NCBI GenBank assembly: GCA_977030845.1
Contig: OZ365112.1
Span: 21,142,001-21,206,000, forward strand
Length of the DNA stretch: 64,000 nucleotides
DNA from: Fimbriosthenelais zetlandica
Lineage: Eukaryota
Direction of reading: 5' to 3'
Shown here: positions 1 to 64,000 of the stretch, piece by piece
How positions within the stretch are numbered: the first letter of the stretch is position 1
Layout: each line of letters opens with the position of its first letter
Position numbers and translations under genes: made by a program
The notes under the pieces: generated by a model
Told to the model about the DNA's origin: nothing
Database searches by the model: none
The model's input: only the letters and a program-made list of their open reading frames with translations

Positions 1-354
1 CACCCCCGAATTTTATAATTTCCCTTAAACCAGCGACACTTACATTATATGGCCACCGATGGTTGATTTTCCAGCGTCTGTTACAAAAAAAGAAAAATGG
101 CAAAATATATTAGAAAGCTCCATAACATATGGGAAGGTAAACTCCCGTAACATGTATCAATAAAGGTTTTTGAACCAAATATTGAATAGGACAGGTGCTG
201 TCCTATTTCCAGGAGTACAAATATGGCACAAAGTTTGAAATCGCTGAACTTAGGGTCCTCTAGGATCTAAGAAACATGTAATCATATCAACTGAGACAGA
301 GGGTCTAATGAACAGTCACACTGACCAAAAACAAAACAAATATTTCACACTGAC

Positions 355-2688
355 CTACATGACCAATGAAGACGATATTGACATGTCGTTTTTTCTTCTT
401 GCTCTCAGTTTTTGCTGGTTTCGCTTTCTTGACTTTGGTTGGTACAGCTGAGGATGTCCCCGATGACTCGGTCTCCATACTTTCACTGCTATCATCTTCC
501 TCATCCTCATCCATGTCTCCACCCCCTCCGTCATCGGCATTACTTCCTCCACTGCTCCCATTCTCTGCCCAATCATCTGAAAAGTGTTAGATTAATATGT
601 AGAAAATCCAACAAAATTGAATTCATTATTCCACTTCAAATTCCTATGGAAGATGACCTCATTATTCCCATTTTTAAAGAAAGAATAAACCTCTACATAA
701 CTACTCATTTTCCATGCAATTAACTGAGTTGAATTAAATTAGTGTAGGTGCAATGCATCTAAAGATAAAGTTACATGGCCGAATGACCCACATTGACCTC
801 ATTAGGAAATTGTATAGTCACATAGTGATGAACATGGCCCGGGGAAATGGACTGTTCTAGCTACATGTACATGTATAGTGCAGTTCTTACCTGGTGGTTG
901 TTGTTCACTTTCTCCTGAAAAAGAAATAAGAAATTCCTTTACTTATGAAATCAATAAGAAAATTCGGAAATTCTTTAAAAAAAAGTTTCGAAATACATTG
1001 ATGCTTATTTATGAACATACATAGTAACATACGTCCATACTTCATAGATATCAACAGTTTAAACCAACATTGGACGAGTGTAAAGACATTGAAACGAAGT
1101 AAAAATAAAAGATGTGGATAACTAAATAATTTCGTACAGTACACAGACCGTGAGACGAGATAAAGAATGATGGTTCTAAAACTAAGTGACAGTGCAGTAT
1201 AAAACCATAACATCCTACTTTTCTAGCCTAAACAAATTGATCTATTTAATCCTTTTCTGTTTTCTAAAATATCTAGATATAAAATCTTAAAACATCAGTG
1301 ACTAAGACTGAATAAAGTCAACTTTCTAGCACATGAACAAAAATGACAACAGCAACTTTAACATCTCAAGGATAAATATACCTTGAGATTCCTCTGCGTC
1401 CATTGTTTCCTCAGCTGGAGCTACTGAAAAGTTTTAAGGCAAAACATAAGCATATGGTCTTATAATTATTGGCCCATCTCTACCACTATGCCAACACTAT
1501 AAATGACACACAGTGATCCGCAATTATTGAGGTCAGCATTACATTACCTAAATGACAAAGTGCCCGCCCTTCTTCACATAGATCCACATTGCACAAGCAA
1601 GTTAAGCTGTGTGTTATATACTGAATTCTTCTTGCACAATAATAGGCCTGTTCAATACTTGTGGACTACCGTACTACTAATTGTTGTGCAAGCAATATGG
1701 TAGTACCACAAGTGGTGACAACCTCCATCCATGTGATCAAAATATATAGAGTAGGACAATTTAGGACATTCTCTGATAGGCCTACAATTTACTGCTCATG
1801 AACTCCTGCTGACAAACCATGACTTGATATTATAATCATTGAACCATGACTTTTTCACTAAGTCTAAGTTTCTGAAGATTAGTAGGGTAGGCCTACCTGT
1901 CGGAGACTGTCACCCTTTAAACATCCTAAACTAAATTATGATCCCAAACTACATAATAAATATTTAGCCCTGATGTAGGTAAATGTTATTTATGTAGTGA
2001 CGGTTCTAACGAGATGGGATCCATGTGGGATACGCAAACATGCCTGCATACAAATAACATGTTGCTATTTCATGGTATCACTGTCAGAAGAGGCAGAGAA
2101 GAGGGGGGTCACCAACCGTGACAGCAGAACAGCAGCATGATCTCAAACTCTCAGAAAGACTATATTTATCTTGATCCAACCCCAATAAACAAAGAACCCA
2201 CGATCCATGTAGCTAAGTATGGGTGGCAATGGTGTCTCTGAAAGCCAGGAGAAAGCCGTGCATGCTACTCAGGTAGGAGAGAATGACTCAGGAAACAGGT
2301 TATACCAAGTGTCAGCCGGTCTCGGGATATGGGAGTCGCCATTTTGTTCACGTACTCCATCATAGACAGCCACATGTGATCCCTGTAGTACTAGTTCTCA
2401 TATGAGAATTAAAATAGAATTCACACCCAGACAACATCCCAAACCCGATCACCTTCAAGAGAATTGACATTCTGATTGTTAAAGCTTACCAGGGCTCATG
2501 TTTGTTGTATTTGAAGGCACGAAAGCAGGAGCGTAAGGGTTCTGTCCGGGAATGAATGGAGGGGCATTCACGTTTAGTCCGGCCAAGGTTTTCGCTGCTT
2601 CCACCATAACATCTTGATCTCCCGATCCGCCGTCAGATTGCTGTTCCCACGATTCGGGAGGGTTGTCGCCGTTGTCCTGTGGCTCCAT
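355..2688 (-). CDS. GSPT1: Eukaryotic peptide chain release factor GTP-binding subunit eRF3, 5' partial (coding exons 2490-2688, 891-914, 355-576; gene continues off the left edge)
   Basis: Exon 1 encodes the overlapping PAM2 motifs LNVNAPPFIP and NPYAPAFVP. Exon 3 encodes an acidic linker, then KKKRHVNIVFIGHV-G|, i.e. the start of the eRF3 G domain, with HVD split by the intron. All introns are GT-AG, phase 1, and the spliced frame is open. Confidence 0.93.
891..914 (-). CDS. GSPT1: 24-nt microexon of eRF3 (G-ESEQQPP)
   Basis: tttttcag|GAGAAAGTGAACAACAACCACCAG|gtaaga on the minus strand; phase 1-1, frame-preserving between exons 1 and 3. Confidence 0.75.
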
Positions 2689-2779
2689 TTGTTGTCTTGT
2701 GAGTTTCTAGGGAAATTGAGACGGGTCCACAGAGTTTAACCCAGATGAAACGATTCCCTACCCTAAACCGCGTGTTGGC

Positions 2780-3090
2780 TGTACGTGTGACGTCACGAAC
2801 TCTGTGCTCATTCGGGAGCCGCCGGAGATGGCCGGAGATAGCCGAAGCACACGATGTGGGGAGAGTCGCCATCTTGTGAGTAAACTAGGAACTAAACTAT
2901 ACAGTCGGCATCGATGGTCCCCGGCACATGGTGCTTGACGGTATATCATGCGGGGAGAGTCGCCATCTTGTGAGTACTGAACCAACTAAACTATACAGCA
3001 CCGCCCGCACATGATGTGGCGAGAGTTGCCATCTAGTGAGTAAACTAGGAACTACCTCCCGGCTCCACTACAAGATCCAAGATGGCGATC
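2780..3090. promoter_or_regulatory. eRF3 promoter: CRE palindrome TGACGTCA (2788-2795), three ~50-bp repeats carrying GCCATCT(T/A)GTGAG, and an AAGATGGCG YY1-type site near 3079
   Basis: CpG-rich segment directly upstream of the eRF3 ATG; motifs read directly from sequence. YY1/CTCF assignment is by consensus similarity only. Confidence 0.6.
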
Positions 3091-6000
3091 ACCTTTCTAG
3101 GCCTAGGCATAGATAATAGTAGGAACTATGGCCTAGGCTACTGGCATGTGGGCTTACGGACTTCACTTGGACGGAAACAAATGAGAGTAGGTCTACCGGT
3201 ACTCGGTAGGCCTAACGTTAGGACAAAATTAATTTCGCCCGACACTGTCTACAGGGTCTCTGGTCGAGAATGGATGGAGAAAGAGCTTCCGTTCTTCTCA
3301 AGTTCCCCCGTTGTCCGCTCGGGGGCGGCCGAGGCCTAGCACCAGGCCTACAGCCTACTGTCAGACCTGAGTTAGGCGCTTGTGAGTCACACAGGTCGCC
3401 AGGAGATAGTCTAGGCCTGTATGAGACATTGCCCAAAGATGTGTGATAACCCTAGGTCTATGGTAGGCTTCCTGGTCTAGAACTGCTGGCCTAGAACTGC
3501 AGGGCTAACACATGGTTCTAAAAAATGCTTGTTGGACACTGTGAGATAGGCATAGGACCTATAAGCCTAATAGGCATGATGATCGGAAATAGGCTAGACT
3601 GGTAGGTACTTGCTGTTAGGCCACATAAAACAATATATTTGTTTCAATTAGCGATTGGCGTGGTAAAAAAAAATATTTTGTACAACTTGCGCAACAAGGA
3701 ACTCCGACCTGAAGATTGGGTTTAGGCGCTAAGCAAACTTTGTAGTGTTTTATGTGGTCTTAGTTAAGTATTTAGAAAGTAAGGACTAACATTTAGGCTA
3801 AGCTACCTTAAGGATGTTGGAGCTGTAGGGTTTTATACAGCCTAAACCAAAAAAAAACTTGATAAATAATAGCCTACATTTATAATTAGTGAAAAAATAT
3901 ATATTATTTAGCAAACATTTGTAGGCTAGACCTAGGGATCAATGACGTCACTCGCACTGCCAGTGAGGAATAAATGCTGGACCTAATCCTCTCTATTGGC
4001 AGCAATGGAGTGATTAGGCCCATAGGCCCTATTTACCAAAATATTCTATACCGGTACCGGGTAGGCCTATATTTTTTTCACCAACACTAATGTAGGCCAA
4101 ACAAATCCGTTTTTTTGTTTATTAGGCCTACATGATAGGGGCCTTAGGCCTACTAGTGTTTTCTTCCACTTTAACTTTCCGTCCTAGGCTAATATATTCA
4201 TATTATAACGCTGCAAATAATTATATTCTTTCAAATATGTACAAAACTTTATTATTGCTGATCTATACAAAGTGATAATATTGTAGTCCAACCTTATTAA
4301 AACATCAAATATCCACGTTTAGTGTCAGCACAAATACTATATTTTAATAATACATTCAATGAAAGTTCTTGTAAACCTGTGAAGTATATAATCATGCCTA
4401 GATTCTCAACAGCGGTGACAAAAAGTTTAAATCAATATTTATCTAACTTGAAAGAACTAATCTCCCGATATGTTTCACTGGTGATGGTTTTTTTTTTTTT
4501 GCACAAGTTGCCTATAGATTCTGCTTCAGCGCAGATTACATTGCTAAATATGAGTGTGATTTCGATCAAAATTAATTTGATCAAATTTAATTATTCAGGA
4601 AGCTCTCAGTCTCAGCTACAGTTGAGTGCACGTCTAATAATCTCATGTGTGTTAACGTGTTCAACCGACAGGTGCAGGAAATATATATGTAACAATATCA
4701 TTGTGATATACATGATACAGAAATATATATACAGTATACAGTCAGTGTATATACACTATTAATTTTAGGCTAATTGGGATATTATGAACCGGAAGCATTG
4801 GATTATATAGATTTAAGACTCCGAGAAAGACATAATCTTTATATATAATACCATATTCTTAAAATTTGGATTTCACAATGATGTACAGACAAACTTGTGC
4901 AGAAGTCTCTGCGTTTAAATTACGATACACATGGCAATCACTTTTCCATGCCCATAAAAAATGTAGCAGAGATGAAACGTATTTTGGCTTCATTCCTGCA
5001 ATGATCATCCCGCTCAAAGTATCCATTACATGTTGTCATCGTCATCAATGGTGGAAGTGAGTCGGCGTCTGCTATTGGGACTGAGTTTCAATTCTTTTGT
5101 AAAAATATTCAGAAGGCCTAATTTCATGAATCATCTACTCTCTGAATCCAAGGAAATGGATCCAGAGATATGATAGGTCTACAAGTCCCTGTATTTTCCT
5201 ACCTTGAATACCATATTACATGTAGTCTATCAATGTTAATTGACCAAACTTTCATAGTCTAATATACAGTGCTTTCCTATTCAATGATATTGCTATACAG
5301 TCGAAATTTGATGACAAATTTAATGAACAAAAACTATTTCTCTTCCCGCCCACCTATTTTAATGTATTACACTATTGAAACGCATCCTTGTGTTTTGCCA
5401 CTAGGCTATAGATCTATAACCACTAAGGAAGGCTGTGATTTTTTCCCCACATGCTTACATATATAGAGTCATTTTCAAGAACATGTTCATATATATTTTT
5501 TAATATATAAACACGTACATATAGTAGTATCACAGTGCTGAGAAAAACCACAAACAAATTAAACTAAGACTGAACAAGATGTCAGTTTTCCTTAATACTT
5601 TCTGGTCCCTCTGATCTGTCCTGGATCAACGAACCTGTACAAAACCTCCCTATACCTAGATTTGACTTAAAACTCTGTGCATTGTGAGTAGGATGATTAG
5701 TCATTCATCCATAACATTTTGACCTATAATATAGGTGGAAGAAACATGAAAATTGACATTATTGCAACCATCGTGAACTTGAATCAACTGAAATATTAAT
5801 TGCATATAAGGCCTACAAGAAGCCTATAAGGCTTATGAAATACCTTTTGGAAAAGTCACAGCTTTATAGAGTCAACTTCCGGTTATCTAAAAGAAGAAAT
5901 GATTATGCATCGTGATATATATTGCTTTCTCTGACCACATCCAGTTCTTGGTGTTGTCTTCAATACTCCAAAGGCTGATCAGCTTCAGTATGTCATACGT

Positions 6001-9000
6001 AACATGGTGAATAATCCAATCATAAACATCCATTTCCATTCCGAAAAAAACCCTTCTCCACTACCATGGCCTACATTTACAGTAAGTCTGTGATTGGTAC
6101 CACAGATCACTTCTGATATTAGATTCCTAGCATTAAAAAAATGTACACCCTTCGCAGGCAAGTATTAATTATTAAAATGCAAAGCAAATTATCCTTCCTG
6201 AGGGATGAGAAACATTCCATCAATGTGCGTACAGATCCATTGCCTGTAATTTGAGAGATTAAAACCTGCTTCAGCAGTTAGCAGATGTAATATTGATTCC
6301 AATCATATGAGAATACACGAACGTGAGTTCTTCACATTCCTTGATTTCTTGAATGACTGTGACCAGAAAGTTATAAACCAAAAACACTGATGTCAGAGCC
6401 ACAGTGATATGTTGCTTTCTGGGTTGTTCAGGGCCCAGTCGTTGTTGTCATAAAACATAATGTGACATCATTTTGGACGTCATGATACCTTGCATAAACC
6501 TAATTTTTATGGATATCACTTGAAGCTGCTTTCAACGTCAAATCAGTTAGTAACATTCCATCAAAATGGCAGCCAGCAAAGCACCTCCTGGTAAGTTGGC
6601 ATGTGTTCCAGAATGGTCGACAATGATGCTTCATCGCGCCTTGTCTCATCACAGAAGTCAGCGAGTAGGGTATCGCATGATCAACAAAATGTGTGACATC
6701 ACTGAGGCAGTTGGTGATGTCACAAGTGGAGTTATTGCTATTGTTGGGGTATTGGAGTTGTGCTGCTGCTGTCATTTTGCCTGCGGGTTGGAGGAGGCTG
6801 AGTGTTGAGAGGAGGTTGGGCTGTGGTGCTTAGTCCATTCATTTTCCTCACTGAAATATATCAGAAGAGACATATTATCAACAATGATTAATAGAGAATT
6901 TCATATTTCTGAAGGAAATAACACTTAAATACTGATACGTAATCTACTGAAGGACTGGTTAAACGGCCTCATAAACATGGATTAATTCTGATAAAGGCTT
7001 CGAAGCATGTCGGAAGTCCTAAATTCAGAAAACTCATTGATCTGCGTTTCCAAACCCCACTCTTTTCTGGTCAATAGCAACCTGTCTGTCGTTTCCCCCC
7101 CTATTTAACCTGTCCATTTATGGCTCAGCTGAAGAAAAGGGGATTTCTGAAGCCATGGCCTCAATTGAACACCTTGTGCTAGCTTCCAAGCTTGGTCTTT
7201 TTTTCTTCTGAAATCTGAAGTCATCAAAAGTCATCCCTTTTGATTGGTATTTGTATGGGTCAGACCCTAGGCATAGTAAAGTGTAGTATCCTCGATACCT
7301 GTCATGTAGTGTCCCTAGAACGATTCCTTTAGTATGAAATGACCAGGGAAAACCTTACACCAAGGCGGATGAGCGGAAATAGGCGAGAATATGCACGGAA
7401 ATAGGCAGGAGAGAAGAATAGAAACCTTCCCTCGCCACCCACTGTGACCTGAGAAAAGAAACCCCCTCAACCAGAGGCTCGTTAAAGCACCCTCATTCCG
7501 GAAGTCACTATCAAATACTTTCAGCTCATCTGTGAAGAACAGACAAACACACTATTCACATTATTGGAAATGATAGATAACAGACATGTAATTTCATATG
7601 CTCTGTTCTTAAATCCAAACATGGCCACCAAGAGTAAACATTCATTGTATAATTGGATGCCCTTTTGGGTCATTAATAGCTCCGGAGTTCATTGATTAAT
7701 GAAGTCTGTAGATCTAGGCCTAATATGAACATGTATGGAGGAGGGTTTGGTACGTGTGAAGGCGGATTGTTTGGTTGATGGTCGGGAAGGTTGATGTTTC
7801 AGCTCTCATCTTGAAGAAGCGGATATTTGGCGCCCTCACCCGGACACCAGCCATAACCCTGTCATCAATAAATAACATGAGTACATGGATCCTCCAGCAT
7901 TATTAGATCGGCCGGCCCGCCTCCAGCTCCTCCCCTCCAGGGATTCACCTCCAGCTATGAGAATGAGCCACTCAGCACATTACAGCGCCGCCTATAAACG
8001 CCTGGCTCCATCCCTCCTATCACCAACATCATTCTTCCTCCCTGTTGAGCAATAACAACTAAATTCCAATTCATCAAGGACATCCTCACTCTTCCAACCT
8101 CCATTATAATAGGTCTACATCAGTCTTCATAAAACACATGTTCCTGTAATACCTATCATAAACATTTAATTCGGTGTTTATGATTTCCTGTTTATGGATT
8201 GCCTTTCAAGCATGGATGTCTTGTTTAAACTGAGTTAATTTATCTTCTACTCATCTGTTGCTTCAAGTAACACCTTTTATAACACGTTCTCTGCTTTTGT
8301 CCCCCCCCCCCAAAGAAAAAAGGGGGCGGGGTCGATCGGAGCCCCCGAACCCACCCGCCCCTGATTGTGTGATACGCGTTATATTGCATCATGATGTGAT
8401 AGTATAGCCTAAGTAGGATTGGATTGGGGGTTCTCCTTCGGGAAATATTCCCTATGGGTTGGAGCATATTGCATGTTACATGCCATGCTATGGCCACTTG
8501 TTAAGACATGCATTGATTCTCAGATGTATGGGGTTCGAGCCTGGCCTGAGGTCATACATTACTTATTAGAATACCTCCAACACTGCCTTGGAATGTCCAG
8601 TGTGCCGCTGACTCATTATGAACGTGTTGTCAAATAGAATATTATATTGTTTGTGACATTTACATCTGCACTCTTTTCAGTTAACTTAATGTCATTTATA
8701 GTCATGAATGTATTTCTTATACTTCGTTGCATCACCTTCGTGCATCTCAGCACAACACACAGTTTCATCATAGCTTCCTGTTACTAGGTTTCTGACTCCT
8801 GAGGATTATTTTTCCTCCCCTCTCAGTCTAGTTGAACACACTGACTTCATATTGAAAAGCGATATACATCCTCTAAGTAGAACAAATGTCCTCATTTCTG
8901 ACTCTTTTCCACTGCCTCAGTCACGTGTTCATCTGCTTAAACTGCCACTGGGAATAATCTAATAGAAGGCCCTCTTTGTTCTGCAATGGGATTTGTTCCA

Positions 9001-12000
9001 AGTAGACGCCAAGCTCCAACCCATTTCCCAATCCACTGACAACAAAAGCTGAAGAGATAGGAAGGTTAGATGAAGGCCTACCTCAATGAATTCAATTTAT
9101 ATGAGGGTGTTGTGGGTGTGTTTTAAAGTAGAAGCAGTTACTGAGGTACAATCATGACAATGTAGCCGGGGTTAGACCTTGTTTCGTGCAGTGATGGCTC
9201 CATATTGTCGGTTCAATCAGCCATGGATTCTAAATGTACTTATCATGTCTCGAAACACTGTCATTCATTCAAAAATGTGGGGCTACAGTAAGCAGAATGG
9301 GTTTACCCTGATTTGTGTAGTGATAACTCTAAATAATTTATTCAAACTGAAGATTGACAATCCTTATTTGCCAGTCAATTTGAAGAGACATATCTACTTG
9401 TTAGAAATTACGGCAATCGTTCAGTAAATAATATTGCAACATCATCCATTTGAATTTAATATAACTGCGTTGTAATTGCCCAATCCCGACCAGATAACAC
9501 AGATCCCCACTTGAGCCAAAGGAGCCCACAAACACGTGCTGCCCCCATCGGCAGACACTGACATGAAATGGGCAAGTGCAATCATTGGGTATCAACCACA
9601 TGGTGGGCGCTGATAAGAGGCGATCAAATAATAATCCTACCAGTGTGTAATCTGTCAGTTTCTATGGTAACTCTCCCATTGTGATTTCCTCCTTCCATGG
9701 TTGCAACTCAATGCCGAAGGACTATGTACCAGCCAGTGGGGTTCAATAGAGTGTCTGAAGCCAAGTTGACGGATGGGGAGAGGATGGAAAGGGGCTGAGT
9801 GGATGTTCTGGAGGATGATTTTTAGCTTGGGAGTTGTGTATTGTCTAGAGGGCAGCGATTGATCTCATGTGATGATGTGGCACACAATAGGGCCATGTCT
9901 GAGATTGAGGAATGGAGAGAGTGGGGGGTTTGGCCTATTCGCCTATCAGCCCTTTATTGATTCCTTTGCCCTCTGTGAAGCCAGCTTTAGTACGGGGCCA
10001 ATGGTTACGTGTACGGTACATGTTCAGGCATGGTGCTTGGATTCCCTTTTCTATAAATAGAAGTGCAATGACTTGGTCAACATGCAATATGTTGGTGTAC
10101 TCAACTCTTAAAATATTTCCTTGGATTTCCTTAAAACCTTTTCTTATTCAAATGAGCACCGTATTTTTTCAATACCTTCATAGATATAGACCCTTATCGA
10201 TATTGATTGTGAAGATGAGAATTGATAATATTATCAATTGACCAAAAGATAACATGGGATTGATAGAAAAATATCTGCTCAATGAAATTGTAAGCGTGTG
10301 CAGAGGGACTATAGTGGGTTTCCTGCCTCGGCAACACGCTCTTTCTCATTTGGTTAAAAACTCCTGGCAGTGCCTCTCCACTGCTGTAAATACTTAATGA
10401 CTGGCCGTCATTGGTTAATGAGATAACGAAAAGCCTGATTACCTTGATAAATCTAAGGCTTTTCTCCCTTTCATTCCACATCACTCTGAAAATATACCAC
10501 ACACCTTAAGACCAGCAAAGTTTACCTGACTACATGTACTTTGTGATTTACTTAAAGGATTTAGCAAAAATGCAAATTCCTGAATTCGTGAAGACCATTA
10601 AAATTTTATTATCAGACTTTTCTTCCGACCTGGTCTGACTGGTGTGTATATACATGTTATGCGTTTGTACCCTCATTTACATACCTGGAGGTTCTTCCTA
10701 CCAAAAACAGCTGGATTTTTTGCATGTCATTTGTCATAATTCATAAATACAATAATGGTATCTATTATAAGATTGCTATATCTCAAATCGTTTGCACCTC
10801 GAGCAATGTAAACATCCTTAGTAGAGTTGATCCCCCAAGGGGTCTTTTCTCAAGGGTTACTTTTCCCACTGTTCATTGCTAATCATTGAGGCTGTATATA
10901 TAGGCCCCATGGCTCAGTAGCTCTAAGTGCACCCGATAGCGACCACTACATCATGTACATATACCCCGGGGGAGACTGATGAACATCTCCCTTCCATAAT
11001 GTAAGGGGTGCCAAGCAGGGTGATGGCATAAACATACAGCCATATTTTTCAACACAGCCATGCTGTTGAACCTTTACAAAAGAGCCCCAGGATACCCCTG
11101 GTCATATCTATCCTGTTATATTTTTTCTGCACAATTTCTTTAGCCATGGGTGGAAATAAATTACATGAAGAGATTTATAAACTAAGGGGCCTGGTGTCAT
11201 TTTGATGGAGAGCCTGAGGTATACAGATACTAACAGGTTCATCTGGTAAGTCTCACCCCATCCAACAGGCTGTATGTGATGCCTCCCAGAGCAACGATCT
11301 AACACACCTGTTCCTTCATATATGTAACAGGTGGATATGGCCTGGACCTCTTTTCTTGTCATGAGCTTGTTTTTTTCTCTGATGGTCTGGATTTTGCCAA
11401 CTTAGTCTGTAACCAAAGTTATACGTGGTACAAATAATAGAGTTGGCACTGTTTACAGCATCATCTACTGGCTAGACTTGTGCATGAACATGAGTGAGAC
11501 ATCAGATAGGTCCATTTTCAGCCAATATTTATATTTACCTCATCATGGAAAGCTCATCAATTAAGCTGCCTTAGAGCAAGGTCTGGGCCGGGCTAGTCAA
11601 TACAGCAATACAGATTATTTTAATTATTCTAATAAGAGATTTACATGATTTATTATGTGGAGTAGCCAAAGCCACCTGACCATGAGTCAAGCCTGCTGTT
11701 ATCCAGCTGAACCTTCATACCCTAATGGAACTAATATACCTAGTGGTGCTGGCTATAGTATGACATGGGTCGGCCTTGCTAAGCCCGCTAATTACGTTAA
11801 CATGAGTGTTATTGAGTACCTGCCACTGCAGCCTCCTCCTCCCTATACCTCCCACTCCTTTCTCCCCTCCCCCATCCACCCTTTACAACAACCAACCATC
11901 AATGCCATTGCCAATATAGCCTCTCTCTTCCTGGCAGAAATAAATTACTGAAATTTATAATCTCTCACTAAAATGTAAGCAACAATTTTCAAGTTGCTAT

Positions 12001-15000
12001 GGCAGAGAAGCTGTCAAGTGGAGGCGTCCCACATTGACGTCACATGTCTCTGTACCTCATTAATTTGTAGATGAATGGCACTATACCTCGCGCTTTTTCC
12101 TATTTACAGTTTTACACTACATTAAAGCATCCAGTTCTTCAATTGCCTATAAAAGTTCAACGCCGCCCCTCATATCTATCCTTTGACAAGTGATCCTACA
12201 GATAAAGGGGTTGTTAATTTGAAATATTCATCGTGTTACAACCCTGCTCATCTCCCATGTTCTTATATGACGTGTATAGACTGCTATCAGAGTCTATGAT
12301 TATAGTGTATGATTAAAAGTATGGTAGTATGTGTGAGCTCATCTATTGTAGCCAAGGACAGGGGACAATTAACACTTCTTCCAGCTTTAATCAGTGGTTA
12401 CGTCCTCAATGTAATTGATGAACGATAATCTGTTGCTTTGCTGTGATGAAACATCCAGTACATCTACCTCTTAATGATAGGCTGGCAGGCATAGAGCTGC
12501 ACAGGCTTTAAACGATTAACATAACAGCAGCTTATAATAGAGCTGGTAACACCTTCTAAACTAGAAGGGGATGGGAATCAATATTAAAATAAATTGTTTT
12601 ATCACATTTGATTGAAATGCAAAGACTAGTAAAACATGGGCTGTCAATGTCTAGCATAAATATTGCTTATCAAACACTTTGTTACAACGAATTGTAGATA
12701 TACATTGTTTGCTGTATTATCGAGATAATTCGATAATTCAACTGAGCAGTATAGAGTGCACATGCTCGATTATCCTCGAGCATGTCCAAATTTCGATGTC
12801 ATTAGTCATGGCTGAGTGAGTGATCAAAATGCCCCTTTAAGGCTTTGGTCCTCATTATATTGGTATCAGTTGTGTAACATAGATTTCCCCATAGTATGGG
12901 TCTGAGTAAACATAACACTTAATAGTCTGGCACAGAGCAATGGAAGGCCATGAGTAGTGTATGGAAAGGCTGGTCGGGGGAAGGCAAACATTTCACTCGA
13001 CCACACATTACTCGCTGCCAAATAGTACTCCAGCAAAAGACCATATAATATGTGGATGATACTGTAATAGAACAACTGAGTACAACTGGCTGGTATGTAG
13101 GCAGTTTTATGAACCGACAAAAATTCCACCCCGGGCTTTTTCTCGTATAATGTTTCAAATCAATCTTTTTTTGCAGTGGGTTAGTTGAGGGCATCAATAA
13201 CCCGGTCATGTAGTGGACTTCTCGGCTTATTGCAGCTAAAGGCGAGGTCAATGGGTTTGGCATGGGAGGAAAGAGTGGCATCAGAAATGCATTATCATTC
13301 TGTTGAGCCAGTCACCCAATACAAGCATGGCATTTTCATTCTGCCACATCTTTTCTTACATACACAAAGTAATAACCGGCGAACTGCATGTGTTATGAAA
13401 GTGAATGTAAAATGTTTAGCACATGACAAAATTGTACCTCCATGCTTGTCATTAACAGGCTTCTTTTTTATTGGGAAATCCCATGGTCTGGCGAACGATT
13501 TTTGTTGGGAAATCCCATACAGCAAGTTATAGTAATCATAAAATCTCTAACCACCGTCATGCATGCATTGATAACCCACTCTCAGGGTTCATATGTTTAT
13601 ATGAAAGCATTTCTTATCTGCTGAGTCAGGTTTGGCTTGACCTATTTTCATGACATTGTGAGAAAATTAAAGCTGCAGCAAGAGTCAGGCCCCCATCAAA
13701 TGATTCAGATTAACGATTGGTGGCGGTTTTAAGTACAATTTTCCAATTATAATCACAATCTGAGGGGGACTGCCATTGCAGAACCGGTCCAACATGAAAG
13801 TTAAAAGCATCGGGAGGCTGCAATTCAATATTCCACCAGAGAAATCAAAGAAGAGAAGGTTCTATACTGTGGTATCTATAAATACAAGTGTGAGCGAGCT
13901 ATTGAAGCGATTAGCGCCTGAAGTCAATGTATAGATGACTTTTATCGCTATGCTATACGTGCTCTATTCCAGCGAAATATCAAGGGAGAAATAAACTGTA
14001 TCAAATATTATCATGTGATGGTGTCCTCGTCACAGCGGTATCTCAACTCAAATTATTATTTCTTTACCACGTACAATGATTGGCATTTATGACATGATGT
14101 CTGATAGTCATTGAGATTGGGCATGAAATAAAATTTGTTAAGTTAAGTACCGTTCCCTTTAACAAATGCATGTATTTTAGTGTATCGTCTTCCTGGGTTA
14201 CATGCTGATTTGGTTACCACATCACTGATAGTGCCCCGACAACCTCCGACTATGTCATGACTGTGTTTGTTCAGCCTTTCCCAGCCCAGCAGGCGGGAGG
14301 ATAATGGTGAGGTGGTGGCTGGTCTCTGAGACTGATCCCTGCCTGAAAAACATGCTAACCGCCCATCATCTATAGCATACATTACACCACAACTGCTTCT
14401 ACCACCAGATCTACCTCAGTGATGGTAATAATCATGTGATGATCCACCACTACACATCATCTAGATGTGCTATTTATACACGGGTTTTTGGTCATCAAAT
14501 ATTATTAACGAAGTCAGTTTTTTAAGAATGAGGACTAATGTATCTTGTCAGTGAGAAAGATGAAAGACTTGATAACACGTATCTCTTGTCCCCCGTGCGA
14601 ATTTAGGTGTCAAAGCAGACTGTCATAATCAAAATAGCAATGAGATTTTTAGATGAGCGTTTATTAGTTGTCCAGAAGGGCCAGGAAGACCAAAATAGAA
14701 TGGACTTGGACTGCACGAATAGCCCCTTGTCCTCCTTTATTGCATTGAGCCTTCCCTACCCTGTAACCCCAGTTTAATTAAAAGCTTGCTGTAATGTCCA
14801 GCAAGGACAAGTTCTTTAATCTACCATCTCTGTTGGGCAGAGTCGCCAGGACTAGTCACTTCACCCATGACCTTTTGTGGTTGGGGCGGATATGGACGTT
14901 TCCATAATTATCTTTATGAAAGGAACAAACGTTTCATTTGCATTTGGAACAGACCTAAAGTAATGCTAAAACAACTGGTGATGTACTCTCATATCGACAA

Positions 15001-18000
15001 CCCAAAAAAGGGTTAGACCCCCTTTGTAGATTCACTGCCGGCCTGGAGATGAACTCCCAGCTTCGTATCGAGGACCCAATGATTCACAAATAATGGCCCT
15101 ATGATTTCATTGACATGCGTGTATAGCTTCCATGTACATCCCACCTCTGTGCCGAGTGCACTGTGACAGATGCATTCGAAAAGATAAAACGAAATATTTA
15201 ACACACCCTCACTTTTGCCGCCAGATGACCTGTGTGGTCACTGGAGGAATCAATAAGGCAGCGGAGAGCCTTCCGCCCAAGTAATATCCGGCCTGCATCA
15301 AAGCAAAGAGACAGATCACTCCGCCACACTTCTTCTTTTGCCTATATCCAACCCCAGCGATCTTTGGGGGCACATTCAATGACAGGAAGTAAAGCCAGAG
15401 AAAAACAGTAACAGAGGGCATGGCGAACTTGGTAACACCCACATCATTCTTTCATCCCCGGGCACCACCTCGGGCATGTTTTTGACGATTTCATTTCCGC
15501 TTTGGGTCTAGCCGTATGTCACGGGCTCAACTAGGATGGACGGACTAGATTTATATGTGAGGAAGCACTGACATGCTCGGTCTATGGTGGGGCTTTCTAG
15601 ACGCTCTTTCGTCCCTGTGATTTGATGCTGTGTTATAGACTTTATTGGAGCGCAAATACAGCAAGCACATTGCTTCATGCCCTCACGCCTCAGGCATCTG
15701 ATTGAGCTTTCAGCAAGGTGGGTCTGATGGATTCTCCAGGAAGCACAAAGGATAAAAGCGGAGTTACAGTATATGAATCAGAATGTTGTGACTGGGCATC
15801 CATGCCGTCTGGGCTGGAGAGATGAACACATCATCTGTGTGATAAATAGAACGAAGAGTATGTTGTCCTCACAAGATAAACCTTCATTGCCCTGGTGTCC
15901 ACCACCATAAGCATGTGATTGAATCACACATATATCTCGGCTTCATGGCATGGTAACGTCAACTCAGCAGTTATCTTCAGATAGCCAGCAGAATGAGATG
16001 CCTGCCTATATTGCGAGTAAAACTGATGGAGGAGCCAGATCGTATGTAGGCGAAGTATGCCCCAGATATTCAACCTAATCAGAGCCATGAGAGCTGATTG
16101 GTGTGTGTAATAGTTTATATATTCTAGATAGACTCCTGACTGACTTCCTTTGACAACAGATAAAGGTTACTAAGGATGGAATTGTTGGAGCTATGGTGAC
16201 TGCCTAAGTTACTCATTTTTCACCCTCGCCTCCTCATCATGGGACATTATAGATAATATCACTATTTCCTTTAAACCGCAATGACAAGATTCCCATATCG
16301 ACATGCAATACCAATTATTGGTTAGACCACGAACGAGTTTTTTTTCTGAAGATATATGTATGTAAGTAGTCAGACAATCAAGAAATAGACTTGCCCAAAG
16401 GCACAGCCTATCTATCGAACACAAAGCAACCACGCCGGTAAAAGGCTTGAGGATAGATTAGCACTGTACAGAATATGGCCCTTCTGCAGGTTGATCAGGT
16501 CCTGGAATCTATGCTCTTCTAAGAATATCCTTGTAAATTTGTTAAATTCTTTTTTTTTTGGAATTGGAAAATAAATATATTACATGTATCCTCATTGGAA
16601 GTCGATGTGATGTTTGCTTCCCTTGGTCCAGTCTGAAGACAAAGGTCAATCAATGAAAATTGATTTGGACAGCCTAATGAAAAACTGGCTTCTAATAAGT
16701 GTGACTACTCGCCATTACCCAAGACCTCCATCCGGGTCCCACCAGGCACAACCAAGAGGAGACCAACCGGCCCTAATTGTTTCCTCAACAGAGGAACATG
16801 TGGTGGAGCTGTGGGAGCGTTAACCTTTCAATTGTCACATTGTCTAGTGACCAAAAACAATCACTGAAATCCCGAGGTCAACCACAACAACATGAGATGA
16901 TAAGGATCACAACATCATATCCTCTTATGCTGTTATTTGTGGCAGTTCGATGCACATAATCTAATGAACGATTTATCACTTGTGATATCACTTCATTTTT
17001 TTCTGAACATTGGCCTCTGAAGGTGGAGCACCTAATTAGGCCAAGACTTTCCATCTGCAGTCATCACTTGCATTGATGACAGGCTTAATAATTGTACCCT
17101 CTTATCAGCCTTACTGGCCGTTTAGGACAGGCGCTTGATGCCTATCATTTGTCTACCATATATATATGTAGTTCCCACTTATATTTTTATACTGGCTCTG
17201 CTTTTGATATTAGTCACCGAGAGTCAATTTTCACGGGCTGCAGTGACAGGAGAAAATGTCCAGTCATCACGCTAGTTCATGACTTTACATTTCACTGACT
17301 GACAGTCTGCTCCCATAGCGTCTGTCAACACGTCTGCTGGGTAATGTTAACTACTTGTATGTTAACTAAAAGACCAAAGAGGATATGTGAAAGGATATCA
17401 GGAGCATCCACTCGTATTCATATACCTGTATTCACTAGACGTCAACGGAAAGAAAACTCCGTAAATAGAACTGCATGTAGAGAAGTGGAATTTTATCTCC
17501 AAACATCTCTGGAAAGTGCCATGGCCAGAAAGCATCGAAAGTCTCAACACATCTTTTTCACTCTTCCTCTTAAGCAGTGTCTGCCTCCAAAATGATAGTG
17601 GTAGTGGCAGACACCAGCAAGTGTGGCTTCAAGTGGCTGGTACCAACTTTGTGAGAAAGACTCTGTCAAGAGTATGTGTACTGGATATGTGAATACAAGA
17701 GGTGTGTTTACAAACAGTGATGTGAATACTTACTATATGACTGCTGTAAGTACGATGGGTGTACACTGAGATAATGTGGACTTCATGAGATAAACACCTG
17801 CATGTCTTAACGTTGATGTCTTCTGTGTGTTGGCAGATATCTTATCGATGCATACTTTGCACTGTTATTGCTTTTAATATTCAAGTATGTACTTGTTAGA
17901 ACTACCCTCTGACCTATCACATTGATAAAGATTTAGGTCTGAAACCATACAGTCTGCAATTCATTTGCTCAAACATTTGCTCATGGCTTGAATATATTAT

Positions 18001-18999
18001 TATTGATCCAAATGATCTCATCATTAGGAATGATATATTATTTAGTGATGAAAGGAATAACAAGTAGATCAGCCTTTGATTATAGTCGACTAATATGGTG
18101 ATTATTTTGTAAGTGAAGCAGGATAAGTCACACACACTTTCCTCTCTTTCTCATCAGGACGTGCTATGAGATGAGTTACCAATATAAACTCCACGTTACC
18201 CAAAATAGCCTCAAAGACCCCGATACTACGTGCTTGGCTCATTATGCCAATATGAAGTCGATGGAGGAAGGGATCGTTTGAGAATTTGTTACGTCCTGCT
18301 TCAATTTTCTACAGCTTTCTTGAAGAAGCTTCTATTTTATGACACCACCGAGATTTCAATTGCTCGGCCCGGCCTGAATGGAACATGGTGCTGTAGTGAA
18401 CATGGCTCTTGGCGATTATTTCTTAACACAGGTTTTGTCAAAACATTGAACTACATCCGGAATGTAGGCAGGCTGTCAAGAAGTGGCTGTCAGGGCTATA
18501 TATGATGTAAATTAATGATTAGCTGGGTAAGAGGTGAGCGTGAAGGCAGCCCACCGCAGCTGTCGCCCGCCACCAATCACTGGCATCTCCCTCAATCTTT
18601 TCCTAAGATGAAAGGAACCAATACATGATTAAATGATATGAAGCACATTGACAAAATCTCTGCTAACGCAGAGGTAAAACGTAACATAATATTTTACATG
18701 TCCAATGTGAAATTGAATTGATATCATCACGTCTATAGGATCACTCATCATGTTAGACAAATTCATGCTTCAGACTATATATAGGTGTGGCTGTTTTTGA
18801 ATACTAGTATTGAATATGACCTCGACATGGCCTCATTATCTCCAGCCATGGAAGCATGCTCACATGCTGCATGTCTAGATAGAGTAACTCGTTATGTCAG
18901 TGAACCGCTCTTGGTTTAATTATAGCCATCTATGCGTGCCACTGTCACTAATGAAGAGGATCGAATCGGAAAATCCTCATATTGGCCCTAAGAAAACCT

Positions 19000-19900
19000 G
19001 GCATGGAACAGCCAGGCACAAAAACTCACACATAACCCTTCATGGACTCCCAAAGGAACAAAAAAAGAGTCTTTTAAAGATAGAATGCATTGACACGAAG
19101 TCTTTGGAAGGTCTTTTTATAGACGACAGGCTATTTCCGGATCTTGTGGTCAATAAAAAGGTTCCTCGGGGAGATGCTTGGCTATAAAAAACCTTGCTTG
19201 TGCCCCTCTTCTTTTGTCTCTGACATGTTCAGCATTGGAAGCTTCTTTCAGGTTTGAGATTGGTAGAGATAGGTCACTCTTCCATCATCTCACTACAGTT
19301 TTTTGGTTTATTATGGAGTTCACAGTCTCAAGGATTTTGACAGTAGGAGGTGAAAGGAGCAGTTTATTGAGGACAGCATGAGGGTAAGGGGATTCCTGTT
19401 CACGAATTGTCATAACATAATGTGCAGAACAGAAGAGCCCTCATAGATCTTAATATATCTTTGGATAGATCTTTGCAGGGTTTGACCCTCGAAATTGATC
19501 CATAGATATGCCCCATGAATCTTTCCGAAGTACATTGTTCCACGTGGGCTTCTTATCGACACAAGTCCAGGTTTTATTTGAAAAGGTATCTTATCTTATT
19601 GAGCCACACATCGATGAGATTGTCTTTTGGCTTGCTTCTATGAGAAGAGTATTGCTCTTTCATGCAAGATATGTCCCAGGCATGATTGTGAATCAGAAGA
19701 AACATGAATTGAAAAGCATCCTCCAACTAGCAACGTTAAAAAGGAAACAATATTTCCATTTTATTTTTTTTAGCGTTGTTTAGCTATGGGTATAATTTGC
19801 CATAGACTGCTTTTCAAATCGAACTTGTCTGTCAATCCATCTATCAATGTGCCTGTCAAGATGAACACCTTGCATGGCCTAGTTGTGAGCAGCGTGCAGG
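19000..19900 (-). mobile_element. Possible highly degraded Ty3/Gypsy integrase relic
   Basis: Minus-strand fragments broken by stops and frameshifts (DLHAAHN*AMQG...WIDRQV; REQESPYPHAVLN) loosely resemble the HHCC zinc-finger region (LHxxH...WPGIDxxIE) and later integrase core of Gypsy elements. Weak, by-eye similarity. Confidence 0.3.
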
Positions 19901-22900
19901 TCAGGACCTATAATAGAAGAGACAGTGCACACTGGACCTTTAAAATCTAGTCTTCTTCTTGCTCGTGTGTTTATTCTAATACAAGTTAAACTGGAACATC
20001 CCTGTAACTGATAGTGAATCAACAGTAGTGATTTTTATACATAAGTAAAAATCCTAACCTATACACCATAATGTATTATATGTACACTCCAGAACAATAG
20101 CGAAAAACAGTATGCACATAAAGGAATGCCTTTGGGCCAATTCACCATATGACCTTCCAGCAGCCTTGATAGTGGATGAAAAAACTGGAATACATTTGCA
20201 ATGGAATGGAAGAGAAACACAGCAAACCTTCTTGACACTCATTGATAGTTAAAAACAGTCGCAGCAAGAAACATGTCATCTCTACAGAGGAAAAGATCAA
20301 AACAGAGACTGGGCGATTAGTGACAATGCAAGAAGAGTGTGTTAGTAGCATGAAATTCCAGATCCACTGTAACAGATTATAGCTTCAGTGATTTTTCTGA
20401 GGCTTTTTGGCTTTTATGGAACCTCAAATTAGATTAGAAATCCTTTAAAGGGATTTAATTAGTTATTATTAAAACTGTACTTTTCATCAGTCTTGATGTC
20501 ATAAATTAATGTATAAATCAAGATTGCAGTGGAACTGGGTCTTGTTTATCTTGAAATTTCCTTGGTAATTCAGGAAATACAGTAAATACAGTAAATATAG
20601 ATTGCGAGACAACCATGACAGAATTGTAATGCAATGTAAGAGCAGTCCTTCATCAGTTGTGGAGTACATTTGAGGGGTATTAAGCTCGGGGAAAGGACAA
20701 CCCCATGCCAAGAATAAATGTCTACCTGTCGTCATCAGTGTCGTGTTTAGGTTGTCCATCTCAGTAGTTGTAGCTGAAATGATACAAGTTGCCAAAATCA
20801 ATCGTATCCTTACATTATAAACCGACTATAATGTGCAACTCCCATAAATAGAGTCATGTCCTACTTGCATTCCAACCTGCTCTGATTAAGACTATGCCTG
20901 CCGCAACGCCTCAGAGATTATCGATTTCGTTGTTCAAGAAACTTATTACTCAGTTTATATGAACTAAATATACAGAATCTTACGATATGTTTTGAGTAAC
21001 CACAGGCATCAATCATCATGAATAATGCAAGCACTTAACGTGACAAATGTCATTACTAACGTCAGTTGCATTTCTTATAGCTGTGTCTGTTCCTAAAATT
21101 TAAAGCAGTCGTTTTGAAACTGCTGCTTATAGAAGTGTGTGGTTTTGATTTTTATCTGTTGACCTGCATTCAAATGGCCCATCCATCTTCTATGTCTCCA
21201 TAGCTTTCATTTCATTTGGCAACAGTTCTCATTGCATGCAACACTTTTCTCCCTGTTGATGTCACGCAAGCTTTGTACGCTCCATAAAAACGAGTAAGAG
21301 TCAATGCTTTTCAGTCAAAGCAGGATATGTATCATCTCAATCTTTTGAAATGAATCTTGCACACATGTATGCTGCCATATATCGTATTGAAATAGATGGT
21401 TACAACATAACATGACTTGGGAGTATACATAATTCTGTAGTGAAATATTCTTGATTGCCGTATGGTTGATCAGATACAGAATTTTTGCAATTGCATGTAC
21501 ATGTATAGCAATTATAACAAGATGACATAGACATGCGGCATTGGTATAATGGGCGCTTCACTATTACAAGTAACGCAAAATGTTGGAGGACAAAGGTCTC
21601 GTGAAACAATATAGAAAGCATCTGCTTTATCTGCTTTACCATGATGGGTTCCTGAGAATCCTTGAAGAGCTTCCCTGGAAGTATTTACGGAAGGTTAGGC
21701 GAGGTAGTCAATGTCGGAAAGAGAGTGATGAAAAGAGGCCTTAAAGGACAAGGATGAAAATAGTCCTCCTTATCTCCCTAGCTACCCGCACCGTACGTCC
21801 CAAGATAACAGCATGCAGGGGGAGAGCCCACTTCAGACCCCGAGACCCTGGCAGAAAATGTCTGTTTAGAGAGCCTGATGAATGATTTCTAAATAGAGAA
21901 TGATGGATGGTCTACTTTAAACAGTTACTCTGTTCTTTTAATTATTTTTAAACCCCGAGTGATTGATATAAAGGTGAAGTTACCAGTTTATAGTTTGACA
22001 AATTCTGAGAAGTCGGGTCGGGGTTGAAAATTTGCTTCTTATATGATTACACAAACTTAATGCAAATATTTCCTCGATGACAGGTATAGATTTGTTTTTA
22101 AGGAAAACGAAGTAAAGGAGACAAAGGAACTCGTAAACGAGAAGACAATTCAGAAACCCTCTGCCAGTATGGGAACTTTCATGAAAATTCGTTCATGCTG
22201 TAATGACATTAACTCTGTCGATCCAAAGGTCTAATCAACCTTTATTGACTAAGGCCCACATTGGATATAAGCTCCCCGGCCGTGGGGACGAAATGTACTT
22301 GGCAGTTAACCTTGGTGTACGACCAAGGATCTCTATATTAAACTAAGTCAAACTGGCAAAGGCCACACATAGATCTGTAATTTCTTCTTTTTCCGGGCTA
22401 TTTTCAGTAACTCTGACCCATCCCTGAGCAGCTAGCGTTCTCAGATTTGGGACACTGCACATTCATTATCTCTGTACAACCGAGTAGTGAAGGCTGTGAC
22501 TACCACTGCGAAGGGGGAAAAGTGCTCGAGCTCGCCAATTGCTCACCAGCTAAAAATAGATCACCTCGGGAAAAACCCATTCTGGGCCGACCTTTTTTCT
22601 TGGAAAATTGATGGCAGGAAAACCTGGCGTTGTATAGTTTATGTTGGGGAGGGGAAAAGTCCCATGGGGAATCAACAGGAGAAAGGGAATACAGTTACGG
22701 GTGTTATTTCTGCGATAAAACTTCATAATATGCTTAATGGGGCAGCAGTGTCAAGATACATTTATACAGGTTTGAACAAATAATAATGTGAGATTGGTGA
22801 CTATGTGATAGACTGTCTTTTTCACTGCCCGGGAAGCCAGTGTTATGTATCACTTGCTAATGCGAGAATAATTGCGAGATTGCACCGGTGCCTCGATCAT

Positions 22901-25900
22901 CAAGGGTCTTTTTTCACTGGGGGATGATTTTTCCAAAGTGTGTCTCATAACAGGGTTCGTTTTCCTGCATTCTAGGAGAATAAACTGTTGGCGTGAGCCC
23001 ATAGAAATTCTCCTGATCTCGCTTTTTATACGGCTAAAAATTTTACGCCTGTTTAAATACTAATGCCTCAACATGAGGTCCATCTCCCACTGGATCTATG
23101 TGTGTGGTCCATCTCAGCAACAGGAAAATGCCCTCATTCTTCATCTTTTGGTTAGTCATCTTCCCTTTCTTAACTTTAACTCTCTTTACATGCTTGTATC
23201 AAGTCACGTCCACAGCATTCAGTCCCCGAATGTATGCCATTAAAGCAGTAAGTACAACGCTCTGCTGTTAGAATGAAAGCTGTCCTACATCACCAGCCAG
23301 CCAGCCATCACCCAGGCAAAGGTGTGAACATTGCAATATTTCATTCCAAAAGACAATGGAAGAAGACCTCGTCTTCTTCCTTAAAAACCTTCTTACCATT
23401 TCTACAGCCCCTGCCAGAAATACACACAAAGGCAATGGAGATGTTCGCCTCGGGAAAGGAATGGGAATTGGTCCTCAGATTTGTTCTAAGGTAACCCCTT
23501 TATGAGGAAGCACCACCTCCCCTTGGCAACTGATTCCCCCTGTTCTGTTCTTTCCTTGTATTATCACCCATCTCCCCAGCTACCTCAGCTTCTGCCTCTG
23601 TGGAGAGAACATTGATTATCAGGGGAGTTCGAGGGTCCACCAGGAATGCAAGCAATATTTCTTTGATCTCTGAGGAACATGTTTTCCTTTAAGTCTTTGA
23701 GTCTGATGACAGGCCATCCCCCAAGGCAGGACTGCAGCTCAGCTGAGTATGTGTACATATGAGTGCAGGCAATTGTATGTAAACTAAATGGAAATGCAGT
23801 GTGGAAAGCATACAAAGGATATTGATTACACTAGCGTAGAGCTAAATGGACTGACACATTTTAATGTGGCACATAGACGCTGTAGAGAGTGAATAATTAT
23901 ATCGATTTATTATGGATTTTAGACCATTGAAATATGTCTCACTGCAATAATAACACCCTAGCCTGGCCTGATGGGAACTGGAGAGGAACATATTATATAG
24001 TAGTAAAGTAGAACGATAGCAGAAGAGATTAGCATCATGTCTAGACAGCATGCTCCTGGCTCAGGTGATCAGGCATTGTTTGAAATACATCAGCTCTTAC
24101 AAGGATAGTAAAGAGGACGTTTGAAAATGTATTAACTAACATCCTGTTCGTTTATTACCAAATTCTTTTTGAATTCCCCGAGGTAGACCATTTAAGGTTC
24201 CTTGCCTTGAGGGTATAATAGAGATTGTTGAGGCTCTTAGTAAAGGCTAATCCATCAATGTTGCTGGATTTTTGTTCATGGAGGTATTGTTGGTGTTCAC
24301 CCCTGCTCCCTGCTCTTCGCATGTGGCCGGCAATCGGCCACCAGTCGCTGTCGGACATCTCCTCCCGGCTGAATCACAGGTCAGCAGCAATGAGCAGTGA
24401 TTGACGTTGTGAACTAGAGGTGCTGATTTTTTATTCATGGGGGATAAGCTACAAATAGTGCAAGTCATTGGATGTATCCTATAACGTACAGGGCTCAGCA
24501 TGCTATAGGTGACCTCCTGTTTCCCTCATCTATCTAGAGGAGTTCTGAAAGGCAACTCCACTTTTTTGCTTTTTGATATTCATATTGGGGAATAATAGTA
24601 GGCCTATAGTGATACCCTTTTGTTATCACCATTTCAACAGTCACTTACCTGAATGGAAGACATATTATATTGATATGCTCTTCGCCAGACTATAGTTGGC
24701 ACACGAGCAAATACCGGTAGTTCCATTTGATGAGGTGAACCCCTGCTATGTCACACATAGCAGGAACAGAGGTAGCACGGTTATAAACATAGTGGTGAAG
24801 GGTTTAGTCTCTAGAAGCTTTGGTACAGGATGGCCTTTCATGGGGGTCATGTTACCTATTCCCATGGGAATGACTTTAAGACAGCAAACTCTCACTCTCT
24901 GAAGTCTATTTCATTATCTCAAAGATATATGATGGGATGAAGGGAATCTATTGTTGAGAATGGGTCGCTCTGCTATTTAACCCATTGCCAGCGCTTTAAA
25001 AAGGCAATGGTAATGTTTATCATCCTTGAAACTCGTCATTCTTGAGGTGTGAATCATCTGGCACTCTTGAGGACACGTGGTATATAGAAAGCGACATTTT
25101 GAGGGGTTCTTGACCTTAAAGCAGTGCATAATTTCAAAAGGTGAGACCCATGGCTTTAAGTTTCAAAACTCCGTACTGGCGCACGAATGAAAAGTTCATG
25201 TACTAAGCTTATATATATATTAAAATTGTTGAGGTCGGTTGTAAATCCCTCTGTTTCATGATGGGATAGGGAGGAGGCAATCAATACGTCACAAATGACG
25301 TCAGGACACGTGACTAATGACCCTCTGTGCTGGGCAGTCTTAATTGGAGGACAGGGTTATCACAAATTAACGGCCTATGAATACTTCAAAGCTCAAAATC
25401 GATTCTTACCCAAAAAGCAACCTTTTTGCCTGTTCCGATGGGTATTCCAATGAGTCCTCTGATTTTCCCATTTCACAGGGAGGGAACAGAGATCATGTAA
25501 AAACAGGGGACATGGATTTTCTAATATTCACATTGAAAGTCACCAGAGTTTCTTCTGGCAGAAATTGGCTATTCAATTTTCCATCGATCCCCCTTTCCAC
25601 AGCAAGTGCCCATTTGCTGCCTGAAGGGGCACAAAAGGATGACGGTTGTAATTCTAACATCGTCCAATCCGTCATCTCTCATCGTATTTTGACCCCATGC
25701 ACTTTTCACATTTTCTTTTCGGTTGTTTATAAGCAATATTGTCCTGTATATACTCTGAGTTGCTTCCCTGCCTCATCCCTCATTCTGTTCAATTTTATTA
25801 TTACAACCAGCATAATACACCTCTCTTTATCAATGTAATATCTATTGATTGATTCTTGAGCCATGTCTGCTGTCTTTGTTGTACCCTATAAGTATCGTCA

Positions 25901-28900
25901 CTCAGCTTAAATGTCGACGTCAGCAGGATTAGGTGCCTGCTCCACCTATAGGAGGAAGCCCATATAGTCCTCCTCTAGGACGGCCATGCCAACCTTACCG
26001 GCAAAGCTCGTAATCTAAGTATTCACTATCTCAATATCTTAATATCAATCCAATATATAATATGCAATGATATGAAGTATTCATATAAAATATGAATATC
26101 AATAAGGGTGAAACACAGCACGTTGAATGGAAATGAAATGCTGACTAATCACTATCGGGGTAATCACTGTAAAGAAACAAAGGTTGTGATCAGTGAAGGG
26201 TTAAATAGATATTGTGCAGGCAGATCACGAGGCATTGCCTGCTATAAGAAAGGTCCTTCAAGCTCAATCATTGGATCAAATAGTGCCGCCTATAGCAGAC
26301 ACGCAAGGGCTAATTTGACCCCTGCTGGCAGACAAGGTCAGCAGATGAAATTCACAGACAGTAGGATGTTGTAATCAAATCCTCTTTTCTTATAAGGTTC
26401 TCATAAGATCAGGTTCATTGCCATAGTTTCTCATGCAATCTTAGTGATTCCTGAATCATCATAATCCCAGATTCTCATTTCCTGAATCAAATGTAAAACA
26501 ACTATTCTGTGAATTTATTTTAGTTGCAGCAATTACAATTTACATGAACAAATAATACTAAGCTAAATAAGCCATTGGATGGCATATATAGAACGAACAA
26601 GGAAACATCTTATAATTGCCCTGAACAAGACTTGGCTATGACTAACTTTTTGAAAACCTATGATTCACCAGAAGGTCGATGAACGATATCTATAGAGTGT
26701 GAACCTAAGGAACAAAAGCCTTATGGAGGTAAGCACCTGGAGAGGTTGCCTTGATCCCTGGAGGGAGCTATATCGAGATTTATTGGAGGAGGAACTGGGG
26801 GTAGGCCAGCAGGGAGGTAATGTCGTTACACAGCGTTATAATAGAATTAGCACTGCTCCCACCTATGTGCCCACCCCAGTCTTACACAGACGGCCAATAT
26901 GAGTGTCAATTTTCTAAAGCTCTGCTGAAGAGCTCAAGACCAATTTCCACTGCTTCTAGGCAAAAGTATCACGAAATAGGTCATATCAGCTTATTATTAA
27001 GCTATTGTCCTGATTAAATTAATGGGACGACAGGACAAGTTAGCGAGGTACATATAGCTGGTTTCTGGTATACAGATCTGTACACATACACCCTGGATGA
27101 ACTGTGTATCTGTACCTGTACTGAAGACATCAGAGATGGGAATCGCCACCTGTGATTGTGTTTTTACCACATCATCCTCCCTTCCACCCAATGAATCAAG
27201 TTTCTACTCTCGTGAACAAGCCTATACATCACTCGACCACATATATATATAGTACTCTACTGTGAAGCTATATGTGTAGTGGTATGAATAATAATCAACA
27301 CAAATCAACCAGCACATGTGTTTCTTCCATTACTCTCATATGTATTTTTCATTATGGATGCTGACAAGACGGACAGTGGAGATAATGACAATGAGGGATC
27401 ACCCAAAGTGAATTGAATTCAATATTGATAATAATTGTATGCCTTTCCAGGTTCTGCTGCGTGTTCTGTTTTAAGGAAAATACTGGCTAGAATGATGCTG
27501 CATGGGTATGACTCTGCAGTTTTCCAACTGTTCCATATATGCATATTCAAAAGATAGGAGATATGCATTTCCAACTTGATGGATCTTTCATGCTCGCACG
27601 GAGTTGTTCAACACTTCTTTTAAACCAAGATTTGTTTTCAATCCCTGATGACCATGCAGCTTCTATACATAGGTAGCTACACACAAAGAATCTAAAGGCC
27701 ATAGGTCAAAGACGGAAACAAAGGTCAAGGCCAGCACATTCTTCTGGTAGCTTGGAGACGGTCGCCATTAATAAGAGGGCACCCAGTGGATCGCATAGTT
27801 GATCTATGCCCAAACTAATTAAAAGCCAAAGCATTAGAAAATGTCACCAGACCTCGGAGAGATTGGTCGCTTTACACGCACCATAGGTCAAATATCTAAT
27901 TGATATTTCAAAGTGTAGCACTCTTTTTAGTCTGAACATCCGAGTTCCCTTGGCAAAAAGAATGCTGTGGTAATCAATAGATTGGGTTAGTTGGCATTAT
28001 TTCCTTCCCACAATCGTTACCCAATCGAATATAATTGTTTTGTCATTAAAGACATCCGCTTGAAAAAGAAAAAAAGACAGAAGGAATTGTCTCCTTACAC
28101 CAATATCTCTAGCTGTATAGATCTCAGTGGGAGTTTACGCTACGTAAGCATACGATAAAGCAGATTTCCGCAATACTGAATTGGTTCTTTGACCAAATTC
28201 ATTTCAATGAAGTTGTCTGTGTGAGATGATTTATTCATTCCAATCAGTTTCCGAAGAAATCATATAATTTCACAACCAGTCACCTATACGCATGACGGAG
28301 AACAATATGCTCCTTCGGATATAAAAATATTAATTAGTTAGTATTATTTATTATTATCATGACTACCAATGTACGTAAACCTTTTGCTCTTCACAAATTC
28401 ACTGAAAATATTACATTTATTACCATAAGTTTAATGCAAGTCTTACAGGGCTGTCAAAACCTCCTCATGTTGGCCAATCCACAGAAAACACCAAACTAAT
28501 GAACCCCATGGAAAGAAGGCATTGACAAAGAATGGAAGATCAATATTACAGCATTGTGCTCTTCTCTGAATGCAGTAAGAAAGATTTGAATCACACGATG
28601 ACACACCATCCATGTCATCACCAAGGCAACCATAGATATTTCACATGTAATTGATTGCACTGGAGCAATGTTGGAAAGAGAAAAAATAGCCTTTTCATTT
28701 GTGTGTATTCTGTATGACAGTGAGGCCTATAATGATGAAAGGGCCGGGCGAGTCTTCCCTCTGCCAGGGATAAGAAGTGTACCAAGCCTAATTGCTCGAG
28801 CTTGATGAATCAATGTCCAACTGTTTAACACAGAAAGTCTTACATCAGAGTAGTTACTAATTTTAACTGTAAGCCTCTAAATATTGAGGCTCGATTACAT

Positions 28901-29198
28901 TTTCCTTTGCGATTGCAACCTAACCCTGACGGTTATGGCAATGTAAAGGTAATCAAATCGTGTTTCTATTTCATCTGCTGGAACATGGCCCAGACGTTAT
29001 AAAAAGAAGTACAAGGACAAAGATGAAGCAATCTGGTCGGAATCATCTCGTCTTGATGGAAGAGATATAACTGTTTTTGCAAAACAGCTCAAATGAAACC
29101 AATTAACAAGTTACACCTTATACAGCTATGCGCTTGGAAAGCTTTTGAAAATGAGTGAAGCATTAAAAGTGAGGTAGAAAATGTAGAAATTTACTAAC

Positions 29199-29763
29199 CC
29201 ATTTCATCAATGTGGTCTGACATGGAGAGAGTTATTCCAACGAGTAACAGACTCATAATGAGCATCAGGCTTGCCAGCACCATCACAATCCTTGCCACTC
29301 TCTTCTGACTGTCTGTCTTAATTTCCTTCGGTGGTATCTGATCAACTGTCCTGTAGGGATCATCTGGTGAGGGGACCAGGTAGGTATATCCCCTACCTCG
29401 GCGGGCATCATGTGTCGACGGTCGATGACTGTGAATAGAACTTTGTCGGGTGCTTGATCTTCGACCTGATCCTCCTGTTGCAGTACTTCCTCTCCTTCCT
29501 CCACCACTTCCTCCTTTTTGTCCTCTCTCTCCTGTCCCTGCTCCTCCTCCAATACTTGGTCTTGGTCTGTCAACACTTGAACCTTCAGGAGGTTTTCCAG
29601 GATGTACTCCTCCTGGAAGTGGAGCAACCAGTGCCAGTCCCTGTGCACCAAACCCTGAAGATGAGCGCCTCTCTGATCCCCCGATCGCACCTGTCGATGA
29701 CCCTGCTGCGACCCCAGCCACTGACAACACCTCAATCCGGTCATCGTGGGTAGAGGAGGTCAT
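29199..29763 (-). CDS. Coding exon of an uncharacterised single-pass membrane protein (disordered Gly/Ser/Arg-rich N-terminus, TM helix near the exon end); 3' exon(s) not identified
   Basis: 188-codon open frame with an in-frame stop upstream and no earlier ATG. Hydrophobic segment IVMVLASLMLIMSLLLVGITLSM is preceded by QKRVAR. The exon ends at a phase-1 donor ATG G|gttagt (29198). Confidence 0.8.
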
Positions 29764-32700
29764 TGCAAAATTCGCAATAATGGGTTGTTTCTCGAACCCT
29801 GGATGATGTGAAAACCCTCGATGTGGCCTTTTGTTGCTTCACCTTTGTATCTACCTCTTGGCAGCATCTTCAGTATAAGACAACTAGGTCCTTAGGCCTC
29901 CGTTACCGCCAGAAAATCATTGTCTTACTAGATCCTTCTTGATTAAGCAGAGATATGGGCTTCTTCTTTTAATCTCGAGCACTCGATTCCACTCTACTCA
30001 AGAAGCAAACGATAATCATACATGGGAGAGAGGTGTGAGGTTGAAAAATGTTCTGATGAAATACCTAAGTGGTTTAGAACTGCCTTACCAATATATCGTT
30101 GTTTTTATGCTGTTTTATGAAGTGAAGGTTATCTTTGGCATGATGGTCATTACATCTCAGAAGCATCAAGTTCTACACTGCGGTATCTGCTTCCCAAAGG
30201 ATGGTTACATTTCATCAAGCATCTAATGCTGTAATCTCTATCCTATTGCCATGCTATCAAGTCTCTGTGTTTGAGTGTTGATAAGGTATTTCATCAATCA
30301 TGCCAACAATACATGATCTACAATTTCATCTTTATTGATCGCCATCCATTGTGATCATTGAGACCTTTTCATGTCTGTCACAACCTTCTGATTCGTGTCA
30401 CCCTGGGTCTTATCACCAACCAAAATAGTCAAATCCCACAAGACTGCAACTTTTACAACCGACTCCCAATGGAGAGGGTATGCCTTAATTACCAAATGTC
30501 ATTCAATAAGTTACTTAGATTCCCATAAACCGGCCTGCCCGGATTAACATCTCCGGATTAACCAAGCGCACTTACACTGGAGAGACCATGTATCGGTTCA
30601 TCCATTGATCACTCCTCTAGATGCTCTGAGAAGATCGGCTGAGAGCGTTCTTGACTTTCTGTAGTAGTTGGTGGTAGGGAGCAGTGAAGAAGGAGGGTAT
30701 ATTACAGAGCAGGATGTCAATAGTCAAGCCTTAATTTATAGAGGCTACTGATAATATGTTGAACCCTCGTGAAAGTCAACAAGCCACGTCATTTCCCAGC
30801 AGAAAGTAGAGCCTTTTATTGAAGGAGGAGAGGGAGGAGGAGAGATTGACCGTTCAGTACCAATGCATTCAGATTCAAAGCAATGGAATTTCCATGGTAA
30901 TAACCCTGGGCGTGGTTGATAATCCTCTTAGCAACAGCTCGTTCCAGCTCCCGGTTATTTTCCCCGTGTATAATTTTGGAAAGGAAGCGTGATGGTGGAG
31001 ATGGTTCAAACTTGATGCCCTGCCACCGCCAGCCAGCACTGGCTTGTTCACATGAGAGAGGAGTCAATACCAAATGCAAATAAAACAGCCTTCTACAGTC
31101 CATTCCCACTGCATTTTGTATTAATTCATCTCTGACGTGTTAGAACACATTTGCTCCTACTCAATATGTGGTATCAGCTTTGGTGGATGCCTTTCTGGAA
31201 AGAAATAGGGATATAATTATTATTTTGGGATAGTGTGCTAAAAATAACTTGGGGTTGAGATTACATTGCACTGCATAGCTGAACATGAATGAACCATCGT
31301 GAATTCAAAAATGTTTAATTATACAAGTGGTAACTAGTACTAAGCATGTATAAGTATTTCAAAGAGATTTATGTAATTTCCAGTTTATAAATCACCATGA
31401 CAAACTCAAGATGAAAACATTCATTTGACAATTCCAATCATTCGCAGAATAATTAAAATCCTCCATTAATAATCTAAAATCTTGCTCTCAACCGGCTTGG
31501 GCAAGTGATGAATCAAGTCTGGGAGGGAGAGAATCACCTTAATTTGGCACCGAGCCTAGTAACAACTGATTGCTCTGTCTTGTTGACATGCTACCAGCAC
31601 CAAGACATGTGACGGATTTGTGAAAAAGTGCTATCAGTTTTTTTCTACATTATTTTGGAAAAAGTAATTCCGGTGCATAATGGAAAAAATAGTGATTTAG
31701 CGAGTTTAGGAGAACAGTTATCTTGTAGGGTTTATAAAAAGTTATTCTCTTCCTTAAATTAAAGTTTGCACATTAACAATTGGCCCCCCACCTCCTCGAT
31801 CAGTCCTCCCCTGTGTCCGCTCGGTGATTGAGCTCTCGGTTGTGTTCCAAGTTTTTGGCCTTTTGTTGGTGAGACAAATCATTCACTCGGCCATTTATTG
31901 CTTGCCTTCTGGGATATGGATAGCTTTCCGTGTGGTGGTTGGAGGTTAAATGTGAGTGGGAGAAACGGCTGACATCTGTTGTCAAACTGAGATGGAGTTA
32001 CATTTCGAGTACTAAAAGTACGTCTCCACTACACTATATGCTCACATGGAATTGCTCCACTGTTCACAGGAACGTAATTTCAGTCCAAGGTGAATTTCAC
32101 TAAAGATGAGCCTCATGGAATAAACAAGGTTCTGTGTCTGCCCTGTATAGCTGCCACTTCTAATAGCCATTGTGTTTTTCTATTATTGAAGAGATCTGAC
32201 CTTAAACTAGAGGACATCTATAAAAGAAGGTATAGAGGGCAGCCTCAAAAAGTGGGTCTGAAGGACACAAGTGCATTATAAGACAGGGCCTTGAGTTGGA
32301 GAAGATAAAGCCGTATGCTTGTCATTGAGATAAGACTGTCTAGTGGTGAGCTGGTCAGGAGCAATTCGTCTGAGATAAGACTACTGTATATAAGCATCTC
32401 TCAACAGGCACTAAGAAAGACTCGATAGCGAGAAATCAATCACTTCTCCGTTACAGCACCTGTTACGACAACACTTGAGTCTTCAAGAGTTCAAAAATGT
32501 GTGGGGGTTTTAGGTCGGTGCCAGCCAGAGACAGTTTAATGTCACTCGGGAATCTTTTAAAAAGATTATTATTGCATTATGTTATTTCTTTATTATTAAA
32601 ATCTAACACTTTCAATGGTTTATGCATGCATGAAGCTATATACAAAAAAAATGAAAATAACAGGCAAAAGTGACTATATATAAGTAGTGTCTGAGTGTGG

Positions 32701-32972
32701 CCAAGATAAAGCACCATACCAACGAACAACCCGTCTCTTACTATCAACCGCTGGCCTATCTGAATGAACGACCTAATCTAATTGCTGGTTATATAATGGA
32801 CCTGCCTTTATAGCACTGGAATCCCCATGTGGCTTCTATATTCAATTCTGACCGACACTACATCGATACCACAAACAGCGATCCTATTGATTGTAAAAGC
32901 AGCCACTGAAAAATTTACGAAAACAAACTAGGGCTATCTACTTATACATCATGCGGGTCCTCCTTTGAGGAA

Positions 32973-33009
32973 GGTGGGTTGGGTTGGGGTGGCTGGGTGG
33001 GGGTGGGGG
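32973..33009 (+). other. G-quadruplex-forming G-run cluster
   Basis: GGTGGGTTGGGTTGGGGTGGCTGGGTGGGGGTGGGGG: five runs of 3 or more G with short loops. Confidence 0.55.
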
Positions 33010-36000
33010 ACTTTGAAAGATTAGCTGACTCGGCTCTTCGATCCATATCCATTTTACAGATACCTATACCATGCTATATACACCTTGCAGGCATGTGTCA
33101 TGAATTAAAGATTAGAACGCATATATATTATAGGATAAGACAAGAGCTGAGATGATAGATTCCTATGGAGGAAATGCCCCAGGGAATAATTCCGTAATAT
33201 TACCAGAGGAGGCCACAATAGGGGCTTAATGAGACTGTACTTAAATGTCATTGTGACAGGAATATGGGCAGGATTGGGGAGGATAAAGAAATAATGATGG
33301 TGAAAGAGAAGGTGGTGTGCTGAGGTGGGGTAATATGAGGCTGTGACAGATGGCTATATGATTGCCTTACCTGTGGGTTAATTTTGCTGCTGCTTGGTCT
33401 CAGTTTTCTTGTTTTATTCAACAATATAATCAAGGTAGGAGAGCGTATATCAATACCAATTTCTATCCATCATATACACCACCTTACTTCTCTACCAATC
33501 CTACTTGTCCTCTGTATTCTGCTCTTATCTATTCCTTATACTTATAAATTCGTACAGTCGTATCTCTTAATTGACTTGAGATTCGAAAGAAGTAAGTTTC
33601 ACATACCTAAGGTATTGAATTCTGATGCTGTAATATCAACCTTTTAGTCCATGTCCGGTGGACTGAGATGGGCGGAGGTGATCCGCTCTCCTGCAGGAGT
33701 GGCGAGCAATTCCAGCAGGTAGGGAGCAGCTCAGAGAAGCCAGGCAGCAGCCACCCCTCCTCTCCCTGCCAGCCCTCCAATGTCTACCTATGTGTAGGAA
33801 GTGGTAGCGGTAGTCGTATGGGTGAGAGCTGGTCTCCCCCACTGCAGCATTCACTACAGAAGTCTGCTGGCATCCCATCAACCTGCCTCAAGGCAGCCTG
33901 CCTCATTATTCGGCTTCACATCAACGCCACCAGGCGTGAGAGTGTCGCTGCTGTAGAGGTCCACTCTGTCAATGAGGTGTGTCACAGTGGGCAGAAGTAG
34001 AAAAAATAGACAATGACAGAAAAGTAAAACTGTGAAGTACAGTTATAAACATATAATACACTCCTGCCAAACGAAACGGAAACCCTCAAGCTCAGATGTG
34101 GTTATTTCCCATTAATACTTCAATAGACATTCAGATATCAAATCGAAATTAGGCCCTTTTCAAGAGATTTTTCGAAATAGCCCTTTACACTGTCCATGTT
34201 TTTGACAGTTGCAGCGGAGCACAATTCGTTCGTCTTGAAAATGGGAATGCCCCGGGGACTAAGTAGGCCTAGCTCCAATGTGGAATCAAGTGAAATCATG
34301 TATGATTACTCGTGACTCAAGTGGAAGACACAATATGAGAATCTGAGAGCTAGTAGTTGATGTAAGATGAATTAAAGACGAAGAAGTATTTACTTATGCT
34401 TGACCGAATAGGTTGGCTGGGAATGGGTATTGGTTGAAATTGCCAGCACTTTCCTGTTTCAGTTTGTAATTTTGCTCCAAGTTATCTTTGTTTTGGGCAT
34501 TGAAAGACACAGCTTTGCACCGACTCACCCCTGGTATAAAGAGGTCATAGGTTTAAACCATTTACACCTTCCCATGGTCTTAATAACTTCTACCTGCCTG
34601 CAGTGAAGGAAAATTAAGCTTTATATCATGTATTCCATATAGAGCACTCTATCTAGTTCATTTATCCAAATAATACGTGATGCATTGGCAAGGAACCTAT
34701 GAAACAGTCTATGGTGAGTGACTTGTTAAATGTTCATAGTTCTTTTTATCCAACATTCTTTTTATCCAACAAGGTTTATCTTATATATAGAGGACCTGAT
34801 AAGATAGCATCCTAGCCACCTTTCACACCTTGGAGTTTGCCACGATAGCTGCAGGATGACTGTCCTCCACCCCACTTCCTCTTCCTCCAGGGTTTGGATC
34901 AATACCACAATTGATTAGCTTCCCCTCCTCATCCCATTCCCTCTATCCCTCTTCCCTCCAGGTAATGATGGCCATTGCATGCCTGCTCCAGCAGCATGTT
35001 TGAGGGTGAGTGGAGGCCGGACCTATTGTCTCGCCTAGCTATTAGATGGCTATGATATGGGTTATAAAGCCCGCCTAATGCCCCCAACAGGATGCCACTA
35101 AACCATTCTATGGAGCTTTATAAATAGCACGGGCTCAGAGAGCTATTGTTTTTAACCATTTTACTCTGGAATTCACCATCGCAGCATTCCCAAAACATCT
35201 ATCAGTCTATAAGCTGGTCGATGTACTAAATTGATGTCAAAAATGTTGAATACGCTCGCCTTCTAAATGCCTTCCCTACTTAATAATATAACACGCATCA
35301 GGTACAGATCATGTAAGTTGAAGGCATGTTCAAAACCAGGAGATAATACCGTCATAAAACACGTCATTACGTAATTTATTCATAAATTTCAATCCAAATC
35401 TTTTTTTGGGGTGTGAACCCCTTAAAACATGTATATTTGCATTGAAAGCTTATACATAAAATGTACCCTGATCGGATGAATCTATACGTATATTTCAAAT
35501 ATACTATACTTTTCAAGGTCACTTGGAAGGAACTGTTATCTATATGTAACGTTATTACAGCTGAGTAGAACACAAATGCATTAAAGCCAACGATGGATGT
35601 ATCGGGTATCGATGGCAGCTCAGTTTTAAAATGATGCCATCCTGTGATACTTTAGTGTTCCCCTTCATGATATCATCTCCGATAAATCACAATCATGAGA
35701 TCCGCCGACATAAACAGTATGAGAAATTGATTAGCGGAAGTCCTGGGAATGAGCGCTAGCAGGAATTTGCACCCTGAGCTTTAGCAATTATCTCTCATCA
35801 CGAGAAATCGAAGAGCTACAGGCCCGGGATAGCTTAAAATAGACAATAGACAGGTACTCACAGCGCCAGTATAGCGTTCACAGGTCTAAACACGCTAATC
35901 TTGCCTGGGGCACGTCTCACGGGGAAATAGAAGAGAAAAAGGCTTACACTGAATAAAAGTCACAAAAAAGACGACTAAACAAGTGATGAACAAAGAGAGG

Positions 36001-36325
36001 GAACTGAGAGAGGCGATGTACATGTATATGAAAACATTGCAGATTTAATAGCTATTCGGGCTATCTTGATCGGTTCTAAGATGGATTGCTTTTCCTAATT
36101 ATTACATGGGGATTACATGTTTGCAGATCTCAAATGAATGAATTACTACCATTTTAACTGGCCATGTTAAAAAATAGAATTGTCGTTACATGGACAGGAA
36201 TTGCGGGTGAGACGTCGTGAGCAATGACTGGGTGAAAGCCTGCTAAATTCAGTTTTAAATTTCTCTTCCCAAGAGACATCATTCTCTGGGCTCTTGCCAC
36301 GGAAACTGCTGATCACAAATGTCAC

Positions 36326-36413
36326 TACAGTCTGTTCACTCTAAGTTGATCTGAAACTACAGTACACATGTATATATGGTGGTTTCAGTTCAACTTAGAG
36401 TGAACAGATTGTA
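36326..36413. mobile_element. Tc1/mariner-type MITE (hairpin element) with TA flanks
   Basis: 35-bp inverted arms 36325-36359 and 36380-36414 with 3 mismatches and a 20-nt spacer; reads TA|CAGTCTGTTCAC...GTGAACAGATTG|TA. Confidence 0.6.
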
Positions 36414-38775
36414 GAAGTTCACGTCATCCAAGCGTCATCCCCTGTCCCTTATCTTCGACACATTGTCCTCGGAGATGTCTTTGGCCATACTGTCATGTAA
36501 TCAAGGTACATGTGCCATAGGAATAAGGATGCTTATTCATCAAGATGTGATTTAATGTTTGTCTGTGATGTAAATAGCAGAACTATAAAGTTCTATAGTT
36601 TTTATTCCCTCTGTACCTTTTCCAGGGTGCTGGTAATGATAAGCACATGTTTGCATTGGGGCTTTGGGGGTATCGTTTTTTACTCTCGAACTGCACTTTG
36701 AAAAAGAATGTATACATGGCGTGTCGTCATGAAATATAAATTACTACTCTGCAGCATGGTTATTAGCAGGACCGGGGTTCTTGGAATAAAGGAGAAGTGT
36801 ACATGTTTTAGATTCCAAAACATCAAAACGTCCATGTGAATACTGTTTGTCTCTCGTCACCTCACCACTCGTTATTTTCTATATATACATCTAGCCTTCC
36901 ACCAAAACATACTTGTAAATACCCCCCACCACAATTATAAGGAATACATCACTACAGTGCACGAATACACAAACAACATATTCAAATACACATAGCAACA
37001 AAGGTTAATTCGTTTTCCTGTTCATGTTAACGAAATCACCTAATTTTTATTTCTAGGCATTTTCCAGCCACAGCATATCTCAGCAAGTGAGGTCTTTAGG
37101 ATGTATCAGTTCAGCTGCCTTTACTTCTATCTTGAAACGTTCCAAACAGTTACACACAGAGATAGTTATAGAGCTGCCGTTGCACACCTGTTGCTCGCGT
37201 GTAGCAATTTTTTCAGTAGTTCAAAGAAATATCTAGGCAAGGTGGGTATTATAATGTGAGCAACTATCGAAGAGCAAAGTATCTATACGTACCCGTGAGC
37301 TATTATAGGCCTTTACTGCCTCCTGATCTAGTCGACAGGTCTTACTTGGTCTTTGAATATGTCAAAGAAGTACGGATACATGGATAGATCAACATGATAT
37401 CTTATATAATAATATATACTATATTCCATGTTCAGGACAATTTTTTCATTGTTTTCATTGTGGTTACACCGGAAATGAGGTCAGAGACAGGATAACGCTG
37501 ATGAATGTTGACCTGATGACCTTTGCCCTCATACAACATGCTAAGGGCAGTTGGCCTGGCGCCCTTTGGAATAGCCATCAATGGCTGACCAGTGTACAAT
37601 GCCGGAATGATTAAAGAGTCTGTTGTAATCAGGGGAAGCCTAGGAAGATTTATGCAATACCTTACTCTAAGGCGCACAGATCTTGACCCTGATGAACCCT
37701 GCTCTTTTCTGTGGTTAAATGAAGGAGCAATTGAGGTTTGCGTGAGCTAGCTATTGGAAATGAGGGTCTCAGGGTGGAGAAGGAAAAAGCAAATTAAGGG
37801 GCAAGTTAAGAGCAGTGAGGGAATCTGGTGCGCAAGGCTAAAGGTTATCATTGGTTTGATTTAGCCAATGATACTGCTTTCATTCCTTAGGTATGAATGT
37901 TCGATTTTCTAATACAGGACAAGGACAAGGGCCGGAGTTTCCTTAAGCCCGTTAGCGTGATCCATCAATTAAATTCGCCCTTGTCCTCTCCATTTGGAAC
38001 CGATAAGGACCATCTTCACATCCCTGATTTTGAGCCCGATTGTGGTCAGATTGAGATTGGACCTGGATTAGGCCCATGGAAAAATGTGCTTATCGATCAT
38101 GTGGTGATAGATGTAATCGGGTCAGACTTTTAGAGGATATTAATAATCAGACCAAAATCTGGAGGGGGACCCAATTTTTTTCGACACAGATAGTTATCAG
38201 GCAACTCCATTTTTGTGCTCACATGGGGCAGATAAAAAATCAGGACTGTGGAGATGGTTCTGTTAAGATGGGATGAATCTTGTTAACAGACACCAAATTG
38301 GACTTACAGTATTATGACAAATCAGACTATAGACTATAGAGTCCTTCACATGGCAATATGTCACCTACACCTTGAGGAAACCAAGGTAACGAATTTTTGC
38401 ATCGAAACGCCATCTGGTGTGAATCAAGGAAAGCATTTGTGCAGATATATTTTTCCTGAAAGATTGTCCCCCTCAAATGATCAATAATTAAGTACTTCTC
38501 ACATTAATCAGTGAAAGTTAAACTAATGTGACACAAATCACCTCTATTTTCTTTCTTTCTTTTTTCCCAAAATACAATCCTTCCAAAGCTTTTTGCCGTT
38601 TTGGTTTTTGGGAGTCCAGTTTACACTGGACTCCTTATTCTATTGGGTGGGGGATTCCACATGCACAACATCTTAAACATCTAAATATCTTAAACGCTTT
38701 AAACGTTAACTAGAGCTCTGAACATGTGCATGTATAAATTAGGCGACCTAGGTCAGAGATTGGCCTTTATTGGCC

Positions 38776-39855
38776 TTATTTTATTCATTTTAAACCATTT
38801 TTAGTCATTTTAAACCATGTTTAGTCATTTTTAATCATTTTCATTCATTTTTAATTCATTTGTAGTCATATTTAATCATTTTCATTCATATTTATTCATT
38901 TTCTTTCATTTCAAATCATTTTTATTGATTTTGAACCATTTTTATTCATTTTTAATCATTTTTTTAGTCATATTTATTCATTTTTATTCATTTTGAACCA
39001 TTTTTATCCATTTTTTATTCATTTTTAGCTATTTTTAATCATTTTTAATAACTATGAACCATTTATATTCATTTTTAATGAATACAAATGATTAAAAATG
39101 ATTTAGAATAGTTAAAAATGAATAAAAATAGTTAAAAATGGTTCAAAGTGAATAAAAATGATTTAAAATAGTTAAAAATGAATAAAAATGATTTAAAATG
39201 AATAAAAATGAATAAAAATAGTTCAAAATGGTTCAAAATGATTAAAAATGAATAATAAATGGATGAAAATGAATAAATATGGCTAAAAATGGATATAAAT
39301 GGTTAAAAATGGTTAAAAATGAATAAATAGAACTGAAAATGATTAAAAATGAATAAAAATGGTTCAAAATGAATGAAAATGAATAATAAATGGATGAAAA
39401 TGAATAAATATGGCTAAAAATGGATATACATGGTTAAAAATGGTTAAAAATTATTAAAAATTAATGAAAATGAATAAATATGACTAAAAATGATTAAAAA
39501 TGAATAAAAATGGTTCAAAATAAATGAAAATGAATAATAAATGGATGAAAATGAATAAATATGGCTAAAAATGGATATAAATGGTTAAAAATAGTAAAAA
39601 TTATTAAAAATTAATGAAAATGAATAAATATGACTAAAAATGATTAAAAATGAATAATTTTAAATGGTTCAAAATGAATGAAAATGAATAAAAATGGATG
39701 AAAATGAATAAATACGGCTAAAAATGTTTCAAAATGTTTCAAAATGATTAAAAATGATTAAAAATAGTTAAAAATGATTAAAAAATAGTTAACATGATTA
39801 GAAATAGTTAAAAATGATTTAAAATTAATAAATATGACTAAAAATGATTAAAAAC
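38776..39855. repeat. AT-rich 10-bp-unit satellite (AAAATGA[A/T]TA and variants) with an internal orientation switch near 39075
   Basis: T-rich units (TATTCATTTT) run to about 39075, then A-rich units (AAAATGAATA). A higher-order block (AATGGATGAAAATGAATAAATATGGCTAAAAATG) recurs about every 130-150 bp in the right arm. Confidence 0.9.
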
Positions 39856-42800
39856 TTAAACGACTGGGGCTATATGTGACGTATAATGTTCGGCTTAATG
39901 TAAAGCTAAACAACTTAAACAATTAAACCACTAGGCCTACATAAAATAAACGATTGGACTCCTAAATGACACGCCAGTTCCATTTGCATTTGTTGTAGGC
40001 CTACTTCTTTTTCCCTTGGATATTTGGGTCCTATAGATTCGACCCTGAATTGAGGTGGAACCTATTTCTATGAAATCAGTTGACATCGCAGTGACACTAT
40101 GAGGTGACACATCAAGTGACAATTCCATAAGTTGCTATTACCAAAGAGTATGAAAATGATGTCATCTATAAGCTCTTTGCTACCACCGCCGTCGATGTAG
40201 AGTTGATATTTCATTTTCTTGTAGTTACTTCTTTTAGCACGAGATGTCTTAAGATGTCGTATAGGTGCTTCATATTTATGTGACCAGAGGGCGTACAGAT
40301 AAGTGAAGCATACCATAAACTACTAGTCTTAAAATCACCATGGTTCTCTATAAAACTATTCTCAACACTGTTAGGTTTAGGTTTCAGTGAGTGGGAACTA
40401 ACTATAAAAGTTTATCGAAAGCCAATTTCTAACGAAAAAGGAATTCGTCAACTATCAAAGTTTTAGAAATTTACAAAAAACAATGGCAGACTCCCCCATG
40501 TACATCAAAAGGGCAACGAGGAGAGCAATAGGGTATTAAAAACAATGTTTATGATACATGTTCACGTAGGCTATTTGAACAGTGTATAAAAGCATACATT
40601 TATTATGCATTCTGACACCAATTCCTATTATCTAATATTACGTTGCTATCCAAATTTGGGCAAATGTATAGCATAGATGTAACACTCCCGGCGTTACACG
40701 TTAAGTATACTGATAGGTGACATCACTTGGTCCTATCAGTCGCCTCAAGATCGGTAAAATATAAGCTGTTTTTATCTTTTATCAGCGTGTACACTATTAT
40801 ATTACCATTATGTTTAAAGGTTACCCATACATTATGCATTGTGCTCTCGGCTTGCAGGCTTCAGCAATTACTAACAAGTTAACCAGAGGTCGGGGTATTA
40901 CCGATGTAATGTTACGGCCCGTTGAAAACCCAGGTTCAGGATATAAATCAAGAGCGGCGCTATAGCAAAAATTTATAGTAAAGGAGTCCCCCAAGGCTCT
41001 CCTCGCTATGACCCCATATAATTGAAATCGTGGATATTTCCGTCGGAATCTCTATGAAGTAATGACCAGAGCCATAATTTTGTGTGTGATAATAACTGCC
41101 GTTTGTGGTCTATATATCTTCCTTTGAAGAATAACATCAAAAGTAATCTTAATAAACGCAGGTACATTTTATGCCCTCCGAAATAAAGATTTTAATTGAA
41201 TTGAATGTTATAGTAGGCTATAGATGCTACTTGGGTATTGCTTTACATGATTACCAACAATGTTTGTGTTGAGGATGGATTTGGAGACACTTGTGAGTTA
41301 AAGCGCTCTATCCTTTGGTCTTCTGATCTCCTTTATCTCATTCACTTTTTTACCGCCTACCTATAGCTAGGTGATGTTCGCCCCACACATTTCCTTCCTC
41401 CCCTCCCCGCCTCCTCAAATATTTCAAACCAACTTGTAAACTTGTAGATGTGGTATAGATGTATATAAAAGATGTGAGCTACTGAAATATGAGCTTCTGA
41501 AATGATGGGGCTTTTTTGTCTTTTTAACCCGACAAGAATTGAAATAAAAGAACTTTTAATTACTCCTCAACAGAAGCAGGATATATACAGATTTTTGGTC
41601 TGGATTTTAAATTGGTGTCAAGTACGTCACAAAGTTGACTTTCAGTGCATAAACCAGTTCTTCTGGGCGCGTCAGTTGGAAAGATGTGTGGTGTGAAGGG
41701 CATACACTCGAGGTAGAAATGACAAGCCTTAGTGGCAAGGAGTGTCTATGTACGGGCGCCCAGACTGTTCAAACGGAAGAAAGACCCCACAAAAAGTGTC
41801 ATCTTTGCCACAGTAAAAAAACCTTTCGTCCATGCACATATATGTGTGGGTCTGGGCAAAATCCCATTGTGGAAAGTGTGTCTGTGTGGTTAATGTATGC
41901 GTGAATAAGTGGTCTTAGTATCACCATATTAATCTATGATATCGCCATTTCTCTCCTTACATGTATGATGACCAAAAGTTAAATGAACAGTTCTATACCA
42001 GACAACTTCAGATGCCATACAACTCTCCTCTATGGACATTGATGAAAATTGGTATTTTTAAATAAAACCAGCTTTAGAAATGGCGTTCTTTTCAGACACC
42101 TAAAAAGTCTTGAATTTGATGAATTACCTTGCCATTTTTATATTCACGATTGTGATTACTCTTAATGTCCCGCCAGATTTTGATAACACCTTAAAAACAT
42201 TCTAGACATGTAAGTTCTTTAGGTGAAAAGATTTCTTCGTGCAAATCCTTCATTACCAAGAATTAAATTTACTTTAACACATCTTCCCTTTTCTCCGTCA
42301 CTTTGTTGAATAAAGGAAATATTGAAGACAATTATTACATAGATATATATGGAAAAAAATTATTACATAGATATATATGAAAAAATGAGGTTTGACCTGT
42401 CAAAATCTAGACTTGATTTGACAGGTTTAAGAATTCGTCGGATTGGATACCCAAATCAACACAACTATATGAACATCCATTGGTCCTCGTTAAGGGATTT
42501 AATAATTATGTTAATCATTTAGTAGTTTCTACAAAATAACATCTTGTAATGATACCTTAGGTTCTAATTCTTTCTTCATGTTGGTGCCAAGCTGTGACGG
42601 ATAGGTCCCTACCGGTCTAGCAGCTTTCGAACATAGCCTGGTTATTCACCAAACCAGAACCAACCTGCCAAGGCGCAGTCAACCGCAGATAAAAACAACT
42701 CTTTATTAATGGCTGGCAAATTTTATTTTTCCCACTCGTCCCTTTTTTGAAAAAGTTCCTCTTTCGCGTGTCGAACACGATGGTAGGGAGCCCCACTACA

Positions 42801-42899
42801 ATCCTGTCAGTCCGGTCTCAGGTGGGACGAGGCAGGTGAGGGGGGTTCAGGTGTTCCATGCAGTGCTGCTGCAGCCTTAACGCTCTGGTTTTGGGGACG

Positions 42900-43124
42900 C
42901 GGGAAAGATCTCCCGGCCTGAAAGCAGGCGGCTGGCGGTAGGTCACCAAGAGGAGGGGGAGGTATAGAGCTGTTGGAGGAGGAGAGGATCTTGGAAATAA
43001 AACAGACACGGTGCTCAGCCAAGGGTGACAGACGGGCTGGAGGCCTACCGTTTCCGAGCCGAGTAGGTAACTTACTCACCAGCCGTCGTCGTGAACCTCT
43101 GAGCGCTGTGAAATCGCTTACAAG
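42900..43124 (+). promoter_or_regulatory. Probable promoter and first non-coding exon of the collagen gene
   Basis: GC/CpG-rich segment ending in a consensus donor CAAG|gtaagg at 43124/43125; the TSS cannot be placed exactly. Confidence 0.45.
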
Positions 43125-43739
43125 GTAAGGGAATGACAATTTGGAGATCAATTGGAAGCATTTAGGGATTGTTTAAGTTCTTTTGGATAAATGAATTTGG
43201 ATTTTGGACTGGTAAGTTGGCGTTCTTTTATGTTTGCTGTTGAGCGCACAGAGACATGCTGCTCTGTTTGGATGTAGTGGTATTGGGGAATCTTATACAT
43301 GAGGATTTGGAAGAAAGTCTCTCAGTTGCAGAGCGCTGAGAGGGGTGCCTTTAAGGATAGTTTTCTCCATAAACTTGGTGAATGTGCATGAATCAAGGAT
43401 CGCATCAATTTGATTCTAATAAAAACGGATTTATATTGGGTGCTAGCAGTTCCGTGAGTATTATATATATCTTAAAATAGGCCTCAATATGTCGTGTTGT
43501 AACCCAAAACATGTGCATGAAAGTTGATATGGTATGTATATGTTCATTGAAACGCAAAATATTTATTTTATTAATAATTGAGTTACTCAGTATTTCTTCA
43601 TGTGGCTTAAAAGGTCTACCATGATAATACATGTGATGCTAAGTATGGAAGGACGTTCGCTGGTTGATCCATTCAACTTAGAAATCTTAGGTGAAACGGT
43701 CCTGGAGGGGAGGCACTCAAGCGCATCGGATGCTCGCGG

Positions 43740-44025
43740 GCGGGGGGATCTGAGGGGGGATGGGGGTTGGGAGTTGGGGACAGTGACAGGTGAAGCAAGA
43801 AGCTACGTAAGGACAGGCGGGTGGGGGTGGGGGTGGTTTGGGTGGGTGGGATATGGGGGGTGGGGGTTGGGTGGGAAGGTGTTGAAGTTAAAATGCCTGA
43901 GGGCGGGGGTAAATGGTTGCAGAGAATCTACTGGCATAACCACCTTGATATTCTGACGCCCCCTGCCCATTCCTTACCCCCATTAGTCTCCACCCCATCT
44001 ACCCCCTCCCCCACCCAGCCACCCT
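43740..44025. other. G-rich tract (43740-43876) followed by a C-rich tract (43958-44025); G4 potential on both strands, in the predicted first intron of the collagen gene
   Basis: Many GGG(G) runs, then many CCC(C) runs, read directly. Confidence 0.55.
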
Positions 44026-46242
44026 GCACAGGTACGACACGGCACAAGTCGTTCGCGATCCTGTAGAATACTTTAGTTCCCCCAGCTCCCACTTGGGGAA
44101 CATCGTCACACCTGACATCACAGGGAAGGGAGTCGTTGATCCAAGAGCATGTCTACCTGGTGAGGACAGGCTAGCTATAGGCAGGTCCGTCCGCTCTATA
44201 CTGAAAGTCCCCTCCATACTGTAGGGCCCTATACTAAACCATGTTAAATAATGAGTGTGCTCTTATACATTATGTTCACAACCATCATGCTCTACCTCAT
44301 GCATTGGACAAGACATTTCACTTACAATGTTAAATAAAACGTCTTGAATTAATTAAAAATGTTGTCTGCATCAATTTGAGTTCAGACGTTATCAATATAG
44401 ATTGACATACATGAAGTGCGGCTACATTATATAATTAAATATGGATCTCATCTTCATAGGATTAAACTCTTTAAATACTTACCCCTTGACCTGTATTGAT
44501 GCCCTGACAGAGTAAGCACTGTCTATTAGGTTTTGCGGGTGGTCTCTGTCCACCGCAACGACCAAGACTGAGTGGCTGGGTTATAGGTAGACAGTTATGG
44601 TCATTTGCAATACATGTGTGCATCAAATTCATTGACATATTAGGGAAATGTTTAATGAGCATTTGAATGAGATAGGCAGGATTGATTATCCACGTATATA
44701 TCCTTTTGACTTCATAAATATTGAGTACAATTTGGTAACGGCGAAGGTTTTCTATTCATAGGGGTTTTTTTTGCAAAACCCCGTCGGCTTCTTGTCACCG
44801 TCTAAGTGCTATTAGTATTCTTGTCATTGAATGTCAGTACCTATATACTTGTCTGAAAAAAACCCTTTACATCGATTTAGACAGACTAAGCATCGGAAAA
44901 CGCGGGTATCCATATAGTCAATGTGACAGCTGTCACTATCCTTTTATCACATGATCATTTAAACTTGTCAAAAGAGATGGGTTAGTTGGGCAATAGATAG
45001 GATGGGTTGAGAAAAGGAAAGATCAAGCCATCGAAAAAAGACCGTCTCTTAGAACATTATCCAGTTTTTTTTTTTAGGATTTTCCCAATGTCATATAAGT
45101 AATAATAGTATAAGTTAATGTTTATTAAACAGGTATGGCATCTTTATTATCATAGACCTGGGTGGGATGTGAAAAGGGGCCAGTGGTTTGTAGAACATGC
45201 CTCAACATTTCATTATACTAATGCAAATAAGATCCTTTCCCTTCCCCTATGTATTTGGACAACTCTCACTGAACTTGCCAATACTTCCCTCTAAAACATT
45301 TTTGCTTGGAATATCTGTCGTCAAACAAGTAATGTCTGAAGATATATGGAGGCCAGGGTTGTCCTCGGCGACTTGCCATGGGCCTCTGAAGAAGGTCTAT
45401 ATGTCTGTACCTGTAGAATAGACACAAGTTACAGGGGTTAGGTTGAGCAGAATACACGACTGTCACTGAGTCCTTTGTACACTTATGTGAATATAATAGA
45501 TCTTGACTGTGAAGCGCATGAGACTGAAATTCCTCACTGTCTCGTCCACAGTAAATCTAATAGACATATTATAAGGCAGTGTCACGTATAAGCTTTAAAT
45601 GCATTACAAATATGATTGTGTTCGCATTCATTGTAAATAGTGTGAAAGCATTGTTGTGTGAACGGTATCATAACTCACATAGGTACATCTATTCTATCGT
45701 AAAGCCAAAGCCAATCATTCAAGGCCCTTTTACACGCTTCTTTGCACCCCTCCGGAACCTCGTTTGTTTGAACCGGTCTAACAGCATTGCGGTGTCCCTT
45801 ACCGGTTTGTGGCCCACTACTTCTTGTTCTGCTTTCTATATCCCCAATTCTAGACGGATTATACAATGTCAAGAGTGACTTAAAAGATAGAGGACGCAAC
45901 AAAAAGGCGACTTCCATAGGAAGGCATATTGCCAATAGTTTTCCTATTCCCGCGGCCTTTGTATTATTATCTTCTGTTTGTTGGCATTTCATGACACATG
46001 ACCTTGGCAAATGTAGGGGCCTTTAGTATGCAATGTTTTTAAATAGAAAAATGAATCAAATAGAAATAAATGAATAAATAATATCCATAATTCATGGATC
46101 GACTGGAAATAAAATACAATAATGTTTTCCTTTAGATTACTATGATACTATAGAAATGAAATGAGATAGAGTTTATTTTCCTTTTATAGTGATACATGTT
46201 TAAAAGCATCCTATATAATCTTATATTTCTTTTTATTTTCAG

Positions 46243-46406
46243 CGGTTTGCGCGCATTTCGAGGGGTTGTTCACGAGAGAGAAAACGGGCCTTGTCTGCTG
46301 TTATCTGGACTTCCAAACTTTTTGGTAGCCCAGTTGTCCAGGCAAGGCACCAGTTCGGCTCGGACAGATAATGATAACCTCTCCCAGACGCTAATTTAAT
46401 TTTCAC
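46243..46406 (+). other. Probable 5' UTR exon of the collagen gene, containing a 7-codon uORF (46371-46394)
   Basis: Strong acceptor ttttattttcag| and donor CAC|gtaagt; ATG ATA ACC TCT CCC AGA CGC TAA lies inside. Confidence 0.55.
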
Positions 46407-46616
46407 GTAAGTGATAACTACTTATGTCGGCCTCGTTATAGAAGTTCCTTTCAGATTTGTAGATAATTATCATAACCCCCATGTATGGAGTATGGAAATG
46501 TCATGGTAAAGATGATGATCTTTAGGTGGCAGGAAGAACGATTTTGACACGCATTAGATAAAACAATAATGATATTGAAAATAATTCTCTGAAATATTTT
46601 GTTTCAGAACGGCTAG

Positions 46617-46737
46617 ATGATGAGTGCGGGTGTAGACCCCGGTCGACCGCCGGGGCTTACATGGTCCGTAATCGTGTTCGTGGTTATAGCTATTTTAAAT
46701 TTGGATAGGATAAACTTTATATCAGCCCAACGATCAC
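46617..46737 (+). CDS. Collagen start exon encoding an N-terminal signal peptide or signal anchor
   Basis: In-frame TAG immediately before the ATG; [40 protein letters not shown] has a hydrophobic core and an I-S-A|Q cleavage-like site; phase-1 donor C|gtaagt. Confidence 0.75.
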
Positions 46738-49700
46738 GTAAGTACCATGATCATTTGGTTTCATTTATAACGAAGGTGTTAATCTTTGTGTATTGCCCTA
46801 CTACCAAATACCCAAGCTTATTGCTATTCATAGTTCCATGTTACATAATGTAATTGACATACCCGGTACCTTTATTTCGTTCACTTCGTTGACCTGATTC
46901 AATGTAAGTAAGATATTCTCTTTCGTTTAAATGACTAGATATGTTTTATTTGGCGCTATGACCATCTGATAGCGATCAATTCTTGCACGTTGATAATGCA
47001 TCTATTGCATGCAAAGCGCTATATCTGACACCTTTCGGAGGTTAGTATGTTATAACAGGATATCTACTGACCACTGTGTATATATGCTTACAGCTCAATG
47101 TTATGAGCTTCAGTCAGTCGCTTTCATGAGGTGGCCGCCTGCAGCCATAATATATTATATATTATATTATCTCGTAATATTATAATTCAGCTGCAAGCCT
47201 GTATGCAAGTCCATAATTATAACAGTGGATAGAATGTATCACCCATGCAAGAAAGGTGTCCTCAAATTGCCCGTGCTTGTATAGTACTTTACTCGTATCC
47301 ATGAACTCTTCACCCTGTGCACCTTGAAGCAATCACCTATACTACAAGCATCCAGCATGCGCCAGTCATAAAGTGTTGAATGTACAGAAATTTAAGATTC
47401 CATCAAGATGAATAATGATTTGCTGTCCTCATCAAGCAGACTACTTGGCGCGCATATGAAGATACTCTTGGCATCGTCTGATTTTTCTTAACCTACCTCT
47501 CCTACGCGTAGTAACTTTATGGTAGTATTTTAGTTTGTCCAGGCATGAAGCTCGATATCCTACTATATATCGAAAAAACTTTACAGAACAGGAGATCAAT
47601 CCACTCGATTTGTTTAGTGAGCGCGCTGCCAGTCAAGTGTGGTATTGATGGTCACTATGCGATATAAGATTTTAAAGCGCGTTAGCTTAAAAACTACTGG
47701 AACTTCAAGTCGGATCAATCAATGCATGAGCTATAGTGGACAACAAATTCTACAAAAAGTGCCATCCAACTGTGAACCATGACCCTAGACCTTCCTTGCA
47801 TTCCTTGACCTAGAAATATCCTTATTTCTAACTTCTGAAGACATTCCTATCTCTGATTTCCCTGAGGGATTCCCATCTGAAACTTTCCCTATGGATATTG
47901 CGCCTGTGCGCGGTGAGGTCCAGCGCCCATTGCAAGTCGCTTGCGGCATGTGGCAAGCTTGCTACTCATGTTCTCTATTCTTATTCCGAAATGGCAGACT
48001 GCTACTATGATCTGAGCTTTGTCATCGATATTGACAAAACCAATGAAGACTGGAGATTGGCTTGGGACACCATGGTCAAGTACATGACCTTCCTGGTAGA
48101 AGATCCCCGTCTGGAGTTTGGTTACAGGACATCGCCAAAAGATCAAGTGGCTATAGTGTCAGGTCTGAGCCCGACCACCTCAGATGTGCAGCTCTATCTG
48201 AATCAAGGTTTCGACCGCACCTTTGTTCTGAACACACTGGAGAACTACTTGGAGTATGGTACAAGTCTACCAGAAGGGATTATGACCCTATACACTAATC
48301 GAAACGGAGGCCCGGTATACTCAATCCGATATGGTGACCGCCCCCAAATGACAGACATAGTCTTCCTGTTGACCAATCGGCGTCGTCTGCCAGGAAACCT
48401 TAAGCAGTATACTGATGAACTTATTAGAAAGAACATGACGGTAATTGGAGTGGCAGTTGGTGAAGCGCCAAATGTGGACGTAGGCATGCTGCAATCAGTC
48501 GTATCTAACAGAAGACTTGTGGTGCAGCTTCCAACTTCCTCAGCAAATTTATATCAACAAAGAGACTTAACTTTTGACTCCATTCTTACTAGAAATTATT
48601 GCCCTCCTCCTACAATAGCTCCACCAATAGGTATTAAGTCATATAATATATAGAATGGTTTTAGGATCATATGTGTGATTATAGTGATGTTGTATCAAAA
48701 TGTTATGCAAAAAATGTGCCCTTCACAATAGGTTCTTGAATAACATCTTGTTTTAACGATCAATTTTGGGGCACTTTTATTAAAAAAGTAATTGATAAGT
48801 GAATTATTTGTTTAATCATACTTTCGAATGATTGACATATTTCTAATTAGATTGTACTACATAGCATCTTTATTTTTTAGCGGGTCCGCCCGGACCCCCT
48901 GGACCCCCAGGGAGGCCCGGTAATTCGGGACGTGATGGTCTACCTGGAACACTTGGAAGCACAGGTCCTACAGGACCTCCAGGAGGACCCGGAGGAAGAG
49001 GACCGGATGGACCCTCAGGTAAATTATTTGCTGGTTCAAAAACTATAAAATATTGTGAATCAAAACCACATTATAACGTAATATGAACCTGCTTCATCAT
49101 AATTCTTTTACAATATTCAAATTGTTAATGAGTTGTAATTGAAGAAGTATAGTTATACTTATAGAGTAACAATTTTCAGGAAATTAAACCGTTATGAGAT
49201 ATTCTATACATGTGCTGGATTTTAAAGGTTCACGTGGCCCCACTGGAAGTAGAGGAGGATCAGGACCTCTTGGACCAACTGGACCATCAGGACCACTAGG
49301 AACACGTGGGCCATCTGGCGGTCCAGGATCTACTGGAGTACTTGGCCCACTCGGACCAAGAGGACCTCCCGGACAACCTGGTCGTCCAGGTGGTCCAGGT
49401 GGTCCAGGATCCCCTGGATCCAGGGGATCTCGAGGACCTCCTGGGGGAAGAGGTGGAACTGGAATAACTGGCGAAGTAGGTCCACCCGGATCTGATGGAT
49501 CTCAGGGACAACGTGGACCCCAAGGACCTCAGGGTCCTCTAGGTCCTAGTGGTACAGGTGGACGACCAGGACCTCCAGGAAGGCAAGGATCAAGGGGTCC
49601 AAGAGGCCCTGGAGGACCAACAGGTAGAAATAATACTTATATTCTTCTATTTTTGATACCTATAGTGCATAATAACTATAATTATAACGAGGGGAAATTC

Positions 49701-52700
49701 CAATCGTCATTTGTCATCTAGGTACCGGCTATCTTCACAAGCCGTTTCTGATATTTTGAATTTAAACATATATAATTATAATATATAATCTTATTACATC
49801 GACATTATTTAGACCGTTGACATTTCTAGGTGGTTAAGGATACAGATTAATTTCATTACATCGACATTATTGCAAACCTTTGAAATTATTTCCAGGTGGG
49901 TTAGGAGAAGTAGGACCCCCTGGACAATCAGGAAGACCTGGGCCATCAGGTCCTGTTGGCGTAACTGGTGTTAGAGGAGGAACAGGAGCCGTTGGTGATG
50001 CTGGACCACAGGGTCCACGAGGATCTTCCGGTGAATCTGGTCCTGCTGGTGAAATAGGCCCACCTGGTCCATCTGGCCCACTTGGCCCATCAGGTCCTAG
50101 GGGACCAGCAGGAGACTCCGGACCTTTGGGACCAGGAGGACCCCAAGGATCTCGAGGATCACCTGGACCATCAGGCCCAACAGGAGTATCTGGACCAACA
50201 GGAGCCTCAGGTTTACCAGGATTTCGTGGCCGACCTGGAGAAAGAGGCCCTGGTGGACCAAGCGGTCTATCTGGACCTACTGGTGTCAGTGGACCAGCTG
50301 GGGAACGTGGCCGACCTGGACCACCAGGCCCACGAGGATCACAGCCTGGCCCTGCTGGACCTGCTGGTACCCCTGGAGGCAGGGGCCCTGCTGGAGGACG
50401 AGGTCCTCCAGGCCCTACTGGTGTAGCTGGAGGGCCAGGTAACGCTGGACCACCAGGCAGATCTGGACCCTCAGGTGAATCTGGAGAAAGAGGTCCACCA
50501 GGACCAACAGGAGCAATCGGATCCAATGGTAAGTATTGATCTGGAAATGTAGAAAATAATGAATTACCTACTGTTCTGTCTACATAATTCATAATTTCCT
50601 ACCATACAATTATGATTTTAGGTGTGGAACGATTTTTTTAATTGAAAGTAATCTTTGAACTATTTGTGTTTGATTCAGGTCCATCTGGTCCATCTGGTCC
50701 ACCTGGAGGAACAGGAGTACTTGGTCCCGCTGGACCAACAGGACCACGTGGCCCAGCTGGACCAGCTGGGTCCCAAGGTGAGAGCGGTGCAGCAGGTCCA
50801 GTTGGCCCCCTAGGTTCCGCAGGACCATCTGGTGAACGTGGGGAAAGGGGCCCATCTGGACCAACAGGTGCAGCTGGAGGGCCAGGATCCAGAGGTCCAA
50901 GAGGGCCTTCAGGTCCATCAGGTCCAGCAGGAGGATCAGGTGGGTTACCCGTATATTTTCACTTCTATTGATAATTTTTTCCCAATCTCATTCATTTTGT
51001 TTTACAAACTTAAATGATATCTGGAAACATATCAACACACATGCTTTATTTATTGATATCATGCACTATGAAACTGATGATTTCATAACTAATGATTTAA
51101 TTTTAATGCCTTCTGTTAATTGCAGGAGAGATTGGCCCTGATGGTCCAGCTGGTCCACAGGGCTCAAGAGGATCCCGAGGACCTGCCGGACCACCAGGTG
51201 GTTCAGGCGTCCCAGGCGCAGGCGGCCCTAGTGGTCCACGAGGTCCAGCTGGTCCCTCAGGTAATATTCTTCACTACTTTGTCTATCTTCATTTAATAAA
51301 ATGGCAATTCTCTATCATAAGTTTAGTGTCGAAGCATGTGAATAAGTTTGGCAGTATTGCTGATTTATTCTATGTGTTGGCTCTACATTATATAAAAATC
51401 GTGGATAACTGATTTCTCTAGTTCTTGATTATCAATATTTGTAGGTGAGGCTGGCCCAAGTGGTGCGCAAGGATCTGCAGGTCCATCGGGCCCAGCAGGA
51501 CCATCAGGTGAAGCTGGACTACCAGGCCCTGTTGGTGCTGTTGGAGTAACAGGAGTAAGAGGACAACCAGGAAACCGCGGGCCTCGTGGCCCTGCTGGAC
51601 CTTCTGGCGAAGGAGGCGAAGCCGGGTCACCTGGTTCGCCAGGACCTACTGGTCCCAGTGGACCTTCAGGTGAATAAACATTTCCTCTAGAACAACTAAG
51701 TAAACAATGTCCATTTTCTTCCCAGACCCCTGTCTCTGCTACTTGCTGCCATGAGGATCTGGTTTATTATTTCATATTCATAATTGCTTTCATAATTTTT
51801 ATTTTCGCAAATTTCATTAAAAACAAACTGATTATCTCTACCAATAGGAGAGCGGGGCCCAAGAGGACCAACTGGTGCCGGTGGCCCCACTGGAGCTTCA
51901 GGACAGCAAGGATCAAGGGGATCAAGAGGTCCTGCTGGACCTTCTGGGCCAACTGGCTCAGCTGGTGAAGTTGGAGGTGTTGGACCAGCTGGACCTTCTG
52001 GGCCTAGAGGGGAGAGAGGAGGATCAGGCCCTGCTGGACCAACCGGTGCTCAAGGATCAAGGGGGCCAAGGGGACCATCCGGACCTTCAGGACCAGCTGG
52101 AGAGGCTGGTGAATCAGGCCCAGGTGGATCCCCAGGCCCAAGAGGTCCACGTGGACCCAGTGGACCTACTGGCGCAGGAGGTCCAACAGGTGCAGTAGGA
52201 TCTGATGGCCCAGCAGGACCATTGGGACCTGGTGGGGAACGTGGAGAGAGAGGACCAGGGGGACCCACTGGAGCAGCAGGAGGGCCAGGTTGTAACATTT
52301 TCCCTACTCTACTATAATTGTATTTGGCGACTATTTATTTTTGTAAGATAATCGTAAGGCATTCAATTTAATCTCCATCAAGAAATGATTTGATATTGCT
52401 GGTACAAGGCTCTGATATCTGGAATGGCATCCATTCATTTGAAAAGGCCTACACATGGCCGTGTGTATTGGAACTAATTGAAAAGTATTTTGGCAGGACC
52501 AAGAGGACCTGCAGGCCCTAGAGGAGAGAGGGGGGGAGATGGACCTCCAGGATCTTCTGGACCAGCTGGACCATTGGGACCATCTGGCCCAAGGGGACCA
52601 GCTGGGGAAGGTGGTGAAGATGGGCCACCAGGACCTTCAGGAAGACGAGGAGAGAGGGTAAAACATTTAAAATTTACTGAACCTCACATTTTAATACTAC

Positions 52701-55700
52701 AAATTTTCTGGACCATCTGTAATCTCACTCCTCACTGTTACATTTCGTGTTGGTTATTTGTTATTTCTTAGGGACCTCGTGGACCAGCTGGTGAAGCTGG
52801 AGAACCTGGGGAAGGTGGGTCTCTTGGACCTGCTGGACCCTCAGGACCTCGAGGAGAATCGGGCGAGAGAGGACCATCTGGACCTACTGGAGCAGGCGGA
52901 CCTCTTGGGCCTGCAGGACCTCAAGGACAACGTGGACCACGGGGAGAACGTGGCCCCACAGGAGTGGGTGGACCAACAGGTACTTGAGCTGTTCCAATAT
53001 CTACTTACAGAACATGGTGAAATACCAGATTGTCTAAAGTTGTCACAACTTTCCTAATATTTGTTCCTTTATTACGTTCATCAAATTATATTTATCTGGA
53101 TCTTATATCGAGTATCTTTATGGTATATTATTTCCTTGGCATGATAGGCATATCATTAATCACATCACACTAAACAAATTTAGGAGCTGATGGTCGACCT
53201 GGTCCAAGAGGAACACGTGGACCTGCTGGAGAAGGTGGTCCACCTGGAGAAACTGGCGGTCTAGGTCCAGCAGGGCCAGGTGGACCTCGTGGTGAACGAG
53301 GACCAGCAGGTCCAACTGGAGTTGGAGGACCAACTGGTGCTGGAGGTCCTAGAGGAGAATCGGGACCAGCAGGACCCCGAGGTGAATCGGGAGAAGCTGG
53401 ACCTCCGGGAGAATCAGGTCTCCCCGGTCGTAGTGGTCCAGGTGGACCCAGAGGCCCAGCAGGACCTGGCGGCCCCACTGGAGCTGTTGGAGAAGCTGGT
53501 CCAAGAGGTCCCTCTGGACCCCGTGGAGAGCCTGGTAGGTTCTGTTCAGTATAATTAAAAAAATGTTCCCGTCTAACATTGGATCGATATTTCAAGAATT
53601 TCCACTGTTCTTGAATTACAAGAATATTTATAAAATACTTTCGTATTTCAGGACCAAGTGGTCCACCAGGTGAAACTGGATCAGCTGGACCAGGAGGGCC
53701 GCGTGGTCCCGCCGGACCAAGAGGATCATCTGGGCCTACTGGTGCTTCAGGGCAACCTGGACCAGCAGGCAGACTAGGAAATGCCGGAAGACAGGGTCCA
53801 AGTGGTCCATCAGGCCCACCAGGTCCTTCTGGGGCAGCAGGCGAGACTGGATCTGGAGGTTCTCCTGGTCGTCAAGGTAAGCTTTTTTAATAGAATACAT
53901 CTAGCTATTTTGGACATTAAGGAAATTATATACTAATGGGGGTTTAAAGAGAAAATGAAAATAATTTGATATCAAGTTGATTGTTTATAATATTTTAATA
54001 ATTCAGGACCGCGTGGACCTTCTGGGGAGGCAGGAGAATCTGGACCAGCTGGCCCAGCAGGACCGACTGGCCCAAGTGGACCAAGTGGGGAACGAGGTGT
54101 TCGTGGTCCTACTGGAGTCACTGGTGTTGGAGGGCGAACTGGTGCTGCTGGCTTCCGAGGACAACCCGGAGCAAGAGGTCCCTCTGGCCCACCAGGTGAC
54201 ACAGGATCTGGGGGCCCAGTTGGCCCAGCTGGGCCAAGCGGACCATCAGGAGAAAGAGGACAAGCTGGTGAGCGAGGTTCAACAGGTACTGTTGGAAGGA
54301 CTGGAGCTGCTGGTCCCTCTGGTCCAAGAGGACCAGCTGGGGAGTCAGGAGAGCAAGGTTCTCCAGGACCTGCAGGCCGTGCTGGCCCTGATGGGAGGCC
54401 TGGACCCTCTGGCCCTCGTGGTGAAGGTGGAGAAAGAGGACCTGGTGGTCCCACAGGAGGATTAGGACCTAGAGGTTCCAGAGGTCCAGCAGGCCCACCT
54501 GGTGAGGCAGGTGAAACTGGTGTTGCAGGACCATCTGGACCCTCAGGACCTTCAGGACAACAAGGTGAGAGAGGAGAGAGAGGACCTGGTGGTCCAACTG
54601 GAGGTTTGGGTCCCGCAGGACCAAGAGGACCAGCTGGCCCAAGAGGAGAAAGAGGAGAAAATGGGGAAGCAGGATCAGTCGGTCGTGACGGTCCACCAGG
54701 ACGTTCAGGACCAAGAGGACCATCAGGTCCTACCGGATCAGGTGGCCCTACCGGTGTGGCTGGTTCTCGTGGTCCAAGAGGTCCATCTGGCCCAAGGGGG
54801 GGAAGAGGACCTGCAGGTCCGACTGGTGCTTCTGGTCCACTTGGACCTAGTGGCCCATCAGGACCAAGGGGAGAGGCAGGTGAGCCCGGAGAGGCTGGTG
54901 AACCTGGAGAACAAGGCCGAGCTGGACCTAGTGGAGAAAGAGGGGCCCGAGGGGAGGCTGGTCCTGGAGGCCCTACAGGAACTCCTGGCAGACCCGGACC
55001 ATCTGGACCAAGAGGACCACGTGGAGAAGGTGGAGAGAGAGGTACACCTGGTCCCACAGGTAAGTCTTTTTCTTAATTCACAAATTGTATCAAAGAAAGA
55101 GTAAAAGTTACTGATCAAGATCCCAGTAATAACATTGGTAAATTTGATTACTTCCCATCAGTGATACTGATATCACATGATTTTTCATGAATAAAGTTCT
55201 ATATTTATATTATTTACATGTTCTATGTAGGTTAGACACATTTTTTTCTATCTATTCAGGTGTTGCTGGTCCAATTGGATCGAGTGGACCAAGGGGACCA
55301 TCTGGACCACCAGGCCCAACAGGTGCAGCTGGTGAGTCTGGACCACGAGGCGGACCAGGATCCCAAGGCACACGTGGTCAACCAGGACCAGCTGGAGAAT
55401 CTGGAGGTGACGGTCCACCAGGCCCTGCAGGACCACGTGGAGCACGTGGTCAGGCTGGTGAAAGAGGACAACCTGGACCAACAGGTCAGATATTAATCTT
55501 ATAGCAGTATTAGCAACATAGAATTTATGAGTTTAAAAAAACGTCTGAATTTCGAGAACATGAAATATACACTCACATACTTTATTTTTTAGGGAGATAC
55601 ATGTAATAACTATCTGTTTCTTTAGGTGCTGCTGGTGGATTGGGCCCTGCTGGCCAAGCTGGACCACGTGGACCAGCCGGACCGACTGGAGAAGGTGGTG

Positions 55701-58700
55701 AACAGGGTGAGCCTGGACTTCCAGGAAGTGGTGGCCGTCCAGGCCCAGATGGCAGATCAGGACCTCGAGGTATGACTGATATATAATATAGTAGTAATAA
55801 TTTATTTCTTAATATAACGCATATATATATCCAGTACTTAGACCTGAGGGCATGTAACCTTGTTGATTGATAAGTCTGATTAGTTTGCTCTGTGGCATGT
55901 ATTGGAATAGATAACACCTGATGAATGTTGTTCAATATGAATTTTTCAGGTCCCTCAGGGCCATCTGGTGCCCCAGGTCCGACTGGAGCTGCAGGTGAAT
56001 CTGGTCCTCGTGGTCCTTCTGGTCCATCTGGACCACCAGGAGAACAAGGCGAAGGAGGACCTGCAGGATCTGTTGGAAGACCCGGTCCAAGGGGTCCATC
56101 TGGACCACCAGGGCCACAAGGAGAAGGTGGTTCAACTGGTGTTGTAGGAGAATCAGGTAGGTTTTCATTAAGACAAGTTTGCGATAATGATTGTGCAATA
56201 ATATGGGCATAATACATCCACAGTCTGGTCATAGACCTGCTCTGTGATATTCTTGTATAGTCTTGTAAGTTTATTACCTAAACTAGTGTCTTTAGTCCTG
56301 TAATTTTCTTTTGCAGGACCCCGTGGTCCAGCTGGACCTTCAGGTGAGAGAGGAGAGCGGGGCCCATCAGGTCCCACAGGTGCAGGAGGTCCACGAGGAT
56401 CATCTGGCCCATCAGGTCCACGTGGTGAGCGTGGTGGACCAGGGACTACAGGGAGTGCAGGTCCCCTTGGTCGGCCAGGTCCCTCAGGTGAAAGAGGAGA
56501 ACGGGGAGAGGCTGGAGAAACTGGTACACCTGGTAGAACCGGGGCTGCTGGTCCTAGTGGCAGACAAGGAGAACGTGGTGCCCGTGGTCCAGCTGGACCA
56601 TCAGGAGAAACAGGTGCTGCTGGAGAGGCAGGTACATCTGGCCGGCCAGGACCCAGAGGTGGACGGGGAGAGCGTGGCCCAGCTGGAGGCCCTGGAGCAA
56701 CAGGGCGTGTCGGTTAGTTGACGTTCTTGTAAATTTGCTTATAATTAGTTTAATACTGTTAAATCGGTTTTATTTAAATGTAGTATAGTATACATATAGG
56801 CAAAATTATACACATGTACATGTATTATGTCATGTCATTAAGAATGTTCATAGTTTTATGTTGAGATTACTTTGTAAGATACTCCTTTGTTCATTTCCAG
56901 GACCATCTGGTCCTAGTGGCCCTCAAGGTGAGCGTGGTGGACCAGGTCCTGCAGGACCTACTGGCAGTTCTGGCCCCAGAGGACCTCAAGGCAATGCAGG
57001 TACACGAGGATCACGAGGGCCTGCAGGACCGACTGGTGTAGCAGGAGAAATTGGACCAGGTGGCAGCCCAGGCAGACAAGGTCCAAGAGGTCCATCTGGA
57101 CAAGCAGGTGAAGGAGGTGAAGCTGGTCCTCCAGGTCCGTCCGGTGCGAGTGGACCACGTGGCCCGTCTGGTCCATCAGGACCTCGAGGAGAAAGAGGGG
57201 AAACCGGTTCTTTAGGATCACCGGGCCCATCTGGTCCTTCTGGACCGCGTGGAGAACGTGGTGAAAGAGGAGAAGGTGGTGAACCTGGAGTAGGTGGAAG
57301 GACTGGATCAGCAGGCCCTCGAGGGCCCTCAGGAGAGGGAGGTGAACGTGGTCCTCCTGGACCCACTGGATCCATTGGCGTTGCTGGACAATCTGGACAA
57401 CGTGGAACCCCAGGAACCAGAGGTCAGCGTGGTGAACGTGGACCACCTGGTCCTACTGGTTCTGTTGGGAATCTAGGACGGCCAGGACCAGGAGGTCCGC
57501 GTGGAGCAAGAGGCGAAGCTGGAGAAACTGGATCAGTAGGAGAAGGTGGCCCACAAGGAGGCAGAGGCCCACGAGGCCCATCTGGACCTCCTGGTGTATC
57601 TGGCCCTACTGGGGCAGCAGGGGAGGCAGGATCAAGAGGCCAGGCAGGCCGTGATGGTAAGTTGTTTGTTTAATATGTACATTATTACATAGATGTACAT
57701 AGATTTCCATTTTCTCAGACTTTCATTATCTTTCCATCAAACCCTCAATATGTAGGCAATTTCTTACATGTATTTATGGCTCCTCTTCTAAAAATTACCA
57801 TTCTCAGAATTGTTTTATACTTTCCATTTATTATTCCATTTCACTATTCTTCCATTTTTCTTATTCTCCATATGTATGTATCTCATTCCCTTTAATAATT
57901 TACAATCATGTATTATGATAATTTATAAAATAAAATTCATCGAAGGTTCCCGTGGCCCTGCTGGAGAAAGAGGAGAGCCTGGAGAACCTGGTTCGGCTGG
58001 ACCATCTGGCCCTTCTGGACCTCGCGGACCTTCTGGGGAAAGGGGCGAGAGGGGTCCTGGTGGACCCACAGGTTCTGTAGGACGTCCTGGGCCAACAGGA
58101 CCTTCTGGACCAAGTGGAGAAGCAGGTGGCAGAGGTGAAACTGGAGCTCCTGGCAATGCTGGTAGAGCAGGTAAATAGTCTGCACTTAATATTTTCGTTA
58201 GCGCTATTTTCTCTATTTTGATCTATAGTATTTCGTCTCTGTGTCTTATATCTTTTAGATTTCTCTACAGGTCGTTAAACTTGTAAACCAGACATTAGAA
58301 ACCATATAAATATATTGCAGGTCCTACTGGCCCCCGTGGACCAAGTGGAGAAGGTGGACCAAGAGGTCCAACTGGTGCTCCTGGTCCTGATGGGCCAGCC
58401 GGTCCCAGAGGTGGATCCCTTGGAAGAGGAGAAAGAGGAGAAAGAGGTCCTCCTGGTCCCACTGGAGGACTTGGACCAGCTGGTCCTCGCGGTCCATCTG
58501 GAGAACGTGGAGAAAGAGGTGAAGGTGGTGAACAAGGAGCACCAGGTCCACCGGGTCTTGGTGGGCCACGTGGGCCATCCGGACCTGCTGGTTCACCTGG
58601 GCCAACCGGTTCTATTGGTATTTCGGGAGCTGCGGGACCAAGAGGACAGAGGGGAAGTCAGGGTGAACGTGGACCTCCAGGTGAGAAACTTTGGATTTCT

Positions 58701-61700
58701 TTTACAACTTTTTTCATTTTGTAATTAGGTGTTTCTTCTGTTTTTGCTCATAGGAAATTTTGATTATATCAATATTTATTTTGACTATGTAAATGACCTC
58801 AAATTCATATCACAGGTGGTACTGGAACACTTGGGAGACAAGGAGAACAAGGTGCCCGCGGACCTTCAGGTCCATCTGGTGAGGGTGGAGAAGCTGGAGA
58901 AGCAGGTTCTCCAGGCCCTCCAGGACGTGGTGGATCAGCTGGACCCCGAGGGCCTTCCGGACCACCAGGCCCTACAGGAAGCATTGGATCATCCGGTGCT
59001 GCTGGGCCAGGTGGACCAAGAGGTCAAAGAGGAGAGCCAGGTGAGAGAGGGAGTCCAGGCACACCAGGTAATTCTGGATCAACTGGTGTTCTAGGTAACG
59101 CAGGTCCAAGGGGCGCCCCAGGCCCAAGGGGGCCAAGGGGACCTTCTGGATCTCCAGGGCCTACTGGGTCACTGGGCTCTGCAGGCAACCGTGGTGAACA
59201 AGGAGAACGCGGAGAAAGGGGACCAGGAGGACCCACAGGTGGTGCAGGATCAGCAGGACCAAGAGGTCCCCAAGGAGCAAGTGGAGAGCGTGGTCCACCT
59301 GGACCCACAGGATCCGCTGGACCCGATGGAAGGTCAGGACCAAGTGGACCTCGTGGACCAGCAGGACCACAGGGTGAAGCAGGCGAAGCAGGTGAAGGTG
59401 GTCCAGCTGGCAGAGCAGGATCACCTGGAGCAAGAGGGCCAAGAGGCCCAGGAGGAGAGCGAGGACCCCCAGGATCTACTGGCACTGGAGGACAGCCTGG
59501 GGAAGTTGGATCTCCTGGTGGTCAGGGTGCACGAGGTGAACGTGGACAACGTGGAGAACCAGGCACCCAAGGTAAGCTATTTTCTTCAGTAACAATGTGG
59601 CATAATGTGTAAGGATATTCACATACTCAAAAGGCAGTAGCTTATTCTTTTGCAGTAGGCTACATTTAGTATTTTACTGAGTATTTTTGCAAACGTGTAA
59701 TACACACATATTGTACATGTACATGGTGGTTTATTCTTGTAGGCTCGCCAGGACAACCTGGTCCAGCAGGACCAAGTGGTGAGAGAGGTCGGCCAGGTGC
59801 TGGTGGAGAACGTGGACCACCAGGGGGCACAGGTACACTTGGAAGTCCAGGAGCAGCTGGACCACGGGGACCTCGAGGTCCTTCAGGACCTACTGGAGTT
59901 GCGGGTCAACCAGGTGACAGTGGAGCAGCTGGGCCAAGTGGTCCATCAGGACCGGGTGGACCTAGAGGAGAGGCTGGTGAAGCTGGGGAGAGTGGTGAGC
60001 CAGGGCCAGCAGGATCACGGGGACGTGCTGGTTGGTATACCTGCTTATAACTCGAAAAAATATGCTTATTTATTCATGTCGTTTAGAAGACATTGAAAAA
60101 ATACCATGTTAAATTACATTTACAGGTTCTCCTGGACCAAGTGGACCACGTGGACAACCAGGGCCTAGTGGCGCTATTGGAAGAGCTGGTGAAGCTGTAA
60201 GTTTCCTCCGCATTGAATCCCATTTTAGTGGCAATTTTTTATTTTCATAATCTCTTGGGTCACTGGCGTAAAATCTGGAATAAATATATATAGGATCCAA
60301 CCTTATATTTCTGCATTTTTATGTAGGGAGCTCGTGGCCCAGCAGGAGAACGTGGACAGGGTGGAACGCCTGGTGAAAGAGGAGAACCAGGGCAACCTGG
60401 TGAGGCTGGCCGAGCTGGTCCATCTGGACCTCAAGGTGAACGAGGGCCAAGAGGAGAGGCTGGAGCCGGTGGTGAAGCCGGATCTCAAGGTTCTCCAGGT
60501 AAGCATATTTCCACTTTATCGTAACAAGCTTCAAGGGCCATTTATAATACCTTCACTAAAAATGAAATTACATTTTAGTATTTTAGTAGATACTTTTAAA
60601 GAACATTTTAAGACAATGTAAAGTATTCAAGATGATGCTCATCTAAAGAATTAGATTTGAAATAATTCTAACTGTTCTCAACACTTGTCGTCAAATGCAA
60701 AAATCTGGGCAGAAAAATTAATCATCATATTCATAAATTCTTTTGTGTACAGATTGGCAGAAGTCTAATTTTAAAGGGATAATATCAATGGTGGAAAAGT
60801 AAATAGAAATGAATTTTTATGAAATCGCTAAAATGCCTAAATATTTCTCTTTCCCTCAACATAATATAATATAATAATATAATATATGTATATTATTGGC
60901 TTCTTTGGCATTTAATTGATTAGACAGTAACGTGTTTGGAGGGATATTACTGAAAATATGACTTACTTCCCAGTTTTTTATTATCATGTACCTCTGAGAA
61001 TTTATATAGATCCCATGTCGTTACACACAACCTGTATGCATGGTCGTTACACGTAATGCAAGGCCTTAGAGCAACTCTCCTATACATAATGGAGCTCTTA
61101 TGGATGTGGACATCTGGCTACCCATTTATGAACTCATATTTATAATTCTTTTACCTAACCCCTTTCTTCCTTTATATAGGTATGGGTCTACCGTTTTAAA
61201 GCATAAAATTAAAGTCACATCACTGGGAAAAATGCATATGTTATCTCATTCCCTTCAATCAGAAATGGTCTGAGCTCTTATTCTATTCACTAGTGCTATC
61301 CGCTAGGGTACAAGTAACGACGCATTACGAGTAATGAAATGCTGTCTATTTCTTCCATGGTACACAAATAGGACTTGGAAGAAGGGGGACTAAGCGGATC
61401 TTTATATGGTTGACCTAGCAATTATTTTTCAATATTAAATATCAGCTCGGCATACATCATACAAGTTTGTTAAACATTATAAATATCAGCTCTCTATTAT
61501 TATTATTTGATATCGCTATTATTTAATATCGCTACACATGACCAGTGTAGAATAATGCATTACGTGTAACTACGGTAAATTACCCAAAAATATTTAATGG
61601 AATAGCTCCCCATGTCCAAAAGCAGGCTTTGATCTTCTTTGCATTTTAAGATATTTCAAGGTCCTGCTATTCGAATAAAATGTGTATTAAATAGTTTCAT

Positions 61701-64000
61701 ATAATGATATTTTTTAGATGAGATAATATATTTTCAAACCTTCTATTTATGCAGGCCCGGCTGGTTCAAGAGGAAGTAGGGGTGAAAGGGGTCCTTCAGG
61801 CCCAACAGGGTCAGCCGGTCTCCCAGGTCCCCGTGGATCGGATGGAAGATCAGGGCCAACTGGGCCTGCTGGACCAAGAGGTGAACAAGGTGAACGGGGG
61901 CCTGGCGGAGAAGCTGGTCGTCCAGGTTCACCGGGAAGAAGAGGATCTCCAGGTATAGTAGAAGTTTCTTCTGTTCTGTGCCAATATATTGATATGAAAG
62001 CATCTTGACTCACACATCAAACGTTTTCACTTATGATAATTATTAGGCCTACATGAAAACTTATTTTTTAGGACCAAGAGGACCGCCACAAGAACCAGCA
62101 GAAAATATCCCTGGCCCACCAGGTCCAACTGGTGCTATTGGTAGTCCAGGGACTCAGGGAGACCGTGGACCACCTGGGGAATCAGGAGAACCCGGTGAAG
62201 CTGGTCGTGCAGGTAGTCCAGGTGGTGCTGGACCACGAGGCCCACAGGGAGAACGTGGACCCCAGGGAGAGCGTGGAGGTGCCGGCCCATCTGGTTCAGC
62301 TGGACCAAGAGGTCCATCCGGACCATCTGGACCTGCAGGTGAGGCTGGTGAACCAGGCGAACAAGGCCCTGCTGGCCCTGCTGGATCACGTGGTTTGCCT
62401 GGAGAACGCGGCCAGTCAGGTGAGGCAGGAACGCCTGGTGAGAGAGGTGAGCCTGGTCCACAAGGTAGTCCAGGACGTGCTGGACCTCTTGGACCTGCCG
62501 GTCCATCTGGCGAGGCAGGTGCACGTGGCGAAGCTGGTGAAAGAGGCAGAGATGGCCAGCCTGGTCGTGATGGTGAACCTGGACGTGATGGATCTGCAGG
62601 ACTTCCTGGACCCAGGGGCAGACCCGGGTCACAAGGTGAACAAGGTGAACAAGGCGAACGTGGTGAGGTTGGTGCTCCTGGCTCTGCTGGTTCAGATGGG
62701 CGACGGGGAGGTGGTGGTGAACGAGGACAACCTGGTCCACCAGGACCTACTGGTGCTGCTGGAGAACCTGGTTCAAGAGGCCCAGCAGGTCCGACAGGAG
62801 AAAGGGGGGAAAGAGGACAAGCTGGAGAAGGTGGTCAAAGAGGTGAGCCAGGAAGTGCTGGAAGGGCTGGATCACCTGGCCAAAGAGGAGAACGTGGTCC
62901 AGGAGGATCCGCAGGAGCCCCTGGCCCCGATGGTGAAGCTGGTTCCCAAGGAGAGCCTGGACCAAATGGTGCAGCTGGCCCACAAGGAGAAAGGGGACAA
63001 CGTGGAGAAGCTGGATCACCAGGTATGACATACATTAATTCTGTCAAGCATGGAAATATCACATTATAAATATCTTTGTCGTTCTGAAATCATCTTGATA
63101 GAGACTTAGTTAAATGACACATGGCTTTGTTTTGTAGGAAATGCTGGACGCGATGGAACCCCAGGTCTTCCTGGAGAGGCCGGAAGGTCAGGTCCATCTG
63201 GACCCGCTGGATCAGCTGGAGAAAGAGGACAACCTGGTGAAGCTGGACCTCGCGGAGAACAGGGAACTAGAGGTTCACAGGGACCACAGGGAGCTGGTGG
63301 AGAAAGAGGACGTGCTGGTGCTTCAGGTGCACCGGGTCTTCCAGGTGAACGTGGACGTGACGGTGAGGGTGGTGCCAGAGGTCCTGCTGGACCATCAGGA
63401 CCAGCTGGAGCTGATGGAGAAGCTGGTCAACCTGGACCAGCTGGACCACAGGGAGAGCGCGGTCAACCAGGAGAACGAGGTCAACCTGGAGAAGCAGGAC
63501 AGGCAGGAGAAGCAGGAGAGCCTGGACGTCCTGGTCCCGCAGGCAGAGCAGGTCCACAAGGGTCATCTGGCCCCCAAGGTGAAGCAGGAGCTCGTGGGGA
63601 GCAAGGACAAAGAGGAAGTGATGGCAGACCTGGTAGTGCTGGCCGTCCTGGTAAACAAAGTTTCATATTGATATCCAAATTGTATAAAAAATATAATATA
63701 TATGAATTAAAATATAACATGAAGTAAATGAATATCACAATTATAAGCCTGGAATTTTACAGCAGGAAGAGGTCATTGTCTAGACAGGGCCTGCAATGGA
63801 TGTCCATATATTAGCAGTGATGGTATTTACCTTTTTACAGGCGAGAGAGGACCACGTGGACCTTCAGGTCCTGGAGGGCCCCAAGGTCCAACTGGTGCAG
63901 CTGGGCCATCCGGCCAGCGTGGAGAAGCTGGTGAACGCGGCCAGCCAGGTCAATCTGGTGCTCTTGGAGAACAGGGCCCTCGTGGACCAGATGGACCAGC
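46617..64000 (+). CDS. Giant vWA-domain collagen, 3' partial: signal peptide - vWA - about 1,070 Gly-X-Y triplets
   Basis: Hand-spliced coding exons: 46617-46737, 47841-47912, 47998-48630, 48881-49018, 49228-49623, 49896-50528, 50679-50939, 51126-51260, 51445-51669, 51848-52288, 52497-52657, 52772-52979, 53184-53534, 53652-53876, 54007-55059, 55260-55484, 55626-55769, 55950-56156, 56317-56712, 56901-57656, 57946-58170, 58321-58680, 58816-59571, 59743-60030, 60126-60196, 60327-60498, 61755-61952, 62072-63022, 63138-63650, 63841-end. All are GT-AG, phase-compatible and stop-free. Extra small exons between 46738 and 47840 cannot be excluded. Confidence 0.92.
47998..48630 (+). CDS. von Willebrand factor A domain exon of the collagen (divergent)
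   Basis: 633-nt phase 1-1 exon: [12 protein letters not shown] (beta-A), [14 protein letters not shown] (compare the usual IVLTD), MTVIGVAVG, ending NYCPPP. Flanking Cys residues are typical of vWA modules. Confidence 0.85.
48881..62088 (+). CDS. Collagen triple-helical domain 1, about 893 Gly-X-Y triplets
   Basis: Continuous Gly-X-Y across 24 exons plus the start of a 25th; only imperfections are GSQP (50336-50347) and GGSLGR (58410-58427). Confidence 0.9.
60861..60886. repeat. (ATAAT)n microsatellite in the longest intron of the helix-coding region
   Basis: ataatataatataataatataatata read directly. Confidence 0.6.
62113..64000 (+). CDS. Collagen triple-helical domain 2, more than 175 triplets, runs off the window
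   Basis: Gly-X-Y resumes after the QEPAENIP linker and continues without interruption to position 64000. Confidence 0.9.

What the first reader, a model, noticed from the sequence alone, without database searches (positions are those of the whole stretch)
46617..64000. Giant collagen: one vWA domain followed by more than 3,200 residues of almost uninterrupted triple helix
Seen: hand-summed exon lengths give about 893 triplets (about 2,680 aa) with two one-triplet defects, an 8-aa linker, then more than 175 further triplets, with no end in the window. Known: fibrillar collagen helices are about 1,014 aa. vWA-bearing collagens have a short (VI, XXVIII, XXI) or repeatedly interrupted (VII, XXII) helix. 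At about 0.29 nm per residue, domain 1 alone would be about 0.77 micrometre. Comparable lengths are known mainly from annelid and vent-tubeworm cuticle collagens. Inference: this architecture fits no collagen type I recognise and may be a new class of ultra-long structural fibre.
Basis: partly seen in the sequence, partly recalled or inferred. Interest (0 to 1): 0.9.

Follow-up and report, generated by a model that had tools for sequence, protein, structure and literature searches.

The report
Giant annelid-type collagen gene, membrane-anchored
The window holds the first third of a real gene for a collagen about 2.5 micrometres long, of the kind known from worm cuticles, and relatives show that it ends in a membrane anchor with a strongly conserved tail inside the cell.

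Summary
Twenty-nine AG/GT exons on the + strand (46617-64000) give an open 3,467-aa reading frame. It has a signal-like N-terminus, one vWA domain (fold confirmed) and 3,215 aa of Gly-X-Y with three small interruptions. The helix lacks Lys, Cys, His, Met, Trp and Tyr.

The window shows about 37% of the gene. An orthologue in another assembly has the same exon lengths for 24 consecutive exons and the same interruptions. It continues to 8,985 aa, with an 8,651-aa helix of 2,879 triplets, about 2.47 um long.

The orthologue then ends in a short linker, one transmembrane helix and a roughly 70-aa cytoplasmic tail. An intron-less contig from a third species joins helix to anchor directly. The tail core is invariant in three species.

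This is not a new class of fibre. It matches the annelid giant cuticle collagen, measured at up to 2.4 um. Annelid collagens of 7,719-8,859 aa were reported in 2025 (PMC12403961). I found no description of the head-helix-anchor architecture.

This scan already saw the same anchor and tail in a paralogue elsewhere in this genome (s1-214038). Cuticle location, the taxon and the window gene's own 3' end were not tested. No RNA runs could be listed.

The parts
46617..46737 (+). Exon 1. Start codon, the conserved n-region [13 protein letters not shown], a 16-residue hydrophobic core and ..FISAQRS. Probably a cleaved signal peptide. Ends in a phase-1 donor, GTAAGT.
   Evidence: Conserved upstream of the vWA exon in L002 (71% identity, E 3e-17) and in the orthologue (E 5e-6). 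Cleavage is inferred, not tested.
47998..48630 (+). Exon 2. One vWA domain with flanking Cys residues (HCYYD... and ...RNYCPPP). The MIDAS motif is non-canonical: DIDKT in place of DxSxS, and TN in place of TD.
   Evidence: Pfam VWA E 6e-4, below cut-off. HMMER hits. AF2 model and Foldseek against PDB. Atlas. Alignment A1.
48881..49018 (+). Exon 3. The helix starts here ([11 protein letters not shown]...).
   Evidence: The orthologous exon is 144 nt.
49228..49623 (+). Exon 4, collagen, 396 nt.
   Evidence: AG/GT, phase 1. Same length in the orthologue.
49896..50528 (+). Exon 5, collagen, 633 nt. Holds the one-residue insertion (Pro, 50345-50347) after 50 triplets.
   Evidence: The same insertion sits at the same place in L001 and in the orthologue.
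50679..50939 (+). Exon 6, collagen, 261 nt.
51126..51260 (+). Exon 7, collagen, 135 nt.
51445..51669 (+). Exon 8, collagen, 225 nt.
51848..52288 (+). Exon 9, collagen, 441 nt. Weak donor, GTTGTA.
   Evidence: The alternative donor at 52291 would create a stop. Same length in the orthologue.
52497..52657 (+). Exon 10, collagen, 161 nt. Ends in one of two phase-0 introns.
52772..52979 (+). Exon 11, collagen, 208 nt.
53184..53534 (+). Exon 12, collagen, 351 nt.
53652..53876 (+). Exon 13, collagen, 225 nt.
54007..55059 (+). Exon 14, collagen, 1,053 nt. The largest exon.
55260..55484 (+). Exon 15, collagen, 225 nt.
55626..55769 (+). Exon 16, collagen, 144 nt.
55950..56156 (+). Exon 17, collagen, 207 nt.
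56317..56712 (+). Exon 18, collagen, 396 nt.
56901..57656 (+). Exon 19, collagen, 756 nt. The orthologue splits it into 180 + 576 nt with an extra intron.
57946..58170 (+). Exon 20, collagen, 225 nt.
58321..58680 (+). Exon 21, collagen, 360 nt. Holds the Gly-to-Leu triplet LGR (58419-58427) after 11 triplets.
   Evidence: The orthologue has AGR at the same place.
58816..59571 (+). Exon 22, collagen, 756 nt.
59743..60030 (+). Exon 23, collagen, 288 nt.
60126..60196 (+). Exon 24, collagen, 71 nt. Ends in the second phase-0 intron.
60327..60498 (+). Exon 25, collagen, 172 nt.
61755..61952 (+). Exon 26, collagen, 198 nt.
62072..63022 (+). Exon 27, collagen, 951 nt. Holds the 8-aa break QEPAENIP (62089-62112).
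   Evidence: The orthologous exon is also 951 nt, and its break at this place is only 'NA'.
63138..63650 (+). Exon 28, collagen, 513 nt.
63841..64000 (+). Exon 29, collagen. Cut by the window end after 160 nt. The orthologous exon is 909 nt.

Best explanation
This is the 5' 37% of the gene for one chain of an annelid-type giant cuticle collagen.

Shown in the sequence:
- An N-terminal hydrophobic leader.
- One disulfide-clasped vWA head.
- A nearly perfect Gly-X-Y helix with no lysine.

Shown in orthologues:
- The helix runs for about 8,650 residues, or about 2.5 um.
- It has five small conserved breaks.
- Its composition changes from N to C. Pro in X falls from 51% to 9%. Pro in Y rises from 12% to 32%. 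Ser/Thr in Y falls from 29% to 2%.
- It ends in a roughly 30-aa linker, one transmembrane helix followed by RRVR or KRMR, and a cytoplasmic tail of about 70 aa whose core is invariant.

Inferred mechanism:
1. The leader is cleaved, which makes the chain a type I membrane protein.
2. Three chains held side by side in the ER membrane are brought into register next to the bilayer.
3. The helix zips from C to N, starting in the Pro-in-Y-rich C-terminal end.
4. X-position Pro and Y-position Ser/Thr in the N-terminal third are the likely sites of the X-position hydroxyproline and sugar-bearing threonine reported for annelid cuticle collagens.
5. The rod is delivered to the apical surface or microvilli of epidermal cells. 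There it either stays tethered or is cut in the linker, where a Lys followed by a second basic residue is conserved.
6. The rods pack into the parallel fibre layers of the cuticle.
7. With no Lys in the helix, lysyl-oxidase cross-links are impossible. The vWA head is the likely site of end-on or lateral contacts.
For: Gene model: open frame, AG/GT at every junction, 26 of 28 introns in phase 1.

Orthologue: identical exon lengths for 24 consecutive exons, and 64.5% identity with 26 gap positions. The interruptions sit at the same places.

Orthologue model: 8,985 aa with no stop. The helix is 8,651 aa, 2,879 triplets and about 2.47 um, with no K, C, H, M or W.

Transcript evidence: the intron-less contig L012 has one 1,485-aa ORF that runs helix, linker, TM, tail and 3'UTR. 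It aligns without a single gap to orthologue residues 7504-8968 at 60.7% identity. The genomic contig L014 matches L012 only from a canonical acceptor AG onward.

Tail: the core TTLND[ST]ESAFADSVYNKSS[IV]VDFDGPF is invariant in three species. In the third species the tail exon and the vWA exon lie on the same 502,448-nt contig.

vWA fold.

Leader: conserved in three species.

Literature:
- Molecules of up to 2.4 um were measured (PMC2443231 citing Gaill 1991).
- X-position 4Hyp is especially high in earthworm cuticle collagen (PMC8233474).
- Annelid collagen predictions of 7,719-8,859 aa exist, and one from Eisenia has 40% X-position Pro (PMC12403961). The window helix has 41.9% X-position Pro.
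- Adult annelid cuticles have layers of parallel collagen fibres crossed by microvilli (PMC10127387).
Against: There is no expression or protein evidence that this gene's product is in the cuticle.

The window gene's own 3' two-thirds and its C-terminus lie outside the window. They are inferred from orthologues.

I did not establish the taxon of this genome. The nearest named relatives of the vWA domain are molluscan, and 'annelid' comes from other agents' notes.

The orthologue model is my own splice prediction on a composite of two haplotigs. Only its last 1,465 aa are checked against a transcript, and that transcript comes from another species.

Whether L012 derives from RNA is inferred from its lack of introns.

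Signal-peptide cleavage, shedding, hydroxylation, glycosylation and C-to-N folding are all inferences.

The genome holds other giant vWA-collagens, so which of them builds the fibres is open.

HMMER against 1.84 billion representatives found no annotated annelid protein with this vWA head. I therefore could not show that the published giants are orthologues.
Confidence: 0.68

Rival explanations
1. It is a giant cell-surface tether rather than the cuticle fibre itself. On this reading it is a permanently membrane-bound collagen that links epidermal cells (microvilli or hemidesmosome-like junctions), or another cell type, to the matrix. The bulk cuticle fibres would be made by other genes.
For: The TM anchor and the very strongly conserved cytoplasmic tail suggest a continuing role at the cell. 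No conserved furin-type RxxR site lies in the linker. By language-model features the nearest look-alikes of the tail are C-terminal ends of apical type I surface proteins such as podocalyxin, collectrin, mucin-16 and PCDH15, but scores are at most 0.84, so this is only a lead. Several giant paralogues exist in the genome.
Against: The predicted rod length of 2.47 um matches the length measured for extracted cuticle collagen molecules. The X-position Pro bias matches cuticle collagen chemistry. In the literature I could reach, only the cuticle collagens of annelids are described as this long.
Confidence: 0.2
2. One reading: a new class of ultra-long structural collagen unrelated to anything described.
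For: No annotated protein shares the vWA head or the tail. The exon structure, with phase-1 introns that split the Gly codon, differs from that of fibrillar collagens.
Against: Length, head domain and composition match the annelid giant collagens already described biochemically. Gene predictions of the same size were reported in 2025.
Confidence: 0.07
3. Artefact: a mis-assembled repeat, a pseudogene, or several adjacent genes wrongly chained.
For: No RNA from this genome could be examined. Collagen repeats are prone to assembly error, a caveat also raised in PMC12403961.
Against: There are no N bases in the window and no stop in 10.4 kb of joined exons. Exon lengths and interruptions match those in independently assembled genomes of two other species. 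A gap-free transcript match covers the 3' end of the orthologue.
Confidence: 0.03

Closest known systems
Annelid giant cuticle collagens (Nereis, Lumbricus, Arenicola, Alvinella, Riftia), defined biochemically
   Same: A rod of micrometre length (up to 2.4 um measured, 2.47 um predicted here for the orthologue). A globular domain. Imino acid concentrated in the X position, with Ser/Thr/Ala in Y. Not a banded fibril-former.
   Different: In the literature I could search, these proteins were known only as molecules and peptide fragments. Here there is a gene with a defined vWA head, five conserved helix breaks, an N-to-C composition gradient and a C-terminal membrane anchor. Identity with the cuticle protein is inferred, not shown.
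Predicted giant annelid collagens in PMC12403961 (Alvinella pompejana 8,859 aa; Paralvinella 7,719-8,689 aa; one in Eisenia andrei)
   Same: Same size class (orthologue model 8,985 aa). The same Pro bias as the Eisenia protein (X-Pro 40% and Y-Pro 21.5% there; 41.9% and 15.8% in the window part).
   Different: That paper reports length and proline positions only. It describes no domain architecture and no membrane anchor. I could not obtain those sequences to test orthology.
Transmembrane collagens XIII, XVII, XXIII and XXV (and nematode cuticle collagens with an N-terminal anchor)
   Same: A collagen helix tethered to the membrane by a single pass. The chains may register next to the membrane, and the ectodomain may be shed.
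   Different: Those are type II proteins: N-terminal anchor, cytoplasmic N-terminus, short interrupted helices of a few hundred residues (from established knowledge). This protein has an N-terminal leader and a C-terminal anchor (type I). Its helix is 8,650 residues and almost unbroken.
vWA-bearing collagens VI, VII, XII, XIV, XXI, XXII and XXVIII
   Same: A vWA head. The best structural match is collagen VI alpha3 N5.
   Different: One vWA domain only. I saw no FN3, Kunitz or TSPN domain. The helix is 10 to 25 times longer.
Fibrillar collagens (types I-III, V, XI, XXIV, XXVII)
   Same: A long, nearly uninterrupted helix. Exon lengths are multiples of 9 nt.
   Different: No COLFI C-propeptide in the orthologue or in the transcript contig. 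Introns split the Gly codon (phase 1) instead of lying between triplets. No Lys for cross-links. No D-period-like periodicity.

Membership tests
Annelid giant cuticle collagen | Triple helix about 1.5-2.5 um long | tested here: met
   The window alone gives at least 3,215 aa, about 0.92 um. The exon-for-exon orthologue gives 8,651 aa, about 2.47 um. For the window gene itself the full length is inferred.
Annelid giant cuticle collagen | Globular domain at an end of the rod | tested here: met
   One vWA domain at the N-terminus.
Annelid giant cuticle collagen | Imino acid mainly in the X position (hydroxylated there), with Ser/Thr/Ala in Y | tested here: inconclusive
   The sequence has X=Pro 41.9% and Y = R, A, P, S, T. 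This holds for the N-terminal third only, and the bias reverses toward the C-terminus in the orthologue. Hydroxylation cannot be read from DNA.
Annelid giant cuticle collagen | Made by the epidermis and located in the cuticle | not testable with these tools
   No sequencing runs were listed. There are no expression or proteomic data.
Annelid giant cuticle collagen | The organism is an annelid | not tested
   Other agents' notes call this genome annelid. My only taxon signal is that the nearest named vWA relatives are molluscan, that is lophotrochozoan.
Fibrillar collagens | C-terminal COLFI propeptide | tested here: not met
   In the orthologue and in the transcript contig L012 the helix runs straight into linker, TM and tail.
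Fibrillar collagens | Exons begin with an intact Gly codon (phase-0 introns, 54-nt-based exons) | tested here: not met
   26 of 28 introns in the window and 63 of 68 in the orthologue are phase 1 and split the Gly codon.
Transmembrane collagens (XIII/XVII/XXIII/XXV type) | Type II orientation: N-terminal cytoplasmic domain and signal anchor | tested here: not met
   The TM helix with a basic stop-transfer motif lies at the C-terminus, after the helix. The N-terminus has a short 16-residue hydrophobic core typical of a leader.
vWA/FACIT-type collagens (VI, VII, XII, XIV, XXI, XXII, XXVIII) | Short or repeatedly interrupted helix, with further modules (FN3, TSPN, Kunitz, several vWA) | tested here: not met
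   Five breaks in 8,651 aa. I saw no domain other than the single vWA head in the models. Pfam was run only on the vWA exon and on the tail.
vWA domain (PF00092) | Rossmann-like alpha/beta fold, and the Pfam gathering score | tested here: inconclusive
   The fold test is met (Foldseek E 2.9e-9 to 4igi, TM 0.67-0.71). The orthologue's exon has a precomputed PF00092 hit. The window sequence itself scores 20.5 bits, below the 23.8-bit cut-off. The MIDAS motif is non-canonical.

The most novel reading that the evidence does not exclude
The micrometre-long worm cuticle collagen is made as a type I transmembrane protein, an orientation not described for any collagen. Its invariant cytoplasmic tail lets the epidermal cell, for example through its microvilli, hold, position or orient each 2.5-um rod while the crossed fibre layers of the cuticle are laid down. 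The N-to-C switch from X-position to Y-position proline would give the rod a built-in polarity of stability and glycosylation.
Probability: 0.45. Interest if true: 0.75.

Novelty: new member of a known kind. Interest (0 to 1): 0.58.

Why it matters
Annelid cuticle collagens have been textbook oddities since the 1960s-90s as the longest collagen molecules known. One paper even doubted the measured lengths because the only sequences then available were about 1,000 aa long (PMC2443231).

A gene model whose predicted rod length (2.47 um) equals the measured one would settle that doubt. It also gives the molecule a defined head, defined breaks and a defined end.

The C-terminal membrane anchor and its invariant tail turn an old question into testable experiments on a named motif. 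The question is how a cell folds an 8,650-residue triple helix in register and lays such rods into ordered crossed layers.

A helix with no lysine is also of interest as a natural collagen that cannot be cross-linked by lysyl oxidase.

Tried and rejected
1. RNA check on this genome. The look-up of sequencing runs listed no run for a 9.7-kb query or for a 1.6-kb query, so read laying was never used.
2. Finding annotated relatives through the vWA head. HMMER against 1.84 billion representatives gave only three unnamed ORF fragments and three mollusc multi-vWA proteins.
3. Finding annotated proteins with the tail. Among proteins of 66-210 aa there were only two unnamed ORFs. Among proteins of 817-2,600 aa there were none. 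The tool's length window excludes giants above 2,600 aa.
4. A search with the last 586 aa of the transcript ORF returned only generic collagens at 31-44% identity, nearly all covering only the helix part of the query. It was uninformative for taxon or orthology.
5. The tail has no Pfam family. Its Atlas look-alikes score at most 0.84 and are leads only.
6. I looked for a D-period-like long-range periodicity of charge, hydrophobic residues, Pro or Ser/Thr along the 8,651-aa helix. Only one peak stood clear of the triplet-shuffle null (maximum null z 7.7-8.6): Arg at a 3.4-residue period (z 16), which is too close to the triplet repeat to be long-range. No long-range period exceeded the null.
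7. Taxon from other genes in the window. I saw only a short exon resembling the start of a translational GTPase, which is not enough.
9. Old J Cell Biol papers on earthworm cuticle are held without body text. Composition figures for lysine could not be checked, so I make no claim about them.

Full report
**The observation**

A six-frame scan for runs of five or more Gly-X-Y triplets finds long runs only on the + strand, from 48883 to the last base of the window. The short runs on the minus strand are mirror images of these. The runs sit in all three frames and are separated by AT-rich gaps of 100-1,300 nt.

Almost every run is preceded by AG, with the G of that AG being the first base of a Gly codon. 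Almost every run ends in G|GTAAG-like donors. So the introns lie after the first base of a Gly codon, which is phase 1.

Joining the runs by that rule, together with a start exon (46617-46737) and a 633-nt globular exon (47998-48630), gives 29 exons. The joined sequence is 10,403 nt, has no stop codon and encodes 3,467 aa. Of the 28 introns, 26 are phase 1 and two are phase 0.

The helix starts at residue 253 and has 1,067 triplets with three breaks:
- one extra Pro (50345-50347);
- one triplet with Leu in place of Gly, LGR (58419-58427);
- the 8-aa stretch QEPAENIP (62089-62112).

The helix contains no Lys, Cys, His, Met, Trp or Tyr. Pro occupies 41.9% of X positions. The Y position is mostly Arg, Ala, Pro, Ser and Thr.

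**The head**

Pfam gives only a sub-threshold VWA hit (E 6e-4, 20.5 bits against a 23.8-bit cut-off). Three independent results make the assignment safe:
- HMMER against 1.84 billion cluster representatives finds three close unnamed ORFs and then mollusc multi-vWA 'collagen VI/XII-like' proteins.
- The 10 best Atlas look-alike clusters listed all carry Pfam VWA.
- An AlphaFold model built on eight sequences (pLDDT 75.8, pTM 0.81) matches solved vWA domains. These are collagen VI alpha3 N5 (E 2.9e-9, TM 0.67), mussel byssus PTMP1, VWF A3 and integrin I domains.

A Cys at each end of the domain is conserved, and the Cys-Pro at the C-terminal end is invariant in alignment A1. The metal-site motif is not canonical: DIDKT in the window and DVDTS in the orthologue instead of DxSxS, and TN instead of TD.

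The start exon is also conserved. Its n-region [11 protein letters not shown] and a hydrophobic core recur upstream of the vWA exon in two other species (71% identity with E 3e-17, and E 5e-6). I read it as a cleaved signal peptide. That is an inference.

**Is the exon chain real?**

No sequencing run of this genome could be listed, so I used comparison with other genomes.

The closest vWA ORFs led to genomic contigs of two other species. These are L001-L003 (59% identity in the head) and L004 (40% identity). Both show the same series of exon sizes in triplets (16, 45, 50+1+20/21, 30, 16, 25...), including the one-residue insertion.

I then walked along the second species' contigs with six more look-ups. 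I built a splice model by the same rules, working on a composite of two haplotigs joined inside a shared exon.

The window model and this model are 64.5% identical over 3,439 columns, with only 26 gap positions. Twenty-four consecutive exons have exactly the same length in nucleotides. In addition, one window exon of 756 nt is split into 180 + 576 nt in the other species. The three breaks fall at the same places. Intron sequences are not alignable. This pattern is what purifying selection on a single long reading frame produces, so I regard the chain as established.

**The rest of the gene**

The window ends 160 nt into an exon that is 909 nt long in the orthologue. The orthologue then continues for about 40 more collagen exons. 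My model of it has 69 exons, counted without the leader exon, and encodes 8,985 aa (807 kDa) without a stop.

The helix is 8,651 aa, or 2,879 triplets. It has only five breaks and no Lys, Cys, His, Met or Trp. At 0.286 nm per residue that is 2.47 um. The window therefore shows 37% of the helix.

Composition changes steadily along the rod:

| Position | N-terminal end | toward the C-terminus |
|---|---|---|
| Pro in X | 51% | 9% |
| Pro in Y | 12% | 32% |
| Ser/Thr in Y | 29% | 2% |

The 'Pro in X, Ser/Thr in Y' character seen in the window is therefore a property of the N-terminal third only.

**The C-terminus**

After the last short collagen exon, a phase-1 donor (G|GTGAGT) is followed 1.15 kb later by a phase-compatible acceptor. 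The exon that follows encodes, in order:
- a 29-aa linker;
- a 25-residue hydrophobic helix;
- RRVR;
- a 66-aa tail, then the stop codon.

This join is not only a prediction. A search with that exon found two ORFs.

One of them lies on L012, a 5,380-nt contig from another run of the first species. L012 has no introns and a single 1,485-aa ORF. About 1,360 aa of helix run straight into linker, TM helix, KRMR, tail, stop codon and about 920 nt of 3'UTR.

Genomic contigs of the same species match L012 at 99.5% identity. The match begins exactly at a canonical acceptor AG and not before it. L012 is therefore a spliced product.

L012's ORF aligns to residues 7504-8968 of my orthologue model over 1,465 residues without one gap, at 60.7% identity. 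This also validates the roughly 16 predicted junctions in that stretch.

The second ORF lies on the same 502,448-nt contig of a third species as that species' vWA exon.

The tail core TTLND[ST]ESAFADSVYNKSS[IV]VDFDGPF is invariant in all three species, although their vWA heads are only 40-59% identical to the window's. It matches no Pfam family.

**What it is**

The features are a micrometre-long and almost unbroken helix, a globular head, and imino acid concentrated in X with Ser/Thr/Ala in Y. These are the features reported for annelid cuticle collagens:
- Molecules up to 2.4 um (PMC2443231 citing Gaill et al. 1991).
- X-position 4-hydroxyproline 'especially high' in earthworm cuticle collagen (PMC8233474).

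The 2025 Alvinella genome paper lists predicted annelid collagens of 8,859, 8,689, 8,413 and 7,719 aa. It also lists one in the earthworm Eisenia andrei with 40% X-position Pro (PMC12403961). That paper gives length and proline statistics only.

In the library available to me I found no description of the vWA head, the conserved breaks, the gradient or the membrane anchor.

The same anchor and shared tail were noted earlier in this scan for a paralogue on another piece of this genome (s1-214038). Another giant vWA-collagen is noted 60 kb beyond this window (s1-214042).

**How it probably works**

Shown: the domain order (leader, vWA, helix, linker, TM, tail), the absence of Lys in the helix, the gradient, and the conserved breaks and tail.

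Inferred:
- The leader is cleaved, giving a type I membrane protein.
- Anchoring three chains in the ER membrane brings their C-terminal ends into register.
- The helix nucleates in the Pro-in-Y-rich C-terminal region and zips toward the N-terminus.
- The rod reaches the apical surface of epidermal cells. Their microvilli cross the cuticle, and adult annelid cuticles typically have layers of parallel collagen fibres (PMC10127387).
- It is then either kept tethered or released by a cut in the linker. The only conserved candidate site there is an invariant Lys followed by a second basic residue. No RxxR motif is conserved.
- Lysyl-oxidase cross-linking is excluded by the sequence, so the vWA head is the obvious candidate for contacts between rods.

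**Alternatives**

The main rival (about 0.2) is that this chain is a permanent surface tether rather than the bulk fibre. The invariant tail fits that reading at least as well.

An unrelated new class (about 0.07) and an artefact (about 0.03) are unlikely, for the reasons given above.

**Limits**

- I did not determine the taxon.
- I did not see the window gene's own 3' end.
- There is no expression or protein evidence.
- The orthologue model is a composite of two haplotigs.
- Only the 3' 16% of the orthologue model is checked against a transcript, and that transcript comes from another species.

Noticed in passing
L012:1-4460 (also the genes called in L004-L011): The gene calls on record for collagen DNA are mostly in the wrong frame or on the wrong strand. 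On the transcript contig L012 the recorded 'genes' are frame-0 acidic ORFs (DLDLMADQENED...), not the 1,485-aa collagen ORF in frame 2. On L011 the tail exon is not called, and an ORF on the opposite strand is. This may explain why these giant collagens are nearly invisible in ORF-based protein collections.
   Followed up: partly
L008 about 12,289 (orthologue, composite position about 38,372): One intron of the orthologue has a GC donor (G|GCAAGT) in the usual phase-1 position. All other junctions are GT-AG.
   Followed up: yes
window 56901-57656, compared with L005:17242-17421 plus 17837-18421: Intron gain or loss between species. The window's 756-nt exon is split into 180 + 576 nt in the orthologue by an extra phase-1 intron.
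   Followed up: yes
window 308-586, minus strand: An open stretch encodes an acidic, Ser-rich segment and ends in ...KKKRHVNIVFIGHV. From memory this resembles the start of the GTPase domain of eRF3/HBS1-type translational GTPases. It is probably an exon of a neighbouring gene.
   Followed up: no
window 29194-29763, minus strand: A 189-aa ATG ORF with a Gly/Ser/Arg-rich N-terminal part and a hydrophobic segment (IVMVLASLMLIMSLLLVGITL) near its end. It may be the first exon of a type II membrane protein.
   Followed up: no
window 38001-40000: G+C drops to 27% here, against about 40% around it. I did not examine this stretch.
   Followed up: no
orthologue model, helix residues 212-8862 (composite of L004-L011): There is a smooth N-to-C composition gradient along one helix. 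X-Pro falls from 51% to 9%, Y-Pro rises from 12% to 32%, and Y-Ser/Thr falls from 29% to 2%. The last tenth partly reverts. There is no long-range periodicity above the shuffle controls.
   Followed up: partly

Follow-up and report, generated by a model that had tools for sequence, protein, structure and literature searches.

A Lysine-Free Collagen Helix Encoded by a Putative Annelid-Type Giant Cuticle Collagen Gene

Introduction

The giant cuticle collagens of annelids form rods of about 2.5 µm in most species, and their composition is characterized by trace amounts of lysine, histidine, tyrosine and methionine, with proline or hydroxyproline (Hyp) common in the X position of the Gly-X-Y triplets. 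Their lack of hydroxylysine (Hyl) and the attachment of their sugars to serine and threonine were reportedly shown by biochemical means decades ago. According to a review, annelid cuticle collagens combine globular domains with a very long triple helix and exhibit unusual compositions (PMC11766948), and giant forms are known from Nereis, Lumbricus, Arenicola, Alvinella, and Riftia (Gaill et al., 1995; Mann et al., 1996, both as cited in PMC11766948). Gly-Hyp-Ser appears in the title of a study on earthworm cuticle collagen (Goldstein and Adams, 1970). A gene or a full-length chain sequence of an annelid cuticle collagen was not found in the literature searched. For collagens in general, salt bridges between lysine and glutamate or aspartate (KGE/KGD) have been proposed as a “folding code” whose elements increase in number with helix length, and an upper bound of 6,000 residues has been quoted for the collagen helix (PMC11923368).

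Here, we describe a 64,000-nucleotide stretch of Fimbriosthenelais zetlandica DNA (the window), which probably holds the first ~37% of a gene encoding a giant cuticle collagen of the annelid type, with a helix that selection keeps free of lysine. The detail at the gene level is new; the chemistry is largely known.

Gene Structure

Scripted splicing yielded 27 helix exons on the plus strand between position 48881 and the window end, in which every acceptor is AG and every donor is GT. The spliced frame comprises 3,216 codons without a stop, and the start at 48881 and the length of about 3,200 residues given in the original prediction both proved exact. Phase-1 introns, in which a glycine codon is split as G|GN, account for 24 of the 26 introns, and the Gly-X-Y pattern is broken at four small places within the 3,216 residues. 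The exon directly before the helix ends nine residues past an invariant cysteine, its last base, G, opening an alanine codon that is finished by the next exon. The predicted protein would begin with a signal-like segment, continue with a single vWA-like head and then form a triple helix with hardly any breaks. The exons are listed below; all helix exons derive from the spliced model, and “compared” indicates orthologue comparison in addition.

46617..46737, + strand, exon 1: carries the start codon and encodes a signal-like hydrophobic segment (ORF, phase-1 donor C|GTAAGT; phase fits exon 2)
47998..48630, + strand, exon 2: encodes the globular head, vWA-like, with 5 Lys in 211 aa (PF00092 E=0.0011, below curated cut-off)
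48881..49018, + strand, helix exon 1 (size identical in both orthologues)
49228..49623, + strand, helix exon 2 (132 residues in 3/3 species)
49896..50528, + strand, helix exon 3, one-residue break GSQ-P-GPA (break kept in orthologues)
50679..50939, + strand, helix exon 4 (compared)
51126..51260, + strand, helix exon 5 (compared)
51445..51669, + strand, helix exon 6 (compared)
51848..52288, + strand, helix exon 7 (compared)
52497..52657, + strand, helix exon 8, phase-0 donor (compared)
52772..52979, + strand, helix exon 9, phase-0 acceptor (compared)
53184..53534, + strand, helix exon 10 (compared)
53652..53876, + strand, helix exon 11 (compared)
54007..55059, + strand, helix exon 12, largest, 351 residues (size equal in orthologue)
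55260..55484, + strand, helix exon 13 (compared)
55626..55769, + strand, helix exon 14 (compared)
55950..56156, + strand, helix exon 15 (compared)
56317..56712, + strand, helix exon 16 (compared)
56901..57656, + strand, helix exon 17 (orthologue has 60 + 192 residues as two exons)
57946..58170, + strand, helix exon 18 (compared)
58321..58680, + strand, helix exon 19, two small breaks (orthologue breaks at same place)
58816..59571, + strand, helix exon 20 (compared)
59743..60030, + strand, helix exon 21 (compared)
60126..60196, + strand, helix exon 22, phase-0 donor
60327..60498, + strand, helix exon 23, phase-0 acceptor
61755..61952, + strand, helix exon 24
62072..63022, + strand, helix exon 25, sole longer break (8 residues, QEPAENIP)
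63138..63650, + strand, helix exon 26 (compared)
63841..64000, + strand, helix exon 27, truncated where the window stops; the gene runs on beyond

Lysines that appear in the raw open reading frames (as GKL, GKY, GKS etc.) all correspond to GGT AAG, i.e., to the donor G|GTAAG read through.

Orthologues and Relatives

Exon sizes are conserved between the window and two orthologues. A search with the vWA head retrieved three close fragments of 40–59% identity, two of which carry a precomputed PF00092 match, and the further matches were mollusc collagen-VI-like proteins without a Gly-X-Y region; the window's own match falls below the cut-off of Pfam. In a third assembly, ERZ26222911, the vWA exon and the tail exon share one 502-kb contig.

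The helix of the ERZ25767047 orthologue, walked from end to end, comprises 8,625 residues; taking 0.286 nm for each residue, its length is 2.47 µm. It contains two tyrosines and no lysine, histidine, cysteine, methionine or tryptophan, and a second haplotype is likewise free of lysine. The 3,216 helix residues of the window amount to 0.92 µm or ~37% of this length, and beyond the point that matches the window end the orthologue helix runs for ~5,400 residues more. The orthologue chain then crosses the membrane once and closes with a short tail at its C-terminus.

In a closer relative, one lysine was found in 594 N-terminal helix residues. A spliced transcript contig from the sample of this relative, found by means of the tail, is colinear with the end of the orthologue helix and shows no lysine in the last 1,360 helix residues, but 14 lysines in the next 125 non-helical residues. 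This contig is intron-free, indicating that the gene is expressed in the relative. In relatives, a few methionines and tyrosines occur again towards the C-terminal end of the helix.

Composition of the Helix

Automated translation of the spliced exons yielded no lysine, histidine, cysteine, methionine, tryptophan or tyrosine in the 3,216 helix residues and left arginine as the sole basic residue, in agreement with the original prediction. Normal use of lysine in the vWA domain had also been predicted, and this exon, unlike the helix, indeed encodes 5 lysines, 13 tyrosines and 6 methionines in 211 residues. The helix alphabet is restricted to 14 amino acids, i.e., glycine (36.6%), proline (19.3%), arginine (9.4%), serine (8.5%), alanine (8.1%), glutamate (6.5%), threonine (3.7%), glutamine (3.2%), valine (1.5%), leucine (1.4%), aspartate (1.0%), asparagine (0.5%), isoleucine (0.4%), and two residues of phenylalanine. 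Proline (42%) and glutamate (19%) prevail in the X position, and glutamate does not occur in Y, where arginine (22%), alanine (18%), proline (16%), serine (15%), and threonine (9%) are found; most of the arginine in the helix is located in Y. Glycine makes up 5% of the X and Y positions.

The commonest triplet is GPS, and GPS and GPT are enriched 1.5–2.3-fold. GER is enriched 1.5–1.65-fold and GPP is depleted (0.23–0.64-fold). A role of RGE as a direct stand-in for KGE was rejected, as RGE shows a weak enrichment of 1.2-fold. No significant periodicity of charge or hydrophobicity was detected between 6 and 400 residues, including the 234-residue period, and the lack of a charge period fits unbanded fibres.

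Collagen-like proteins retrieved with one helix exon served as a control for lysine frequency; these were bacterial and phage proteins only and are uninformative on orthology. Their Gly-X-Y parts contain 3.6% lysine on average, which predicts ~116 lysines in the present helix, compared to the zero observed. Among the 120 matches, 23 were short bacterial collagen-like proteins free of lysine.

Evidence for Selection Against Lysine

The silent sites of the helix exons are strongly A/T-biased (GC3 18.7%), and 518 X/Y codons lie one substitution away from AAA or AAG. Of 1,143 X/Y positions aligned between the window and the orthologue, 573 differ and none became lysine; arginine positions that changed were replaced by proline, serine, alanine or glycine, never by lysine. 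As lysine codons represent 4.3% of the nonsynonymous neighbours, mutation alone would have placed ~25 lysines at the 573 replaced sites. Judged from these comparisons, the absence of lysine is not due to chance or mutation bias. A recent internal duplication, a founder effect or concerted evolution is an unlikely cause, as exons of the same length are not recent duplicates.

The A/T-biased silent sites, the 518 near-lysine codons and the count of zero instead of ~25 lysines among the replacements support purifying selection that would exclude lysine, histidine, cysteine, methionine, and tryptophan from the helix, and tyrosine almost so. Selection in an A/T-rich setting had been proposed in the original prediction and is strengthened by these numbers, as well as by the lysine counts of 0/3,216 in the spliced coding sequence and 0/8,625 in the orthologue. 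The orthologue helices do not use lysine freely, and the exclusion is very strong yet not absolute, as the helix of the closer relative holds one lysine (1/594).

Discussion

The 2.5 µm helix of the orthologue, the vWA head and the sequence rich in Gly-Pro-Ser/Thr point to a probable annelid giant cuticle collagen. Since lysine is absent from the translated helix, there are no sites for Lys/Hyl cross-links or Hyl-linked sugars: neither lysyl hydroxylase nor hydroxylysine glycosylation finds a substrate in it, and lysyl oxidase has no residue to cross-link. The lack of helical lysine-derived cross-links anticipated in the original prediction is thereby upheld. The helix would be stabilised by Pro/Hyp in X, by arginine together with probably O-glycosylated serine and threonine in Y, and by Glu-Arg pairs. 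The fibres would be held without lysine-derived covalent bonds, which fits an unbanded, acid-extractable cuticle collagen.

It is possible, albeit somewhat doubtful, that selection acts on chemical inertness instead of cross-link avoidance, so that all nucleophilic or easily oxidised side chains are excluded. A long-lived external fibre of this composition would resist quinone tanning by gland secretions, aldehydes, sulfide, and oxidants. Counts of one-step mutational routes agree with this proposal: histidine is absent despite more routes (651) than lysine (539), and cysteine (270), tyrosine (167), methionine (59), and tryptophan (65) are all missing from the helix, while the inert asparagine, with 160 routes, is present with 15 residues. 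The same set is absent from the 8,625 residues of the orthologue, its two tyrosines aside, and avoidance of lysyl oxidase alone leaves the loss of histidine and methionine unexplained. However, most collagen helices are devoid of cysteine, tryptophan, and tyrosine anyway, so that only the lack of lysine, histidine, and methionine is unusual, and the sparse return of methionine and tyrosine near the helix end in relatives also argues against inertness as the target.

Helix stability is unlikely to be the only cause. In a helix with little Pro/Hyp in Y, arginine in this position would be the best stabiliser and out-compete lysine, and the excess of arginine (22%) over proline (16%) in Y and the depletion of GPP are in line with this idea. 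Host-guest peptide work is said to find Gly-Pro-Arg about as stabilising as Gly-Pro-Hyp. A replacement of Hyp by lysine costs 10 °C (cited in PMC11923368). Nevertheless, a modest preference would result in few lysines, not in their absence from ~13,800 residues of several species apart from the one in the closer relative; destabilising residues are tolerated, as seen for aspartate, asparagine, leucine, and glycine in X/Y; and KGE/KGD pairs stabilise in their own right (PMC11923368).

The original prediction envisaged a fibre that assembles reversibly, in a connective tissue that is mutable or can be deployed rapidly. This reading is very improbable: its sole basis is the absence of helical lysine and it found no support, whereas helix length, vWA head, and Gly-Pro-Ser/Thr-rich triplet usage match a giant cuticle collagen, i.e., a permanent covering, and the C-terminal membrane anchor of the orthologues suggests ordered cell-surface assembly instead of a deployable store. 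Finally, overlooked lysine-bearing exons or alternative donors can be dismissed almost entirely, because, although the gene model of this species is built from DNA alone and several exons have weak donors (GTTGTA, GTCAGA, GTTAGT), exon sizes are multiples of 9 except at the noted breaks and are conserved in two other species, no additional Gly-X-Y run exists in any intron of the gene within the window, and the relative's intron-free transcript contig stays in frame and lysine-free over 1,360 helix residues.

Cuticle collagens are classic biochemical oddities, and a giant cuticle collagen gene of this kind would provide sequence-level proof of a lysine-free helix kept by selection across species. 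At the gene level, it would also explain the absence from such collagens of hydroxylysine, of sugars attached to it, and of cross-links made by lysyl oxidase. We tentatively propose that a helix of ~8,600 residues, among the longest known, folds without Lys-Glu/Asp bridges, and that the residue exclusion may create an inert, cross-link-free outer fibre able to slide and to be intercalated during the growth of a non-moulting animal. A lysine-free helix above the 6,000-residue bound would represent a natural test of the KGE/KGD folding claim and runs against it. In addition, the sequence could serve as a template for the design of recombinant collagens that are lysine-free and chemically quiet.

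Comparison With Known Collagens

With the fibrillar collagens (I–III, V, XI, and invertebrate homologues), the present chain shares a long uninterrupted Gly-X-Y region and the preference of glutamate for X and arginine for Y. However, the fibrillar helix has ~1,000 residues and the helix described here is ~8 times longer (8,625 residues in the orthologue, at least 3,216 in the window), and zero lysine contrasts with ~3.7% in type I collagen, of which α1(I) has 37 lysines (PMC11923368). Introns are mostly phase 1, exon sizes are not based on 54 bp, a 234-residue periodicity is lacking, and the orthologues end in a membrane anchor without a C-propeptide (COLFI). Membership in the fibrillar family was therefore rejected on helix length, lysine content, and the C-terminus of the orthologues.

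Nematode cuticle collagens are ~300 aa long and exhibit Cys-flanked, interrupted Gly-X-Y blocks and tyrosine cross-links (PMC11766948); a helix without cysteine or tyrosine and with just four small breaks in 3,216 residues does not belong to this group. Bacterial collagen-like proteins of the Scl type likewise owe most of their helix stability to charged residues rather than to Hyp in Y, but they are short, single-exon, and prokaryotic, contain 3.6% lysine on average, and their homology is limited to the repeat. The membrane-anchored collagens XIII, XVII, XXIII, and XXV resemble the orthologues in pairing a helix with a single membrane-spanning segment. These are, however, type II proteins, anchored at the N-terminus and with helices that are short and interrupted, and assignment to them was rejected as the segment of the orthologues is C-terminal and follows a signal-like N-terminus and a helix of ~8,600 residues.

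Compared to annelid giant cuticle collagens, the C-terminal membrane anchor of the orthologues departs from the classical description, and the present chain is not dominated by threonine, unlike Riftia cuticle collagen. The likeness comprises the very long triple helix (8,625 residues, ~2.5 µm in the orthologue), a globular domain at one end, here encoded by the vWA-like exon that immediately precedes the helix and is conserved in orthologues, and the lack of a periodic charge pattern, matching unbanded fibres. At the DNA level, it extends to proline in X (42%), serine and threonine in Y, GPS as the top triplet, and the absence of lysine, histidine, tyrosine, and methionine.

The Collagen Gene and Its Composition

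In a scripted scan of the window, Gly-X-Y runs were confined to the plus strand between 48883 and the window end and, with intron read-through counted, amount to about 3,280 residues; the minus strand holds just short mirror-image Gly-X-Y runs. Each run has an AG acceptor on its 5' side and a GT donor on its 3' side. As 24 of the 26 helix introns interrupt a Gly codon (G|GN), unspliced translation continues to give Gly at both borders, from the G of AG at the acceptor and from the GT at the donor. The GKL, GKY or GKS endings of the raw reading frames arise in this way, GGT AAG being a donor (G|GTAAG) read through. Splicing of the 27 exons, which were modeled from splice signals and exon conservation across species, yielded 3,216 codons without stops and with four small Gly-X-Y breaks (two of one residue, one of two residues and the octapeptide QEPAENIP). 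The helix consists of Gly (36.6%), Pro (19.3%), Arg (9.4%), Ser (8.5%), Ala (8.1%), Glu (6.5%), Thr (3.7%), Gln (3.2%), Val (1.5%), Leu (1.4%), Asp (1.0%), Asn (0.5%), Ile (0.4%) and two Phe residues; Lys, His, Cys, Met, Trp and Tyr are each absent. Automated splicing thus bears out the original prediction of a Lys-free helix, including its coordinates, length and list of missing residues.

Features of the gene in the window
46617-46737, plus strand: signal-like first exon, 5' of the helix
47998-48630, plus strand: vWA-like exon, 211 residues with 5 Lys, 13 Tyr and 6 Met
within 62072-63022, plus strand: QEPAENIP helix break

A helix break in a 12-residue segment within 58321-58680 and a one-residue Pro insertion in exon 3 are found at the same places in the orthologue from ENA assembly ERZ25767047. 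At least two breaks are conserved in this way; they resemble functional kinks or recognition sites rather than errors. Outside the collagen gene, an ORF at 29197-29763 (minus strand) encodes the N-terminal part of a type II-like membrane protein, in which a cytoplasmic portion rich in Ser, Gly and Arg precedes a hydrophobic segment, and has two ENA homologues only; no other long ORF was found in the remainder of the window's first 46 kb.

Orthologues and the C-Terminal End

Searching the full library with the vWA head retrieved three close fragments (59%, 41%, and 40% identity), whose contigs carry the same gene as the window. Exon sizes are equal to those of the window at 45, 132, 210, 87, 45, 75, 147, and 54 residues and, further, at 69, 117, 75, 351, 75, 48, 69, and 132 residues. 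The ERZ25767047 contig was walked in seven further steps and merged into 76,930 bp with no conflicts, revealing a gene with some 70 collagen exons that encode 8,625 helix residues, a length of 2.47 µm when each residue is taken as 0.286 nm. This helix contains no Lys, His, Cys, Met or Trp and two Tyr; every raw “K” comes after a GGT that closes a run, or arises from GGC AAG at one GC-AG intron. That intron follows the exon at 37994-38263 of the merged orthologue (14044-14313 of contig piece L007), which ends G|GCAAGT, and the ~70 other introns are GT-AG. The second haplotype of this assembly, likewise without Lys, shows 16 differences over 1,519 residues. Along the orthologue rod, Pro, Ser and Thr are abundant in the N-terminal 1,000-2,000 residues, and Ala, Gln and Glu are abundant in the middle 5,000; the last 600 are Pro-rich again with some Phe.

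The orthologue's tail exon identified a 5,380 bp transcript contig from a relative (L012, Logan ERR14707600) with a single 1,485-residue frame (3-4457). As this frame is free of introns, the contig represents a spliced transcript of the gene's C-terminal end and provides indirect evidence for expression of the giant collagen gene family. It aligns colinearly with the last ~1,356 helix residues of the orthologue, and its tail protein is also present in the sample of a closer relative (Logan ERR14368248). The 1,360 helix residues of the transcript include no Lys or His, two Met and two Tyr, and 14 Lys occur in the 125 residues right after the helix; thus, Lys exclusion stops exactly at the helix boundaries. 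Tyr is confined to the last ~260 helix residues in the orthologue, as is Met in the transcript. The closer relative shows one Lys, in a GPK triplet, among 594 N-terminal helix residues; this is the sole Lys in about 13,800 helix residues across species.

Region following the helix in the orthologue (L011, a piece of ERZ25767047 contig ctg38949)
L011:15390-15782: post-helix region
L011:15510-15584: predicted single membrane-spanning segment, followed by basic residues

In the orthologues, the end of the helix gives way to a Lys-rich juxtamembrane stretch and then to a predicted membrane-spanning segment with ~22-25 hydrophobic residues; the conserved tail beyond it is ~65-75 residues long and includes the motif SAFADSVYNKSS.VDFDGPFKGGKW. 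This arrangement would make the giant collagen a C-terminally anchored membrane protein. A 502-kb contig of a third assembly, ENA ERZ26222911, carries homologues of both the vWA head (P0122) and the tail (P0134), which makes it probable that this assembly repeats the head-to-anchor architecture.

Selection Against Lysine

In the helix, 81% of third codon positions are A/T, and introns have a GC content of 29% versus 62% for exons, the excess stemming solely from Gly, Pro, Ala, and Arg codons; mutation pressure is therefore directed towards AAA/AAG. A total of 518 X/Y codons (including 111 AGA, 144 GAA, and 72 CAA) are one substitution away from Lys. Lys and His codons, both absent, make up 4.3 and 5.2% of one-step nonsynonymous neighbors, yet Asn, reached by 1.3% of mutational routes, occurs 15 times. 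In collagen-like proteins retrieved with one helix exon, Lys makes up 3.6% of the repeats on average, which predicts ~116 Lys for the window helix. Inheritance from a recently amplified unit was ruled out, as equal-length exons (X/Y identity 0.11-0.28) resemble one another no more than segments drawn at random in register do (0.14 ± 0.07).

The proposal that selection underlies the absence gained support from the orthologue: of 1,143 aligned X/Y positions, 50% are identical and 573 differ, none involving Lys, where mutation alone would yield ~25 (P about 2e-11). The 47 changed window Arg positions became Pro, Ser, Ala or Gly, never Lys.

What selection maintains is possibly a chemically inert surface fiber, a tentative reading that accounts for the whole set of missing residues. 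Avoidance of cross-links, as first suggested, leaves the loss of His and Met unexplained. Helix stability alone is an improbable cause, as it predicts few Lys rather than none.

Arg is the only base in the helix and occupies 22% of Y positions; Glu is found at 19% of X and at none of 1,067 Y positions in the window. GER is enriched 1.5-1.65-fold and RGE just 1.2-fold. Gly-Pro-Pro, normally the most stabilizing collagen triplet, is depleted (0.64-fold in the window, 0.23-fold in the orthologue). Helix stability probably derives from Pro/Hyp at X, Arg at Y and glycosylated Ser/Thr. Without Lys, lysyl hydroxylase, Hyl glycosylation and lysyl-oxidase cross-linking have no target in the helix, as anticipated, and the fiber would assemble without Lys-derived covalent bonds. 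No support was found for the suggested role in mutable or rapidly deployed tissue.

Relation to Known Collagens

Assignments to fibrillar, nematode-cuticle and type II membrane collagens were rejected, a defining feature of each being absent. Annelid giant cuticle collagens have long been reported to lack hydroxylysine and to carry sugars on Ser/Thr, a chemistry already known from amino-acid analyses. They share with this gene a ~2.5 µm helix (length from the orthologue) with a globular head and a richness in Gly-Pro-Ser, Gly-Pro-Thr, Gly-Pro-Ala, and Gly-Glu-Arg; that no 234-residue charge period was found in the helix was counted as a further match. No gene-level or full-sequence description of these collagens was found in the literature searched. 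A review (PMC11766948) attributes to annelid cuticle collagens atypical compositions, globular domains and a triple helix of very great length. A 1970 paper dealt with Gly-Hyp-Ser in earthworm cuticle collagen, and a glucuronic acid-mannose sugar unit was characterized in Nereis cuticle collagen. Lys-Glu/Asp salt bridges, rising in number with helix length, were argued to constitute a general collagen folding code, with the longest chains quoted at 6,000 residues (2025, PMC11923368). The Lys-free helix, as measured in the orthologue, exceeds this length with no Lys salt bridges and so represents a natural counter-example to this code that is worth testing.
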